DNA of 64,000 bases from the NCBI GenBank assembly GCA_000002445.1, contig CM000207.1:192001-256000 (forward strand), written 5' to 3'. The notes below the pieces were generated by a model. It made no database searches. It was not told where the DNA came from and worked only from the letters and a program-made list of their open reading frames with translations. Below, one piece after another: positions 1 to 64,000 of the stretch; positions within the stretch are counted from its first letter, which is position 1, and every line of letters starts with the position of its first letter. The translations under genes were made by a program, and so were the position numbers. Source of the DNA: Trypanosoma brucei. Its lineage: Eukaryota.

Positions 1-816
1 GTAAGCAAACAACAGGACAGACAAAGCTATCGCCAAACAGGCTACGGACAGCCGCTGAAACTTATCTAGCCGCCCTAACCATCGGGGCGCTTACAACAAA
101 GGCGATACCAGGCACGATAGGCTACACCGAAAATTCGCCAACGGTCTGCAACGGCGAGAAAGGGAGCACGAACGGCGCCTGCGTTTTCTACGGCAAAGCC
201 CAAGGCAGGGCCCTCGAAAACAAAATACTATGGAGGCAGAAACTACTCTCAGCAGCAGGGCACATCGAGGCCGCAATAAAAACGAAGCAGACCCAGCTTC
301 ACATAATTAGCCAGATAAAAGCATTAAACGTCACCCTAACAGCACTCACAATAGCGCCACAAGCAGCCCACAATACGGCAGCCACAGGGGCTAGCGCATC
401 CACAGAATCCCGAAAGGAAAAAACAATGGAGGAAAAGAAGAAAGAATACGAGCAACACAAAGACAACAAAACCTACTGCGAAAATGCAGGAAAATGCAAA
501 TGGGAAGGCAAAACTGACGCAGATGGCCTCTGCGTAGTAGACGAAAGTAAAGTTAAAACCCAGAAAAATGCAGCACCAGGAACAGGAGATGGAGCTACAG
601 GGGCAGCAGCTGAAACTTGATGCGCACAGCATTTCAACGACAAAGAAAAATGTGAGAAAATGAATGAAGGGAAAATCAACCCCCGTTTGTGGCTGGAGAA
701 AAGGTAAAGATAATGAAGATGACAAGGGTACAGAGAAGTGTCGAAATGGTAGTTTTCTATTCAATAAGAAATTGGCTCTGATGGCTGTTGATTTTGTGAG
801 TTCATTGGCATTCTAG
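1..816 (+). pseudogene. VSG pseudogene, 3' portion (window starts inside the gene). The C-terminal domain and GPI signal (CRNGSFLFNKKLALMAVDFVSSLAF*) are present but spread over several frames.
   Basis: Translation gives the VSG C-terminal motif CKWEGKTDADGLCVVDESKV...AAPGTGDGATGAAAET and a hydrophobic GPI-signal tail ending at TAG 814-816. Frameshifts fall between segments. Confidence 0.75.
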
Positions 817-1034
817 AATTTTAGTATCCTAAGAATATTTGCCCAATTTTATGAAATTCGCTATAATTTCACTCTCTCTGAGGAAAGTGTGGAAATCTGT
901 GAAATATGTGAAATTCAAAAAGTTGAGGATTTTAGTAAAATGTGCATGGCAACTGCATATGAGTGTAAAGCAGTGAAGCGATATGGTATGAAAAAATAGT
1001 GTTATTGTAATTTTGTATATTTTATGAATATTTA

Positions 1035-1160
1035 TTATGTTTATAATAGTAATAGTAATAGTTATAGTAATAGTTAGAGTAATAATGATAATGATAATAA
1101 TAATAATAATGATAGTAGAATGCGGTGAGTGTGCATATACTAGTATTATAACAAGAGAAT
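1035..1160 (+). repeat. VSG-associated 70-bp repeat block ((TAA/TAG)n core plus GTGAGTGTGCATATAC tail).
   Basis: TAAT/TAGT-rich tract followed by gcggtgagtgtgcatatactagtattataacaagag, which matches the T. brucei 70-bp repeat consensus. Confidence 0.8.
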
Positions 1161-2470
1161 TAATTAAAACTAAAGTTGAGACCTTAAGAAAAGTACTTAA
1201 GCAATGGAAAAATTGCAATATGAGTTATAGGTAGCTAGAGGGAGAAAGAGGAATATTAGTAAAGGAGATACAGAAAGGAAGAGAAATGGAAAGAAATTAG
1301 ATATGCGCAGTTATAAACGCAGTTATGACAACCTTTATCATTGTGCGCGAGGAGAAAAAACAATTATGGAAAACAAAACGTCCTTTTCCTAGCTAAATGG
1401 TGTTTTTACGTTATTAGTAGCACTAGTAATGGACAAAAAAGAGGGAGAAAATAAAGAGTCGAACAAATGGACACAAAACATTACAACAGCATAACACAGA
1501 GAAAATAATACATTAGAAGGATGAGGAGGAGAGACAATGATTCCAAGTCTTTAATTTGAAAATGTATAGATACTACTGTATAGATGATGGGATAGAGAGT
1601 TGTGTTTAGTCTAATTGTAGGTATTAATAACCAGATATAAAGAAAGGCAACAAAAAGGCCAACAGTAAGAGGGGATTGGATAAGTATGAGGCAATACCGA
1701 ACGCTTTTAATTAGATATTATAACAATGGATAATATTTTTGGAAACAATATGATATTATCGGATGTAACTTTTGAAGCAATGACGACTATTGGATTGTTC
1801 CTTATGACAAAAGAGTAGCACAAATAAGAAAGATACTAAAAATAACGAATGTAGGAAACTTCAGAAGATCTCTATGAATCAAAAAAGTCAGTAATGATAT
1901 ACCACCAATTTCATACTGGTATACTGCTGAAAATATGACGGTATTGAAAGAGAGCAGAATTTATATGAATTTTATTGCTGATTCGGCTTTAACGCGGCAA
2001 GCAAAGGAAGTTTAGAGATGAGGACGTTGCGAATTAAAGAAGAATTGCGACATACAAACAGAAGGAAGTATAGAATATTCTAGAATTCGAAAGAGAAACT
2101 GCTAAGGACCATTCTTTGTCAAAATGAAACAGTATATTGTTGTAACATCGGTGTAACGGAAGATAGTCGCTGCAAAGTTCCAATGTTTAACAAGTTTAAA
2201 AAATTTATGTTTTAGATCCATAGAGGTGTTCAACATATTATAGAAGTAGCAAATGCGGTTGATGTGGAAAAGATAAGAGTTTTATAGCTTAACGATAAAA
2301 GGCTTTTAAAATTTACAAGCGAGTATAATATATAAATTAAAGTATTAAGGGAAGGTCCTCATAAAACAGGTGTTTGTGCTCATATCTCGGCTTATATGTT
2401 CATCACTAAACAACCTCAGGCACCAAAGGTACAAAAGGCCATGATACTACTGACTAGAGGACAGTAACTA

Positions 2471-3978
2471 GTGATGATTACACTTGCGGTGCTCATGAAA
2501 GTAACACAGACCACTTTATGCAACAGTGCCGGGGACGACAACGCAGTAGAATCCCGCTCTCTCTGCAACATTGCGAACTTAGAAAGGGCCGGCATCAATA
2601 CAACGCCAGTCAAAAAGGCTTCGGTACCCACCTCCGTATACATCGGCGCGCTAAACCTCAGCATCTCGCCAAAAACATTCGTAGAAGCCATAGACACAAC
2701 AAAGGAATGGGAAGGGCTAACAGAAGACCAGCACAAGACACTGGACAACAAGGCATCAATCTGGCCTTTCTACAAAGCAGCAAAACAAGAGTTACAAAAG
2801 TCTCAAGAAACAATAGAGAAATGGACGGCAGGAAAGCACTCAGGCAAAACAGCGGAGCACATTAGGCAAGCGGCCGAACGAGCGCTCGAAGCTTTCAACA
2901 CAGCGAGTAACCCACCCAAGTCGTCAGCTCAGGATGCAGCCACACTAGCAGCCGAAGCACTATATGGGGCCGGCAACACGGAAACCAAAACAAAGATGAT
3001 AGGCCACTCGACTAGGGCAGAAGCGTGCTCAGAAAGGGCGGGGGAGCAAACAACAAAGCAGGAAACTCGATAGCGACAGACTTGCTTTGCCTATGCGCCG
3101 GCAGGGACGACCTAGACCCAGCACAAAAAAAGCATGCGGCGACGGCCTAGAAAGCACCGTGACGAACGACGACTGGAGCCCGAACACAAACGACAAAACT
3201 GTTGCGGACAAACTACTAAACAAATGCAAAGAATTTGGCAGCCCAGGAAAACTCAATTCACTGGATGTTCAAATAGCCTGAGGCAACTTCAGACAATTAA
3301 TAAACAGGAAAAAAGGAGGAAACGCGCAACAGCAGCATATACTCTGGATGGTCGGCGGCAGCGGTAGCCCCTGGGGTGGATACAGAGGAAACAAGGACGC
3401 TAACAACGGCCGGTGTGTCCAGTAGAAAGATGCCCATTTCACAGATTCCTAGCCAACCATACCTTGGCTGATCAAATTGCACCAAGCGGCAGCCGTGGCG
3501 GCCAAAAGCAAGCAGCAAGCAGAGAAAAACGAAGCAGCATCTAAGGAACTTCAGCTATTAAACGACACGATCACGGCTGCACTCTCAGCCGGCTATTTGA
3601 CTGCAACAGACTCAAGTTCATCAACAGCGGTAGCAGTACAAGCTAATTGCAAGAAGCACACGGCAAACGCGACCTGCACAGCAGACAATAACTGCAAATG
3701 GGGGGGAGAAGGTGAAACCGAATGGGGGTGTGAACCCAAAGAGTGGGAGGTGCAAGAAATTCCAAGGAAAAGGAAAGCAAGCAGCGGGATAAAAAACTGT
3801 AAACTGTGGCCAATATATTGACAAAACTAAATGCGAGGAAGAAAACAAGGGAAAAACAACTCCCGTTTGCGGATGGAGAAAAGACAAAGATGGCGAACCG
3901 GAGCCAGAGAAGGAGAAATGATGCTCTTTTAGTTTTCTTGATAATAAGCAAACTGCTTTGATTCCTGAGTTCTTGTGA
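2471..3978 (+). pseudogene. VSG pseudogene (N-terminal domain, C-terminal domain, GPI signal) with multiple frameshifts.
   Basis: Successive ORF segments 2471-3073, 3064-3140 (ATDLLCLCAG motif) and 3477-3821 (CKWGGEGETEWGCEPKE). The GPI signal ...CCSFSFLDNKQTALIPEFL* ends at 3978. The segments lie in at least three frames. Confidence 0.75.
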
Positions 3979-4082
3979 GCTTCTTATTTTAAGTATTTTG
4001 AAAGTTCTAAATATTTTTGCTTAATTTTATGAAAATTATAAAAATTGGCTTTTAAACATAATTTACTGAAATTTTTAAAATT

Positions 4083-4098
4083 TGATATATGTTTACAC
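4083..4098 (+). promoter_or_regulatory. VSG 3'UTR 16-mer element (tgatatatgtttacac).
   Basis: Near-match to the conserved T. brucei VSG 3'UTR 16-mer TGATATATTTTAACAC, about 100 bp downstream of the VSG stop. Confidence 0.8.
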
Positions 4099-4239
4099 TT
4101 TTTGATGAAAATGTAAATATTGTTGAAAAACTCGAAAATATAAAACTTCTACTAAAATTTGTATAATAGTGGACTACGGATGTAAAGTAGTATAGTGATA
4201 GGGTATTAAAAAATGAGTGCTATTTTCATTTTGTTAATT

Positions 4240-4335
4240 TTATTGATACTCGTTGTGTGTATCATAGTAAGGATAATGACAACGATAGGAGTGTGTTGTG
4301 AGTGTGTATATACGAATATTATAATAAACGCAGTG
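4240..4335 (+). repeat. 70-bp repeat unit.
   Basis: ggataatgacaacgataggagtgtgttgtgagtgtgtatatacgaatattataataaacgcag. Confidence 0.85.
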
Positions 4336-5778
4336 TTGAAGACTTAATTGGGTGTAAAATTAGAAGCACTTAATCTGATGTTAAGAATGAAAAGGGAGTT
4401 GTTGAGCGAGAGGACACAAGGAGGATTATTATTAAACGAAGCACAGAAAAACAAAGAATGAAAGAAGAAAGTGTCGATAGAATATGCGCATTTTTAAATA
4501 CGACCGTGCCGATGAGCATCATTATACGCATGTAGATAATTAAGGGGAAAGTAACTGGACAAAGTCCATTGTACGGTCAAAATAAATTTGGTACGTTATC
4601 CGGAGTGATGAAATAAGAAAATAAAAAATATCTAGAGTGAAAAAACGATATGTACAATAGTGAAGAAAAATAATGTATTTTTAGGATTATGATGCTCAGT
4701 ATTTCAATCAAAAAAGTATAGACGCAACAAAAGAAATGGTATATGCTGTACCTTTTAATGTAATGGCGTATCTTAATATCCATTTGTGAAGATGTAAAAA
4801 AGGGTGGAAGGGATTTAACATGTATGAACTAATGTCGAAAATTTTCTAATCAAATGTAGAAATCATGGCCAATATGTCTTGAAAACAATATATCATTATA
4901 TGGAGAAAGAATTGCTAAATAAGACTAAAAATGGATTATCATGGACACAAATAAGGGATAAAACAAAAGAAACTACTTTTAACAGCAGATATATAAAAAC
5001 ACGGATGGTATCTATGAAGTGGAGAGGATTAATGGTAATACTCCTCAAATTCTGTATTTTTATGCTGGTAAGATATTAATAACGTGCAATGTGAGAGGAG
5101 TGCTACTTATAAAAGTGGTTTTCAGCTGGAAACTAACAAACCGTATTAAGAAAAAGAAGTGAGGAAGGCACTTTCTGATCATAAATTTCAAGCCTTAAGT
5201 GCGATCGACTCAAACAGGCGGAAGATTATCATAACCAAAAGCAAAAGGTCAATCACCTACGTACCAAATACCACAGTTATCTAAATTCAGAGTCAAACTG
5301 AAGCCGACAGATTAGCAGAACATTGAAGGGACTGAGAAACATAAATATTGAGTTTTCTTATGCGGCAAAGCATGCACTGTTTAAAAAAATCGCACAAAAG
5401 GGGCCGCAGTTGAGCAGAATGGAAGCACAAAAATAGACGCAGCCTGATTTAGATCGAAATAAAAAATGCAGTGTTGTCTAAAAACAAAATTTAAGTTTAA
5501 ATTTATGTCATAGTGTACATGGGATTCTATGGTGAAACTAACTTTTTAGAAAGTCAAACAGTATGAAAGCAAATCATTTAGAGTGATAATTTTTATAGTG
5601 CAATTAGTCTGATACTTATTTCTATTTATACAGTATTAAAGAAAGGCCACCGTCAGTTACTCGCAGACACGCCGGGTTTACGTCACCTTTAAATACCAGT
5701 TAAACAAAGCTAACGTGAGAGAACGCTAACGCTATAGCTACCAAGGCCATCGAACCAGAGGCAACCGCAAAAAGCACA

Positions 5779-7260
5779 ATGAAGAGAAACAAAGAGCTCA
5801 TGTTACTTCTAGTAGCGTTAGCACTTTGCTGCGTAACCAGCAATGCTTCTCACGACGACAGCAATACATTTGCCTTCAACAGCGACACCTGGTGCGCGGA
5901 AGCAAAATATCTGCGCAATACGCTAGCAGCCATAGATCTGGAGCGGCAAGAGAGGCTCAAAACGATCCAAGCCAACGAGCGACGGCTGTGCAGCTGGCAG
6001 ATAGCATCTGCGGCTGAAGCTAACATAAACAAGCAGACAGCTTACACTGTTCTCTTAGCAATAGGCGCTGGTGTAAAACTAAAGGCAGCGAAAAACGCAC
6101 ACCAGCTAGAAAGAGCCGAGGAAAAAGCGAGTAAACTAAACCAAACCATACTAGAAAAACTGGCGACTATAGAAGGGAAAAAAGCAGCGCACCAAGCTGC
6201 AATAAAGCCGTCAGCAACTAACAGCGGTAACAGAGACGCCGTAGCACGTGCAATTAAACTGCTGAAACGAGCACAAGTTCAAAAAGTGTGTGCAGAAAAA
6301 TCAACAGCCAGAGATGGCGTGGTCGAAGTCCGCACACTGCTTAAAACAGCAACGCGCGTCAAGCTTTTTGACAAATTGGCAGCCGCCGCTTACATCAACA
6401 ACGGAGAAGTCGGGCTAACCACGATGAGCCGACAAACATGTGAGTCGCCGGCGGGCGGCGCTACATGCCAAACGACCAGCCGCAGCAAGACGTCATTTAC
6501 GCTCAAGTAAATACCTGGCCCAATCCCCGAGACAAGCGCCGCTAAAGTAGCAACACACGAACTAGCCGCATCCAGCAACAAAGAGCCCACTGAAAGCGAC
6601 GGTATATTCAAGGTATACCAACTAACAGGAAAACACCTAGAAAAAGTACTACATACACTGCGAAATCACCTAAGGAAGGAATCAACGGACTTAAAAAAAT
6701 TGACGCTCTCAGCCGTCACACAAAGCCCAGCCATACAGGAGATAGGACGAAACATCCTTATGGCAAACCCAGGCGGAGCCAAAATAGAGGCAGTGCCAAC
6801 AGCAGACAACCTGGACGCACTGCTAAAAAAGTATTTCGAAAAAGATGCAGCAACATACGACAAGAATTTTTTAACAGGCTTAGACGCCAAAGACATTAGC
6901 GTAAAACCGTCAGATACAACAGAAGCGAAACCAATAAGCTTTTTATGTCAGCCGGAAAACTTCGTAAAAGCAATTACTTATTTAAAAGGCCAAAGTCTCA
7001 AAAAGCAAGCAGTAAAAGAAGTGATTAAGATTTCTACAACATCGAAAGCGATCTGCAACGACAGAAAGAAAAATGATGGTACCAAAGAGAGTAAATGAGA
7101 ATGGGAAGGAACTGAAGACAAAGGAACTTGCAAACCTAAAAATGAAGAAGACGGAGTGAAAGCAGAGAATGATGGAAAAACAAACACAAACACCACAGGA
7201 AGCAATTCGTTTGTCATTAATACGGTTCCTTTTTTGTTTACACTTTTGCTTCTAGCTTAA
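5779..7260 (+). pseudogene. VSG pseudogene. A single continuous reading frame of about 493 codons is interrupted only by two in-frame stops (TAA 6508-6510, TGA 7096-7098).
   Basis: Signal peptide MKRNKELMLLLVALALCCVTSNAS, then N-terminal domain, C-terminal domain and GPI signal NTTGSNSFVINTVPFLFTLLLLA*. All segments share frame 1 (mod 3) with no frameshift. Confidence 0.8.
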
Positions 7261-7339
7261 CCCTTTTTGGAGTTTTGCTCAATTCTAGATAATTGATAAA
7301 TATTTCCTTTTTGAGAGAATTTGCTGTTTCGAGAAAATG

Positions 7340-7355
7340 TGATATATTTAAACAC
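7340..7355 (+). promoter_or_regulatory. VSG 3'UTR 16-mer (tgatatatttaaacac).
   Basis: Close match to the 16-mer consensus, downstream of the VSG stop at 7260. Confidence 0.8.
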
Positions 7356-7519
7356 TTTTTAATGAAATGTGCAATTCTTTTATCTTTAAAAATTATCAAA
7401 ATACAAAATTTTGGTATGAAAGAAACCTATGGAAGAATAGAAGCAAATTGATAGGGCATAGAAAACGAGTACTATTCTAATTTAGCTAATTTTGTTTACT
7501 TTATGTTGATTGGCTGACT

Positions 7520-7680
7520 CTTAATAGTAATATAGTAATAGTAACGACTATTAAGGATATTATAACAGTAACAGTAATATTATAATAAGAGCAGTAATAA
7601 TAATAATAAATGATTATGATAGTGATGATAATAGGAGAGTGTTGTGAGTGTGTATATACGAATATTATAATAAGAGTTGT
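7520..7680 (+). repeat. 70-bp repeat block (about 2 units).
   Basis: (TAA)n tracts plus gataataggagagtgttgtgagtgtgtatatacgaatattataataagag. Confidence 0.85.
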
Positions 7681-9000
7681 GATTAATCCCGACTGAAAAC
7701 ACAGAACAGATATAACTATGACAATAGCAAAAGTGCAATTGAACTGACAAAAAACCTGCAATTTCTTTAACATTTGCTCAGGGAAAGGCCAGAATTAGTT
7801 GTAGAGCTTGTACTGGGAGGATCGCACCTTGCGAAGATTTTCCCGTATTCTGTAGCCACAAAGTGTGGGGAACACGGAGAGTTTAACATACAGAGACTAG
7901 TTGGGCTACAGGAAGATGAGTATAGAGGTTTCTTTGTGGCACTACCACTTGACCATGTAGGCTATCGTTAACAGCAGTATAAACACATAGAATTCTTTCA
8001 AGCAAACCAGAAGCACAAGAAGTGCTATTGCATCAAAAAATAGAGTAGGCACAATAACCCATAGTGGCTACTTCACTCAATTGACTTGGTAGAAATTTTA
8101 GATAAAGGGAACCATTTCGTTGTTTTCTATATTCAAGCTTTTACATGTTAAACAAACGATCCTTAAATGTCAGATCTAGTAGATTATATAAAGGCAACTT
8201 ACAAAAGTGAAATTGAAGTTATACTAGAAAGTGAAAATTGTCAAAAATGAAGCCATATTCCATAATACTTACATCATTTATAGCTTTTGCATCGGTAAGT
8301 GTAGAAAATAATAGGAAAAACCACAACACAGTCAAAGATAGTTCAAATGGAAGAGGAAAGAGCATTTCAGCTCCAGATAGAAGCATCTAGGAAAAAAGCA
8401 GCGGAAAACCCTCCTCAATGCACAAAATTCACATTTGAAAAGCGTGGAATAAATCAAAGAGGGTATCAACTTCATTTAAATAGACAGCTAGGAGCCGTGA
8501 TTGCTGAAGACCGTATAATTCGGCATTGGGAAGTCCATAAAGAGACTGAAGGAGAGACCACACATTACTCAAAAATGTATAGATGCTAATTTCCGAGATG
8601 GTGATGGCCTTGGCCTTTATTCTAATTGTTGCTCCTGATGTTAAGTGGTAAGTTCAAAATGCAGCAGTTGGTAGAATTACGTTTAGACTTTAACGCATAA
8701 ATGAAGAAAATAGAGGGGATTTTTATGCTAGTGTGGGAACGCGGAAGGCTAGGGTACCTGCTAAGGCAGAAAATTATAGAAATATAGAAATAGAAATGAC
8801 GGAAGCACAGCACAAGATAGGATATGAATTCGCTGAGTTACCGAAGCCACGAAATATCCTTAATCAGGAAGCCTTTGAAGTCAGTGCTACAGCAGTAACT
8901 CGATAACGTAATCACGGAATCGCTTGTCAATGTTATCAAAATGCTAACAAGGTTAAAACTTAATAAACTCAAGATTTACCGTTTTTAAAAGAATTCAGCA

Positions 9001-10472
9001 ATGAAAAACCAGAAGCTAAATTCACCACTAGTAGTATTCGTAGCTTTGTAGCTAACATACTACGAGCGAATCGACGCAGCCGACCCACAATCAGTAACGG
9101 AAATCAAGGACGAATGTGACGAACTTGAATTCATGGTGGCTTTACACAGGCACTTCGACCAGCAGCTAACAACTCTGAACAATGCAGTAACAATGCTAAG
9201 CAAAAATGAACGAAAGCTAGAGTTGGCGGCGGCAAAGAACACCAACGCAGTGATGGAAAAACCGTATACGTTTCTTAGCGCCATCAACAGTGTGTGCAAA
9301 GCACAGGCAGAAGCGGCGCTAGCAAAGCAGGTCGACACCTTAAAACAAGTGATCCATGAAATCTCTAAAAGTGTAGGCCAACTGCAAACGGCCAGTACAA
9401 AAGCGGGAACGGCGGAAGCAGCCTATACATTAGCAGCACAGGACGGCTCGACGGCAAGCCTAGGAAACAGCCTAGGCGACGACTGCAAAGTGACGTTTAC
9501 TGGAACGAAGCCGGCAATTGCAAAGTGTACCAGCAAGGCAGGCACAATGGAACAAATCGAGAAAGTGGGTGCAGAACTAGATCAAATGGAAAACATACCC
9601 TACAGTCCTGTAAGCCAGATCCTTGGCTATAAACTAGCCGTCACAATCAAAAGCAAAAGCACTCCAACAGGCAGCACGGGGTTGACCAACAAACAGGGCT
9701 GCGGCAACGACACAACAGCGAGCAGCAACGGAAAAGGCATAACAGGCATAACCCACGAGGCTCACACAGCCAAGCCTGGCAAGCGATGCCTAAAGAGCAA
9801 CGGTGGCTGCAAACAACCAAGCAGCACAAAAGCGGACGACTCGTTCAACCCGACAAACCTTGCGTACGCCATCTGTCAAGCAAGAGCAGTAACGGTTCCC
9901 AACGCAGTAGATGTAGCAACACAAAAAGTAGCAGATTTAACCAGCGACTATGTAGCCCAACATGTGGCTCTCACATCGTTAAAGAAATCTGCCACAACTA
10001 CTGAATACACGGGCTAAAAGGCCATAACAGACTTTCTTGGTCCAAAACACACTCCGTATCTAATTTCAAATTTGTGTCCACTTTTGTGAATGGAGTAAAA
10101 AATTTGAAATTAGATACGGAGACGGCACCAATAAGCATCGAAGCTGCAAGTAGTGAAGGCAACTTCGGCAAGGCCTTAGCCATATTCATAGCAAAAGAAA
10201 AACAGCCTGCGCTGCTAGGAAGCAAAGAAAGCCAGACAGCCGACAACAATAAGGAAGCAGATGCAACAGAAATAACAGGAGAAAAAAAAGACTGGCATAA
10301 TAAAGCCGCAACTGAATGTGTAGCCACCGAAGAGAAAGATTGTGACAAAACAAAGTGTAACTGGAACAAGGAAAAAAGTGAGTGAAAAGTTAAGGAGGGG
10401 GCGGCTTTTATTTCTTATGTGATTGAGGCCCCCCTTTTACTTGTGGTTTTGCTTCTATATATAATTTTTTAA
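9001..10472 (+). pseudogene. VSG pseudogene: in-frame TAG in the signal peptide (9049-9051), a frameshift near 10017-10074, and an in-frame TGA at 10383.
   Basis: MKNQKLNSPLVVFVAL*, then N-terminal domain ORF 9133-10017, C-terminal domain 10074-10385 (CDKTKCNWNKEKSE), and a hydrophobic tail ...APLLLVVLLLYIIF*. Confidence 0.75.
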
Positions 10473-10699
10473 TTACTTTTTCTCCAATTTAAGAATTTTA
10501 TAATATTTGAAAAATTTTTGTATAATTTAAAATCTTTTAACATTTTTCGATGAAATTGTGCAAAGTATTTAATGATTAAAAGTTTTTAAAAATTAAAGAA
10601 CAGAAAAATTGTGAAAACAGTGTATGGTGGCGGTTTAACAGTTTAAAGTATTGTATTGTAGGCTACAAAAAATGACTAATATTATGAAGTTTCTTTATT

Positions 10700-11209
<510 letters not shown>

Positions 11210-11309
11210 NNNNNNNNNNNNNNNNNNNNNNNNNNNNNNNNNNNNNNNNNNNNNNNNNNNNNNNNNNNNNNNNNNNNNNNNNNNNNNNNNNNNNNNNNNN
11301 NNNNNNNNN
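11210..11309. other. Assembly gap (100 N).
   Basis: Run of n characters in the sequence. Confidence 1.
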
Positions 11310-11524
11310 TGACAGCCCTCAGGCACGACCAACAATAAAGAGGAGGAAAATGGTAACAAAGCAGATGCATCAGCAGACAAAACAGGAGATAAGTCAGACG
11401 GGAATTAAAAAGATGAGGTTTGCACAGGCACTGAAGAAAAAGATTGTGACACGAAAAAGTGTGATTGGAATAAGTAAAAGAAAGAGTGTAAAGTTAAATG
11501 GGGGCAGAAGTTACCTCTTATGTG
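11310..11524 (+). pseudogene. VSG C-terminal-domain fragment that abuts the ingi 5' end.
   Basis: Translations TGTEEKDCDTKKCDWNK* and KKECKVKWGQKLPLM resemble the C-terminal domain of the VSG at 10320-10470. There is no N-terminal domain between the gap and this fragment. Confidence 0.6.
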
Positions 11525-11601
11525 CCCTGGCGATGCCGGCCACCTCAACGTGGTTCCAGGGTCCAGTACCCCGTATCATCGGGGGAAGCCAAGAGCCAGC
11601 A
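11525..11601 (+). promoter_or_regulatory. Pr77 internal promoter / HDV-like ribozyme hallmark at the ingi 5' end.
   Basis: The first 77 nt match the conserved trypanosomatid retroposon 5' signature (established for L1Tc/ingi). The ORF ATG at 11533 lies inside it. Confidence 0.7.
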
Positions 11602-14600
11602 GCGTTCCTTTCATGGGGAACACTGCTTTGCTCCGGCTACAGCATCATACAGCACAAGGATCAGCAGCGTCTTGCTGGGACACCGTTTTTCATTTGTCGG
11701 TCCCTGGGCACGCGCCAGCGTACCATCAGCAGTATCATCCGCACTAAGATGCTGCTGTCCGGTGATGTGGAAGAGAATCCCGGCCCGTCGTTGCGCGGGA
11801 TGCAGTGGAACTGCGCCGGGCTATCTCAAGGAAAGAGATTAGCACTCCACAAAACCCTTGTTGATGAGCGGATCGCCTTTTGTCTGTTGAGCGAGACAAG
11901 GATGACGCCTGGAGAGGCGGCTTGCTTTAGCGTTGCTGGCTACCAACATCACGAAATAGCTCGTAACTGCAAAGGAGGTGGTGTATCAATACTAGTGAGG
12001 GAGGACCTACCAGTCGAGACCGGTATGGCCGTTGTTGGTCGCATTGAACAAGTGCATGCAACAATTCACCTTGCACGTGGAACGGCGCTGACTGTCACGT
12101 CGGCATACATCCCACCAAAACACACCTTCACGGCAACTGACCTAGATACGCTTCTGACGACTGACGGTGCCCAGCTCTCATCGGTGCAGACGCTAACGCA
12201 CACGCGTTGGCATGGGATCGCGCGAACCCACCAAATACCAAGGGTGAAACCCTCACACAGTGGTGCATTGACAACCAGTTTCTGGTCTGCAACACTGGTG
12301 AGTGCGCCATTTACACACGCCACCACGGGGAGTCCACCCCTGATGTGACACTGTCAAGGAATTGTACAGTGTACACGTGGACATCGCTGTATTCTCCCGA
12401 TAGCGATCACCATCACATATTTTTCGACGTTATCGTTGTAGACGACACAGATGCACTGAGTTGCCCGCGGCTTCGAAAGCCCATGTACGCATGGCTAAAA
12501 GCTAACTGGAGGAATTTCCGTCTCAAGGTTGACGAGCTCTGCAGGAAAATTGGTAGAGAGAAGAACGTCAACACCCTGGAACAGAAATTGAGCTCCGCCA
12601 TCCGCATTGCAACGAAGGTCTCCGTCCCCCGTGGCTGCAGAGTAACGCCACCACATTGGACACCTGAGCTCGCGAAACTCGATGAAGAGATCGCTGGATG
12701 CGGACCCTCCCACCGAAGGGAAAAGTTGGTAACCACGCGTAAGCAGATCCTGGACCGTACCACAAAGAAGAGATGGAGCACGCTATGCTCCAGACTTGCG
12801 GTGTCAGACCGCTGCAGTTGCCACATTGTCAAGAAGGTATATGCGCCACGACCACTAACCACACCGGCTGTACTTGTTGATAACGCGGCCATCACGGACT
12901 ACCGTCAAGCTGAGAGGTTCATTAAACTGTACTCGTCCCGCGCAAGAAGGCACCCCGACTCACACCCACCGGCACCAATAAAGACGATAGCGAGTGAGTT
13001 CAGTCTCATCACGATGGCTGAACTACGGAGATCGATCAAACTGCTACCGAGTGGATCCGCAGCCGGACCTGATTGCTTATACAACGAGGCACTGAACATC
13101 TCGGTAGAACAGCGCTGAATGTTGTTCTGAAGCTATTCTATGAAAACATACGAACGGGAGTCGTGCCGTCTGCATGGAAGATCGGTGTTATCATCCCCAT
13201 CCTGAATGCCGGAAAAAAGGCGGAGGACCTCGATTCTTACAGGCCTGTAACGCCCACGAGCTGTCTCTGCAAAGTCATGGAGCGCATAATTGCCGCGAGG
13301 CTTAGAGACACTGTTGAGTCCCAGCTGACGACGCAGCAATCAGGCTTTTGCCACGGATGCTCAACGCTCGAACAACTCCTGCACATCCGCGCTGCCCTCT
13401 GCCGTCCCACGCACCAATATCGTACGGGTGCTGTATTCGTTGACTACGAGAAGGCATTCGATACAGTAGACCACGACAAAATTGCGAGGAAAATGCACAG
13501 AATGAAGGTATCACCCCACATTGTGAAGTGGTGCGTATCATTTCTGAGTAACCGAACTGGCAGAGTGAGATTCAAGGAGAAGATTTCCAGCAGCAGAACA
13601 TTTGAGCGAGGAGTCCCACAAGGAGCTGTCCTTGGCCCAATCATGTTCATTATTGTCATGAACTCGTTGAGCCAGCGCCTTGCAGAAGTGCCGTTGCTGC
13701 AGCACGGATTCTTTGCAGACGACCTGACGCTACTTGCGAGGCACACAGAGAGGGATGTCATCAACCACACACTACAATGCGGTCTAAACGTGGTGTTACA
13801 GTGGTCAAAAGAGTACTTCATATCTGTCAACGTAGCGAAAACAAAGTGCACACTCTTCGGGTGTACAGAGCGCTATCACCTTACATTACAACTGGACGGC
13901 GAAAGAATAGGAGCTGACAGGACACCGAAGCTTCTAGGAGTAACATTCCAGTGTCTGCAGGGGATGGCAACACATGCGGCCGAAACGAGACGCAAGATGG
14001 ACTTCAGACTACTGCAGATAGCAGCCATCTCAGCTTCTACATGGGGGCCAAGACGACAAGTGTTGAGAGCTTTTCATCTGGAACTCGTACAGGCACACAC
14101 CATGTATGGCATTGAGGTATGGTACTGGGACGCTTCGAAACGAAATCGCGACCTCCTTGCATCAGCACAACACAAAGCCAGTCGCATCATAGCTGGCATA
14201 CCGCATGGGACGCGCAAAGAGGACTCTCTGCTGGAAGCAAACCTCCTGCCACTCAAGACGACCACTCTTGTGCGCAGCATGAAATTCATGCTGATGTGTG
14301 AGTCACGAGGCGGATGTTTGCGGCGCAGTGCTGAAGAAGTATACCACAGCAAACACCCAGTCAGAGTCTTACATTCCCGCATCATGCTGTCCTACCCCCA
14401 CCTCCGCATTGAGCCACGCGAGCAACCACTAGAGACATCGACGCTCCGCCACAGCTGCCGACCGCTATTTCACACGCAGATAAAGCCTGTGTGCGCTGAT
14501 GACCCTGACGATGTCAAAAGCGAGGCTTCCGAAAAGTGGATTGCACGGCATTTTGCACGGAGGGGGAAGGAGCCACAGCGGCGAGAGCACTACGAATTGT

Positions 14601-16507
14601 GGACTGATGGATGCGTGTCCCTCGGTGAGAAGTCCGGAGCAACTGCCCTGCTCTATAGAAACAACACGCTGATTTGCGCACCCAAAACTGGAGCAGGGGA
14701 ACTCTCATGCAGTTACAGAGCGGAATGCGTAGCATTAGAGATAGGACTGCAACGGCTGCTGAAATGGCTTCCGGCATACAGAAGCACACAGAGCAGGTTG
14801 TCCATCTTCTCTGACTCGCTGTCAATGTTAACAGCACTGCAGACAGGCCCCCTAGCCGTAACGGACCCAATTCTAAGACGACTATGGAGGCTTCTGCTTC
14901 AAGTTCAGAGAAGGAAGATACGTATCCGACTGCAATTTGTGTTTGGCCATTGTGGCGTGAAACGGAATGAGGTTTGTGATGAAATGGCCAAAAAGGCCGC
15001 AGATTTACCACAGTTGCGAGACACATGGATCCCCGACATCATTGCTTATGCGAAGCGAGTGCTTAGGTCGGAAGAAGTCCATGAGAACACTCATAGGTTT
15101 GGTATCACGGGCAACCACTTTACAACAAAACATAAGGAAGAACTGACGAGGGAAGAAGAAACGGCATTGGCACGCTTTCGGGTTGGGTCTTCAAGACACT
15201 ATGGATGGATGTTGCGAAAGATCAACCCGAGTGTGCCTCCACAGTGCCGATGGTGCAACCAGAAACATGCACCGATAGGACCAACAATACAAAAGGCCCC
15301 ACCTGTTGCGACACGCACTCTTCAGAGAACCTCCGAACCGACAAAATGTACGGAATGTGATGCCGCATACCAATGCCGCTCGAGTTCTGTAACGCACATG
15401 GTAAACAAACATGGCTTTGTGCGAGCTGATGCCCTCCGGAGGATCAAATACGGCGATGCAACACCCGCAGTGGATATCCCCCCGGAGCCCCCTCCAGTGG
15501 TGGCGATCGTTCCTCTACCATCGAACACACGAGTCCCGATGAGACCGCAGTTGCTTCATTGTACCATCTGTGCCTCCAAATTCGCAGTGCCAGGCCGACT
15601 ATTACACCACCTTAGAACAATACATGGCATAGGCAGCGGTAGTTGCCGCGTGAAAAGGGGGCGAGAGAACGAGGACTCATTGCAAGGAGATGGTAGAGCC
15701 CCAGCAGCGCCAGCCTCTCAGGATACACGGAAGCTGCCGTTTCAATGTGACCTGTGTGAGGCGAGTTTCGGTACACACTCTTCCCTGTCACTACACAAGA
15801 AATTCAAACATAAGAGCATAGTGACGGAGGACGGTACCGTGGTGGTGGTGCAATTCCCTCGTAAGCGTGCCCGTGAGGGAAACGTTGACGTGCCGGGGAA
15901 AGGCGAGGTGCAGTGTGGTGTGTGCCAAAAAGTGCTCAGTTGCAGGGACTCCCTCATCCGACACTGTAAGGCTTTCCACAAAGGTGAGGGTGTCGAGCTT
16001 AAATGCAGCAAAAGCAAAAAATTTTGTGCCACTGATTCCCCGCATACAAATGCATCCATGTTGGTGTGCCCGACATGCGGAAGGCAGTGTGCTAGCAAAA
16101 CTGGCCTCACCCTACATCAAAAGAAGATGCACGGTATGAAGGTAGAGCGCGCTGTTACCAGCCAACGCGGCGACTGTGAAGAAACGTCGCTGCACTCGAT
16201 GAGCTGTCCCGGTTTGAAGGAGTTACGTGTCAGGTTTGCGGTGGAAGGTGAGTGTGTGCAGGATATATGCTTCTCCAAAAGGCTGGCGCAGTTTCTCATT
16301 GCGGTTGAACGGAGCCGGCCGCAGGTGAAGTCCTCACCTAAGGTAACAGTCATACAACCCACTCTCCCTTCTGCAACTTCCCCCCTTATTGCCGAGTGTG
16401 GAGCTAGCAGGAAAAGCACCGGATGCAGGAATAGTCCAGACACCCTCAGAGACAGAGGGGGTATGCAGTCAACAAGCAACAAAAACATAAAAAGGGGGAG
16501 AGAATAA
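11533..16507 (+). pseudogene. ingi polyprotein ORF (endonuclease, RT, RNase H, C2H2 zinc fingers), disrupted by only two small indels (near 12180 and near 13085).
   Basis: ORF-track segments 11350-12348, 12207-13118 and 13073-16507. Comparison with the second copy suggests a +2 indel at about 12185 and a -1 indel at about 13087. The DVEENPGP 2A-like motif lies at 11764-11787. Confidence 0.85.
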
Positions 16508-16778
16508 TAAACGAATAACAAAAATCAAAACAAAAGGATTGCTAATTGACATCTTTGGGAGAGTCCGGAGTGGGGGGCTTCTCGCCCCATCTGCTGTATT
16601 CCGTTCAACTGCGGAGCTACAACAAAAATTATAGAGGGAGTGTTAGGATGAATAAAAAAGGGAGACTCTGCCACAGTCGCCAGATCGATAGCATCTCAGG
16701 GCTCTACGGTGATGGTTGATGGCCGCGCCAGTGGGGGGAAACTCTCACGAAGGCACGAAGAAAATTCCAAAAAAAAAA

Positions 16779-18210
16779 TAGCGGTGGCAGCACTTGCATT
16801 CACGAAACCAACTGAGGCAGAAAATTCAGCTGCTGCTGAAGGAATAAAGACACGCCGCGATGAACTAAAATTCAATCATGCACTGGCCGAGGCGCTACGG
16901 AAAAACGTCAGACAGGCACAAGGCAACTTACAAAACATAAGAACCGAAACGCGGGCGCTTCTTCTGGCGGCAATGCTAGCAGACACAATAAAGCAGCGAC
17001 AGGCATATAGTGTTATAGCTGCATATTCCGACGCCAAAGCAACCGCGCTGAAGGCAACGATCGACACAAAAAGCAAACAAATTATAGACGCCGCCGACGT
17101 GCTGGAAAAGAGGAGCGCCCAATTAAGAGGGGCGATTTTCGCAGCGAAAACAAAGGCGGTAACCGTTTCCGGCTCAATAGCGGGAGCACTAGCCAATGAC
17201 CCTGATTTCGGGGGAACGGCGAAGACATGCACACTAAAGCTTTCAGTGCACGACACGGCTGACACGGCATGCGACACCTCAGCCAACTATGATGACACCC
17301 TCGCAACACTGGCCACACAAATTAATAACCTGAAGACCATCTATACAGTCTGCGATGAGACCCCAATCACAGAACAGCTGACGGCGGTAATCACAAGCAA
17401 AGGCGACTTCGCGAGCTCAGGGGACACAACAGCAGACGGAACCGCATACTGCGGTAACCATGCCACGCGATCAAGCGCAACACACGCCATTAGCATAAAA
17501 GAACTACACGGTGAAAGCAACCCGACACGCACGATACCACAAAACCTCGAAAACGACGGAACTTGCGTAAAGCCAGGAGCCGGCCGCAAGGACGGATTAA
17601 TAACGATAAGAGAGACCGCGGCCTCAAAATGCAACGCCAAAAAAAACCTCATATCCCCGGTAATGCCAGTAAGCAGCCCGTCAGCGACCCAGCTAATCGA
17701 CGACCCAACGTTCCAAAAGCTGGCCGCCCTAGCATCAGGACAAAACACACCGCAAACTACCGGCGGAAAAAATGACAAAGCAGCAGCGATCCAACTTTTA
17801 GGGAGCGACGAAACGAATTTAAAAGACAAGTATTTCACCCCACTGGAAAACCAACACGTAGAATTCAACCTAGGTGAAGAACTAATCAGAACCAGCATAA
17901 AATCGGCAGCTTCAGGTGACAATTACGGCGCAGTTTTGGCGTTTTCAGCAGGAAAAGCAGCCATTCAAGCAGTACAGAAGGACATACCAAAAGGAGTGGA
18001 AACAGAAGCTAACGATGACTGCACAGGAAAAGGAAAAGATGATTGCAACAACAAAACAGGGTGCAAATACAATGACAAATATAGAAATGCGAAAAAGACC
18101 CTGCAAAAGCTACAACGGCGGGAACACCAGTGACCAAAAACACCACAGGAAGCAATTCTGTTATGATTAATAAAACCCCTCTTTTCTTGCATTTGTGGTT
18201 ATATAGTTAT
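16779..18210 (+). pseudogene. VSG pseudogene truncated at its 5' end by ingi (begins within the signal peptide ...AVAALAFT|KPTEA). The N-terminal domain ORF runs to 18133, and a frameshifted GPI tail follows.
   Basis: ORF 16709-18133 translates as a VSG N-terminal domain plus C-terminal domain (DDCTGKGKDDCNNKTGCKYND), followed by NTTGSNSVMINKTPLFL in another frame. Confidence 0.8.
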
Positions 18211-18288
18211 GCTTTTCGAAGATTTTTGCTACATTTTGTGAAATATGCGAAAATTGCTTTGTCAGAGAGTCTGTTAAATTTTCTTAAA

Positions 18289-18305
18289 TTTGACATATTT
18301 TAACA
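18289..18305 (+). promoter_or_regulatory. VSG 3'UTR 16-mer (ttgacatattttaacac).
   Basis: Consensus match downstream of the VSG end. Confidence 0.8.
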
Positions 18306-18399
18306 CTTTTAGATAATATGTGTAAATTTGTTAAAATGTGAAAGTTTAGTAAATTTTATATAATAGCAGCTTAGTCGTGTATTTAGTATGTGAAATTGT

Positions 18400-18545
18400 A
18401 CGGAAAAGGAATGATATTATAATTTTATTTATTTTGTTTATTTTATTGATATTATTTGCTTTTATGATAGTGATAGTATTAGCAAGGAAAATGCAAAATA
18501 TAATAAAAGGAGAGTGTTGTAAGTGTGTAAATACGAATATTATAA
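18400..18545 (+). repeat. 70-bp repeat block.
   Basis: ...aaaggagagtgttgtaagtgtgtaaatacgaatattataaaaac, preceded by TA-rich units. Confidence 0.8.
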
Positions 18546-20548
18546 AAACTTATTTGTGAAGACTGAATAAACAACAAAAAAGAAACACAGAAAAGAGTTG
18601 TAGTGTTGCAACGAATGGAAGCTAGAAAAAAAGGGAAATGGAAATGGGAATATTTTAATGAAAACAAAGGCATAAATGGAAGTGGGGTATGCACATGTCT
18701 ATAAACAAACATGAATATAATCACCATTATACAAAAGAAAATAAAGAAGGAGAACATAAGATACAGACAGAGTCCAGTGAAGAGGCATAATGCAGTCTCT
18801 ACGTTACCTATAGTGAGACAGGAAACTAAGGACCATAAATTTTGATATTTTACATTTAGATACAGGGCGGAATGTTTTCTAATTGAGAGTGGAAACTTGT
18901 CGAACAAATTATAGAAGCTTCGTGACTGATTTACGCTCTTCAACTTTCTATTTTTCTCATAACAACTACAAATTTCACATGTATAATGGGGCATCAACTT
19001 AATTATCTTGGCAATTTTACTGGCTCTGCTGTCCTTAGTGTGTTTAAGCTCAACATATCTTGAGAACAATGATGTAACAAATTAAAAAACAATTATAACA
19101 AAGAATGATCCTAAGAAGCACAGAGTATTTGTGATTGTAGTTCAAACGCATGCAACTAAAGAATGGTGTAGGCTCATATTGAAATTATTACAATTGCAAA
19201 AAGAGGTTTGTATAGCCATGTTAAAAGGCCTAGATGGGTTATGCAATATTTAGAGAAACAGAATGCAAGTGATGAGGATATTGTAATTTATTTGGATAGA
19301 TCTGATGTTATAATATCCGAACTTTATAAGTATTGTAAAGCTGTGGAATATTTTATACAGAATACTGCAGAAAGTGAAGAGAAGTTTAGTAAATAGGATG
19401 TTTTCAAAGAGCATGTAGAGAGATGTTACTGGTTTTTTAATGTTGGATATAGAAAGGAAGAGGACAAAAAATTAAATCATTCTAAAATCGCCTCCTAGTG
19501 GAAAACCCTATCTTAGCGGTGGAGGTTTGATAGCCAGAGTTTGGGCAGTTAAAAGGTTTGAATATGCATTTGTAGAATTTTTGGGAGGAAGTAAGGAATG
19601 GCAGTCAGATAAGAGTATTTACAAGCCATTTCTTATTTGGAGTGCAACTCAAAAAGAAGCTGTTGGACAGAGAATTGTTTTGAATAGAGGAATGATTGGA
19701 TTGGATTATGAAGTGAAATTTTTTCACTCGACTTAGTGAAGGGTTTAGGAAAACTACATTCATTTATTTTCCAGGATAGCAGATTGCATGGGAAGAGTGG
19801 ACGGAATTGATTTTTTAAAACCTTAGTTTGTACAAGAACTTGAGATGGAGGAAATTCGCTGGTAGAGATATGGGGAAAATAGAAACTTATGCAATGGATG
19901 GAGGAAATGGGATTTTGTATATCGGGAAGTTTTGTGGTGATACGGGTACACAAGGACATTCTTTGAAGCTAAGCAGGCGTTGACGCAGGTCCTAAAATAA
20001 CTATATTTAACGACAAGCAGCTCTGAAAACTACTGCTGACATCCTAACGATGCCAAAGGAGTCTGAACCTTTCAACTCCTGCATAACCCAACACATGTTT
20101 ATATAATAGCTGTGTTGTTAAGCTGAATAAGAGTGCTAACCGCGTGAATATAGAAGACAGAGGCATGTTTCAGGGGGAAGCTTTGCGATATAGAAAAAAC
20201 AGTTCATATAATGCCTCGACAATAACGAAACGTTTTTGATGAAATAAACGAGGCTCTTCTTGTCAATGCAATTAAACATTCGAACATCCATCATACTAAT
20301 TGACTTTGCTGTCACATTAGCACTATTCATTAGAAAAGACTGAAACAAATTTTAGCGATAGGGAAGAAAACCACTACACACTGATAAGGTACAGAATTCA
20401 ATAAAATCTAGTGATACCAGCATCAAGTCACTCCTCGGAACAAAGAATTATAGCTTCAAAGCAACGACACAAAGCCGTAATCACGGCAAAGCGACGCACT
20501 CGCCACAAAATGCTGCTTTCATCAGCAAGAAGCACTCAACAGCGCAAC

Positions 20549-22120
20549 ATGGCAGCCATAACATTTATACTAACCCTCAGAGTGGACAAAGCAGCGGGCA
20601 ACGTCGTGGCTGGAAACAACAAAGGGGAGCATGCGGCGCTTTGTGAGTTTATAGCAATGGCTCAGCAAGAAGTAGAAGCGCCGCACCTAGAAAGCCTGGA
20701 CGTGGAGGCATATAGGCGTGTCCACCTGCTGAATTTAACTATCAGACGATGATTGGATAAACAAATTCTACACCGACAAGACACGGAAAACGACAAAAGG
20801 TTCATCGGCCGAAGCGGGACTAGACGACAAGGGTGGCAAACTACACTGGGACGACTGGAAATGGGCGGCTGAAAGACTGGTGGCAGCGCCAGAACATACG
20901 ACGCTTAAAGAAAGCGGCACCACGCAGGTCTCCGGTCTAGCAAAAAAAATGGCAGCTGTTGCGATAAAAGGCATAGCAGCAAAAGCAGCCAAACTGAAAG
21001 ACAGTTTTCCGGAGGAAGCTTTGCCAGAAAGCGCCGCCAAAACAGCAGCGGCCGCCGTAGCTAAAAAAATGCGGGATGCGGCCTTCGGCGGCGAAGACAC
21101 GCTGATAACGACTCTAACAGACATCACAACGCTCGGGGCAAGCCCATCTAACAACAGGAACGTCGAATGCAAGACACAGGGGCCTGGCAAAGGCACACAT
21201 ATTGCTCTAGCAGCGCTAGCATGTGTCTGCTGGCAGGGCAACACCAACACGGTGACACACGGTATGTGCAACAAAGCAATGGAAGGCCAAACGGGCTGGA
21301 ACGGAAACAGCAACAAGCCGGGGACATCGGACCTTATCAAGCTCGCCAAAAGTTGCGGCCCCGCCGGAAAACGAAAGGTGACGGCAGCAAGGCTTCGAGC
21401 AGCCATAACTTCACTGCGGAACCTTATAACCGGCCACGACACCGGCAACCTTTACCTAGGCACTTTTATCGCAACCGGTTTCTCAGGATCGTCAGACAGC
21501 AGCGTTTGCATCGAATTCACAAACTTAGCTGGCGGGGCTGACGACCCGCTCACCAAGCTGCCCTGGATCAACAAAGTGGAAGCGGCTGCAGCCGAACTGG
21601 AGAAGCTAACGCAGGTGCGCCCAAGGCACAAGCAATCAACATCCAACTAGTAGCAGCAGAAACCGAAGCGAACCAAGCGGTAAAGCAGGCTGCAGCGGAA
21701 GCAGAAGAAATAAGAAAAGGTAACAACAACCCGAGTGTAGCGACGCCAGCACTACGTAAGACGATCTGCGAAGCTCACAACAAGTCCAAAACAGCATGCT
21801 TAGGAGCTAAATGCAAATGGGGAGGGCAAAAGGATGATGACGGCCCATGCATAGTAGATGAAAGCAAAGTTGCAGAACAAACAACCCAAGCAGGGACAGG
21901 AGAAAAGAAAGACGGGGCAGCTTCAACTGGGTGTGCAAAACATGGAACTGATAAGACTGCGTGTGAAAATGACAAAACAGGCGACAAACAAAATTGCGCA
22001 TGGAGGAAGGGGAAAGATAATGAACCTGAGCCAGAAAAAGAAATGTGCCGAAATGGAAGTTTTCTAGTAACCAAACAATTGGCCCTAATGGTTTCTGTAT
22101 TTGTGGCCTTGCTTTTTTAA
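20549..22120 (+). pseudogene. VSG pseudogene with two or more frameshifts (near 20752-20880 and near 21610). The C-terminal domain and GPI signal are complete.
   Basis: MAAITFILTLRVDKAAGNV... start, N-terminal domain ORF 20880-21650 (LPWINKVEAAAAELEKL), C-terminal domain CKWGGQKDDDGPCIVDESKV, and GPI signal CRNGSFLVTKQLALMVSVFVALLF* ending at 22120. Confidence 0.8.
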
Positions 22121-22176
22121 AACAAATTTTTCCCCCTCTTTTTTAAAAAATTCTTGCTAAAATTTTCCTTGCTATT

Positions 22177-22192
22177 TGATATATTTCAACAC
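22177..22192 (+). promoter_or_regulatory. VSG 3'UTR 16-mer (tgatatatttcaacac).
   Basis: 15 of 16 positions match the consensus. Confidence 0.85.
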
Positions 22193-23059
22193 CTAAAAAT
22201 TCACCGAAAAATTGAACTGTGATTTGTAAAGTTTGTGATTCTGAAATTTTTTGTTTTTCTGGCAACTAAAAGAATTTTCTCTCTTTTTTTCTTCTTTTTT
22301 GGAATTTTTTAAGGGTTAGGTTTTTATTTTATGTTTTATGGTTTTTAATATTTTTAATTTTTAATTTTTATTTTATCGATTTTTTCTTTTTTCATTTTTG
22401 TGTTTTTTTGGACGTTCAGGGAAACAAAACCAACTACCAAACTAAAGAGAGACTAGACAGGGTTAGTGTTATTAATTTTTGTGGGTTATTTTTTAATCAC
22501 TTCTTTTCAATTTTTATTCTTCTATAAATCGCTATTTTTAAATTGTAAGTGATGCAGCGTATCTTTTTTGATGCAACTCTAACCCTTATTTACCCAGCAC
22601 ACAGCTGCGTCTTCACATTTTTCGCCTCCGTCATCGACGCGATTTGTTAATTTTTTTTTGTGAATTTCAGCTCTGCATTTTGCGATGCGTGCGGCTTAAA
22701 AATTTTTTAAAACCCTGGCGCATGGCAGTTTCGCTGCTTGAAGCGATTTGCTTTTCAAGAGGCGGTAAAAAATATCTTAATATTAGGAAGTTGAAAGATA
22801 AAAGATCTCAGTGCAGGGCCCCATAATCACGACGGGAAAAAATCCACCGCAAAAATCAACTAAAAAACACAACAGCTGAGGAATACCCAAGCGAGCACTG
22901 CGACTATGATGCCACTAAAAACAAATACAAACCAAAACTGAAACAGTAAAATAAAACACAGCAGCAGGACCAGGAGAGACAAGCACTGTGGTAGATTAAA
23001 ATAAACACCGATCCCAGAAAGCATGTGAGGCAAAAAACAAGGATGTCAAACAGGGTGAG

Positions 23060-23222
23060 AAAGCAGTCTGTAAATGAATTAATTTTTGTTGATGGTACTG
23101 GAAAGCTTCTCAAGTCCGAGTGCCGCTATTCCAGCTCTCTCATCAATAAGAAATTGGATCTGAGTATGGCTGCTGCTTTGACGGGTTTGGCTGCACTCTA
23201 TAATTATAAAATTATAGTACTT
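23060..23222 (+). pseudogene. Remnant of a VSG 3' end (GPI signal only). The body of the gene is absent.
   Basis: CRYSSSLINKKLDLSMAAALTGLAALY...* is a typical VSG GPI-signal peptide. It is followed by a 3'UTR with a 16-mer-like taatatattatattac at about 23298. Confidence 0.65.
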
Positions 23223-23479
23223 TAAGGATTTTTTTAATTTCATGAATTTTTGTGAAACTCTTCTATGTTGAGAGGATTTGTTAAAATTTTATGAAATTTA
23301 ATATATTATATTACTTTTTTTAAATCTTTGCGAAATATGAAAAATAATGAATTGTTTTTAAAAGAATACGTAATTTTTATGCGAAAGCGACATCTAGGAA
23401 CAAAGATGTAACAAAGTAAGGTAATGTAGTGTGTAAATGAGTGTTATTCTAATTTAGTTAATTTTTGTTTATTCTTCTT

Positions 23480-23575
23480 CATTTTATAGATGTCAGTTGA
23501 GACTATAATAAAGACGATAACAATAGGAGTGTATTGTGAGTGTGTATATACGAATATAATAATAAGAGTGGTGGT
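23480..23575 (+). repeat. 70-bp repeat unit.
   Basis: gacgataacaataggagtgtattgtgagtgtgtatatacgaatataataataagag. Confidence 0.85.
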
Positions 23576-25426
23576 GGTGAGTGACTGAAAATAAAAAGTA
23601 AACACTTAAACGACGGTATAGTGTAATAAGATTGAGTTAGTGGAAAGTAATGGGCAGGATTCACCAGGTATATTATTATAAAATAAAGTACTGAGGAGCT
23701 GACGGGTTGTACTCCGTGTGCAAAAAAAGAAATGAATAAGAAATTAGCGGAAGAAAGAGCGTACAGGCTGTCTCATAAAGATCTGGAAGTCAGTGGGTGC
23801 AAGAGACGTAGCTACTACGTTGTACAGACCGGTAGCTACCGGACGTGCTACTGAAAAAACTAAAAGGAAATATCGTTAACAAAATAAGAATCCGCGGATA
23901 TAAAAAATGTAGGATCTCTATGAAGTTTGTAAAATCTATGCTAAAAGTTCCCATTTCCGTGTCTTTATGCTAGTTATGTGTTAAGATATTTTAAGTAGTG
24001 AGTACCTTTCATGAGAGTGTTGCTTATACATGGCTAATGGCGCGTATTAATAAGGCAAATTTTGAGAGGAGGGAACTGTTAGAACTTAAAATGACAAGTC
24101 TTAGCGCAATCAGCATAATCCGAGGACAGATAAACACAAGCATAATCGAATGTTCATCCGTATGTGGAAGGAGCATAATTGATAAGTGGTTGTTTTGGGA
24201 ACATTATGTAGAGAAGTACAAACAAATAGAAGCAATAAGAAACCATTAAATTTTAATTTTTATCTACATAAATATGTGTAGTACTTTCAAGGATGGTTGG
24301 CCAGGGATTGGCAATGTTAGTTGAAAACAGAAATAGAAAGAAGGCGATGAAATAGAGTTTAAAGTGCAAAAATGAAAGCTGATGCGCTCGCTTTTTTTAA
24401 AAATTCCAGTAGCTGGATAATATAGCAAATAAACAATTGCATTTTTTATTTCCACCTCAAACAAATAGGATTTAAAAGCATTTCACCAGGAAATAGTCCT
24501 CAGTTACAAGAAAGCACAAAAACACACAACTGTTCTCTAATAGAGATACACCGCAATATTATTTTCACACAGCTAAAAGAACTCCGGCAACCAAAGCAAA
24601 AGCCGGCAAACTAAACTAGGAAATAAAGTCGATTGTAAAGCAAGCATAACGACATCCTTCGAGTAGAAAAGCAGCCGCCAATAGCATATAAATCAGAAAC
24701 AATTGCACCGGTTCTGTTTGACGGGAGAGTGGTTTAGGCGACTAGAGACGGTGAAGGCAAATAAGATGTGAGCGTCAATCTATTAGGCAGTGCTCAGGCC
24801 CACTAAAAACACTTCCATTAGCACTTAGTAGAAACAACCGCACAAAAACCGACAAGCACTCGATCACCTCAAAAACAGTGCACAAAAATGGAGCCAAAGG
24901 AAGGGACGCTCGGTCACCCAACCAAGAAAGATACCTTTTATTAGCGATTTCAGGCCATGCCGACAAACTTTTCATAGAAGTATAAGCAAGTTTCTAATTG
25001 ATACCATACATCTTGGAAGCTCGACGGCGGATACAGGGGCAGATGCATCCGACTCTAAGTAAACACAAAATGGAAGCAGATCACGTGATAAAATTTCTCA
25101 AAAACAAAAATATGTTTAAGTTGCAACTCCAAGTTTATGCAGCGGCTTACAAAAAATCCGAATGGAAAGATGGTGCTGAAGTTCTGACTGCGTTGAAAAA
25201 CAAGCCAATCAACAACCTACTAAGTGCTGCAGCCAACTCTTGTACATCAATTACACTACCGGTGATGACACTAGCGACAACGGAGAGCAGTTTCCGCTAG
25301 CCGTGGATGGTACTATCGGCGGACGAAAATTAGGCGCAACTCCAGCCCAAAATCGCGTCAATGCTAAAGATATTTTACTCGTTGTTTAAACTTTGGAAGA
25401 TAGCCCTATCCTTTAAGACACAGCCA

Positions 25427-27129
25427 ATGAAGCAAGAAAAGTTCATTTATATACTACTATTTTTTTTAGCGTTAGTGACCGTCGCTAACTCAGCAAACAA
25501 AAACGAACATGAATTTGACCAGATGTGCCGCTTGTACAAGCTTTTAAACATCCCCATAACGATGCCAGGATTGACTATCAGTCAAAGAAGCGATAGCACA
25601 GAGGCAGCCAATCAAATAACGCTCGGCATTTTAGACAGAGCCCAAAAGATAAATATGTATGTGGCATAGAAACCGATAGTAGAATTTTTAACGAGCACGG
25701 ATAAATACAAAAACAAAGCTGCATTCGACAGTGACGCCGCAAAGAAGGGATATTTCAATCCAAAAGATGATGCTGAACTCGAGAAAATGTGAAGCGCCTA
25801 CAAAGAGGTTCAAGGCGCTCAGGGCGCTGAAAAGGCGTTTTCCAAAAAGTAAGGCAGAGCGCTAGAAAAAAAAAGCAAAGGCAGTTACCACGACCTGCAA
25901 TTGCAAATCTATACCAAAACCTGGCAAACACAGCGGCGCTTTTCCAACACCTCGAAGCAAAGTTACGCCAAACAATTGCAGCGGCCAGGGTGCACATGGA
26001 AAAGGCGCTGTACGGTGCCAAGTATGCCGCAACACCAACAGATCTTCTCAGCTCGGCGGCACCACTACCAAAACCGGCTGCAGCAAACTTCCCTTGGCAG
26101 ACCAGTGCGGACAGAAAAACAGCCTGTGCAGCGCCAGATGCAGCCGAAGCGACTAAAGCCGACAATGCGCTAGCCACAGATGTAGTGTGCATATGCATAC
26201 GCGACCATTCGACATCCCACGACACATGCGCAACAGGGATCCGCCAAAAAAGCGCCAACTTTGCAGCCACCAGGTCGCCGGCAAATGCAGCAGACGCCTT
26301 CACATAGATAGTAGCACAATGCAAACCAACCGATGACGAAGCAGCGCTGTTAAACATAGCAAGCAAGCTCACAGAGGCTGTCCAAGCGGTGTACACCTGG
26401 TTAGGCAAAAATGTATTCACCGCAGCGGTGGCAAACGGTGGACCAAACGGCGCAGCGAAGCGCTTTAATTTCTATGGCATCACCGCCCTAGGCGGTGCAG
26501 CACCGGGTCGCGGGGCGCGACAACGCACGCAACGGCAGGGGAAGGGGTGTGCATCGACTACTCTGCTTACCTCAAACCCACTAAAGGAATCCCTTGGATC
26601 AACAACATTGAAGCCGCAGCAGCGGAGCTAAAGAAGGGCAAGGAACTTTTTCCAGAATTGAACAGAGAGCTGGCGAAAGCAGTGGCACAAGAAAGACAAA
26701 TAGAAACGCTGCTTTTACTTGGCACTTTATTAACCCCGGCAGTAACAACAGCCCCAACAGAAAAAACATACAAGAAACCAACAGTAGAGGACCAAAACAA
26801 ATGCAAAGAAGCCACAAACAAAACACTAGAAGGATGCGCGGCTGTCGACTGCGACTATGACAGCGAGAAGATCGAATGCAAACCCAAACCAGGAACAGAA
26901 ACCACAGTAGCAGGAACAGGACCAGGAGACCAAGCAGGAGCACCAACAGGAGCAACTGGATATGCAACAAACAAAAATAAAACCACTTGTGAGACTGACA
27001 AAAAAGATGGTAAGCAAAATTGTGCATGGACGAAGGAAAAAGATAATGAAGATGACAAGGACACGGAAAAGTTTCGCTCTTCTAGTTATTTATAAAAAAA
27101 ATTGTACTTATCGTTTCTTGTCTTGCAAG
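25427..27129 (+). pseudogene. VSG pseudogene with several frameshifts in the N-terminal domain and an in-frame TAA in the GPI signal.
   Basis: Signal peptide MKQEKFIYILLFFLALVTVANS, ATDVVCICIRDHS motif, C-terminal domain ORF 26547-27095 (GIPWINNIEAAAAELKK...), and tail SSSYL*KKLYLSFLVLQV*. Confidence 0.75.
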
Positions 27130-27243
27130 TTTAGTGAAATTTTGAGGATTCATAAAATTTAAGGATTTTTGCTCAATTTTATGAAATTTACTGAAATTTT
27201 CTTTCTTGAGAGAAATTGATAATTTTTCTGAAGTTTGCGAAAT

Positions 27244-27260
27244 TTGATATGTTTTAACAC
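27244..27260 (+). promoter_or_regulatory. VSG 3'UTR 16-mer (ttgatatgttttaacac).
   Basis: Consensus match. Confidence 0.8.
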
Positions 27261-27439
27261 TATTTCTTGAAAATGTACAAGTTGTAGAAAATTATAAGGA
27301 TTTTAAGAATGTAGAACTTTATTAAATGTATATGATAGTAGCTTATGGATGCAAAGCAGTGGGTGATAGGGAATGAAAAATGAGTGCTACTCTTCTCTTG
27401 TCTTCTCTGTTTAGTTAATCCATATTAGTTGCGAATATA

Positions 27440-27520
27440 ATAATCGTATAGAAATTTTTAAAATGGTATTTGTAATGGGGTGTGTTATGAGTGTGTATAT
27501 ACGAATATTATAATGAGAGC

Positions 27521-27569
<49 letters not shown>

Positions 27570-27625
27570 GGAGAGTGTGGTGAGTGTGTGTATATACGCA
27601 TATTATAATCTGTGAGTGGTGTTAC
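27440..27625 (+). repeat. 70-bp repeat block (2 units with a (TAA)n core).
   Basis: gtgtgttatgagtgtgtatatacgaatattataatgagagc (aat)n aggagagtgtggtgagtgtgtgtatatacgcatattataatc. Confidence 0.85.
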
Positions 27626-29086
27626 AGAGTCACTGGAAGTGGAAAAAGAAGCACTTAGCGCAAAATATTATAGGTAATTAAAGTGAGTGAGTGAGCGAGA
27701 TTTGGAGAGAAAGTGGAGATGGAACTTGCGCCGTTTCTAGCGGCATCCTGACCAATGGCGTAATCATGCACAAGGCGATAATGAGGTTGAAAGTGATGGT
27801 GAGAGACAGAGTACAGTGTGCAGAAGAAATAGAGTCGCTGACAGTGACACAAAGAAGCAGTGGAAGTGGGAAGAACCGAATACCGTATCGACAATATGCT
27901 CTCAAGATCTTTTTGAAGGATTCTTTTTTAAAACTGACGCACTGTAATAAATATAAAGAAACATAAGCCATAGAATTCATCTGATAGGAGCTGTTCACTT
28001 TGTATAAAAGTGCACTGCTCACCAGATATAACAAAATCTGTAAAATAGAGACGTAAAAAGCAGTTGATGGTCGGAAAGACACCTGACTAAAGAGCTAAAC
28101 CCTCAATAAATTTATAAAGGCTAAGAGTAAACGCAAGAATGCATAAAAACAGCAGAAAAAAGGAAATAAAGGCGTTATTGCGTCACAAGATGTCTTAGAA
28201 AAAGAAATTAATTTCACTTACACTAAAGTAAGTAGAAAAAGTTATTAGCAACAAGAATTTAGTTGTTTACTAGAGTCGAGAATGTAAAGTTATGAAAATG
28301 TAGTTTAAATCGCATATTGAGTATATTAGAATCAAGCCGACCACAAGAGTGCAATATGGCTTTATAAGATGAAGCAACCACTCAAAGAGAAGCCATTTTG
28401 AAGCGAAAATTTACTTCTCTCACAGCTTTTTAAACACAGAAATTCAAAAGAAAGCAATAGTGATAAAAAAGGGTGATTAGGAAACCGCATTTACATGACA
28501 CATAAAACTTACGTAGTAAACCAGTATATAAGCCGAAAGGAGATGACAATATAGACCACACGAAGCTCGATAAAAAATAAAAAATAACGTCTACCTGTGG
28601 ACAGCAGCTTAGGGGAAAGTGGATGCCTGAAGCACCAGAAAATCAATTAGCAACACCTATGTGGTGGAAGCAAAAAATACAGCATACCAACTTATCAATA
28701 AATAAAAAAAACAAGCACGTAAAACGTACATAACAAAGAGACGGCTAAATCTAACGTCGAAGAAAAAGGCAGCAACTATTTGCGGTCAACTGGAAAAGTG
28801 TCAATGTTAAATGGCCGTGTAGAGAGCAACAAGCAGCCACTGAGCCGAAATGAATTAGTATATGAAAATTCAGCATCTAAAACAGGATGACATAGGTTAA
28901 TCAGAAATAGTCATGATCCAAAGAAAGAAAAGTTTTTTTTAATCAACATTTACACCTAGATGCAGGACGACATAACACACAAACCCCACAATTAAAGTTT
29001 AAGCTCAATAAAAAAAGAAACCTTCAGTACCGCTAATCTTTCCGAGAAAATAAGTAGGTTTCAGAATCAACAGGAAACTCAAGACA

Positions 29087-30667
29087 GTGCCGGCAGATAT
29101 GTGTAAAACCAAAAGCAGCAGCAGCCTAGGAGCCTACACCTTCCTGACGTTAATAACGTTAATAGCTGTTTCCGGCACAGACACGCCAGAAGAAATTACC
29201 AAGGATGCCTGCGGCTCAGCGGCCTTCCTTCGCATAGTCGCGGACACTGTTAAAAGTGGACTTTTAGCAGCTGTGAAGCGAAACAACGAACTGAACAAAA
29301 GACTAGCACAGGCAACGGCAGCAGTACGCAACCAACAAAGGCCGGATCTTGGCAAAGCAGCAATGGCTTTATTGCCAATTCTAGCAAAGAAGGCGGCCGA
29401 GGAGACGTCGGCAGCCCTGGCAATGCCAACAAGGGCATTGCCAGGACTCGTAGCGGCAGCAAATTACAGTGGGCAGCAGCAGGCGCTAGCGGCGCTACTG
29501 ACAACAGAAGTAGCAGACAGCACAACAGGCCAAAGCGACGTGGGAAGCGCAGCCTCAGGGACAGCCAACATCAAATTTAAACTCAGCCAAACCAACGGAC
29601 TCACCTCGTGCGCTAGCAGCGTAAACAAGGCGGCGGACAAACACGCGTCGTGGGCCACAGTCCCAGGCCTAAAAAAATTCAGCATACACTCGCCAGAACC
29701 GGAGGTGTCGGCCAGCGACAACAGGTTTCTGGCGGTTGGCAAAGGCAGCGGCAACGGACAACAATGTGACGTAAATGGAGGAACAAACAAGCAGTTCACA
29801 GTTACAAGCTCACACGTTTGCATAGCAGGCGGCCCTGTATTTTCAGCAGCACAAAAGCAACTAGACGCCGGCACCTCAGGTGACTACGGTCGGGGGCACA
29901 TAAGCAGCTACAGCGAAACCGACGAAGACCATTTCGCCAAGCAGGCGGCGACAGACATCAAAACCGCCGTCAACGCCCTAGCAAGCAGAGCGGGGGCGTT
30001 TGATCCCAACGAACTAAGCAGCTATGACGCCGACCCGGATTTCCAGGCTGCGGTGGGCGCAATCTACGGCAATTTACCCCGAGACAAAGCAACCGGCGAA
30101 GCAAAAAATACAGTATCCAACCTTATCACACAGCATTTTGGAAAGGCGCAAAACTTCAAAAGCAAGATTTGGGACGAAATCGAAAAGCTGAAAGTGCCAG
30201 CAACAGTCCTTGGAGACAAGGCAGAGATGACGCTAAAGGACGTTGACGACATAGGATTAGCTACACATATAATGGTACAACACATTACCGCCAGCTTCCA
30301 AAAGTCAGCACCTCAAGCAGAAAAGCAGCCAGATACCACAGAAGTCAAACCAGGAAAAGCAGAAGAAACGAAAAAAACAGCAGACGAATGCAAAAAGCAT
30401 ACAACAAGTGAAGATTGTAAAAAGGAAAAAGGTTGTGATTTTGTTGAGAAAAAACCGGAAGGTGAAAAATGCTTTCCAAAAGTTGAGACTGACAAGAAAG
30501 ATGAAGAAAATAATGGGAAAGAAAGCTCTGACCGCAAAGATAAGCCTTAGAAAGATTGCACTGGAAACTGCAAATGGGAAAATAATGCTTGCAAGGATTA
30601 TAGTTTTATTGTCAATAAGAAATTTGCTTTGACGGCTGCTACCCTTATAGGTTTGTTAGGATTCTAA
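29087..30667 (+). pseudogene. Near-intact VSG (about 526 codons in one frame) carrying a single in-frame TAG at 30548-30550 in the C-terminal domain.
   Basis: ORF 29087-30550 continues in the same frame after the TAG as KDCTGNCKWENNACKDYSFIVNKKFALTAATLIGLLGF* (stop 30665-30667). No frameshifts were seen. Confidence 0.8.
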
Positions 30668-30889
30668 TATTATAAGAATTTTCTTTCAAATTTATGAAGT
30701 TTAAGAAAGTTAAGAGAATTTGCTATCATTTGATAGATTTTGATACTTTCTGATGAAAAAGTGCAAAATGACAAAAATTTTAAATAATACAGAAATATGA
30801 ACTTCGTGTGGGACTGGCCTATTGGTGCAACCTAATAGGGTTAGAGGGTATGAAAAATTAGTAATACTCCAATTTGTTTTATTTTGTTT

Positions 30890-31125
30890 ACGTTATGTAT
30901 ACTAGATATTGTTATAATAGTAACAATAAGGATATTAGTATAGCAGGAGAGTGTTTTGAACGTGTGTATATACGAATATTATAATAAGAGCAGTAATGAT
31001 AAAAATAGTAATAATAATAATAATGATAATAATAATAATAATGATAATAATAATAATAATAATGATAATAATAATAGGAGAATGTTGTGAGAGAGTGCAT
31101 ATACGAATATTATAATAAGGGCACT
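30890..31125 (+). repeat. 70-bp repeat block (about 2–3 units).
   Basis: gcaggagagtgttttgaacgtgtgtatatacgaatattataataagagc ... (taa/tga)n ... ggagaatgttgtgagagagtgcatatacgaatattataataagg. Confidence 0.85.
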
Positions 31126-32854
31126 GGTGAAAAATAAATGGACAAAAAAGATAGAAGCAGTTAAAAACAATAGCGGAATGAAACTTTAGTAGCATGATGA
31201 AACCGAAACAAAGATTGTGAGATAGCACGATAAATATTATTTATGGGGGCGCGTGGAGATAGATGGAAAAGATAAAGACACGTAATTTTAAACACTAAGA
31301 TCAAGCTGGGAATTATCATACACAAGAAGATGATTGAGTGGACAATAAATGGAGAGAAAGTCGAATGCAGAATCAAAAATAGGTCACTTCGTTATCTGAA
31401 GAAGCTGAAAAAAAGGACAAAAAAGTAGAAACAAAAATATGATATGAAACAACGGAATGCGTGGAATAACATGGGACATAAAAAATAATACATCAAGACG
31501 AGCCACTGATACGCCATATTTAGCACAGAAATATATAGAGGCTACGGCGATGATGATGTTAGCGCCTGTAGGTTTTAATCTTATGGCAGTTTTTAATGTC
31601 CATTTAAAAAACCAAAAAAGTAGAAGCAGCAGATGCAGGAAGAGGGATTTAATAAGTGTAATGTAACGCGAAACTTTTCTTATCAGAAATAGTATGAAAG
31701 ATCAATATTTATGGACATCGATATAATGTTATCGGGAAAATGGTTTTAAAAATTGGAATACTAATGAATTACTGTGGCGAGCAGCAAAAGAATAAAAATA
31801 CGAATCCTTCAGGAAATGATACATATGAACACATAGAATATCTCTATGAAGTGGAGAAATTCAACGGTGATATTCCTCCAATTTTTTTTGGTATACGAGC
31901 CAGACACTAAAACCTTTGAAATAGCGAGCAATTCATATAAAAGTGGTCAGTAACCCCAAGTTGAAGTGGAGCATAAAGTAAGACAATAAGAGCAACGAAG
32001 GAACTTTCAGGAGGCAAAGTAACAATGCTTAAACGCCGGAGGGTACAAATAAACCAGGAATGAAATGAAGAATCAGACGAAACAGCGTTGTGATCATTTT
32101 CAACGCTGTTAAATTTTCATTCTGAAACAAAGCTAGAGCCGTAAAGTGGAACCAAATAGAAACCATTGCAACGCGTAAATGATATATCTTTAAAATTTGG
32201 ATAAACCTCTTTCACAGTAAAAAGTGAACATTGTTGAGCTTAACGGAGTTCTTTATTACGTCTCGACCCTTACAAACAAATATGAAAAACATAGAATCGT
32301 TTGACGCGAACCAATGAAGCGACCAAATTTTGTATATTTCCATTTTTCCACAGTTTTTTATTCTTACTTGGGGACGTCCAGCCGTCCGGATGTTTATTTA
32401 TAGCGCCGCCCTTAATCTTAAAGCTAACTTTTCAGGTGAGAAGTAAGGCAGAAAGGATAAATTTTAATCATTCACCGGCTGTTGATGATGACGCTGGCGC
32501 TGATTGAGCAGCCCGGAGTGCAGCCAAAGGGGTGGATGATCTTTTTGTGCCTATTTTGCAAATAAGACGGACCAACTTCGTACACCACAAAAAGAGACCC
32601 AACAAGAACGTACCAGTTACATCCCTATTAGGTAATCATCTTCTAGTGGAGAGTGCAGCGCGGATGTAGCCAGCAGTGGCAGCGCTAGTCAGCAGAAAAG
32701 AGTTCTGACCGTTAAAACTACAAGCACCACACGGTGCGGGATTAAACTATATCGAAGTAATCGAAAACAGAAACTAGCGCACGTAATGACTCAAGCAAGA
32801 AACACTAAGCCACAGCAATGGTAACGCCAATTCGAGTATTTCAATTTCAAAAAT

Positions 32855-34381
32855 TTGATTAAATACCTTTCACCGCGTACCAGTTTAGGAATAAAAAGAA
32901 TGTCACCAAAGTTAGGGATAGCCCCGACGCTGCTAATCGCTTCACTAACATCACCACGACCAGGCGAAGCAACAGCGGGAAACGCCATCAAGAAAGCAAA
33001 CTGGCAAGCAATATGCAAAGTAACCGCTGACGCAGGAAATCTAGCAGGAATTGCGCTAACGAATATTCGAGCGCCTGCATTGCAAGTGGCGGCTGACATA
33101 AAAGCACTCTTACGCACTTTAATCTACATAGAAGGCAACTCAACCAATGCAGCGACAAAAGCGCAGAGAACAGCAACAGCTTTCCTAGGCGGCCAAACAG
33201 CAGAGAACCTAGAATACTACTCATCAACAAGTGTAGCAACAGACGTAACAACAGCCCGAAACGCCGGCAGGCTGCAAGGAGCAACGCACGAATTCATGTC
33301 TGTACAAGCAGACGGATCAACCTCAGCAAACGGCTGTATCGGCGATGACGAGTCTGGAACCAACGCATTAGCGGGATTCAGCGCCGTCGTAGCGGCAGAC
33401 CCAAACTGTCAGCTCAGCTGGGAAACAGTAACACCGTACGACGGCGCAGTGACAGCCATAACGAAAACGGGACTAAGCGGAAAATTTGCAAATGCCATAG
33501 CGCACAACGAGTTCACAAGCGGAGACAGAAAATGCAACATCAATTCGGACGCAAGCGGATTTAAACTGAGCAACGACGGTACCGGCGTTGACACAGCAGG
33601 GCACAACCCCAAGATGGCCGCAGGGATAATAAGCCTAGACGGAACCAACGGCATTCACACGGTGGCGCTGGCGAACGTCATGACAAACGACGAACACCCG
33701 TACCTCAAAGCGGCAGCAACAGCCGCAAAGCGGGGCAAGCAAACGCCTAAAGCAGCGGACCTCACAACTGCAGATACTGCCTTAGCCTCAACAGGTTTCA
33801 AAAAGGCAGCTCGCAGACACATTCTTGGTAAAAAGGAAACAGCCGATGACAGCGATACCACATTGGCAGCAAAGGTCAAGGAAGCTTTTGGTAGTGACGA
33901 GAGCATCAACAAATTAATATCAACCAACGTAAACGATATGCCTATCACAGGCATACTAAAATACAACACAGATGCCAAAAGCCTAGGCCAAATAACCGAC
34001 ATAAGCGAGCTGCTGCGCTTGTACTTTTACTACTCGGACTTGAACAAACAGAAGCTGGCTGAGACCGCGAAAAAACTTCAAGAGGCAGAATTCAAGAAAG
34101 AGACAAAATCAGCAAAAGAGAAAGAAAAAGAAGGCAATACCAAAGGCAAGGACAAACAAGATGGGTGTGACAAGCTAAAGGACCAGGGATGTGTTTTTAA
34201 CAAAGATGGCAATGATGGTGAAAAGTGCACATTGAAAAAGGAGGCGAAAGAAAAACTGAAAAAAGCAGGCCAAGAAACAGGAGAGAAAGATAGCAAAACC
34301 AGAACCACAAACACCACAGGAATCAATTCTTTTGTCATTAACAAGGCCCCTCTTTTGCTTCCAGTTTTGCTTCTAGCATAA
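32855..34381 (+). CDS. Apparently intact VSG gene (508 aa from the first ATG; the likelier start is the ATG at 32900, giving 494 aa).
   Basis: One uninterrupted ORF: signal peptide MSPKLGIAPTLLIASLTSPRPGEA, N-terminal domain, C-terminal domain (DGCDKLKDQGCVFNKDGNDGEKC), and canonical GPI signal NTTGINSFVINKAPLLLPVLLLA*. A 70-bp repeat lies about 1.8 kb upstream, and a degenerate 16-mer lies downstream at about 34470. Confidence 0.85.
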   Translation: MIKYLSPRTSLGIKRMSPKLGIAPTLLIASLTSPRPGEATAGNAIKKANWQAICKVTADAGNLAGIALTNIRAPALQVAADIKALLRTLIYIEGNSTNAATKAQRTATAFLGGQTAENLEYYSSTSVATDVTTARNAGRLQGATHEFMSVQADGSTSANGCIGDDESGTNALAGFSAVVAADPNCQLSWETVTPYDGAVTAITKTGLSGKFANAIAHNEFTSGDRKCNINSDASGFKLSNDGTGVDTAGHNPKMAAGIISLDGTNGIHTVALANVMTNDEHPYLKAAATAAKRGKQTPKAADLTTADTALASTGFKKAARRHILGKKETADDSDTTLAAKVKEAFGSDESINKLISTNVNDMPITGILKYNTDAKSLGQITDISELLRLYFYYSDLNKQKLAETAKKLQEAEFKKETKSAKEKEKEGNTKGKDKQDGCDKLKDQGCVFNKDGNDGEKCTLKKEAKEKLKKAGQETGEKDSKTRTTNTTGINSFVINKAPLLLPVLLLA

Positions 34382-34599
34382 TACTTCTAAAAATTATTGG
34401 TAAAATACTTTCGCTTCATTTTATTACATCTATAAAATATGATAATTTGAGAAAAATTATCTAAAATTGTAATATATGCTAACCCTTTTCGATGAAAATA
34501 TGCAAATTAGAAAAAATAAAAAATAAATTTCAATAATATGTATATCATAGTGGTATGTGGGTGTAAAGTAGGATGGTAAAACGCTGTAAAAAGTGAATT

Positions 34600-34700
34600 C
34601 TCTTATAATTTTTTTGCTTTTCATGTATGTTATAAATAATAATAATTATTATTATTAATAATGATGGTGCAAGAAGAGACGTGAACGTGCACTTCTTAAT
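34600..34700 (+). repeat. Degenerate 70-bp repeat.
   Basis: tataaataataataattattattattaataatgatggtg..., lacking a good GTGAGTGTGTATATAC tail. Confidence 0.55.
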
Positions 34701-36248
34701 ATTATTTTAAAAGTGGTAGTAAAAATCTAATAAAAGGTAAAAGAAAGCGCTTCTAATTGGCGTACAGATACTATGGGGTAGTTGAGTGATTTAGCGTTAA
34801 AAAAGAAATATTATTAAAGGAAACTTTGAACGATAGAGAAAAAATGGAATATGCTGGTTCTCAAATACAAATATGGTAATAAAAATTATTATACATGAAG
34901 AGGTGATGGGTGTAAAATGAGAGAGAGGATACTCCAGCGCAAAAATCAAGTGAAACCATTATGTTTTCCGAGTAAAGGGCTGCAAAAGATGACAGAAAAA
35001 TAAAGAAAATCTTCAGTGAAACAACTAGATGCACAACAACAAAGTGCATAGAATTTAACAGCTAAAGAGCTTACAAGTCGTTTTAAAGCTGGGTTTATCT
35101 TCAGATGTAAGAAAGTAGGGAAGTAGCGCTCGAAAATGGAGCTGATGATGGGAACCAAGATTGAAGCAACAACAAAAACAGTAGTGAAATAGAAGAATCA
35201 TATGTGCCAAGCTTAAATGCACAGAAAATAAGGGAGACCAAGGTAAAACTAAAAGGGTAGTTGCATTACAAGATAGTAGACAAACGGTTAGCATTAGTTG
35301 CACTACACTCAAGTTGATTTGGTAAGTTACTAGATAGAAGAGAGAATTTATTACCTTGTATAAGTGGTCACGTGAAGGTGTTAAAATACCATTCAAACAG
35401 GATATTTAATAAATCATACTTGAAGCTGCTGACAACTAATAAACTTGTGTTAATCATATCAAGCATATGGTACCGTATAGATTTTACCTGCCGTGAATAT
35501 TTCATCCATATTCTAGTTTTTTAAAGTTTAATTTTTAAAGGAACCAAAACAGACACCACGCAGAAGAAGAGACACAAACAATTGGATTGCGCTTGCGGAA
35601 TATGCCATAAGCCTATACAGCGAGTCGGAGTAACAACGGAATCTACGCTACATGCAACTATCCGAAAGAAAAAGCACCATGGCGATGCCGAGCAATGCAT
35701 AAAATGTGTTTTCAAAAACACTTCCAGAAACATCCAAGAAAAAGTTTGGCTATAGTCGTCCCCACAAAGCAAAAGACGTGGTGGCAGTCAGATTAACGCA
35801 AACATGGTTGAAACTCACCTGTAACAAAGCATTAGAAGCGGAAAATAGAGACATGATAATGGCATGGTAACACTTTTCCGTCCGCCATTCTATTTACATA
35901 TCAACAGCAGTGGCGGCTTTTTAGTGTATGCGTGCCAGGTGGAAAAAGGAAGAGAGATACGCCAGGTAGGTCGACAAATCTATTAAAGAAAAAACCATGA
36001 CTGTGTCGACAATGACGCAGCAACTCTGGAAATTTATTACTAAAATTGATAAATCAACGGCAGTAACTGCGTGAGACTTAGGCACATATCCTTACCAATC
36101 CTCGAGCAGCCTTTCACGACTCAAACCACAAGTAGACAACAAAACCTAACCGTTCATTCATATAGCCAAGTAAAGGAACGCAACACCAACAACAAGATAG
36201 TGGAGACAGTCCCCAAGCTCTCCTAGGGAGGCAACGCAAATTGAAACG

Positions 36249-37568
36249 ATGAAGCTTGCAATAGCGTTAGCAACCACCTTAGTGTTGCATGCAGACGTAG
36301 TTGTAACAGATGACTCAACCGTGGAAGGAGCTCTGTCGGGGCCAGCGCTAGGCGCATTATGCGATATAGCACATGATCTCAAGCTTTCACCCAACAAGCT
36401 AAAACAACAATTGCTCAGCAAAACGGAGCAGCTGTTGGACCTGAACCTCAAGCTGAGAATCCTCGACACCTACGACACCTTCGACGACAACACCAAAGCG
36501 GCAATACAAGCTTTACACACGATTCTAACTAACGAAATACTAAACCATTGTAGCGATTTCGAGGCAGCAGCAGGAAAAGAAGTAGTGGCAGCAGAAGCAG
36601 GTGCGTATTGGGCTGGACACATGGACGAGCTGGCACACGTAGCACACCAGCTTACGACAGACACAAGCGACACAGCGGGAACTAACTGCCTCTCGGCAAC
36701 GAGCACAGGCGATAACCAAGGAAACGGCATCAAACACGACGCTCCACTAACGGCGGGCGGCCTATAACGCTGCGCAGAAAACTTCAATCCCAGCCACGGC
36801 GAAACAGTCGGAGAAATCTTAACTGTCAATAAACTAAAAGCAGTAGCATCACAATCCGGCATCTACACGAAAGTCATGGCCAGAACCGACAAATGTCCGC
36901 TAACAAAGTACGACACAGACTCTTTCTATCAAAATGGAGCTTCCCTGACCAAGCTGACTTTTGCAGGGGGAGCGATATCAATGAACAACCCAACAGCGTG
37001 TGCCGTTCCAACAGCTCAGACGCTAGGGATCACGGAAACAGGCACCAGATACGAGCCAATACTGAGCACAGCCCTACACACCGCACTAACGGAGGTCGAC
37101 AGCGCAACCAAACAACTGGGCGGCATCGAACTAGGGGCAACGGCACTCCTCAAGGAAGATGGCTTTGAAGAGGCAAAGACTAACCAAGAAATACAAGCGG
37201 CGCTACACCCTTCTGAGGATGTCAAAACGAAATACTCGAGCGGAATGCCTCAAACAAGCAAACCAGCTTTTGACAGGCTAGTAAAACTTTATAAGGAATT
37301 GGAAGACAAGGTCGAAAAGATAAAACAGGATACCAACCAGGATGCCGCCATACGAAGGCTCTATAAACCCTTGATAAGCTGCAGTAGGGGCCCGGAAGCA
37401 CAGAAAAAAGTGGAGACAACATCAGTATGCGAAGATAAGGAACAAAATGCGTGCTGAGTTATGGAGGGTGATTATGGAAGGGCTCCTAGTGCAAATAAAA
37501 AGGAAAAAAAGATTCCTTTTTCCTTGTAAATAAGAAATTTTCTCTCTTTACTTCTTCGGCTTTTGTGA
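36249..37568 (+). pseudogene. VSG pseudogene. The N-terminal domain sits in one frame with an in-frame TAA (36765-36767). The C-terminal domain is very short or truncated, and the GPI signal is frameshifted.
   Basis: Signal peptide MKLAIALATTLVLHA, ORFs 36249-36767 and 36876-37457 share a frame, and SFFLVNKKFSLFTSSAFVSVEAY* follows in another frame. The 16-mer-like taatatattataccgc lies at about 37666. Confidence 0.7.
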
Positions 37569-37789
37569 GCGTGGAAGCATATTAGTAATTTAAGAATTTT
37601 TTCTCAATTTTGTAAATTTATGAATTTTACTAAAATTTGCTACTTTGAGAGAATTTAATATATTATACCGCTATTGTAAAGTTTTTTTTAACAAATGAAA
37701 ATTATTAAAATTTAAAAATACATAACTTTTTGTATGTGAATAACCTATCGGTAAAAATTAGTAGAGTGATAGTATAGCAAAAATGGGTG

Positions 37790-37885
37790 CTATCTCAATT
37801 TGTTTATTTTATGGATTTTACTTGGGGTTATAATAACAACAATAGGAGAGTGTTGTGAGTGTGCATATACTAATATTTTAATATT
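37790..37885 (+). repeat. 70-bp repeat unit.
   Basis: caacaataggagagtgttgtgagtgtgcatatactaatattttaat. Confidence 0.85.
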
Positions 37886-39253
37886 TCGAGCTGTGGTGAT
37901 TGTGACTAAATTGCTGGCGATCAAATGCACTTTAACCAATGCAAAGGGTATAATGGAAGTTTCTTGGTAAGGGAATATGACAGCATGAAGAATATTGTGA
38001 AAAGGAGGCAAAACCACAAACAGGAAAATGGAATGGAATAATGAAATATTCGCAGTTTCAAATACAAATATAATGATTGAATACGTGATCATAAGAAGGA
38101 GGGAAAAGAGACAGTAGGGCAGAACCAGAGTCTATTTTACGGACAAAATGAAGTCACAAAGCTAACTGCAGTGATTCTTATGGAAGACCAGAAAGGAAAT
38201 AGAATACGGAGAAAAATAAGTGGAATACTCAAAAAGGCGGGGAGGAAGTAATATACCACGGCGAAGGGTACACGATGATGCACGGTACTGCGGGTTGGAA
38301 TGGTTAGACAAAACTTCGAATATAATGATGCTTCTGCTATATTTAATGTAATTGTGAATTATAGTATCTATCCCCAAACAATAAAATTAAGAAGCAAAGG
38401 CAGAAAAATAGATTGAACAAGTATGAAGTTAAATCGAACTCTTATTACCATATACAGCAATACGCGTGAACGTTTGAGTTAAGTAATATAATATTATTTG
38501 GAGTTTTATTTTAAACTAGAATTAGCAATATATTACCCTGGACAGCAAAAAAAAAAAGTAAAAACTTGGAAACTATTTGAAATTACCAACATGAATCAAT
38601 GAAGCATTTTTACAAAGAGTAGAGAATCAATGGTTACACTCTCCAAAAATCGTATAAGTATGCTTGCAAACACAACGGCCCTTCGATGAGCGATTAGTTA
38701 ACATAAGATTCGATGCTAACGCACAGCTAAAAGATCGGTTTTATAAACTAAGGCTACAAAAAAAGTAATTTAGCCGCCACACTGCTCAGTGCTAAACGCT
38801 ATAGACCCAAAGAAGCACAAGATGATAATACTCAGAAACAAAAACTCATTCGTGGCCGGAATATACAGTGGTGTTGCTTGGTTATTTCAACAGCATGTAA
38901 TGAAGATTTTCCGCCAACCAGAAATGATAGCTGAGCACAAGGTTTGCATTTTTAATCGTAGAAATATGTATGTTATTTTTTAAAGATACGTTGCAATGCA
39001 TTAATATTAAAAGCTAGATTCAGTAGATATATATATATATATATAGAATAATCTGTATTTGAATTAAAAATAGAAATTCATCGGCTAATTCCCGTTCCTT
39101 TTTACTCATACACTAAGAGGATACAGCGTCAAAGTTTTCCCTTTTTTACTTTACAGATTACTTAAGTGGGAGCCATCTACACCCAAAATCTTGCGTTTTT
39201 CAGCATTATTTTCCGCACTTTTTAATTATTGCTGAGATACTTATACCAAGCAG

Positions 39254-40426
39254 ATGAATAGAGTTTTCTGCGTAGAATTGCTACTTTTTGTCACCTTAAC
39301 AGGCCAATCTAACTATGCAACAGACCAGAATCAGGTTGAAATAGCTCAGTTCTGCACAATATACAAGCTTTTAACAGCACCACTGCCAGAACAAAAAATT
39401 CAGGAGACATCAGCATCGTCGTCAGAACAGACACCACATGAAATAATGTCACAAATCCTAAACAGAGCACTCAAGCTAAATCTAACCGTCGCTGAGGAAC
39501 CAGTGGACGTAGTCTTAAAAGACACGGAGAAGTACAAAACGAAAAAAGATGTCGATAACGATGCCGACAAGAAAGGATACTTCAAGTTGGAAAATGATGG
39601 CGACCGCAATAAACTTCAACAACTGTACACAGAGGTACTTGGCGCAAGCGGCGCAAAACAAGACTTCAGCCAAACGTACAAGACGCCTCTAAGTGCCGTA
39701 CACAAAGCAGCGCTTCGCACTCCAATAGCACACCTGTACAAAAAACTACTCGAAATTCACACAAAGTTCTCAAAAGATGAGCAACAGTTAATCAGCGACG
39801 AAAAGGAAGCAAGACTCAAGCTCATAGAAGCAGCAGGAGGCGAGCAACTTAAAACGGCGGCAGCCGACACGGTAACGGCAATTACACCGGTGCCCGATAT
39901 TACAACCGAAACTTTGCCATGGGATCCAAGCGGTGACAGGGACGCCAACTGCGCAGCGGCCGGAGACACCAAAAATAAAGCAGGTATGGCACTTGCAACG
40001 GACATGTTGTGTATATGCTTCGCCAAAAAAAAATTGCGGTCACACGTTCTGCCAAACCTCAGCCCTTACCACCACAGACCACGGCTCAGCCAAGCAAGCC
40101 TCTGACGTGATCACCGACTGGCACGCCACAGTAAAACTCTGCAAAGAAACGCCAGTAGGTGATACTCTAGCCCAGCGAGCACACTTCATACTGGCAGCAA
40201 TTGCAGACTTCAAAGCGAGGCTTGGAAAAAACATGATAAAAGTCGCAACAGTAACAAGCGCTACAAACGGCGCAGCAAAAGTCGGCAATTTTTACGGCGT
40301 TTTCGTGTACGGCGGATCACCACCGACCTGCGGCAGCAACGGCGGCGGCGAAAGGTCAGCAGCCGGTAAAGGCGTCTGCATAGATTATTTCGTCGTGCGA
40401 AAACAAGGAAAAGAAATAAGAAATTA
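39254..40426 (+). pseudogene. VSG N-terminal domain. It has a frameshift at an A10 homopolymer (40022-40031), and its 3' end is lost in an assembly gap.
   Basis: MNRVFCVELLLFVTLTGQSNYA..., ATDMLCICFAKKK motif, then a frame switch to ...GKGVCIDYFVVRKQGKEIRN before the Ns. Confidence 0.75.
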
Positions 40427-40526
40427 NNNNNNNNNNNNNNNNNNNNNNNNNNNNNNNNNNNNNNNNNNNNNNNNNNNNNNNNNNNNNNNNNNNNNNNNNN
40501 NNNNNNNNNNNNNNNNNNNNNNNNNN
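40427..40526. other. Assembly gap (100 N).
   Basis: Run of n characters. Confidence 1.
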
Positions 40527-40815
<289 letters not shown>

Positions 40816-42294
40816 GTGGTTGTGAAGGTGAAATGGAAGGCCAAAATAGAGACACTTCAAACTACAAAAAAATGCAAAAGGAGTAAGCGTGTGAAAGTGT
40901 GAGAGATGATATATGTGCAATTTGGAACGCAACAAAGGCTTCATGTGTCATTATATAAAAAGAAAAAAGGAAATTAAAGTTACAGACACCATGATGTACT
41001 GTATATGATAGTTTTTCCTATTAAAAGTAAACAAGATAAGTGAAGAAACAGTTAATGAGAAAAGATAAAGACAAAAATAGCCGTAAAAGAATAAAAACAC
41101 ATCACCACAAAACACCAGAGGATGTTTACGACGAGCATCAAGTCATAAATGATACACCCCCACTACTGTACTGATTCAGAGGCCAAACAGTAAAGCCTTT
41201 TAAAGAGAAGCTAATACATTTGAGGGTAATCATGAGGCCACTGTTAGAAGCACGCAAAAGCGAAGAGAGTGCAGGGATAAAAGCGCTGTTAGCGCCGATA
41301 TTACACATTCCCAAGTGGTATCCAACTAAAAATATAACAGATAATCACAAGTATGAACAAAAGGGTCTTCATTCTACGAAAAGAAGCAACAACATCTGCT
41401 TATGATAACCAGCATACTTATGATAATTTTCATAAACTGGAATCAATAACAAACCACAAGATTTGAATTTTCAAGTGCAGAAATGTGTATTGAATTTTCA
41501 ATGGTAAAAGAATTGGATTTACGTAACAATAAATGCCATAAATATAGAAAATCATAACTTGAAATTATAAGTAGTAAGTGTTATGCTATTCTGAATCTCT
41601 TTTTACACGATTAAAAATTTAAACAACGAGGTCAGTGGCACACCGAAAAGTTTATGGCTGAAGGCAACCAAGAAAAAAATAGAGGGCAGGGGGACTGAGT
41701 TTAAAAGAGTCAAGGAAGAGTTGAAGCAAATATGATTCAGGAAAAGGTGAAAACAAGTATACATATCAACGCCTCAGTATTTTAAGAAGGCAGAGCAACC
41801 AACTTAATAAATCAAACACCCTTCAAGAACTAGTTAGTCAAAGCCATACAGACGTTTGAAACAACCTAGAATCGAGACGTCCTCTACAATAAACTCAGTT
41901 TTTCACCTAAAAACTCGACTCAATCAAACCAGGTTAGTCGGAGAAGGAACAAAAGGCAAAGGCCACAAACCCACCTCGCGTAGGAAGAGCGGAAAAATAA
42001 TTAGAGAATGGTCGCTTTGCCTGTTCGCCAGCCCGTAACCAGAAAGACTGAAACAACGACTAGCGCGACATGGGGCACCGCCACCAGCCTGCGTGTGAGC
42101 AAAACCTTTAACAGCAATTTCATCTTTATAAACTAAGCCGACTAGAGAAGGTTACTGGCAACAAATAGGACCCTAAGCACACGCAGTAATTGATAGAACT
42201 AGTTCCCCGACCGTATTTTCTCCAAACTTTAAAGGATCTACAAGTACAAAAGAAAGGCATAAGCTCTACCACTGAACAACAAGAGCCAACTGCG

Positions 42295-43755
42295 ATGCAC
42301 CACTTTCAACTTCAGTTTTCGTACGTCGCAATATTGCTGATGGTGGCAGCACACGCGATAGCAACCAGCAAAGACTCAAAAGCGGTCACAACAGCCTGTC
42401 ACGAGATAGCTTTCAACGACAAATTGGCAGCAGCGTTCGAACAGAAAATAGAAAAACTGGCAACAAAACCAAGTCAATTACTCAAGGAAGCGGAAGCACT
42501 GGACACAGCTGCATGTCTAGAAACGGACCGTAAGACCAAAACAGCGGCGCGGATGCTAGCGTCAATAGGGCGTTCTAGAGCGGCTGCCACTGAAGCAAAT
42601 GCCGACGCTGTAAAGCAGCTAAAAGCTAGTATCGAAACTGTAAAGCGCAGAAACGCTCAGCTAATGGCGGCAATCGCATTCAACAGCAAAGGCGCTTTTA
42701 CAGTAACACATGATATTTTACGTCAAAAAGCAAATCTAATAGGAGGCGGCGGAGCCAAATCCTGTAGCGTAACAATCGCACAGCCGCCCAGAAACATCCA
42801 CGGCTGCACGGAGCCTACAGCAGACGACAAGAGACTCACAGCCGACGTAGCCAACATTCTAACCCTTGATTCATATCAAGCAATCTCAGACAAGGCTTTT
42901 CAAATAACGGACATAACAGCTGACATCGGCAACAAAGGCGACTACAGCTCGGCCATGCAATTAAACCACGAAAGGCTGATTGCGTGCGTCGGCACTGCGG
43001 ACACAGCCAGAGAACTTGGCAGCGTTGCTAAAGGCATAATCCTAACAAACTTCAACCGCAAAGCGGACTGGAATACGCCGACTAGAAACACGATAAAAAG
43101 CAAAGCAGGCGGTACAGACTTTGAAGACGAACAGGACTCCGACAAGAAAGCTTTTGTCACAGCCAAAGCAGCAGGATATGCCATATGCAATGGCCGCAGG
43201 AAAACCATCACGGAACCAGAGACACTGAGCCAGTCAACTATGGACACACTAAAGGAACAACAAGATGTGCGAGAAGCCGCAATGCTCATAACAGCTGGAC
43301 CAACGGAGGAACTCCCAGACACCGGAAAACAAAAAGAAGCAGTAGTAACACTTCTAGGTGAAGGAAAAAACAACAGTACATGACAAATTCTTAAAGGACT
43401 TGGAAGCAAACAAACTAGATTTCAAAATCGGCAGCAAACACGTTAACAAAGGTATAGCGTCGATAAGTGTTACCGAAGACTATGCAAGACCGATAGGCTT
43501 TTGTTTAGGAGACCAATACAGAAAAGAGAAAGCGCAGAAGAAAGTTGAATCAGTCACAGCAGCAACACCGGAAAAGAACAAAGAATACAAGGGAGAAACT
43601 GACGAGGGCAAATGCAACAATAAGGATGGATGCGAATTCAAAGATGGAAAATGCGAAGCTAAAGTGACAACCACAAAAACACAAACACTACCGGAAGCAA
43701 TTCTTTTGTCATTAACAAGGCCCCTCTTTGGCTTGCAGTTTTGCTTTTAGCATAA
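42295..43755 (+). pseudogene. VSG pseudogene with frameshifts near 43360 and near 43675 (A-rich run).
   Basis: MHHFQLQFSYVAILLMVAAHAIATS signal, N-terminal domain ORF to 43383, C-terminal domain CNNKDGCEFKDGKCEAK, and GPI signal NTTGSNSFVINKAPLWLAVLLLA* in an alternate frame. Confidence 0.75.
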
Positions 43756-44019
43756 AACTTTCAAGAGACATCAGTAAAAGCTTTTTGCTCAATTTAATGA
43801 AATCTACGAAATTTCCTACGTTGAGATAAATTTATATCATTTGCAAAATTTTTGATACTTTTAAGATTTTTTGATGAGAATTGTTGAAATTAGTAAAACC
43901 TTAACAAATATAAAAAATATGAAAGTTAAGTATGAAATTTTCCTGTGAGTGGAAAGTAGTGTGGTGATAGGGTATGAAAAGAAAGTAACATTATAATTTT
44001 GTTTATTTAGTTTATTTTG

Positions 44020-44105
44020 TGGATATTAATTAGTGTTATAGTATTTATAATAAAAATAATAATAGGAGAGTGTTGTGAGTCTGTATATACGAATATTATA
44101 ATAAA
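44020..44105 (+). repeat. 70-bp repeat unit.
   Basis: taataaaaataataataggagagtgttgtgagtctgtatatacgaatattataataaaat. Confidence 0.85.
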
Positions 44106-45210
44106 ATTAGTAGTAAATACGAAAAATACGGCCAAAATTGAAGAACTTAAAAAATAGCAATAATGTAATGGGAGTAAAGTATGTGAGTGAGAGAAAATTG
44201 CAAAATATGAACGATTATAAAGCAAACATATGATGATAGTAATCGTCGTACCAAGAGAGATGATTGAAAGACAACCGTAAAGATACTGAATCATGTGTAA
44301 TGCTATGTGATCTCTTTTCTTCAGCAAAAGAAGAGTTGTAGACAAAAATAAAAGGAAGCAATAAAATTGTTACTGCATATCAAGATTGTTCAGAAATCCA
44401 CGAGTGTATTTAAATTAATATTTAACGGGTTTAGAAAAAGTATTAAATTGGAAGGAATCTTTTAATTCTTAGACCGAATATGCATAATAGTACGAAATAT
44501 GAGCTATATGGAATATTTGGTAGACTTAAGGTGATGTGAGTTAAAAATAGTCAGGAATCTCCGCCTTATCAAAAAGTGTCCACTTATTATAAAATTCTTT
44601 AAATTTCCCCGCATGATTATGCACAGTCACGTTTAAAAAATATGCAGTATGTATCACCAAAGGTCAGAAACAATAAACTCAAATGGAAGTACCGTGATCT
44701 TTAAGGTTCAAAATAAAAGGAGTGTCAAGAAAAACAGCAGCGCCGACTCCTCACTACATAGAATGGCCGTTCACAAGGCGCATAATGAAAACATAGAATA
44801 TGATGCTTGATTGAATGCACAATTGGGTACTTCGATTCCAAAGAAACTTGGGATTTGCATCTGTTAAGTACCTGAGAGACCCAAAAGAAAACCTCACTTC
44901 ACGCAAAAAAAAATAGATGCTAAAAAAGAAATAGTAGCTACTGTGGCTTTTAATCTGAAGGCAGAACAGGAGAAAGGAATTCGTGGAGTGTATTGGGTTT
45001 TGGTTTAGCGGAAAATGCACAGAATATTCTGAAATATTGTAGACGCAGTGGAAAAAAGCTTAAAATATTATAAATGCCGTTAAATTGTCGTTTAAAATCC
45101 TGGACAAACCTGAGGTGTCCTCATTTTTTGTGGAAACTCAATGTGCATAACAGACAGCTGTACAAGAACTTTATGAGGATCTGTCACCTGACAAAAAGCC
45201 AAAATAGGAA

Positions 45211-46757
45211 ATGCCTTACAGAGGACAGTCGTTTATTACATTTTCAGCAATAGCAAAATGTCTGCTTCTGGCAGCCGTCGGAACCGGCCAAGCGACGATC
45301 ACCGACGAGCCCGGCGCCAAGGTCAAAGACATATGCACAGAAGCGCGCTACATGCGGCTTCTGGCAACCAAGCTGCAACAGCAGCGAGACGACGCTCGGC
45401 AAAGAGAAGCAAAGCTGGTAAAAGGTCGTACCGCCTACACAATAGCGGCCGCCAAGACCAGTGACCAGAAACAGATCAAATCTTTCGAAGCACTAGCAGC
45501 TGCAACCGCCATAGAAATCGAAACCGTAGCGAAGAAGCTAGCGGCCGCTGAACCAGCGTACGCGGGGGCGCTAAGGCTGCTAATCCAGAGGTAAAGCCGG
45601 TTGGCAACGGTAGGGCGGTTAACGGCAAAGACAATAGCAAGAATTGCAACCACGACAAAAGGCAGCGGCAGCCCAACGACATACAACACCGCTAGATCAT
45701 GCAGCGCTCCTGCAACCCAACAGGCAGACACAACGGCAAACTGCACATTTGGCGACGAAGACCATAACGATATAAATTAAGCAAAGTCGACCTAGACAAA
45801 GTGAAAGCACTAAAGATGACACCCGAATCGGTGCTCGGCCTTCAGCAAATAACCATAACCGCATACGCGCTGGGTTCGGCAAGCTCTGTGACTCAGCCAT
45901 CCGGCACAACGCACGGCTTCTGTTCTGGAGACACCAGCGCCATAGTCGGCCAGACCGACATCATCGGGGCGACAGCACAGCCAACACCAAGAGCGCAATC
46001 AGTCGCCGACGTCAGCATCCACGCGGCCGGCCATTCAGGCCCCTGCAAGAAGCTCAAACTGGACCAAAGCTGGGGCGAAGCAGAGCAGGACAGTATAGCC
46101 GGCGCTATCTGCGAAGCCAAAGAGAAAGACATATCTGTACGACCGCCACCGCACGAACGATCTTTGAAGGAACTAGAAACGGATAATAATATTGTCTCAG
46201 CGCTAACCGATCTGGTAATGCCTGGCACCGATGCGACGACCGATGCAGAACAAAAAAAAGCATTAGTGCAAGAGCACTTCGGAGGCACGGAAACAGCATT
46301 CAAAACAGACTTCACGGATGCAATCAACACGAAAAAAGTTGAAGTAACAATAAGAAAAAAAGACATCAAAAAGACACTATTTGAACTGGCGGGAACAGAC
46401 GATGGACTAACGGTGTTATCTTATTACCGCGGAAAGAAACTAGCTGAAAAGAAACAGTCACAGGATGCGGCAGCTAAACCCACAGTAGCAAAAGAAGTTA
46501 GCGACAAATGCAAAACAATAGCAGACAAAGAGAAATGCAAAACAGAAGACGGGTGCGAATTAAAAGGCGAAACTTGCGTGGCAGTGGAGTCCAAAGGGGA
46601 AGAAAAGAAAGAGGAGAAATGTACTGGTAAGGACGAGAAAACATGCAGCACCACCCAGGGCTGCAAATGGGAAGACAACATATGCAAAAATTCCTCTATT
46701 CTAGCAAACAAACAATTCGCCCTAATTGTTTCTTCTTTTGTGACCTCGCTTTTTTAA
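45211..46757 (+). pseudogene. VSG pseudogene with an in-frame TAA at 45595 and a frameshift near 45780. The C-terminal domain and GPI signal are intact.
   Basis: MPYRGQSFITFSAIAKCLLLAAVGTGQA signal, and ORF 45801-46757 ending CKWEDNICKNSSILANKQFALIVSSFVTSLF*. Confidence 0.75.
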
Positions 46758-46794
46758 TCCCTCCCCCACAATTTTTCCTTTGCTGAAACTTTAT

Positions 46795-46810
46795 GATATA
46801 TTTTAACACA
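46795..46810 (+). promoter_or_regulatory. VSG 3'UTR 16-mer, perfect consensus (tgatatattttaacac).
   Basis: Exact match to TGATATATTTTAACAC. Confidence 0.9.
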
Positions 46811-46959
46811 TTTTAATAAAAATGTGCAAAATAGTAAAAATTTGGAGAATTAAAAATTTTAGTAAAATGTGTATGATGGTGGCTTTTGTGTGCGTAGAAA
46901 AATAGTGAAAGGCTATAAAAAATTATTACTATTATAATTTTGTCTATTTTATTTATCTT

Positions 46960-47050
46960 ATATATTTTCGTTAGGGTCATAATAATATTGATAATGAAAA
47001 TGGTAATTTTGATAGAGAGTGTTGTGAGTGTGCATATACTAATATTCGGA
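46960..47050 (+). repeat. 70-bp repeat unit.
   Basis: ggtaattttgatagagagtgttgtgagtgtgcatatactaatattcgg. Confidence 0.8.
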
Positions 47051-48000
47051 GTGGTAATGAAGACTGAGTAAAAGGTTTATTAGTGAAACTTGAAACAATG
47101 GCATTGGTGGTATTTTGCAGGTTGGTGAGTGGGAGTGGGAGGGAATATGAAAATTTTTGTTGATAAAACCTGGAGAGACAAAGAGGAATAGAGATAGAAC
47201 TTGAGAATTTTCAATTGCAAAAATGACGACGTGTATCACGACACACAAGGAGATTATGCAGGGAGCAGTGAAGCACAAGCTGAGTTCAGTGTGCAGGGCA
47301 AATTTGGTTGCTACGGCATGCAAAGAAGAAGCAGCAGCAGACGAAATATTTAAAAACAAAATATGGAAAGAAAAACAGAATGCGCGACAGTATACCGAAC
47401 TACGGATTAAAATAAAATTTTAGGAGTATGAGAAGGTGAGTCACAGTATTTTACACAGAAATGAATAGAACCAGCAGCCCAGCTTGTAAGATCTGTAGTC
47501 TTTATTGCTTTTGCAGCCTTCTAATGCTAGAAAGAGTGAATGGCAGTTATTTATAGAATGAATATAGTTTTTTTACTTCATCAGCGAACTAAGATAGCGC
47601 GAGGAAGCAGCGCTTTGATATCGCAGGAGAAGATATCCTCGGAACATTGTAAGAAATGTTAATAAAAATTTGAAATATTAAAACACGGATAGGAAACCGC
47701 TTAAACAGCAACCATAAACACAAGCCAACACGTAGCTTCCGTCAAACCTCATGGAAAATATGCGACAACACAGCAGACATTAAGAAACTGAAAATGGAAA
47801 CAAACACGTCGCTTTCATCTTTGCGGAGACAGCAAAGCAAAAAAAAAAACTGCCCAAACTAACCTGTTGCAGAAGCAAATCGTAATTTACGGTAACAAGT
47901 GTAGTACCGGACAGAAATATAGTACCACTAAACATGGAGCCTGGTGCTTACTAAGCCTTTAGAGGAGCAGACCAAATTCACTGGCACAGGCGTACAGATA

Positions 48001-49093
48001 ATGCTAGGCCAAGCGGCGTTATTAATTGTCTTAACATCGGGGCTAACATTGGCAACAAAGGTGGAAATACAGCATGCTCACCTTTTAAAAGCCTGCAGTG
48101 TAGCAGGCGAATTTAGCTCAATGGCCGGCCACGCGGCCAATGAAATCAGCAGGCTTCTAACGAATTCACAGCAACTGTGGGAATTGGCAGACGACCTTAT
48201 AGCTGTTGTTCGCGACGACATTAACTCAAACGTAACGGCAATAGCCATACTAGCAGAAATAGCGCGAAAGGAAGCGATAGCTGCAACTACAACTGTAAGC
48301 GACAACCTAGACAGCACCATAAAGCTCGCGGCAATGGCGGCGCAGCTCGCGGGAAATATACAAGAGGCTGCGCATATAATAGTAAATTCAGCGAACAGCC
48401 GTAACAGCGAATGTCTCAGCAGCACAGCCGGCTTCACACCAGTAGCACTCAGCGCCGCAGCAACACCCGGATGCCTCAAAAGCGGCGGCGACTACGAGGA
48501 TTTTACCTGGAACAAAAATAAAGTGAACCTCACATTCGAAACGACGCTCAACAGTCTACTGGCAGACAGTGCAGACGAAATAAGCGTCTCGGGCACAACC
48601 TGCAAGCTGCTACACGCCGCCGGGGAACGCAGCACAACTGGCGGCGACTCTAAACCCATAATGGCAGGTCTTATCAGACTGGGAGCAGCTGCCAGCAATC
48701 CGATCAAATGGGATGAAGGGAAAACACTGGCCAAAGACAGTAACTCCCGGTTCGGGCAAATCAAAGCTCAACTCAAAGCATTAAATGCGGCACTCAGCAG
48801 CGAAAGCAAATGTCAAACGCAACTAATTCAGCTCACGACACAGGACAGCGTCGATGGGCCGGTCGTAGAAATCGACAAAGGCACAATCACTAAATCGTGG
48901 CCGCCGGCAAAGCAAACCATAACAGCAAAAACAACAGATCAAATCCGAAAGTTAAAAAAATACCGCAAGGTTAAAAGCGAAGCACAAATGGCCGAAGCTC
49001 GGGCAGCCTCATTCAGAAAAACAGCGCTTCTCAACGTAGAAGCCTGCGAATTAGGATTCACGGCACTAAAACAGACAACTTCCGACGTAACAA
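48001..49093 (+). pseudogene. VSG truncated at its 3' end by an inverted ingi. The N-terminal domain ORF is otherwise open.
   Basis: MLGQAALLIVLTSGLTLATKVEIQHAHLLKACSVAG..., with no internal stops until it runs into the ingi poly(T) junction at 49094. Confidence 0.8.
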
Positions 49094-49463
49094 TTTTTTT
49101 TTGGAATTTTCTTCGTGCCTTTGAGAGAGTTTCCCCCCACTGGCGCGGCCATCAGCTATCACCGTAGAGCCCTGAGATGCTATCGGTCTGGCGACTGTGG
49201 CAGAGTCTCCCTTTTTAATTAAGCCTAACACTCCCTCTATAATTTTTGTTGTAGCTCCGCAGTTGAACGGAATACAGCAGATGGGGCGAGAAGCCCCCCA
49301 CTCCGGACTCTCCAAAAGATGTCAATTAGCAATCCTTTTGTTTTGATTTTTGTTATTCGTTTATTATTCTCTCCCCCTCTTTCTGTTTTTGTTGCTTGTT
49401 GACTGCATACCCCCTCTGTCTCTGAGGGTGTCTAGACTATTCCTGCATCCGGTGCTTTTCCTG

Positions 49464-52400
49464 CTAGCTGCACAGTCGGATAAGGAGAGAAGTTGCAGAA
49501 GGGAGAGTGGGTTGTATGACTGTTACATTAGGGGAGGACTTCACCTGCGGCCGGCTCCGTTCAACCGCAATGAGAAACTGCGCCAGCCTTTTGGAGAAGC
49601 ATATATCCTGCACACACTCACCTTCCACCGCAAACCTGACACGTAACTCCTTCAAACAGGGACAGCTCATCGAGTGCAGCGACGTTTCTTCACAGTCGCC
49701 GCGTTGGCTGGTAACAGCGCGCTCTACCTTCATACCGTGCATCTTCTTTTGATGTAGGGTGAGGCCAGTTTTGCTAGCATACTGCCTTCCGCATGTCGGG
49801 CACACCAACATGGATGTGTTTGTATGCGGGGAATCAGTGGCACAAAATTTTTTGCTTTTGCTGCATTTAAGCTCGACTCCCTCACCTTTGTGGAAAGCCT
49901 TACAGTGTCGGATGAGGGAGTCCCTGCAACTGAGCACTTTTTGGCACACACCACACTGCACCTCGCCTTTCCCCGGGACGTTAACATTTCCCTCACGGGC
50001 ACGCTTACGAGGGAATTGCACCACCACCACGGTACCGTCCTCCGTCACTATGCTCTTATGTTTGAATTTCTTGTGTAGTGACAGGGAAGAGCGTGTACCG
50101 AAGCTCGCCTCACAAGGTCACATTGAAACGGCAGCTTCCGTGTATCCTGAGAGGCTGGCGCTGCTGGGGCTCTACCATCTCCTTGCAATGAGTCCTCGTT
50201 CTCTCGCCCCCTTTTCACGCGGCAACTACCGCTGCCTATGCCATGTATTGTTCTAAGGTGGTGTAATAGTCGGCCTGGCACTGCGAATTTGGAGGCACAG
50301 AGGGTACAATGAAGAACCTGCGGTCTCATCGGGACTCGTGTGTTCGATGGTAGAGGAACGATCACCACCACTGGAGGGGGCTCCGGGGGGATATCCACTG
50401 CAGGTGTTGCATCGCCGTATTTGATCCTCCGGAGGGCATCAGCTCGCACAAAGCCATGTTTGTTTACCATGCGCGTTACAGCACTCGAGCGGCATTGGTA
50501 TATGGCATCACATTCCGTACATTTGGTCGGTTCGGAGGTTCTCTGAAGAGTGCGTGTCGCAACAGTTGGGACCGTTTGTATTGTTAGCCCTATCGCTGCA
50601 TGTTGCGGGTTGCACCATCGGCACTGTGGAGGCACACTCCGGTTGATCTTTCGCAACATCCATCCATAGTGTCTTGAAGACCCAACCCGAAAGCGTGCCA
50701 ATGCCGTTTCTTCTTCCCTCGTCAGTTCTTCCTTATGTTTTGTTGTAAAGTGGTTGCCCGTGATACCAAACCTATGAGTGTTCTCATGGACTTCTTCCGA
50801 CCTAAGCACTCGCTTCGCATAAGCAATGATGTCGGGGATCCATGTATCTCACAACTGTGGTAAATCTGCGGCCTTTTTGGCCATTTCATCACAAACCTCA
50901 TTCCGTTTCACGCCACAATGGCCAAACACAAATTGCAGTCGGATACGTATCTTCCTTCTCTGAACTTGAAGCAGAAGCCTCCATAGTCGTCTCAGAATTG
51001 GGTCCGTTACGGCTAGGGGGCCTGTCTGCAGTGCTGTTAACATTGACAGCGAGTCAGAGAAGATGGACAACCTGCTCTGTGTGCTTCTGTATGCCGGAAG
51101 CCATTTCAGCAGCCGTTGCAGTCCTATCTCTAATGCTACGCATTCCGCTCTGTAACTGCATGAGAGTTCCTCTGCTCCGGTCTTGGGTGCACAAATCAGC
51201 GTGTTGTTTCTGTAGAGCAGGGCAGCTGCTCCGGACTTCTCACCGAGGGACACGGATTCATCAGTCCACAATTCGTAGTGCTCTCGCCGCGGTGGCTCCT
51301 TCCCCCTCCGTGCAAAATGCCGTGCAATCCACTTTTCGGAAGCCTCCCTTTTGACATCGTCAGGGTCATCAGCGCACACAGGCTTTACCTGCGTGTGAAA
51401 TAGCGGTCGGCAGCTGTGGCGGAGCGTCGATGTCTCTAGTGGGTGCTCGCGTGGCTCAATGCGGAGGTGGGGGTAGGACCGCATGATGCGGGAATGTAGG
51501 GCTCTGACCGTATGTTTACTGTGGTATACTTCCTCAGCACTGCGGCGCAAACATCCGCCTCGTGACTCACACATCAGCATGAATTTCATGCTGCGCACAA
51601 GAGTGGTCGTCTTGAGTAGCAGGAGGTTTGCTTCCAGCAGAGAGTTCTCTTTGCGCGTCCCATGCGGTATGCCGGCTATGATGCGACTGGCTTTGTGTTG
51701 TGCTGATGCAAGGAGGTCGCGACTTCGTTCCGAAGCGTCCCAGTACCATACCTCAATGCCATACATGGTGTGTGCCTGTACGAGTGCTAGATAAAAAGCT
51801 CTCAGCACTTGTCGTCTTGGCCCCCATGTAGAAGCTGAGATGGCTACTATCTGCAGTAGTCGGAAGTCTATCTTGCGTCTCGTTTCGGTCGCATGTGTTG
51901 CCATCCCTTGCAGACACTGGAATGTTACTCCTAGAAGCTTCGGTGTCCTGTCAGCTCCTATTCTTTCGCCGTCCAGTTGTAATGTAAGGGGGTGGCGCTC
52001 TATACACCCGAAGAGTGTGCACTTTGTTTTCGCTACGTTGACAGACATGAAGTACTCTTTTGACCACTGTAACACCACGTTTAGACCGCATTACAGCGTG
52101 TGGTTAATGACATCCCTCTCTGTGTGCCTCGCTAGTAGCGTTAGGTCGTCTGCAAAGAATCCGTGCTGCAGTAACGGCACTTCTGCAAGGCATTGGCTTA
52201 ACGAGTTCATGACAATAATGAACATGATTGGGCCAAGGACAGTTCCTTGTGGCACTCCTCGCTCAAATGTTCTGCTTCTGGAAAGCTTCTCCTTGAATCT
52301 CACTCTGCCAGTTCGGTTACTCAGAAATGATACGCACCACTTCACAATGTGGGGTGATACCTTCATTCTGTGCATTTCCCTCGCAATTTTGTCGTGGTCT

Positions 52401-54334
52401 ACTGTATCAAATGCCTTCTCGTAGTCAACGAATACAGCACCCGTACGATATTGGTGCGTGGGACGGCAGAGGGCAGCGCGGACGTGCAGGAGTTGTTCGA
52501 GCGTTGAGCAACCGTGGCGAAAGCCTGATTGCTGCGGCGTCAGCTGGGACTCAACAGTGTCTCTAAGCCTCGCGGCAATTATGCGCTCTATGACTTTGCA
52601 GAGACAGCTCGTGAGCGTCACAGGCCTGTAAGAATCGAGGTCCTCCGCCTTTTTTCCGGCCTTCAGGATGGGGATGATAACACCAGTCTTCCATGCAGGC
52701 GGCACGACTCCCGTTCGTAGGCTCTCATTGAATAGCCTCATTACAACATTCAGCGCTGTTCTACCGAGATGTTGTAGTGCCTCGTTGTATAAGCAATCAG
52801 GTCCGGCTGCGGATCCACTCGGTAGCAGTTTGATCGATCTCCGTAGTTCAGCCATCGTGATGGGACTGAACTCACTCGCTATCGTCTTTATGGGTGCCGG
52901 TGGGTGTGAGTCGGGGTGCCTTCTTGCGCGGGACGAGTACAGTTTACTGAACCTCTCAACTTGACGGTAGTCCGTGATGGCCGCGTTATCAACAAGTACA
53001 GCCGGTGTGGTTAGTGGTCGTGGCGCATATACCTTCTTGACAATGTGCCAACTGCAGCGGTCTGACACCGCAAGTCTGGAGCATAGCGTGCTCCATCTCT
53101 TCTTTGTGGTACGGTCCAGGATCTGCTTACGCGTGGCTACCAACTTTTCCCTTCGGTGGGAGGGTCCGCATCCAGCGATCTCTTCATCGAGTTTCGCGAG
53201 CTCAGGTGTCCAATGTGGTGGCGTTGCTCTGCAGCCACGGGGGACGGAGACCTTCGTCGCAATGCGGATGGCGGAGCTCAATTTCTGTTTCAGGGTGTTG
53301 ACGTTCTTTTCTCTACCAATTTTCCTGCAGAGCTCGTCAACCTTGAGACGGAAATTCCTCCAGTCAGCTTTCAGCCATGCGTACATGGGCTTTTGAAGCC
53401 GCGGGCAACTCAGTGCATCTGTGTCGTCTCCAACGATAACGTCAAAAAATATGTGATGGTGATCGCTATCGGGAGAATACAGCGATGTCCAAGTGTACAC
53501 TGTGCAATTCCTTGACAGTGTCACATCAGGGGTGGACTCCCCGTGGTGGCGCGCGTACCTGGTGCACCCACCAGTGTTGCAGACCAGAAACTGGTTGTCA
53601 ATGCACCACTGTGTGAGGGTTTCACCCTTGGTATTTGGTGGGCTCGCGCGATCCCATGCCAACGCGTGTGCATTAGCGTCTGCACCGATGAGCTGGGCAC
53701 CGTCAGTCGTCAGAAGCGTATCTAGGTCAGTTGCCGTGAAGGTGTGTTTTGGTGGGATGTATGCCGACGTGACAGTCAGCGCCGTTCCACTTGCAAGGTG
53801 AATTGTTGCATGCACTTGTTCAATGCGACTAACAACGACCATACCTGTCTCGACTGGCAGGTCCTCCCTCACTAGTATTGATACACCACCTCCTTTGCAG
53901 TTACGAGCTATTCCGTGATGTTGGTATCCAGCAACGCTAAAGCAAGCCGCCTCTCCAGGCGTCATCCTTGTCTCGCTCAACGGACAAAAGGCGATCCGCT
54001 CATCAACAAGGGTTTTGTGGAGTGCTAATCTCTTTCCTTGAGATAGCCCGGCGCAGTTCCACTGCATCCCGCGCAACGACGGGCCGGGATTCTCTTCCAC
54101 ATCACCGGATAGCAGCATCTTAGTGCGGATGATACTGCTGATGGCACGCTGGCACGTGCCCAGGGACCGACAAATGAAAAACGGTGTCCCAGCAAGACGC
54201 TTCTGATCCGTGTGCTGTATGATGCCGTAGCCGGAGCACAGCAGTGTTCCCCATGAAAGGAATGCTTCTGACTCTTGGCTTACCCCGATGATACGGGGTA
54301 CTGGACTCTGGCACCATGTTGAGGTGGTCGGCAT
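49464..54334 (-). pseudogene. ingi polyprotein ORF, degenerate, with multiple frameshifts or stops.
   Basis: Four ORF segments cover the endonuclease, RT, RNase H and zinc-finger regions. The DVEENPGP coding sequence lies at 54080-54103 on the - strand. Confidence 0.85.
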
Positions 54335-54342
54335 CGCCAGGG
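54266..54342 (-). promoter_or_regulatory. Pr77 hallmark at the 5' end of the inverted ingi.
   Basis: The reverse complement matches the copy-1 5' end with a few substitutions. Confidence 0.7.
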
Positions 54343-54438
54343 TGTTGAATTGAAGGCAAGCGTCAGGATTCCAGTCTCCTGGTCCATAAGAAATTGTTTC
54401 TGAGTATGGATGCTACTTTTGTAGCCTTGGTGTTTTAA
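54343..54438 (+). pseudogene. VSG C-terminal and GPI-signal remnant immediately flanking the ingi 5' end.
   Basis: QDSSLLVHKKLFLSMDATFVALVF* (stop 54436-54438), followed by a 3'UTR with a 16-mer-like gtgaagtactttaacat at about 54508. Confidence 0.7.
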
Positions 54439-54639
54439 AGTTAATGAAAATTTTTATAATATTCTCAAATTTGCTATTTTCAGAGAATTTTATAAAAATT
54501 CTAAAATGTGAAGTACTTTAACATTTTTTAATGAAAATGTACAAATTTGTAAATGAGTAAGAGAGTGGCTTAAAGATACAAAGTAATAGGGTATGAAAAT
54601 TGAGCACAATTATAAACTCGTTTATTTTGTTTTTTTATG

Positions 54640-54725
54640 GATATCAGTAATAGTTATGATAATTAAAATAATAATAACAGGAGAGTGTCGTGTGCGTGTA
54701 TATACTATTATTATAGTATGAGTGT
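54640..54725 (+). repeat. 70-bp repeat unit.
   Basis: aataataataacaggagagtgtcgtgtgcgtgtatatactattattatag. Confidence 0.8.
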
Positions 54726-56352
54726 TATTGAAGCACGACTGGAAAATCTTTTTTTTAAGGTGCGGATTGATGACCATCGTGGCCACCATGTTCCAGCGAA
54801 GAGGAAGAAATGCGTTTATGCAGGCCGTGATACATGACATAAGACTGTTGGAATCAGCCTTTGAGAACGAGCCACTGCCCACTAAAACCCTCTTAAGTGA
54901 ATATTATTTTCAACCCAGTTCACCAGTACATGGCGACCATGATTCACACGTTGGTCTAAAGGGACGGTATCCAGTGCAGCCCGCTATCCCTTCCTATATC
55001 CACTGTGGCATATCACCCTGTGAATTCACCACCAGCTATACGGCTAATGGCGTGTATACGACTTCGATGGGTTCCCCCTGGACAGAGTACTAAACAGAGG
55101 AAAATGAAGTTGAAACTTATTAGCGAGTTCATTTGCGCTGCATACATATAAATATCTTCAACATCCACAAGTGCACTCACGCTGCCACAATAGAGATCAC
55201 TTACTGCGGCCGATATGCCAGTGTTCATGTGGTAATAATTAGCTTCCGCAGAAAATTTAATTTTTTTTCTGTACTAAACTCTGGCACTACAATGAGGATG
55301 CAACCACTAACGACGGGGATATTAAGTGTTCTAAATACAAGTGTTAAAAGCTATATTTTTAGAGTTAAATAAGGAGGTTATTTGCGTTAAACTGCGTTCT
55401 TGTTGGCAACTTCTTCACCATGCACAGCACTTGAAACAGCCTTCAAAACTTAGAGAATTAAACTGACAGCAAAACAAGTAGGCGCTTCGAAATTGGATTA
55501 TAAAAAATTAGAGCAGAATTTTAAAAAGAGGATAAGATAGAATCGGTTAGAATTACCAACGGCATTTTCGACTTTAGATGGCAATGGAACGCAACAAATA
55601 AAGTGCGTCACGGAGAGACAGACTCCCAGCATAACGCGGTGGCAACGGCGATTCGAAGCTAAAAAAAACATCAAATAAAACCCGGGGAAAAGACATGACT
55701 ATAAACTTTGTAAAACCTCCGCTACCTCGGCGGTACGCGCTCCATCAGGCCAACAAGACCATTAATAATGCAGCGACTCCCGTCGCCCGTAATCGTATTT
55801 ACCAAAATAAACGACAGAAAAGACCTTGCTCAGCATCTTTTTATTAGATCAAGCGCGGAGAAGCGGTTGAAATCCAATCAAAAGCAAACGGACAACAATA
55901 AGCAATACCACACCACGAAACATAACTGTAGTTAAGCCAAAATTGTTTTTTTTAGAAGATATTGCAACAACTCAACTCACGACGCAAGATCACCTTGGAA
56001 CAGACCAATTTTTTTTTGAAGGCAGGCGGTGAAGCTCCACCGGCAACCGCATTGAATACTTTTTTAGGCGCTCACAACGGCACCTGTATGCACTGCACTG
56101 TTTTACAGGTCGTGACGCCGGCCAGATGAGGGGCTGCATGACGACGATCACTGCTGTGCGTGAAGTTGACGACAGCGGAACCGAAAAAAACAAACTGAAT
56201 CAGACCATTACAAACCAAACAGTCAGAGAGCAAAAGAACTCACCTGACAAACGGCAGTACGAAAGTTGCTGCGCAAGCGATGGCGACTTGACAACAAAAA
56301 ACAAAGCAACAAACTCTGCCCTCTAAAATTATATCACTAGGAAGAAGCAACG

Positions 56353-57799
56353 ATGCTGCAACGCGCAAGCGGCAACCGAAGTGTGCCAAAAGCCTTACTA
56401 CTAGCCGCAGCGCTGGCGGCACTAATTTTAAACCAAGGAAGCACCGTCGACACCCAAGAAGCCAAACAGGGAGATGCCTGCAGTGCTGCGATTTACATAA
56501 TGGAGCTAGAAAATTCGATAGAAGACCAACGCGACAAGCTCATCAGCGAAATATCAAAATCAAACCAACACCTGCTTCACCTAGAGGCAGCGCTGGCACT
56601 ACCTCAATGGAAAACGAAATCAACTGCATTAACACCGCTGATAGGGCTAGTACTTGCAGAACATCAGAAGCTGATTTCAAAACTCGCGGCATGCAACACA
56701 GCAGCAACAGCGGCCGAACAGTCGGCCAATATCCAAGCAGGACGAAACTGGGCGGTCGCAGAACTAGCGGAAATTACAACGGCCTCGTCTGCAGAACGGC
56801 AGCAAGCACGTTAAGCGCCGGCGAAAAGGTACAAGATACGGCGACATTCGAGACAATACACGGCGAAACGTGCACTAACAAAGCTACTGGCGAGCTCAAA
56901 CAGGCGGCATCAGGTGTAGACATATCGGAACTCAAAACGCTAACCCTGTTCAAACTAAAACAACACTCAACGGACGCAAACCGGCAAATTTGCTTGGGAC
57001 ACTGCGACAGGCAAGGGACCGCATGCACGACGACGGCAACAAACCACAAAACGAAAACACAAAGCAAGAAATTTCTCGAAGAAGACAAGTCAGAAACGAT
57101 CGATATGCAAGCATCAACGCACAGCCAACCAAAAGCAGCAAGAGCGGAAGAAAACGGAAAAACGTATCTCAAAGCCCACAAGCGCCACCTTAACTGGCGT
57201 CTATACAACTTCAACCTAAACAAACCCTGCAAAGCAACGTACACAAGCCTAGACAAAGCGGCCACGACACAAACGAATGAGCCACTACGGCGCAGTGTAC
57301 TAGCAGTCATAAAAGGCCCGAACGAAAAATACGACACAGACAGCAAAGAGCAGCAGAAAGTAATCAATACCTTTATCGAATCAAACTATGGCAAAGAAGA
57401 AAGCGACTTTAAAGAAAAGGTATGGAATAAAATAAGAAAAACTGATTTTTCTCACAGTATAGGAGGCAAAGACTTCAAAGGCAAGATTGCCGCTATCAAA
57501 AATAGTGATCATATAACAATAGCAATTGGAGCAAGTGGATATACAGCTCCAACAGGCAAAGAGTGCAAAGAAACATCCGTACAGGCCAAACCAACAATAG
57601 AAAAATGCAAGCCAGACACAGAAAAAAGTAAATGTACAGCAGATAAAGATTGCGAACACAGCGATGGCAAATGCAAACTTAAAGAGGGAGTAAAAAAGAG
57701 AATGATGCAAAAACTACAAACACCACAGGAATCAATTCTCTTGTCATTAATAAGGCTCCTCTTTTGCTTGCGGATTTGTTTATATTGCTAGGTTTCTAA
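56353..57799 (+). pseudogene. VSG pseudogene with frameshifts near 56800 and near 57700.
   Basis: MLQRASGNRSVPKALLLAAALAALILNQG signal, N-terminal domain ORF 56607-57791, C-terminal domain CKPDTEKSKCTADKDCEHSDGKCK, and GPI signal NTTGINSLVINKAPLLLADLFILLGF* in an alternate frame. Confidence 0.75.
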
Positions 57800-58019
57800 G
57801 TGATTATTGTTTAATTTAAGGAAAACTATGAAATGTTAAATTTTTGAAAAAAGTTTCTAAATGTTACAGAAATATGATATAGTTAAACATTTTTTATTGT
57901 TTAAATCGGTACAAATGAGTAAAATATGTATAAAAGTGACGCATTGACGTAAAGAAATAAGATGAAAGGATAAAAATGTGTGCCATTATGATTTTCTCTA
58001 TTTTTTTATTTTCTTCTTC

Positions 58020-58262
58020 AATGGATATTAGCTAGATTCAAAATAATAATAGTAATAGCAGTATAATAAAGATAGAGAGGGCCGCTGTACTTATATAAAC
58101 AACAATAACGTCTAAAATTATCATGCTTGTGGGGCTGTGTTCTAGGTGCGTGTATACTAATTTGATAATAAGAGCAGTAATAATAATAATAATGATGATG
58201 ATGATGGTAATGATAGGAGAGTGTTGTAAGTGTATATATACGAATATTATAATAAGATAAGT
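58020..58262 (+). repeat. 70-bp repeat block (about 3 units).
   Basis: ctgtgttctaggtgcgtgtatactaatttgataataagagcagtaataataataataatgatgatgatgatggtaatgataggagagtgttgtaagtgtatatatacgaatattataataag. Confidence 0.85.
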
Positions 58263-59034
58263 GGTAACAAATATGAATGGTCAGACAAAATGGAAGCATG
58301 TAAAACAATGGAAAGGGTGCAGTGAGAATAAGTTATGGAGGGGAAAAGCAACAAGAATATTTTTGATGGAAATGGAGGAAGGCAGAAAGAGAGAAGAGGA
58401 GGAGGGAAGACGCACAATTTCAAGCATAAAAATGAATATGGACATCATGATAACCAAGAACGTTAGTAAGGGAATAATGATAGAGAGAGAGAGTCAAAGT
58501 CTGGTGTACAGAGCAGATGGAGACGCTGCTTTACCCGCAACAGATACGACAGAACATTTAAAAATTATGAACTAAAGTATGAGAAGAAACAGCAGAATAT
58601 GCCACGGAACAGCAAACAATAGAGAAAAATTATACGGGAGTAGATTTTACTCCGTTTTTTAAAAGATGAATGTATTCTACGGCTGAAACAAAGGCTACGA
58701 CTATAATGTTTATTGCGATTACGGTGCCTAGTGTTAAAAACTGGGGCCAACAGCTAAAATATCATAGAATGTTGTATTTTTACTTACTTGCACAGAAAGC
58801 TCAAGAAAAAAAATATGATATTTTAAATAATGGGAAGAGGGGGATTAGAGTATTAGAGATGTGTAGTGTTTAAAATTTAAAATCTAATTTAAAACAAACG
58901 GGTAATGGCTGCGGCCAAACAGAGGAAATAGACAGCAGCCTCTACGTCGTACCAAATGAGAACTTCAACACTAAATATGAAATTCTCTGTACAGCACTAG
59001 CATTAAAATCAGCACCACAGATAAAAAATAGACG

Positions 59035-60624
59035 ATGAAGCATAAATTAGTTAGGATATGTGCTATGGCCTTCATCTTATCAGTCTGGTCCATTTTGGTT
59101 ACAGCGACCGTCGTCGAAGACAGCAATGTCCACGAAAAAGCGGCCCTATGTGGCTTAATTGAGCTCGGAGCCAACAGGGCATTGCTCACCGAAGAGGAAG
59201 ACACCACAACAGGAGCAATCAACAACATAATGGACTTAAACATGAGCCTGTCAGCAGAAACCTGGCAAAAGCTGTTTCGCGAACCTTCAAACCCAGAAAA
59301 CTTCCGCGACTTACCAAAAGGCGAATTTACAGAGAACAAAGACTGGCCGACTAAATGGCCAAGCTGGAAAGCAGCGGGCCAAAGGCTCAAGACAGGTCAA
59401 GCGCACGAAACAATTCAAAAGAAAGCAGGCTTACAGATTGCAGATGATGCAACACTAAAACAAGCCGTCACGGCCGCAGGAAATCTAGCTGACCAGGCGG
59501 CTACACTACAGCAAGAAATAACCGACATCGACAGCAGCGGCCAGCTATTAAAACAACAGCAACTAAGGGAAGCCCTGGACAAGCAGATTTATGGCGCAAC
59601 AACTGAAAACGAAGACGCCGTCGAAGTAGCGACGCTGCTACGAAGCGCACACTCAAGCACACGCCAATAAACCTGCGAAGGCGACACCGCCACGGGCAAG
59701 GTAACGACAGTTCTGGCGGCCATGCTTTGCGTCTGCGGCAAAGACCACTCACCAAGCGGCGACGAAGGCAAGACCTGTTCAGGGAAAACGGCATTAAGTA
59801 ACGCGTGGAACGCAGGTTCGCCACCAACAACCACCGAGTTAGGGGAACTCATAAACCTGTGCGACACAAAGGCTGCAGTACAACTGACATCGTCCGAACT
59901 CCAAACTCGAATCAACAATGTCAAAAAACTTCTAAGGCGAACAAGTAGCGGAACTTACCTGGGCAAGATAGTGGGAGCCAACTGCGACGGCAAAAGCAAC
60001 GGCGGGCTATGTGTAAAATACACCGACATAACAACTGGAGGTGGCATAAGCTTCGATAAAATACCATGGTTAGAGGGGCTGCAGCAACTAGGTAACAAGC
60101 TCAACGAGTCAGAACACGCATATAGCATCAAAAGAGCGCTAGTCCGGAAGCTCAAAACGGTCACGAAGGAACTGGATAATATAGGACAAAAGGCGAGACG
60201 GAGCGCAGCAGCAACGGCTCTGAGCACAGCATCCGAAACACGCCCCCAGAAACCGGCACAGGATCTGAAGACCCAATGTGAGGCACACAATAAATCTAAA
60301 ACAGCATGCTTAGGAGCTAAATGCGCATGGAAAGGACAAAAGGATGATGACGGCCCATGCACTCCAACTGAAGCACAAGTTGCAGAACAACAAGCAACCC
60401 AAGCAGGAACAGGAGATGAAACTGCAGGAACAGGTCCAAATTGAAAGCAATATAATAATCAAGAAGACTGCGAGGCAAGGAATAAACGAGGTGAAAGAGC
60501 TGTTTGCGGGCGGATCACTTACATCAATGGTAAAGGCAAACTTGACCCACAAGAATGCCATGATTTTTCTATTACTGTAAATAAGAAATCGGCTCTGATG
60601 GCCGTTGCTTTTGTAGGTTCGTAA
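59035..60624 (+). pseudogene. VSG pseudogene in a single frame of about 529 codons, with two in-frame stops (TAA 59668-59670, TGA 60442-60444) and no frameshift.
   Basis: MKHKLVRICAMAFILSVWSILVTATVVEDS..., then ...TRQ*TCEGDTATGK..., C-terminal domain CAWKGQKDDDGPCTPTEAQVAEQQATQAGTGDETAGTGPN*KQYNNQEDCE..., and tail ITVNKKSALMAVAFVGS*. Confidence 0.8.
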
Positions 60625-60819
60625 CATTTTAAGGGTTTTTATAATTTACAAGAACTTTCTATAGTAAGAGATTTGCTAAATTTATATATATATTAAAATT
60701 GTTTATGAAAATGTGCAATTTAAAAAAAACATTTTTGTATGATAGTAACCTATGGATGCAAAGTAGTAGGGTGGTAAGGTATGAAAAATGAGTGAAATTC
60801 TAATTTCATATATTTAGTT

Positions 60820-60905
60820 AGTTGGGTATTACTTGGAGCTGTATTAGTAATACAAATAATGATAGAAGAGTGTTGTGAGTGTGTATATACTAATATTATA
60901 ATAAT
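60820..60905 (+). repeat. 70-bp repeat unit.
   Basis: aataatgatagaagagtgttgtgagtgtgtatatactaatattataataatag. Confidence 0.85.
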
Positions 60906-62041
60906 AGTTATGCTAAATGCTAAACGCATTGTTGAAATAGTAAAAGTTAAATAAATGGAAATGGTGCAATGAGAGTAAGTGAGTGGGATTGATAGACAAT
61001 AAGGAGAAAGTGGTGGTGTGATATGCGCAGCTTTAACCACAGAAATGACAATAGACATCATTATATACAAAGAGATGACAGAGAGAACATTCTGAAAAAA
61101 CGTAATGCAGTGCCCTGGATAGATGGACTCACTATATGATTTGCAGATTCAACAGAATAAGACAAGGGACAAAAATGCGAAATTAAATGAAAGAGCACCT
61201 AATAATACAGTGAGTAACAGGAGGAAATGATATAAAAGGAGACAGTTATGCCACGTATTTAAAGGAAAAAGAATAAATTATACTGCAGAGATGATGACGT
61301 CTACTGTAGTTTTTTTTTGATGGTGGACCTTCCGCTATACATTAGTGACAAAAATCAGCAATTTTTATGTAGAAGCGTCATGCATTTATTTTCTGTGTAA
61401 ACGCTGGCATAACTAGACGATTTCAATAGATTATGCTGATAAGTTCATTATAATTTTATTAAACTGCGTAAATTAGGAATTGAAGTGCGGCAACTTTCAA
61501 AGGAATATAATTCAGTGAGCAGACTACACACAGTCAAACGAGGCGTTCTAGATGTTCATCAAAGCAATTGTCCTAATGGTTTTGTTACTCGCAGTGAAAG
61601 CTCTTCATTTCCGCACAACTTATTGTCGAACAGCTTGGAAAAAACAAAACCTAGAATAAAGAACAGCAGATATGGTAGCCACTGCTTCAACCAGCGGAGT
61701 CACCGGCGGCAGACTGCTGCAAAAACAGGAGTTTAATAGCTGATAAATGTGGCGTTGAACTGTAACAAAATGGGGGTTCCCTTCTGCCCTTTTTGTGCCC
61801 GAAGGACCTGTCCGACGGCAAAAGGAGAGGCAGTGCACAGTAGACCAGCCCAGCACAGCACAAGATTCATACCGATGTCAAAAAGTATAATCCGTTGCGA
61901 AAACGATGAGGTAACACTAAAAGTAGGCGTGTAACGCACATTCTGGAGGCCAACTAAACTGTGTCCTTTCACTACAAAAAAATATGCAGATTACACCTAC
62001 AGGATACAATAGCAGGCATAGACTAAAATATAGCGAGAACA

Positions 62042-63441
62042 ATGAAAGTGAAGAGAAACATCAATAAAGGCGAGGTGTCGCTATGGATATTGCTAACACT
62101 AGTACAGGTAACCGCAAACGAAGCGAAAACAAACGCTGCCTGCTTAAATCCATGCGATTGCAATGAACGACTGGAAAAAATAATAAAATACTACGACATA
62201 CGCATAGCAAACGCCCGAAAGAATTCAGAAGATAATTTGAAACAACTGTTAAAACTTCAAATAGCAACGTTAAGCGGCGACAAGGCTCTTGCTAAAGCAG
62301 CGGTGCCAGTAAAAGGGGCAGCCGGAGCCATCTTGGATCAATGCGAAGCAAAGCTGAGAGACGCCCAAAAAAAATTTGACACGGCAGCACGGATCGGCTC
62401 AAAAGTTCAAAAAGCTTACTCCATAATGCAAAATTTTGTAAAAGCGACTTCTCAACTGAAGCTGACGGCGGACACCTCCGGCTACTTCAAAGAAAATGCA
62501 GCAACAACGAAGACCCTGGGAAAAGTTGATAAAAGGAATTGCGACGACGCAACAGAAACAGAAAAGGGAACGGACATAACGGACACAACGGCCGGCGACG
62601 AACCGGACATAAAGGAGTTCAAGCTAAAGGCGAAGACGCAAATAAAGTGTTCGTCAGTCACGTCGCCAACGAGCTGTCATGACGCAGCGATCAGCAACGG
62701 CGGCTGGATTGAAATTGATATCAGCCATACGACAGCCACCGTAGCAGACACAACAGGCGCCTGGCATTCAAACACGCATACCACGAGCGCGGATTTTGGC
62801 AACGAAATTGCGCTTCTTGATGATAATATAACAAACCTAAACGCTGCTCTCAGGAAGCTAAAAGAAGCGGACACGAGCACATCGTGTGAAGCAAAGATTA
62901 CAGACTACACCAGCATAGCAGGAACAGGACTATTCAGGCGGCTAGCAATAAAGTCCCTATTGCAAAAACAGGACAACGAAAAAGAGGAGACAAGCCCGGC
63001 CGAAACCTTAGAGAAGGCGCTCACCACAGCATACGGCGATGGCGGAAAAAACTTCAACAAAGTAGTGTATGAGACCCCAGGAAATAAACAAACCGAAATC
63101 TCCGAAAACGGCTAAAAAAAAAGACACAGCCGCTGACAAGCGTAGAAACTTTCACCGACCTTGCTGACGCTTTAGCAAGGGAGACACTCAAAAGACTGGC
63201 GATAGAAGCAGACCCACAAGCGAGCGGCGAACCGACTCTCAAAGGCGTCCAAGGATGCAGTGACAAAAAGGGTGATGCGTGCACAGGAGAGTGTGAATGA
63301 GAAAAAACACAAGAAACTTGTAAACCTAAGAAAAATAGTGAGGGAGAAAACAAAGAAAAAACTGGAACAACAAACACCATAGGGAGCAATTCTTTTGTCA
63401 TTAGGAAGGCACCTCTTTTGCTTGCATTTTTTATTAAATAA
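62042..63441 (+). pseudogene. VSG with one frameshift at an A9 homopolymer (63114-63122) and an in-frame TGA at 63298. The N-terminal domain is open.
   Basis: MKVKRNINKGEVSLWILLTLVQVTANEA signal, and ORF 62042-63115. After the A-run the frame shifts to ...LADALARETLKRL...CTGECE*EKTQETCKPKKNSEGENKEKTGTTNTIGSNSFVIRKAPLLLAFFIK*. Confidence 0.75.
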
Positions 63442-63689
63442 TCAAATTTTAAGAATTGTTGGTAAAAGGTTTTTGTTCCATTTTGTGAAATTTACAAAAT
63501 TTTGATATTCTGAGAAAAATAAAAAAATTTAATAAGATTTGATACATTCTAAAACTTTTTGATAAAATGTGTAAATATAGAGAATTTGAAATTTTTTAAT
63601 TTTTTGTATGACTGTGGTCTATGGATAAAACTTTGTAGGGTGATAACGTATGAAAAATTGGTGTCACTAGGAAATTTTTCAATTTGCTT

Positions 63690-63800
63690 TATTTTGTTTA
63701 CTTTATGGATACTAGGTAGGGTTATAATGATTATGGTAATAAAGGTGATGATAATGATAGGGGAGTTTTTGGAGTGTGTATACAATAATATTATAATGAT
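63690..63800 (+). repeat. 70-bp repeat block.
   Basis: ggttataatgattatggtaataaaggtgatgataatgataggggagtttttggagtgtgtatacaataatattataatg. Confidence 0.8.
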
Positions 63801-64000
63801 TATGGCACAGAAAACTAAGTGGATGAGAAAAATATAAGAACTTAAAACAATGGGCATAGTGTAACATAAGTTAAATAATGAGGAAGATGGAACGTGAGTA
63901 TTTACATAAATGAGCGTGAGAATGGGAATCATTATACGAGAAGATAATTGATTGGCCAATATGAATAGACAGAATGCAGTAAACAGTCTAAATAATTTTT

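What the first reader, a model, noticed from the sequence alone, without database searches (positions are those of the whole stretch)
5779..7260. Several VSG pseudogenes are inactivated only by in-frame nonsense codons, with the reading frame fully preserved
Four VSGs keep one continuous frame across the whole gene and carry only stop codons. They are 5779-7260 (TAA 6508, TGA 7096), 29087-30667 (one TAG at 30548), 36249-37457 (TAA 36765) and 59035-60624 (TAA 59668, TGA 60442). Frame preservation over ~500 codons with nonsense lesions but no indels is a distinctive decay signature. Such genes are ideal substrates for segmental gene conversion into mosaic VSGs, where a short patch repairs the stop. 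Some trypanosome stop codons could also be read through at low frequency.
Basis: seen in the sequence. Interest (0 to 1): 0.5.

Follow-up and report, generated by a model that had tools for sequence, protein, structure and literature searches.

The report
Ordinary stop-codon VSG pseudogenes in trypanosome array
Three of the four flagged surface-coat (VSG) gene copies of Trypanosoma brucei really are broken only by stop codons with the frame kept, but this is the frequency expected from random decay in a gene archive long known to be mostly pseudogenes, so the finding is real but ordinary.

Summary
The window is a silent subtelomeric VSG array of Trypanosoma brucei brucei TREU927, chromosome 9. 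It holds about 16 VSG units on the + strand and two ingi retroelements.

**Observation.** For 5779-7260, 29087-30667 and 59035-60624 one frame runs from signal peptide to GPI signal. The fourth gene fails. Its "end" at 37457 is a lesion, and the rest of its C-terminal domain and GPI signal lie in another frame with three more stops.

**Extra damage.** The three frame-preserved genes are not damaged by stops alone:
- Gene 1 has also lost a conserved C-terminal Cys to Gly.
- Gene 2 has lost one to Arg.
- Gene 4 has a GPI signal four residues short.

**Origin of the stops.** Four can be traced: TGY(Cys)->TGA twice, GAG(Glu)->TAG, and TCA(Ser)->TAA. The TGA in gene 4 is apparently shared with its 94%-identical EATRO1125 relative, so it is not a base-calling error.

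**Is the class special?** No. Lightly damaged units carry 8 stops and 10 frameshifts. Random assignment predicts 3.06 stop-only genes, and 3 are seen (P=0.75).

VSG pseudogenes "with frameshifts and/or in-frame stops" and their rescue by segmental conversion or 3' donation are textbook knowledge. Frame preservation gives no evident advantage to a DNA-templated patch repair.

The parts
5779..7260 (+). VSG pseudogene 'gene 1' (A-type relatives; short 4-Cys C-terminal domain and 17/18-residue GPI signal). It has in-frame TAA 6508-6510 and TGA 7096-7098, and a conserved Cys replaced by Gly (GGT 7078-7080).
   Evidence: Searches give the translation and codons. Searches give 40% identity over 98% coverage to VSG 1125.75. 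The TGA aligns with the invariant Cys of C[EK]WEG in 5 of 5 homologues, and the neighbouring Cys column holds Gly.
7340..7355 (+). Conserved VSG 3'-UTR 16-mer (TGATATATTTAAACAC, one mismatch) downstream of gene 1.
7635..7652 (+). 70-bp-repeat core motif, one example of 15. One lies between nearly every pair of VSG units.
   Evidence: 15 matches against 0.05 expected.
29099..30667 (+). VSG pseudogene 'gene 2'. The ORF 29099-30547 is deposited as EAN76244.1 / XP_803400.1 'VSG, putative'. The in-frame TAG 30548-30550 is followed by 38 more sense codons and the terminal stop, which encode the end of the C-terminal domain and the GPI signal. A conserved Cys is replaced by Arg (CGC 30533-30535).
   Evidence: (PF10659 hit spans the stop). 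In one search the TAG aligns with a Glu present in all 9 comparators, and the Arg sits in the Cys column.
32900..34381 (+). Uninterrupted VSG ORF (493 aa; EAN76245.1). It is the only intact unit in the window and was used as comparator.
36249..37585 (+). VSG pseudogene 'gene 3' (A-type). Lesions: TAA 36765-36767; a frameshift at about 37455-37465 (frame 3 to frame 2); further stops TGA 37469, TAG 37487 and TAA 37496. The GPI-signal block ends at TAG 37583. Its N-terminal ORF is deposited as 'hypothetical protein Tb09.v4.0006'.
59035..60624 (+). VSG pseudogene 'gene 4' (B-type, 8-Cys C-terminal domain). It has TAA 59668-59670 and TGA 60442-60444, and a GPI signal about 4 residues short.
   Evidence: P0007 (94% identical) has Ser at the TAA position and ends exactly at the TGA position. 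The TGA aligns with a Cys in 9 of 9 comparators.
11525..16777 (+). ingi retroelement copy 1, used as the neutral calibrator for the indel:substitution ratio. It abuts the 5' end of VSG unit E.
49094..54342 (-). ingi retroelement copy 2, 96.6% identical to copy 1. It truncates VSG unit N.

Best explanation
These are ordinary full-length VSG pseudogenes in a transcriptionally silent subtelomeric array of T. brucei TREU927 chromosome 9. They are decaying through independent random point substitutions and small indels.

Nonsense substitutions and frameshifting indels arise at similar rates. Some lightly damaged copies therefore carry one or two stops and no frameshift purely by sampling. The frame is 'preserved' because no indel has yet occurred, not because anything maintains it.

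The copies can still matter biologically as DNA templates (inferred from published work, not shown for these genes):
- An intact N-terminal domain such as that of gene 2 can be expressed after conversion into an expression site with the C-terminal end supplied by the resident gene (3' donation).
- Short segments of N-terminally damaged copies can be patched into a related expressed VSG (mosaic formation).
For: **Identity of the locus.**
- Exact matches of window ORFs to TREU927 chromosome 9 proteins.
- VSG family hits.
- A 70-bp repeat motif between units and the 3' 16-mer.

**Random-decay model.**
- Census of 16 units by a frame-tracking dynamic programme plus inspection: 1 intact, 1 cut by ingi, 3 stop-only, 5 frameshift-only, 6 mixed.
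- Lesions in units with at most two lesions: 8 stops and 10 frameshifts.
- Permutation gives 3.06 stop-only genes expected against 3 observed, P(>=3)=0.75.
- Internal neutral yardstick from the ingi pair: 173 substitutions and 4 non-3n indels, i.e. 0.023 per substitution. P(stop | substitution) in these ORFs is 0.03-0.045.
- Gene 4 against its 94% relative shows 29 residue differences, 1 new stop and 0 indels. This fits those rates.

**Unconstrained decay.** Conserved C-terminal Cys codons are also lost by missense changes in genes 1 and 2.

**The stops are single-step changes from sense codons.** They are Cys->TGA twice, Glu->TAG and Ser->TAA.

**Literature.**
- Pseudogene donors are rescued by mosaicism or 3' donation (PMC3708902).
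Against: - The sample is small: 16 units and 18 lesions in the lightly damaged set. A modest archive-wide excess of stop-only genes cannot be excluded.
- The ingi calibrator may under-count indels if part of the divergence arose in active master copies.
- Lesion calls in the heavily degraded units B and G are approximate. Those units were left out of the test.
- Two of the six internal stops fall on Cys codons, although Cys supplies only about 4% of nonsense opportunity. Ancestral codons are only inferable at conserved positions, so this is probably ascertainment.
Confidence: 0.9

Rival explanations
1. Frame-preserving (nonsense-only) lesions are favoured in the silent archive by second-order selection or biased gene conversion. 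On this view such copies are better donors, so stop-only pseudogenes form a maintained class.
For: - Three genes keep roughly 490-530 codons in frame.
- The TGA of gene 4 appears conserved between TREU927 and EATRO1125.
- The archive is thought to evolve under second-order selection (PMC3467770).
Against: - There is no enrichment in the window: 3 observed against 3.06 expected.
- Frameshift-only units are at least as common, with 5 of them.
- Mosaic patches are short, about 46 bp, and templated at the DNA level, so the donor's global frame is irrelevant (PMC13233330).
- The same genes carry unrepaired Cys missense lesions.
Confidence: 0.05
2. The stops are sequencing or assembly errors in the reference, and the genes are really intact.
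For: - The window has two 100-N gaps, so it is not fully finished sequence.
- No raw reads could be inspected.
Against: - The gene 4 relative from an independently sequenced strain ends its ORF exactly at the TGA position.
- The gene 3 lesion after ...NAC is shared with the chromosome 10 paralogue Tb10.v4.0099.
- The public annotation splits or truncates the ORFs at the same stops.
- The genes carry other defects (Cys->Gly, Cys->Arg, short GPI signal) that base-calling errors at the stops would not explain.
- Six substitution errors that each create a stop within about 6 kb of Sanger-era sequence is implausible (inference).
Confidence: 0.03
3. The stop codons are decoded (read-through or recoding), so the genes are functional as they stand.
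For: - TAG in gene 2 sits at a conserved Glu, and TGA in unit Q at a Trp.
- These are the meanings those codons have in the relative Blastocrithidia (own knowledge). This is only a coincidence of single-step neighbours.
Against: - TGA in genes 1 and 4 replaces Cys and TAA in gene 4 replaces Ser, so no consistent recoding rule fits.
- T. brucei uses the standard code and array VSGs have no promoter (established knowledge).
- In T. brucei, premature termination codons affect translation (PMC8445201).
Confidence: 0.01

Closest known systems
Full-length VSG pseudogenes of the T. brucei TREU927 silent archive (class defined in the genome paper and VSGdb as carrying 'frameshifts and/or in-frame stop codons')
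   Same: - The genome is the same one, with exact protein matches to TREU927 chromosome 9.
- The array architecture matches, with 70-bp repeats, the 3' 16-mer and ingi insertions.
- The lesions are the same kinds.
- About two thirds of array VSGs fall in this class (PMC1868767, PMC3467770, PMC5814966).
   Different: Nothing substantive. One of its members is deposited as 'VSG, putative' truncated at the TAG, and one fragment as a 'hypothetical protein'.
Pseudogene donors of mosaic VSGs and 3' donation (Hall et al. 2013, PMC3708902; Smith et al. 2026, PMC13233330)
   Same: - 42% of identified N-terminal donors were pseudogenes.
- One documented donor (14-B) has an in-frame TAG.
- Pseudogenes damaged only in the C-terminal domain are expressed by replacing the 3' end. 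That is the situation of gene 2, whose N-terminal domain ORF is intact.
   Different: - None of the listed donors could be matched to this window. The lowest Tb09.v4 donor number is 0061, against Tb09.v4.0006 here.
- Mosaic use needs a closely related family member. Gene 4 has such relatives (94% and 78% in EATRO1125), whereas the best match for gene 1 is 40%.
Silent pseudogene cassettes of other antigenic-variation systems (Anaplasma msp2, cited in PMC3467770; Borrelia vlsE cassettes, own knowledge)
   Same: Non-expressible copies serve as templates for segmental gene conversion into one expression site.
   Different: Those cassettes are truncated by design and few in number. VSG pseudogenes are full-length genes that decay by random lesions within an archive of thousands.

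Membership tests
T. brucei variant surface glycoprotein (VSG) genes | N-terminal domain of A or B type | tested here: met
   - Gene 3 matches PF00913 (E 1.5e-13) and gene 4 matches PF13206 (E 4.6e-62).
- Gene 1 has no Pfam hit but is 40% identical over 98% of its length to VSG 1125.75 and is related to a PF00913 protein.
- The gene 2 N-terminal domain has no Pfam hit, but the ORF is deposited as a VSG.
T. brucei variant surface glycoprotein (VSG) genes | Cys-rich C-terminal domain with 4 or 8 Cys, followed by a GPI-anchor signal | tested here: inconclusive
   The domain is recognisable in all four genes, but it is damaged in each:
- Gene 1 has 2 of 4 Cys left.
- Gene 2 has 7 of 8.
- Gene 4 has 7 of 8 and a short GPI signal.
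- Gene 3 is frameshifted.

VSGdb treats abnormal Cys counts as atypical (PMC1868767).
T. brucei variant surface glycoprotein (VSG) genes | Array cassette context: 70-bp repeat upstream and conserved 3'-UTR element downstream | tested here: met
   - There are 15 motif hits spaced one per unit, against 0.05 expected.
- The 16-mer with at most 2 mismatches follows six units, including gene 1.
- It was not found at that stringency after genes 2-4.
Full-length VSG pseudogene (genome-paper / VSGdb class) | Full-length gene with at least one in-frame stop and/or frameshift | tested here: met
A distinct 'nonsense-only, frame-maintained' class of pseudogene | Stop-only genes more frequent than independent random lesions predict | tested here: not met
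   - 3 observed against 3.06 expected, P=0.75.
- The expected nonsense:frameshift rate ratio is about 1.3-2:1 from the ingi calibrator.
A distinct 'nonsense-only, frame-maintained' class of pseudogene | All four cited genes keep one frame over the whole gene and have no other lesion | tested here: not met
   - Gene 3 is frameshifted before its GPI signal.
- Genes 1 and 2 have Cys missense losses.
Documented mosaic-VSG donors | Segments of the gene seen in expressed mosaic VSG cDNAs | tested here: inconclusive
   Hall 2013 Table S1 lists no donor that can be assigned to this window. The gene identifiers of genes 1 and 4 are not known to me, and no read data could be searched.
Documented mosaic-VSG donors | A closely related family member exists to recombine with | tested here: inconclusive
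   - Gene 4: yes, at 94% and 78% in EATRO1125.
- Gene 3: its 3' half is 97-100% identical to Tb10.v4.0099.
- Gene 1: best 40%.
- Gene 2: no usable search, because one search failed.

Protein databases omit most pseudogenes.
Programmed stop-codon read-through / recoding | Translation continues through the stop | not testable with these tools
   There are no expression data. The inferred ancestral residues (Cys, Cys, Glu, Ser) fit no single recoding rule.

The most novel reading that the evidence does not exclude
Across the whole archive, lesions in VSG pseudogenes might not be random. Stop-only copies, or TGA substitutions at C-terminal Cys codons (seen in genes 1 and 4, and probably in the gene 3 tail), could be over-represented. 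The cause could be a mutational bias or second-order selection that keeps donors in frame. The single window neither shows nor strictly excludes a modest effect of this kind.
Probability: 0.05. Interest if true: 0.4.

Novelty: already known. Interest (0 to 1): 0.1.

Why it matters
If stop-only pseudogenes were a maintained class, selection would be acting on the form of silent antigen genes. That would bear on how the trypanosome archive stays usable. The evidence here points the other way: the class is the expected tail of random decay in a thoroughly described gene family.

Some practical value remains:
- One deposited "VSG, putative" protein (EAN76244.1) stops at an in-frame TAG. It lacks the last part of the C-terminal domain and the GPI signal that follow in frame.
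- One "hypothetical protein" (Tb09.v4.0006) is the front fragment of a VSG pseudogene.
- Gene 2 keeps an intact N-terminal domain, so it is in principle expressible by 3' donation.

Tried and rejected
- **Concatenated query.** A query joining genes 2, 3 and 4 returned nothing. Non-VSG candidates probably crowded out the word pre-filter, and one capped search was wasted. Gene 2 therefore has no dedicated homologue search.
- **The look-up of encoding contigs.** It was tried for the intact VSG, P0007, the gene 3 fragment and P0017, and none is on record. No paralogue DNA could be fetched, so ancestral codons are inferred from proteins plus the single-step rule.
- **Marcello & Barry 2007 (Genome Res).** The paper is not held, so archive statistics are cited through secondary sources.
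- **Within-window blastn.** It found no close N-terminal paralogues. Only C-terminal and 3'-flank similarity and the ingi pair came up.
- **CpG signature.** This was rejected. The four inferable changes are all transversions, and none is at a CpG. Four of four transversions is unremarkable (P=0.12-0.49), because most paths to a stop are transversions.
- **Literature search for the EATRO1125 relatives by name.** It returned only irrelevant numeric matches.
- **Not attempted.** Structure prediction and RNA tools were judged irrelevant.

Full report
**What the window is.**

The + strand carries a tandem series of about 16 VSG units spaced 3-4 kb apart.
- A 70-bp-repeat core motif lies between units: 15 hits against 0.05 expected by chance.
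- The conserved 3'-UTR 16-mer follows several units, including the one at 5779-7260.
- Two 5.25-kb ingi retroelements, 96.6% identical, lie at 11525-16777 (+) and 49094-54342 (-).
- Two 100-N gaps lie in (TAA)n tracts.

Exact look-ups identify the source as Trypanosoma brucei brucei TREU927, on a 3,057,547-bp chromosome 9 record:
- ORF 29099-30547 is EAN76244.1 / XP_803400.1, "VSG, putative".
- ORF 32900-34378 is EAN76245.1.
- ORF 36249-36764 is "hypothetical protein Tb09.v4.0006".

**Checking the observation.**

These are real coding frames. They hold 2-3 stops including the terminal one, against 15-42 in the other sense frames.

Homology crosses the stops in every gene:

| Gene | Evidence that homology spans the stops |
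|---|---|
| 1 | 40% identical over 98% of its length to VSG 1125.75 |
| 2 | Pfam C-terminal domain hit 431-519 |
| 3 | Pfam A-type hit 22-328 |
| 4 | Pfam VSG_B hit 23-374 and C-terminal hit 415-527; all 459 residues of its closest relative align with no relative gap |

So for 5779-7260, 29099-30667 and 59035-60624 the claim "one frame, stops only, no frameshift" holds.

It fails for 36249-37457. The TGA taken as the natural end follows ...EDKEQNAC. The rest of the C-terminal motif and the GPI signal (LWKGS*CK*KGKKDSFFLVNKKFSLFTSSAFVSVEAY*) lie in window frame 2. That stretch holds three more stops, at 37469, 37487 and 37496, and the gene ends at about 37585. A minor point is that 29087 is a GTG and the annotated start is the ATG at 29099.

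**Other lesions.**

Alignment of C-terminal domains shows that the three frame-preserved genes are not damaged by stops alone.
- Gene 1 has Gly (GGT 7078) in a Cys column that is Cys in all five homologues. Together with the stop, it retains 2 of 4 Cys.
- Gene 2 has Arg (CGC 30533) in the column that holds the first Cys of the second subdomain in all nine comparators.
- The hydrophobic GPI tail of gene 4 is about four residues short.

VSGdb regards abnormal Cys counts as "atypical" (PMC1868767). Repairing only the stops would therefore not restore canonical genes 1 and 2.

**Where the stops came from.**

| Stop | Aligned residue in relatives | Inferred change |
|---|---|---|
| TGA 7096 (gene 1) | Invariant Cys of C[EK]WEG | TGY->TGA |
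| TGA 60442 (gene 4) | Cys in 9 of 9 comparators | TGY->TGA |
| TAG 30548 (gene 2) | Glu in 9 of 9 comparators | GAG->TAG |
| TAA 59668 (gene 4) | Ser in the 94%-identical VSG 1125.4721 (P0007), Ala in the 78% relative | TCA->TAA |
| TAA 6508 (gene 1) | Variable positions | Uninformative |
| TAA 36765 (gene 3) | Variable positions (E/A/Q/K) | Uninformative |

All four inferable changes are transversions and none is at a CpG. This is unremarkable, because 59-84% of nonsense-creating changes in these ORFs are transversions.

**Are the stops real?**

- P0007, from the independently sequenced EATRO1125 strain, ends its ORF at ...GTDPN, exactly where gene 4 has TGA 60442. That stop is apparently old and shared, while TAA 59668 is newer.
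- The chromosome 10 fragment Tb10.v4.0099 (P0017) ends at the same ...EDKEQNAC as gene 3.
- The remaining four stops have no independent check. Multiple stop-creating base-calling errors in 6 kb is nevertheless implausible (inference).

**Is "stops but no indels" distinctive?**

I tracked the coding frame through every unit with a codon-usage dynamic programme that charges for stops and frame switches. I then inspected the tails by eye. The census is:

| Class | Units |
|---|---|
| Intact ORF | I |
| Cut only by ingi | N |
| Stop-only | C, H, P (= genes 1, 2, 4) |
| Frameshift-only | E, F, K, L, O |
| Mixed | D, M, Q, J (= gene 3), and the heavily degraded B and G |

In units with at most two lesions there are 8 stops and 10 frameshifts. 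Shuffling those labels over the same genes gives 3.06 stop-only genes on average, against 3 observed, P(>=3)=0.75.

An independent yardstick agrees:
- The two ingi copies differ by 173 substitutions and 4 non-3n indels, i.e. 0.023 per substitution.
- A random substitution in these VSG ORFs makes a stop with probability 0.03-0.045.
- Nonsense lesions should therefore be as common as frameshifts or somewhat more so.
- A gene with one or two lesions would then be stop-only roughly 60% or 36% of the time (inference from those rates).
- Gene 4 against P0007 shows 29 residue differences, one new stop and no indel, which fits.

The caveats are a small sample and an imperfect calibrator.

**Mechanism.**

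The best explanation is neutral decay of silent array copies, with stop-only genes as a sampling outcome.

Their known biological use is as DNA templates:
- About two thirds of array VSGs are pseudogenes with stops, frameshifts, deletions or no start (PMC3467770; PMC5814966).
- 42% of the N-terminal donors of expressed VSGs in chronic infections were pseudogenes, rescued by mosaicism or 3' donation. One donor carried an in-frame TAG (PMC3708902).
- Mosaic formation is RAD51/BRCA2-dependent templated repair. It inserts about 46-bp patches from close family members and leaves the donor unchanged (PMC13233330).

Applied to these genes (inference):
- A donor's overall reading frame is irrelevant to such patches. 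A stop and an indel are equally local obstacles.
- Gene 2, with an intact N-terminal ORF and only C-terminal damage, is the one most readily expressible, by 3' donation.
- Genes 1, 3 and 4 would need an N-terminal patch from a relative. Gene 4 has relatives at 94% and 78%. Gene 1 has nothing above 40% in the protein database, although pseudogenes are mostly absent from that database.
- Hall's donor table lists nothing assignable to this window.
- Read-through is moot for promoter-less array copies. The inferred ancestral residues fit no recoding rule.

**Verdict.**

The interpretation as a distinctive signature, or as specially suited substrates, is not supported. The phenomenon belongs to a class described with the TREU927 genome itself, so it is already known and of low interest.

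Noticed in passing
window 36876-37457 vs Tb10.v4.0099 (P0017): The chromosome 10 ORF fragment is only about 30-70% identical to gene 3 per 20-residue block over residues 210-305. Identity then jumps to 97-100% up to the shared ...EDKEQNAC end. This step looks like a past segmental conversion or 3'-end exchange between two silent pseudogenes, and it carried the lesion with it.
   Followed up: partly
window 29099-30550: The public record deposits this ORF as 'VSG, putative' (EAN76244.1, 483 aa) ending at the in-frame TAG. The rest of the C-terminal domain and the GPI signal follow in the same frame, so the deposited protein is a truncated pseudogene product.
   Followed up: yes
window 36249-36767: 'Hypothetical protein Tb09.v4.0006' (XP_803402.1, 172 aa) is simply the N-terminal fragment of a VSG pseudogene, up to its first in-frame TAA.
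   Followed up: yes
window 7078, 7096, 30533, 60442, 37469: C-terminal-domain Cys codons are hit repeatedly: TGA in place of Cys in genes 1 and 4 and probably in the gene 3 tail, plus Cys->Gly in gene 1 and Cys->Arg in gene 2. Cys codons supply only about 4% of nonsense opportunity. Ancestral residues can only be inferred at conserved columns, so ascertainment bias is likely.
   Followed up: partly
window about 18083, 43650-43680 and 57700: In units E, L and O a frameshift lies within roughly 30-80 nt upstream of the block encoding the NTNTTGSNSFVI-type GPI signal. In each, the main frame reads the signal out of frame (for example ...TKTQTLPEAILLSL...). Three of about ten frameshifts cluster in this A-rich stretch, which could reflect slippage or a recombination boundary.
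   Followed up: partly
window 11525-16777 (+) and 49094-54342 (-): Two full-length ingi elements, 96.6% identical, lie in opposite orientation. One abuts the 5' end of VSG unit E. The other cuts off the C-terminal part of unit N, whose N-terminal ORF is otherwise intact.
   Followed up: partly
window 10714-11309 and 40427-40788: Both 100-N assembly gaps sit inside long (TAA)n/(AAT)n tracts of the 70-bp-repeat regions. The 3' parts of units D and K cannot be fully assessed.
   Followed up: no
window 34310-34381 and about 57700-57790: The only intact ORF (unit I) and unit O both have Ile instead of the usual Ser at the predicted GPI attachment motif (TTGINSF / TTGINSL against TTGSNSF). Unit I may therefore be 'atypical' rather than fully functional.
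   Followed up: no
window 59035-60441 vs P0007/P0008: Gene 4 belongs to a small family with EATRO1125 VSG 1125.4721 (94%) and 1125.2652 (78%). Both deposited relatives are themselves truncated ORFs (459 and 399 aa), so the whole family may be pseudogenic across strains.
   Followed up: partly

What the first reader, a model, noticed from the sequence alone, without database searches (positions are those of the whole stretch)
11310..18210. Near-intact ingi sits between non-matching VSG halves, with no target-site duplication
The 5.25-kb ingi at 11525-16778 shows only two small frame-breaking indels relative to the second copy (about +2 near 12185, about -1 near 13087), so it is close to a coding-competent element. 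Its 5' junction abuts a VSG C-terminal-domain fragment (11310-11524). Its poly(A) end abuts a VSG that begins mid-signal-peptide (…AVAALAFT/KPTEA, 16779 onwards). The 12-nt flanks, ACCTCTTATGTG on the 5' side and TAGCGGTGGCAG on the 3' side, are unrelated. That is unexpected for a simple retroposition, because ingi normally makes a ~12-bp TSD. It points to a post-insertion rearrangement: ectopic recombination between ingi copies, or a deletion or gene conversion that used the element as an anchor.
Basis: partly seen in the sequence, partly recalled or inferred. Interest (0 to 1): 0.6.

Follow-up and report, generated by a model that had tools for sequence, protein, structure and literature searches.

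The report
TSD-less ingi retroposon joining two VSG pseudogenes
A full-length, nearly intact ingi retrotransposon in a Trypanosoma brucei TREU927 surface-antigen (VSG) gene array has no target-site duplication and sits between the tail of one VSG pseudogene and the head of the next, which is most likely the scar of recombination between two ingi copies and is common for this element.

Summary
A 5,254-bp ingi lies at 11525-16778 (+). Its only ORF lesions are a private CT insertion (12175-12176) and a private 1-nt deletion (13094). The 5' flank is a VSG C-terminal fragment that ends inside the GPI-signal coding region. The 3' flank is a different VSG lacking only its first 10 codons. The 12-nt flanks match at 2/12, and no direct repeat appears when the boundaries are shifted.

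The window is T. b. brucei TREU927, in a subtelomeric VSG array. The missing TSD is less surprising than claimed. Of 10 full-length ingi copies I could examine, only 2 have a perfect TSD and 1 a near-perfect one; 5 have none. These include the second copy in this window and copies from a long-read T. b. equiperdum assembly.

Copy 1 is mosaic relative to copy 2. All 13 variants that only these two share lie in the 3' 2.25 kb (p about 5e-5). That fits a hybrid element made by ingi-ingi homologous recombination, my best explanation at about 0.45.

Two rivals remain open:
- One retrotransposition with a target-site deletion. The 5' flank lacks the target motif seen at TSD-bearing copies.
- Assembly collapse of two neighbouring ingi copies. 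A 100-N gap lies 215 bp upstream.

This is a known kind of event and of low interest.

The parts
10744..11209 (+). 70-bp-repeat tract: (TAA)148 followed by GATAATAATAATGATAATTATGATAGGATAGTGTTGTGAG. It normally lies upstream of a VSG cassette.
11210..11309 (.). Assembly gap of 100 N (size unknown). It abuts the (TAA)n tract, as the second gap at 40427-40526 also does.
11310..11524 (+). VSG-A: a C-terminal-domain fragment of a VSG pseudogene, with in-frame stops. It ends inside the GPI-signal coding region. The last 12 nt are ACCTCTTATGTG.
   Evidence: 71% nt identity to 10255-10421. No Pfam hit.
11525..16778 (+). Full-length Tbingi copy 1 (5,254 bp), 2.2% from the 9-copy consensus.
11525..11603 (+). 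5' 79-nt ingi-clade signature (Pr77 region), complete from the first base CCCTGGCG. No Rfam family matched.
   Evidence: signature described in PMC2323293 and PMC3820030
11533..16507 (+). ingi ORF (EN, RT, RNase H, C2H2 zinc finger; 2A-like MLLSGDVEENPGP at 11749). It is split over three frames by two private indels.
12175..12176 (+). Private CT insertion (+2) inside the endonuclease domain.
13093..13094 (+). Private 1-nt deletion (a C present in all 8 other copies) between the EN and RT domains.
14390..14545 (+). Approximate mosaic breakpoint. Variants shared exclusively with copy 2 occur only from 14544 to 16639 (13 sites) and never upstream.
   Evidence: Fisher p = 4.8e-5 against the other doubleton sites
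16769..16778 (+). Poly(A) tail, A10.
16779..18210 (+). VSG-B pseudogene. It starts at codon 11 (AVAALAFT...), has a 1-nt deletion at 18085 that frameshifts the C-terminal domain, and has its own GPI-signal region.
18291..18306 (+). Conserved VSG 3'-UTR 16-mer, here TGACATATTTTAACAC.
   Evidence: the motif is established knowledge
49094..54342 (-). ingi copy 2 (5,249 bp), also TSD-less. It lies between a VSG N-terminal domain (48001-49093) and a VSG GPI-signal tail (54343 onward). It shares 13 exclusive variants with the 3' part of copy 1.

Best explanation
The element is a hybrid ingi. One ingi (X) had inserted into the GPI-signal coding end of VSG-A. Another ingi (Y), in the same orientation, had inserted at codon 10/11 of VSG-B. 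Homologous recombination within the 5.25-kb homology then joined X's 5' part and flank to Y's 3' part and flank. The exchange could have been an unequal or ectopic crossover, an intrachromosomal deletion, or a gene conversion with flank exchange. It removed one TSD copy of each insertion and everything between the two elements. If X and Y were neighbours, that lost segment was the VSG-A tail, its 3' UTR, a 70-bp repeat and the VSG-B start.

Shown: the element's identity, its precise ends, the unrelated flanks and the mosaic sequence. Inferred: the two parental insertions and the exchange itself.
For: 1. There is no TSD (2/12) although the element is only 2.2% from consensus, so decay is excluded.
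2. Copy 1 is mosaic. All 13 derived variants shared exclusively with copy 2 lie 3' of element position ~3020 and none lie in the first 3 kb (Fisher p = 4.8e-5 against 83 other doubleton sites). Total derived-site density is even along both copies. This is what is expected if copy 1 carries the 3' part of a sister of copy 2 on an unrelated 5' part.
3. TSD-less full-length ingi are frequent, at 5 of 10 sampled. Several of them (L001, L005) keep a canonical-looking 5' target flank while carrying a retrotransposon-hot-spot (RHS)-type 3' flank, which is the signature of flank exchange.
4. Closely spaced ingi pairs that could serve as substrates exist in a long-read assembly: a direct pair ~960 bp apart in L011 and an inverted pair 1.6 kb apart in L003.
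5. [quoted passage not shown] Subtelomeres recombine ectopically (PMC3467770). About half of L1Tc/NARTc lack a TSD yet keep the upstream motif (PMC5814959).
Against: 1. No partner junction was found, either poly(A)+ACCTCTTATGTG or TAGCGGTGGCAG+CCCTGG. Only 260 kb could be searched.
2. The 5' flank of copy 1 (AGAAGTT|ACC...) lacks the GGxTxAx|TT(T/C) pattern found upstream of all four TSD-bearing copies. A bona fide X insertion should carry it. That motif rests on very few sites.
3. The mosaic could come from an unrelated gene conversion or from a recombinant source element, with no flank exchange.
4. The shared variants might instead mark a TREU927-specific subfamily, because all the comparison copies come from another strain.
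Confidence: 0.45

Rival explanations
1. A single retrotransposition event with a target-site deletion (aberrant target-primed reverse transcription). The first-strand nick was made at VSG-B codon 10/11. The 5' end of the full-length cDNA was then joined to a break roughly 2 kb upstream in the VSG-A tail, instead of 12 bp downstream. This deleted the inter-VSG spacer and produced no TSD.
For: The 3' junction looks canonical: poly(A) is followed by T. In the uninterrupted paralogue the site reads GGCTTTC|ATAGCGGTGGCA, so the GGxT part of the ad hoc target motif sits in the right register on the side that would have been deleted. The 5' flank of copy 1 is the clearest outlier among 10-11 copies: no GG at -19/-18, no T at -16, no A at -14 and no TT at -12/-11. 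Yet the element's 5' end is complete to the first base, as expected if the junction formed during insertion. Copy 2 in the same array shows the same TSD-less pattern and also lacks the motif.
Against: This model does not predict the mosaic relationship with copy 2. The motif is derived from only four TSD-bearing sites, and the VSG-B site comes from a 90%-identical paralogue. Such events have not, to my knowledge, been documented for ingi. Most other TSD-less copies in the sample keep canonical-looking 5' flanks, which points to recombination as the usual cause.
Confidence: 0.2
2. Assembly artefact. Two real ingi copies in direct orientation, separated by the VSG-A tail, a 70-bp repeat and the VSG-B start, were collapsed or chimerically joined in the Sanger-era TREU927 assembly. 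Each real copy could then have its own TSD.
For: A 100-N gap lies only 215 bp upstream of the element, so the 5' junction sits at the very edge of a contig. Both gaps in the window abut (TAA)n tracts of 70-bp repeats, and the supposedly missing spacer would contain such a tract. A direct ingi pair ~960 bp apart exists in a long-read assembly (L011). A collapse mimics recombination exactly, including the mosaic. The T. b. gambiense genome paper warns that such regions are hard to resolve in assemblies (PMC2854126).
Against: The assembler kept copies 1 and 2 apart at 3.4% divergence. There are no zero-difference blocks between them, so there is no sign of read mixing. TSD-less ingi also occur in a PacBio assembly, so the phenomenon is real in general. 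The non-canonical 5' flank is not explained by this model.
Confidence: 0.2
3. An ordinary insertion whose TSD has decayed, or whose boundaries were misplaced by a few bases.
For: None beyond the general fact that old TSDs decay. L004 and L011b do show degenerate TSDs of 8/12 and about 6-7/12.
Against: Identity at the canonical position is 2/12, and 4/12 at best with shifts. The longest shared word is 5 nt, at chance level. The element is 2.2% from consensus. The two flanks belong to different parts of different VSG genes.
Confidence: 0.01

Closest known systems
Tbingi/TbRIME non-LTR retroposons of T. brucei (ingi clade; Bringaud et al. 2004, as cited in PMC3820030)
   Same: 5.25-kb length, the CCCTGGCG... 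79-nt 5' signature, a single EN-RT-RNase H-zinc finger ORF with a 2A-like peptide, a poly(A) tail, and a location in a subtelomeric VSG array.
   Different: It lacks the 12-bp TSD. Its 5' flank does not show the upstream target pattern seen at TSD-bearing copies. Two frameshifts make it non-autonomous.
TSD-less L1Tc/NARTc elements of T. cruzi (about half of copies; Bringaud et al. 2006 as summarised in PMC5814959)
   Same: A sister family in which loss of the TSD is frequent and compatible with exchange between copies.
   Different: Those TSD-less copies are reported to keep the conserved upstream motif. Copy 1 here does not appear to.
Chimeric RHS (retrotransposon hot spot) pseudogenes and other ingi/RIME-mediated rearrangements (Bringaud 2002 and Berriman 2005 as cited in PMC7563717 and PMC2854126)
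   Same: Retroelement copies act as dispersed homology for recombination that joins unrelated gene halves in subtelomeres.
   Different: Here the joined halves are VSG pseudogenes rather than RHS genes, and the parental copies are not identified.
L1 insertion-mediated target deletions and endonuclease-independent L1 insertions in mammals (from my own knowledge: Gilbert 2002, Symer 2002, Morrish 2002)
   Same: A full-length or polyadenylated element without a TSD, flanked by sequences that were not adjacent before insertion.
   Different: This has not been demonstrated for ingi. Endonuclease-independent insertions usually lack a poly(A) tail or are truncated, which this copy is not.

Membership tests
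Tbingi (autonomous ingi-clade non-LTR retroposon) | Conserved 79-nt 5' signature starting CCCTGGCG | tested here: met
   Identical start in copy 1 and in 9 other full-length copies.
Tbingi (autonomous ingi-clade non-LTR retroposon) | About 5.25 kb with one long ORF encoding APE-type endonuclease, RT, RNase H and zinc finger | tested here: met
   5,254 bp with Pfam Exo_endo_phos, RVT_1, RNase_H and zf-C2H2. The ORF is restored to 1,657 aa after correcting two private indels. As it stands it is non-coding-competent.
Tbingi (autonomous ingi-clade non-LTR retroposon) | 3' poly(A) tail | tested here: met
   A10 at 16769-16778.
Tbingi (autonomous ingi-clade non-LTR retroposon) | 12-bp target-site duplication | tested here: not met
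   2/12 identity, and 4/12 at best with shifts. This is a hallmark of a canonical insertion, not of element identity: 5 of 10 sampled copies lack it.
Tbingi (autonomous ingi-clade non-LTR retroposon) | Conserved ~11-bp pattern upstream of the 5' TSD | tested here: inconclusive
An ad hoc motif GGxTxAx|TTY, taken from 4 TSD-bearing copies, is absent from copy 1's 5' flank (AGAAGTT|ACC).
VSG gene (3' flank, VSG-B) | Full-length similarity to annotated VSGs, including the signal peptide, N-terminal domain, Cys-rich C-terminal domain, GPI signal and 3'-UTR 16-mer | tested here: met
   78-94% identity to VSGs of T. brucei and T. equiperdum. The 16-mer is at 18291. The first 10 codons are missing and there is a frameshift at 18085, so it is a pseudogene. 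There is no Pfam hit.
VSG gene (5' flank, VSG-A fragment) | C-terminal domain with a Cys motif followed by a GPI signal | tested here: inconclusive
   71% nt identity to the neighbouring VSG pseudogene's C-terminal domain, and a C..C....C.W...C pattern with stops. No Pfam hit on the 70 residues.
Hybrid retroelement from inter-copy homologous recombination | Mosaic sequence with a breakpoint inside the element | tested here: met
   13 of 13 variants exclusive to copies 1 and 2 lie 3' of ~14544 (p = 4.8e-5). This cannot be tied uniquely to the event that exchanged the flanks.
Hybrid retroelement from inter-copy homologous recombination | Reciprocal or parental junctions elsewhere that carry the matching TSD halves | not testable with these tools
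   None were found in the window plus 11 loci, 260 kb in total. The rest of the TREU927 genome could not be scanned.
Retrotransposition with target-site deletion | An empty-site allele showing the two flanks separated only by the deleted segment | not testable with these tools
   No orthologous locus was retrievable. The T. equiperdum loci L001 and L002 are 90% paralogues with different upstream sequence.

The most novel reading that the evidence does not exclude
In VSG arrays, ingi may often integrate by a non-canonical, TSD-less route that deletes target DNA. This could be aberrant second-strand processing or capture at breaks in fragile subtelomeric DNA. Retrotransposition itself, rather than later recombination, would then directly truncate and fuse neighbouring VSG cassettes and help create the pseudogene-rich archive. 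Both copies in this window lack the TSD and the upstream target motif, which is compatible with this reading.
Probability: 0.2. Interest if true: 0.4.

Novelty: already known. Interest (0 to 1): 0.2.

Why it matters
It matters little beyond annotation. The locus is one concrete example of how dispersed ingi copies remodel the silent VSG archive, here by fusing the end of one VSG pseudogene to the start of the next. It also shows that absence of a TSD is not a useful anomaly flag for ingi, because about half of the copies lack one. The only modestly useful leads are the mosaic relationship between the two copies in this array and the non-canonical 5' flanks. With genome-wide data these could separate recombination from deletion-associated retrotransposition as sources of VSG truncation.

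Tried and rejected
1. Shifted-boundary TSD search and decay: rejected.
2. Copies 1 and 2 as reciprocal recombination or inversion partners: rejected. The cross-flank comparisons give no match at the junctions. The 10/12 match CGCTTGCCTTCA/CACTTGCATTCA lies 8 and 12 nt away from the junctions. All VSGs between the copies have the same orientation as those outside.
3. The two flanks as halves of one VSG split by the gap: rejected. The gap is upstream of the fragment, and VSG-B has its own C-terminal domain and is collinear with full-length homologues.
4. The collinear order (VSG tail, then VSG head) as evidence for a local deletion: dropped. In a periodic, uniformly oriented array any two flank positions can be read as a deletion of 0-3.3 kb.
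5. Orthologous locus in other strains: not obtained. The T. equiperdum hits are 90% paralogues with unrelated upstream sequence. The EATRO1125 and Lister 427 VSG entries are protein-only.
6. Published Tbingi target consensus: Bringaud 2002, 2004 and 2009 are not held. I used an ad hoc motif instead.
7. Rfam search of 10500-19000: no match.
8. Exact look-up of the intact VSG by sequence in the contig index failed, but the cluster look-up identified the source strain.
9. Whether copy 2's two flanks belong to one VSG: unresolved. The Lister 427 homologue is truncated.
Full report
**Source and setting.** Two intact VSG ORFs in the window (29099-30550 and 32900-34381) are exact matches to XP_803400 and XP_803401 of Trypanosoma brucei brucei TREU927, on a 3.06-Mb record. 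The window is therefore a subtelomeric VSG array. VSG genes, pseudogenes and fragments recur about every 3.3 kb, all on the + strand, separated by 70-bp-repeat tracts with long (TAA)n runs. There are two 100-N assembly gaps, at 11210-11309 and 40427-40526. Both abut a (TAA)n tract.

**The element.** The ingi starts at 11525 (CCCTGGCGATGCCGG...) and ends in A10 at 16769-16778. It aligns end to end with a second copy on the minus strand (49094-54342) at 96.6% identity.
- I aligned it with eight other full-length copies: copy 2 and seven from the long-read T. b. equiperdum IVM-t1 assembly. It is 2.2% from the consensus.
- It differs in length structure from the consensus at only three columns: a private CT insertion at 12175-12176 and a private 1-nt deletion at 13094.
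- These indels shift the ORF through frames 1, 0 and 2.
- With them corrected, the ORF runs 1,657 codons from the ATG at 11533 without a stop. It is 94% identical to an intact 1,656-aa ingi protein.
- Pfam finds the endonuclease, RT, RNase H and zinc-finger domains.

**The flanks.**
- Upstream: 11359-11524 is 71% identical to the C-terminal domain of the preceding VSG pseudogene (10255-10421). The similarity ends exactly at the ingi start. In the paralogue the sequence continues ATTGAGGCCCCCCTTTTACTTGTGG, which is the GPI-signal hydrophobic stretch. The 5' junction therefore lies inside the GPI-signal coding region of a VSG pseudogene fragment (VSG-A).
- Downstream: the sequence from 16779 encodes a VSG (VSG-B) that is 78-94% identical to annotated VSGs. 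The full-length relatives start MTSQTATAFIAVAALAFT. At the DNA level the T. equiperdum paralogues read ...GGCTTTCA|TAGCGGTGGCAGCACTTGC, so only the first 10 codons and the upstream region are missing.
- VSG-B has its own C-terminal domain and the 3'-UTR 16-mer. It also carries a 1-nt deletion at 18085 that frameshifts the C-terminal domain.
- The two flanks are therefore parts of two different VSG pseudogenes, not of one gene split by the gap.

**No TSD.** The canonical 12-mers share 2/12 positions, and 4/12 at best when shifted by up to 3 nt. The longest exact word shared by the 46-nt and 52-nt junction regions is 5 nt, which is typical of random window pairs. At 2.2% divergence a 12-bp TSD pair should have lost about half a position, so decay is excluded. 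The literature confirms that ingi-clade elements make a 12-bp TSD (PMC3820030).

**How unusual is this?** I collected every full-length ingi I could reach: 2 in the window and 8 in T. b. equiperdum loci L001, L003 (two copies), L004, L005, L006, L010 and L011.

| TSD state | Copies |
|---|---|
| Perfect 12-bp TSD | L006 (TTTATTTCTTTG), L010 (TTTCACATATCT) |
| Perfect but for one indel | L003a |
| Degenerate | L004 (8/12), L011b (4/12 in register, 7/12 with shifts) |
| None | window copy 1, window copy 2, L001, L003b, L005 |

Because the equiperdum assembly is long-read based, TSD-less ingi are real and common. For the sister family in T. cruzi, about half of the copies are reported to lack a TSD (PMC5814959). 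The missing TSD is therefore not a surprise in itself.

**Evidence on mechanism.**
1. Mosaic structure.
   - Among 96 sites where exactly two of the nine aligned copies share a minority base, 13 are shared by the two window copies. All 13 lie at 14544-16639 in copy 1 and none lie in the first 3 kb.
   - The other 83 doubletons split 48:35 between the 5' and 3' parts (Fisher p = 4.8e-5).
   - The density of derived sites is even along both copies. There are no zero-difference blocks, so read mixing is unlikely.
   - The simplest reading is that copy 1 carries the 3' 2.25 kb of a sister of copy 2 on an unrelated 5' 3 kb. That is a recombinant element with a breakpoint near 14390-14545.
2. No partner found. 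Copies 1 and 2 are not reciprocal or inversion partners. No partner junction occurs in the 260 kb at hand.
3. An ad hoc target motif.
   - All four TSD-bearing copies have GGxTxAx at -19 to -13, followed by a TSD that starts TT(T/C) (L003a only after a one-base shift).
   - L001 and L005 lack a TSD but also have the motif, and they carry RHS-type 3' flanks. That is the expected signature of flank exchange.
   - Copy 1's 5' flank (AGAAGTT|ACC) lacks every conserved position.
   - The reconstructed VSG-B site is GGCTTTC|ATAGCGGTGGCA, which has GGxT in register.
   - This argues that the 3' junction is a genuine nick site. It also suggests that the 5' junction may not be a canonical insertion flank. 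The motif rests on very few sites.
4. Possible substrates. Closely spaced ingi pairs exist: a direct pair ~960 bp apart in L011 and an inverted pair 1.6 kb apart in L003. Substrates for deletion by recombination, and for assembly collapse, are therefore plausible.

**Weighing the explanations.**
- Inter-copy homologous recombination explains both the missing TSD and the mosaic in one step. It matches what is reported for ingi/RIME and for subtelomeres (PMC2854126; PMC3467770). I put it at about 0.45.
- A single retrotransposition with target deletion explains the non-canonical 5' flank but not the mosaic. I put it at about 0.2.
- A collapse or chimeric join of two neighbouring copies in the Sanger-era assembly predicts exactly the same sequence as recombination. 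It is made plausible by the gap 215 bp upstream. I put it at about 0.2.
- TSD decay or misplaced boundaries is rejected.

**Verdict.** This is a known kind of subtelomeric rearrangement scar, or possibly an assembly artefact, in the reference genome and is of low interest. The mosaic relationship of the two copies and the non-canonical 5' flanks are the only points worth a genome-wide follow-up.

Noticed in passing
window 47944-54450: The second ingi (49094-54342, - strand) is also TSD-less (2/12). It separates an A-type VSG N-terminal domain (48001-49093, 98% identical to Lister 427 VSG-1689) from a VSG GPI-signal tail (...FVALVF*, from 54343). About 80 codons of C-terminal domain are missing if both pieces come from one gene.
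   Followed up: partly
window 11210-11309 and 40427-40526: Both 100-N assembly gaps directly abut long (TAA)n tracts of 70-bp repeats ((TAA)148 and (AAT)82). The gaps are probably caused by these repeats rather than by the ingi.
   Followed up: partly
window 16709-18133: An ORF starts inside the ingi 3' end (GTG/ATG at 16709-16714) and reads through the poly(A) as KKK, in frame, into VSG-B. The result is a chimeric ingi-VSG reading frame of 474 codons. It is probably fortuitous.
   Followed up: no
L001 1742-6995 and L002 1-30: In two T. equiperdum assemblies the 90% paralogue of VSG-B is intact at its 5' end. It has an inverted, TSD-less ingi about 3 kb upstream. That ingi's 3' flank (TTTACTAGTGTTCTAGTTGAG) is the same RHS-type sequence seen next to the ingi in L005.
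   Followed up: partly
L003 9993-15244 and 16901-22127; L011 2325-7548 and 8512-13762: Closely spaced ingi pairs occur in the long-read assembly. One is an inverted pair 1.6 kb apart and 98.3% identical. The other is a direct pair about 960 bp apart, whose first member lacks its last ~40 nt and poly(A).
   Followed up: no
5' flanks of L006, L010, L004, L003a, L001, L005 (positions -19 to -10): A recurrent GGxTxAx motif is followed by a TSD that begins TT(T/C). It probably corresponds to the published 11-bp ingi target pattern. It is absent from both window copies and from L003b.
   Followed up: partly
window 16781-18130: VSG-B (450 aa) matches no Pfam VSG family at E <= 0.01, although it is 78-94% identical to annotated VSGs. 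The automatic loci listings likewise show no Pfam domain for its equiperdum homologues.
   Followed up: no
window 1-64000: Only the VSG at 32900-34381 looks fully intact. The 29099-30550 ORF is annotated as a VSG but ends without an obvious GPI signal. The remaining roughly 15 VSG units are pseudogenes or fragments.
   Followed up: no

What the first reader, a model, noticed from the sequence alone, without database searches (positions are those of the whole stretch)
49094..54438. Inverted ingi replaces most of a VSG C-terminal domain, again without a TSD
The second ingi is inserted antisense into a VSG whose N-terminal domain (48001-49093) is still an open frame. Only the last ~25 codons of the VSG (GPI signal, 54343-54438) remain on the other side, so about 60 codons of C-terminal domain are missing. 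The flanks, TTGTTACGTCGG on the 3' side in element orientation and ...TTCAATTCAACAC on the 5' side, are not duplicated. The two ingi copies are inverted and about 32 kb apart. That geometry allows inversion of the intervening nine VSG cassettes by homologous recombination. I tested the reciprocal-flank prediction of such an inversion (copy-1 5' flank against copy-2 3' flank, and the converse) by eye. I found no match, so a simple inversion between these two copies is not supported.
Basis: partly seen in the sequence, partly recalled or inferred. Interest (0 to 1): 0.55.

Follow-up and report, generated by a model that had tools for sequence, protein, structure and literature searches.

The report
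TSD-less ingi retroposon in VSG array
A full-length but dead ingi retrotransposon lies backwards between the front half of one trypanosome coat-protein (VSG) pseudogene and the tail of a VSG, and its two junctions most likely come from separate events later joined by recombination, which is an ordinary feature of these gene arrays.

Summary
The window is Trypanosoma brucei brucei TREU927, from a subtelomeric VSG array on a 3.06-Mb contig. A full-length ingi (5,249 bp) lies antisense at 49094-54342. It carries endonuclease, reverse transcriptase, RNase H and zinc-finger domains, and its reading frame is broken into at least four pieces. An A-type VSG N-terminal domain (48001-49093, open frame) lies on its poly(A) side. 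The last ~26 codons of a VSG plus its 3'UTR (54343 onward) lie on its 5' side. There is no 12-bp target-site duplication, and no reciprocal flank match with the inverted copy at 11525-16777.

The reading "one insertion replaced ~60 codons" is only partly supported. About 80 or more codons would be missing. More importantly, the two junctions appear to have separate histories:
- A T. equiperdum paralogue shares the cassette from near the 70-bp repeat through the same VSG|poly(A) junction to the ingi 5' end, then has an unrelated flank.
- A 365-aa database VSG ends at the same junction codon.
- The 5' flank matches the ingi insertion signature in register (6/10, p≈0.03).

Best explanation: a recombinant ingi formed by homologous recombination or conversion between two insertions. 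Ingi/RIME-mediated rearrangement is already described. Interest is low.

The parts
46975..47050 (+). 70-bp repeat marking the upstream edge of the VSG cassette that contains the interrupted VSG
   Evidence: The repeat core GAGAGTGTTGTGAGTGTG lies at 47015-47032 with no mismatches (sequence). High identity to the T. equiperdum paralogue begins about 165 bp downstream, at 47217.
47217..48000 (+). Upstream region of the VSG cassette, shared with the T. equiperdum paralogous locus
   Evidence: Identity to L001 is 94-98% in 150-bp bins. It falls to noise to the left of 47200.
48001..49093 (+). A-type VSG N-terminal domain (flank L2). It is an open frame of 364 codons and belongs to the Lister 427 VSG-1689 family. 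It has no C-terminal domain. The frame runs on for another 24 codons (the first, ATT, straddles the junction) into ingi antisense sequence before a stop at 49165-49167.
   Evidence: PF00913, E=6e-12. It is 98% identical to VSG 1689 (M4SW14). It is 98% identical to P0009, which ends at the junction codon.
49094..54342 (-). Full-length ingi non-LTR retroposon (copy 2), 5,249 bp, with an A9 tail at 49094-49102. It is non-autonomous because its ORF is broken.
   Evidence: Inverted repeat with copy 1; 96.6% identity along the full length. Pfam matches: Exo_endo_phos and RVT_1 (52094-54334), RNase_H (50852-52078), zf-C2H2 (49467-50048). The frame is interrupted by in-frame stops at element positions ~2250 and ~3492 and by a 1-bp deletion at alignment column 4230; a 2-bp deletion at column 4866 lies at the end of the last piece.
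54343..54438 (+). VSG C-terminal end with GPI signal (flank R2), degenerate, with an in-frame TGA at its second codon. Its first 12 nt (TGTTGAATTGAA) would be the expected target-site duplication of the insertion that created the ingi 5' junction.
   Evidence: It matches PF10659 positions 79-104 of 104 (E=7e-4, 20.3 bits against a 21.4-bit cut-off). The 5' flank scores 6/10 against the ingi4 signature in register, background p=0.031.
54439..54720 (+). VSG 3'UTR-like sequence and the 70-bp repeat of the next cassette
   Evidence: blastn similarity to the regions downstream of other VSGs in the window. A degenerate 70-bp core lies at 54681-54698.
11525..16777 (+). Inverted partner ingi (copy 1), full length, also without a target-site duplication. 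Its 5' flank lies in a VSG GPI-signal region and its 3' flank lies in the signal-peptide region of another VSG.

Best explanation
Copy 2 is a recombinant (flank-swapped) ingi. Its two junctions were made by two different retrotransposition events.

(1) An old antisense insertion occurred at the end of the N-terminal domain of a VSG-1689-family gene. That junction has since been propagated as part of a cassette running from the 70-bp repeat, through the upstream region and N-terminal domain, to the ingi.

(2) A separate canonical, endonuclease-mediated antisense insertion occurred about 96 bp upstream of the stop codon of a VSG (R2). Its expected target-site duplication is TTCAATTCAACA in element orientation.

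Homologous recombination between the two ~96%-identical elements then joined L2 to R2 through a single chimeric ingi. This could have been an unequal crossover or deletion within the array, or a gene-conversion tract that started near the 70-bp repeat and ended inside a resident ingi. Either route removes both partner duplications and everything between the elements, including any C-terminal domain.

Shown: the anatomy; the absence of a duplication; the age and spread of the 3' junction; the different 5' flank in the paralogue; and the signature match at the 5' flank.

Inferred: that recombination, rather than the insertion itself, removed the C-terminal domain, and which type of recombination it was. 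The crossover point cannot be mapped without the parental copies.
For: - T. equiperdum locus L001 aligns with window 47217-54342 (7.1 kb, 93.7%). The junction is the same (...GACGTAACA|A-T(n)). Identity collapses exactly at the ingi 5' end, beyond which L001 carries unrelated sequence with a weak galactosyltransferase-like match (below the Pfam cut-off).
- The VSG part is only 70-90% identical, whereas the upstream region is 94-98% and the ingi ~96%. L001 is therefore a paralogue, and the junction predates the duplication.
- P0009, which sits in the same 90% cluster as Lister 427 VSG-1689, is 98% identical to L2 and stops at the junction codon.
- The 5' flanks of both window copies match the published Tbingi (ingi4) upstream signature, AxxxxxxxTxxxGTxGGxTxxx^xTxTxxTxxxxx (PMC3820030), at 6/10 positions. 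The match is best at offset 0, with a background P(>=6) of 0.031 each. A target-site deletion would have removed that motif.
- Copy 1 in the same array shows the same pattern: no duplication, and flanks from two different VSG genes.
- The literature reports a conserved 12-bp duplication for Tbingi/TbRIME (PMC3820030). [quoted passage not shown]
Against: - No parental locus was found. That would be the R2 partner ending ...TGTTGAATTGAA|poly-T, or the L2 partner beginning with the duplicated ...CGACGTAACA.
- No uninterrupted relative of the VSG was found.
- The three ingi copies form a star-like tree. There is no resolvable identity breakpoint, and c2 and the T. equiperdum copy share no ORF-breaking lesion. 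The chimeric nature of the element body is therefore not demonstrated.
- L2 and R2 are collinear: same strand, with the N-terminal domain before the GPI tail. That is also what a single insertion with a local deletion would leave.
- The signature match is modest (p≈0.03), and the rate at which true sites reach this score was not calibrated here.
Confidence: 0.6

Rival explanations
1. A single insertion with a target-site deletion. One ingi integrated antisense into one VSG. Aberrant second-strand cleavage or repair deleted about 250-300 bp of C-terminal-domain sequence instead of duplicating 12 bp. The T. equiperdum paralogue lost the R2 side in a later rearrangement.
For: L2 and R2 are on the same strand and in gene order. 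Together they look like one VSG lacking only its C-terminal-domain core. No duplication is present. Target-site deletions during target-primed reverse transcription are well documented for mammalian L1 (my own knowledge, not tested here).
Against: - The recognition motif should lie inside the deleted segment. Instead, the retained 5' flank matches the signature in register.
- The paralogue with the same 3' junction has a different 5' flank, so at least one ingi-bounded rearrangement is needed anyway.
- Copy 1 shows the same absence of a duplication with flanks that cannot belong to one gene.
Confidence: 0.22
2. Assembly chimera. The reference assembly joined reads from two different ingi loci inside the 5.2-kb repeat, so the L2-ingi-R2 arrangement does not exist in the genome.
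For: The window is a scaffolded, Sanger-era subtelomeric region with two 100-N gaps, at 11210-11309 and 40427-40526. The ingi is longer than a read. The R2|ingi-5' junction has no independent confirmation.
Against: Ingi copies differ at about 1 site in 25-30, which is enough to keep Sanger reads apart. There is no abrupt change in divergence pattern along copy 2. The L2 junction is confirmed independently in T. equiperdum and by P0009. T. equiperdum also has a duplication-less ingi at this cassette.
Confidence: 0.08
3. Endonuclease-independent insertion. An ingi cDNA was captured at a double-strand break in a fragile VSG array, which gives no duplication and a local deletion.
For: There is no duplication. 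Subtelomeric VSG arrays are recombination-prone (my own knowledge).
Against: The element is full length, with precise 5' and 3' ends and a poly(A) tail. The 5' flank carries the endonuclease signature. The different 5' flank in the paralogue is not explained.
Confidence: 0.05

Closest known systems
Tbingi (ingi4 subclade) non-LTR retroposon of T. brucei, canonical insertion
   Same: It is 5.25 kb long, with a CCCTGGCG... 5' end and a poly(A) tail. It carries APE endonuclease, RT, RNase H and C2H2 zinc-finger coding capacity. It is ~96% identical to other copies, and its 5' flank partly matches the ingi4 upstream signature.
   Different: It lacks the conserved 12-bp target-site duplication. Its ORF is broken, so it cannot be autonomous.
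Retroelement recombination-mediated rearrangement (ingi/RIME rearrangements noted in the T. b. gambiense genome paper, PMC2854126; analogous to Alu/L1 recombination-mediated deletion in mammals)
   Same: A single element without a duplication is flanked by sequences that were not adjacent at either original insertion. The same junction occurs with a different opposite flank at a paralogous locus.
   Different: The parental elements and the breakpoint inside the element were not identified here, so the assignment is inferential.
VSG cassette duplication bounded by 70-bp repeats upstream and 3' homology downstream
   Same: The block shared with the T. equiperdum paralogue starts about 165 bp downstream of the 70-bp repeat and covers the whole upstream region and the VSG.
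   Different: The downstream boundary is the 5' end of an ingi, not the VSG 3' end or 3'UTR. The cassette carries no C-terminal domain.
L1 insertions with target-site deletions
   Same: No duplication, and target sequence is missing between the flanks.
   Different: The endonuclease signature is retained in register at the 5' flank, and the 5' flanks of paralogues differ. This has not been tested experimentally for ingi.

Membership tests
ingi (Tbingi, ingi4 subclade) non-LTR retroposon | Full-length element of about 5.2 kb with the conserved 5' signature and a 3' poly(dA) tail | tested here: met
   It is 5,249 bp long. Its 5' end, CCCTGGCGATGCCGACCACCTCAAC, is identical in register to copy 1 and to the T. 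equiperdum copy. It has an A9 tail. The comparison with the published 79-bp signature sequence itself relies on my memory.
ingi (Tbingi, ingi4 subclade) non-LTR retroposon | Coding capacity for AP endonuclease, reverse transcriptase, RNase H and a C2H2 zinc finger | tested here: met
   Pfam matches to Exo_endo_phos_2, RVT_1, RNase_H and zf-C2H2_4 on consecutive minus-strand ORF pieces. The frame is interrupted, so the copy is defective.
ingi (Tbingi, ingi4 subclade) non-LTR retroposon | Flanked by a 12-bp target-site duplication (PMC3820030) | tested here: not met
   The best match is 5 of 12 at offsets 0-3. The cross-copy flanks match at no more than 4 of 12. This is a property of a fresh insertion, not of the element sequence, so failing it argues for a later rearrangement and not against the element being an ingi.
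ingi (Tbingi, ingi4 subclade) non-LTR retroposon | Preceded by the ingi4 signature AxxxxxxxTxxxGTxGGxTxxx^xTxTxxTxxxxx | tested here: inconclusive
   It matches 6 of 10 specified positions, with the best score at offset 0. The background P(>=6) is 0.031 across the window. This is suggestive, but it was not calibrated on true insertion sites.
VSG gene (A-type N-terminal domain plus C-terminal domain plus GPI signal) | A-type N-terminal domain | tested here: met
   PF00913, E=6e-12. It is 98% identical to Lister 427 VSG 1689.
VSG gene (A-type N-terminal domain plus C-terminal domain plus GPI signal) | Cysteine-containing C-terminal domain joined to the N-terminal domain | tested here: not met
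   Only PF10659 positions 79-104 are present, on the far side of the ingi. It is a truncated pseudogene or gene fragment.
Inversion by recombination between inverted repeats | Reciprocal exchange of target-site duplications between the two copies, and inverted gene orientation between them | tested here: not met
   There are no reciprocal flank matches. All 70-bp repeats and VSGs inside and outside the pair are on the plus strand.

The most novel reading that the evidence does not exclude
The ingi acts as the portable downstream homology block of a VSG cassette that lacks a C-terminal domain (70-bp repeat, upstream region, N-terminal domain, ingi). That cassette has been copied between subtelomeric loci and kept in T. 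brucei strains and in T. equiperdum, with an N-terminal domain that is still open in some copies. If so, retroposons would not only interrupt VSGs. They would also define the conversion boundaries that spread N-terminal-domain-only donors usable for mosaic VSG formation.
Probability: 0.25. Interest if true: 0.4.

Novelty: already known. Interest (0 to 1): 0.15.

Why it matters
Its importance is limited. Ingi elements in VSG arrays are part of the published T. brucei TREU927 reference, and ingi/RIME-mediated rearrangement has been described.

The useful result is a correction. The missing C-terminal domain should not be read as evidence of an unusual integration mechanism without a target-site duplication. 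The two inverted copies show no sign of having inverted the 32-kb segment or of recent gene conversion.

A minor point of interest is that the VSG|ingi junction is old. It travels with the cassette, and this suggests that ingi copies can serve as recombination boundaries in the silent VSG archive.

Tried and rejected
- Reciprocal-flank (inversion) test: negative. Strand consistency of the 70-bp repeats also argues against an inversion.
- Identity breakpoints and gene conversion between the two window copies: differences are spread fairly evenly. The longest identical run is 205 bp (p=0.12).
- Three-way comparison with the T. equiperdum ingi to locate a crossover: the tree is star-like, with no shared ORF-breaking lesions. 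Uninformative.
They returned only truncated relatives or distant paralogues.
- Exact-protein contig look-ups for window ORFs, junction-spanning ORFs, P0001, P0003 and P0009: nothing was on record. The TREU927 proteins looked up, including P0003, were not on record in that tool.
- Rfam scan of 48800-54800: no matches.
- Short-C-terminal-domain explanation: rejected. No cysteine-containing C-terminal-domain segment exists between the end of the N-terminal domain and PF10659 position 79.
- Bringaud et al. 2004 (PMID 14694076) and the paper requested as PMC1950905 (intended as Marcello & Barry 2007) are not held. The published frequency of ingi copies without a duplication could not be cited.
Full report
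**Source and context.** Two intact VSG ORFs in the window (32897-34381 and 29099-30550) are exact matches to XP_803401.1 and XP_803400.1 of Trypanosoma brucei brucei TREU927, on a 3.06-Mb contig. From memory this is chromosome 9, but that was not verified. The window is a subtelomeric silent VSG array. Cores of the 70-bp repeat recur every ~3-5 kb, all on the plus strand. AT skew is positive throughout, except inside the antisense element. There are two 100-N assembly gaps, at 11210-11309 and 40427-40526.

**Checking the observation.** An inverted-repeat search finds one 5.25-kb pair, 11525-16777 and 49094-54342. Alignment gives 96.6% identity over the full length with only seven indel columns. 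These are the only ingi sequences in the window.
- Copy 2 is antisense. Its 5' end, CCCTGGCGATGCCGACC..., is the reverse complement ending at 54342. Its A9 tail is the T9 run at 49094-49102.
- Its minus-strand ORF pieces carry Exo_endo_phos/Exo_endo_phos_2 plus RVT_1 (747 aa), RNase_H (409 aa) and zf-C2H2 (194 aa).
- The frame is interrupted by two in-frame stops and a 1-bp deletion, and a 2-bp deletion lies at the end of the last piece. It is therefore a full-length but defective ingi.
- The left flank, 48001-49093, is an open 364-codon A-type VSG N-terminal domain (PF00913, E=6e-12). It is 98% identical to Lister 427 VSG 1689.
- The right flank, 54343-54438, translates to C*IEGKRQDSSLLVHKKLFLSMDATFVALVF*. 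This matches positions 79-104 of the 104-position VSG C-terminal-domain profile (E=7e-4, 20.3 bits, just below the 21.4-bit cut-off). It is followed by sequence similar to other VSG 3'UTRs and by a 70-bp repeat.
- There is no target-site duplication. The flanks match at no more than 5 of 12 positions at any offset from 0 to 3. The reciprocal comparisons with copy 1 match at no more than 4 of 12.

The element ends at 54342, not 54438. The missing C-terminal portion would be about 80 codons or more, not ~60.

**Inversion and conversion between the two copies.** In addition, every 70-bp repeat inside and outside the pair is on the plus strand, so the intervening 32.3 kb is not inverted relative to its surroundings. 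Differences between the copies are spread along the whole element. The longest identical run is 205 bp, which is not unusual for 179 differences (p=0.12). There is therefore no sign of recent gene conversion between them.

**Related sequences elsewhere.** The protein search with the N-terminal domain returned only two close relatives, both truncated. One, from T. equiperdum (GCA_003543875.1, CM010675.1), could be fetched with its flanks as locus L001.
- L001 aligns with window 47217-54342 over 7.1 kb at 93.7%.
- The alignment starts about 165 bp downstream of the 70-bp repeat in both loci. It then covers the upstream region (94-98% identity), the VSG N-terminal domain (70-90%) and the whole antisense ingi (~96%).
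- Identity collapses exactly at the ingi 5' end.
- The VSG|poly(A) junction is at the same nucleotide in both...CTTCCGACGTAACA|A-T9 in the window and ...CTTGCGACGTAACA|A-T6 in L001.
- Beyond the ingi 5' end, L001 has unrelated sequence: a weak galactosyltransferase-like fragment (below the Pfam cut-off), then another VSG pseudogene. It too lacks a duplication.
- The VSG part is far more diverged than orthologues between these taxa normally are (one search gives a mean of 99.2% coding identity for T. b. gambiense against T. b. brucei). L001 is therefore a paralogue, and the junction predates the duplication that separated the two cassettes.
- A further database protein, P0009 (UniParc UPI0002C1882E), is in the same 90% cluster as VSG 1689. 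It is 98% identical to the window's N-terminal domain over 365 residues and stops at the codon formed across the junction (...TTSDVTI).

The 3' junction is thus old and has been propagated, while the 5' flank is not part of the conserved unit.

**Insertion-site signature.** Published work gives a conserved 12-bp duplication for Tbingi/TbRIME. It also gives an upstream signature, AxxxxxxxTxxxGTxGGxTxxx^xTxTxxTxxxxx, with the first-strand nick at the caret (PMC3820030). The 34 nt upstream of copy 2 (in element orientation) match 6 of the 10 specified positions, and so do those upstream of copy 1. In both cases the best score is at offset 0. Only 3.1% of all window positions score 6 or more. The T. 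equiperdum flank scores 4/10, which is not significant.

In target-primed reverse transcription the recognition motif ends up at the 5' junction. A target-site deletion would remove it. The retained in-register motif therefore modestly favours R2 being the 5' junction of a normal insertion whose 3' duplication partner was lost later.

**Explanation.** The most economical reading is that copy 2 is a recombinant ingi. An old insertion at the end of the N-terminal domain of a VSG-1689-family gene supplies the 3' junction. A separate insertion near the 3' end of a VSG supplies the 5' junction. Homologous recombination between the two elements joined them and eliminated both partner duplications and the intervening DNA. 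This could have been a crossover causing a deletion, or a conversion tract running from the 70-bp-repeat region into a resident ingi.

Copy 1 fits the same pattern. Its 5' flank stops about 12 codons before a VSG stop codon, inside the GPI signal (compare the paralogue at 10255-10421). Its 3' flank starts inside the signal-peptide region of a different VSG. About 2 kb of inter-cassette sequence is absent, and there is no duplication.

**What is not shown.** I could not find either parental locus, an uninterrupted relative of the VSG, or an orthologous locus in another strain (and the failed look-ups). The three available ingi copies form a star-like tree. They show no breakpoint and no shared inactivating lesion, so the chimeric nature of the element body is inferred and not demonstrated.

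The main rival is a single insertion into one VSG with a deletion of ~250-300 bp of target sequence, followed by a separate rearrangement in the T. equiperdum lineage. It remains possible because L2 and R2 are collinear. An assembly chimera inside the repeat cannot be excluded for the R2 junction, which has no independent support.

**Verdict.** Nothing here points to a new integration mechanism, and there is no evidence of an inversion. The only mildly interesting lead is that an ingi may act as the downstream boundary of a duplicated VSG cassette that lacks a C-terminal domain.

Noticed in passing
window 11525-16777 and flanks 11310-11524 / 16778-18133: Copy 1 also lacks a target-site duplication. 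Its 5' flank ends inside the GPI-signal region of a VSG, about 12 codons before the stop (compare the paralogue at 10255-10421). Its 3' flank begins in the signal-peptide region of a different VSG with a 451-codon open frame. The ~2 kb that normally separates two cassettes is therefore missing. Its 5' flank also scores 6/10 on the ingi4 signature.
   Followed up: partly
window 11210-11309 and 40427-40526: There are two 100-N assembly gaps. The first lies between a 70-bp repeat fragment and a VSG C-terminal-domain fragment, only ~215 bp upstream of ingi copy 1, so the left-hand context of copy 1 is incomplete.
   Followed up: no
window ~53692 (element position ~650 of copy 2): Copy 2 has a 2-bp deletion relative to copy 1 and to the T. 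equiperdum copy. The deletion fuses the first two reading frames into one 749-codon frame. The other two copies share a frameshift there. All other ORF-breaking lesions are private to each copy.
   Followed up: partly
window 49093-49167: The open frame of the VSG N-terminal domain reads on through the poly-T tail into ingi antisense sequence for 24 further codons (IFFWNFLRAFERVSPHWRGHQLSP*). This gives a chimeric 388-codon ORF. Related database proteins either stop earlier (VSG 1689 at 324 aa; the T. equiperdum fragment is cut by a stop) or are trimmed at the junction (P0009).
   Followed up: partly
L001 16013-20621 (T. equiperdum CM010675.1): The ingi 5' flank in the paralogous locus is non-VSG sequence. 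It contains a weak galactosyltransferase-like fragment (PF01762, E=2.8e-4, below the cut-off), followed by a VSG pseudogene with a complete C-terminal domain.
   Followed up: partly
window 56353-57791: The next VSG downstream is split into two overlapping frames (56353-56814 and 56607-57791), so it is a frameshifted pseudogene. Its nearest database relatives are a TREU927 paralogue (86%) and an EATRO1125 VSG (89%).
   Followed up: partly
window 31100-37800: No 70-bp-repeat core was detected between 31078 and 37846, although about two VSG units lie in that interval. One cassette may have a degenerate upstream repeat or none.
   Followed up: no
window 16778-18133: The 451-codon open frame to the right of copy 1 has VSG-like 3' end similarity at the DNA level. 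It gave no Pfam hit at E<=0.01.
   Followed up: no
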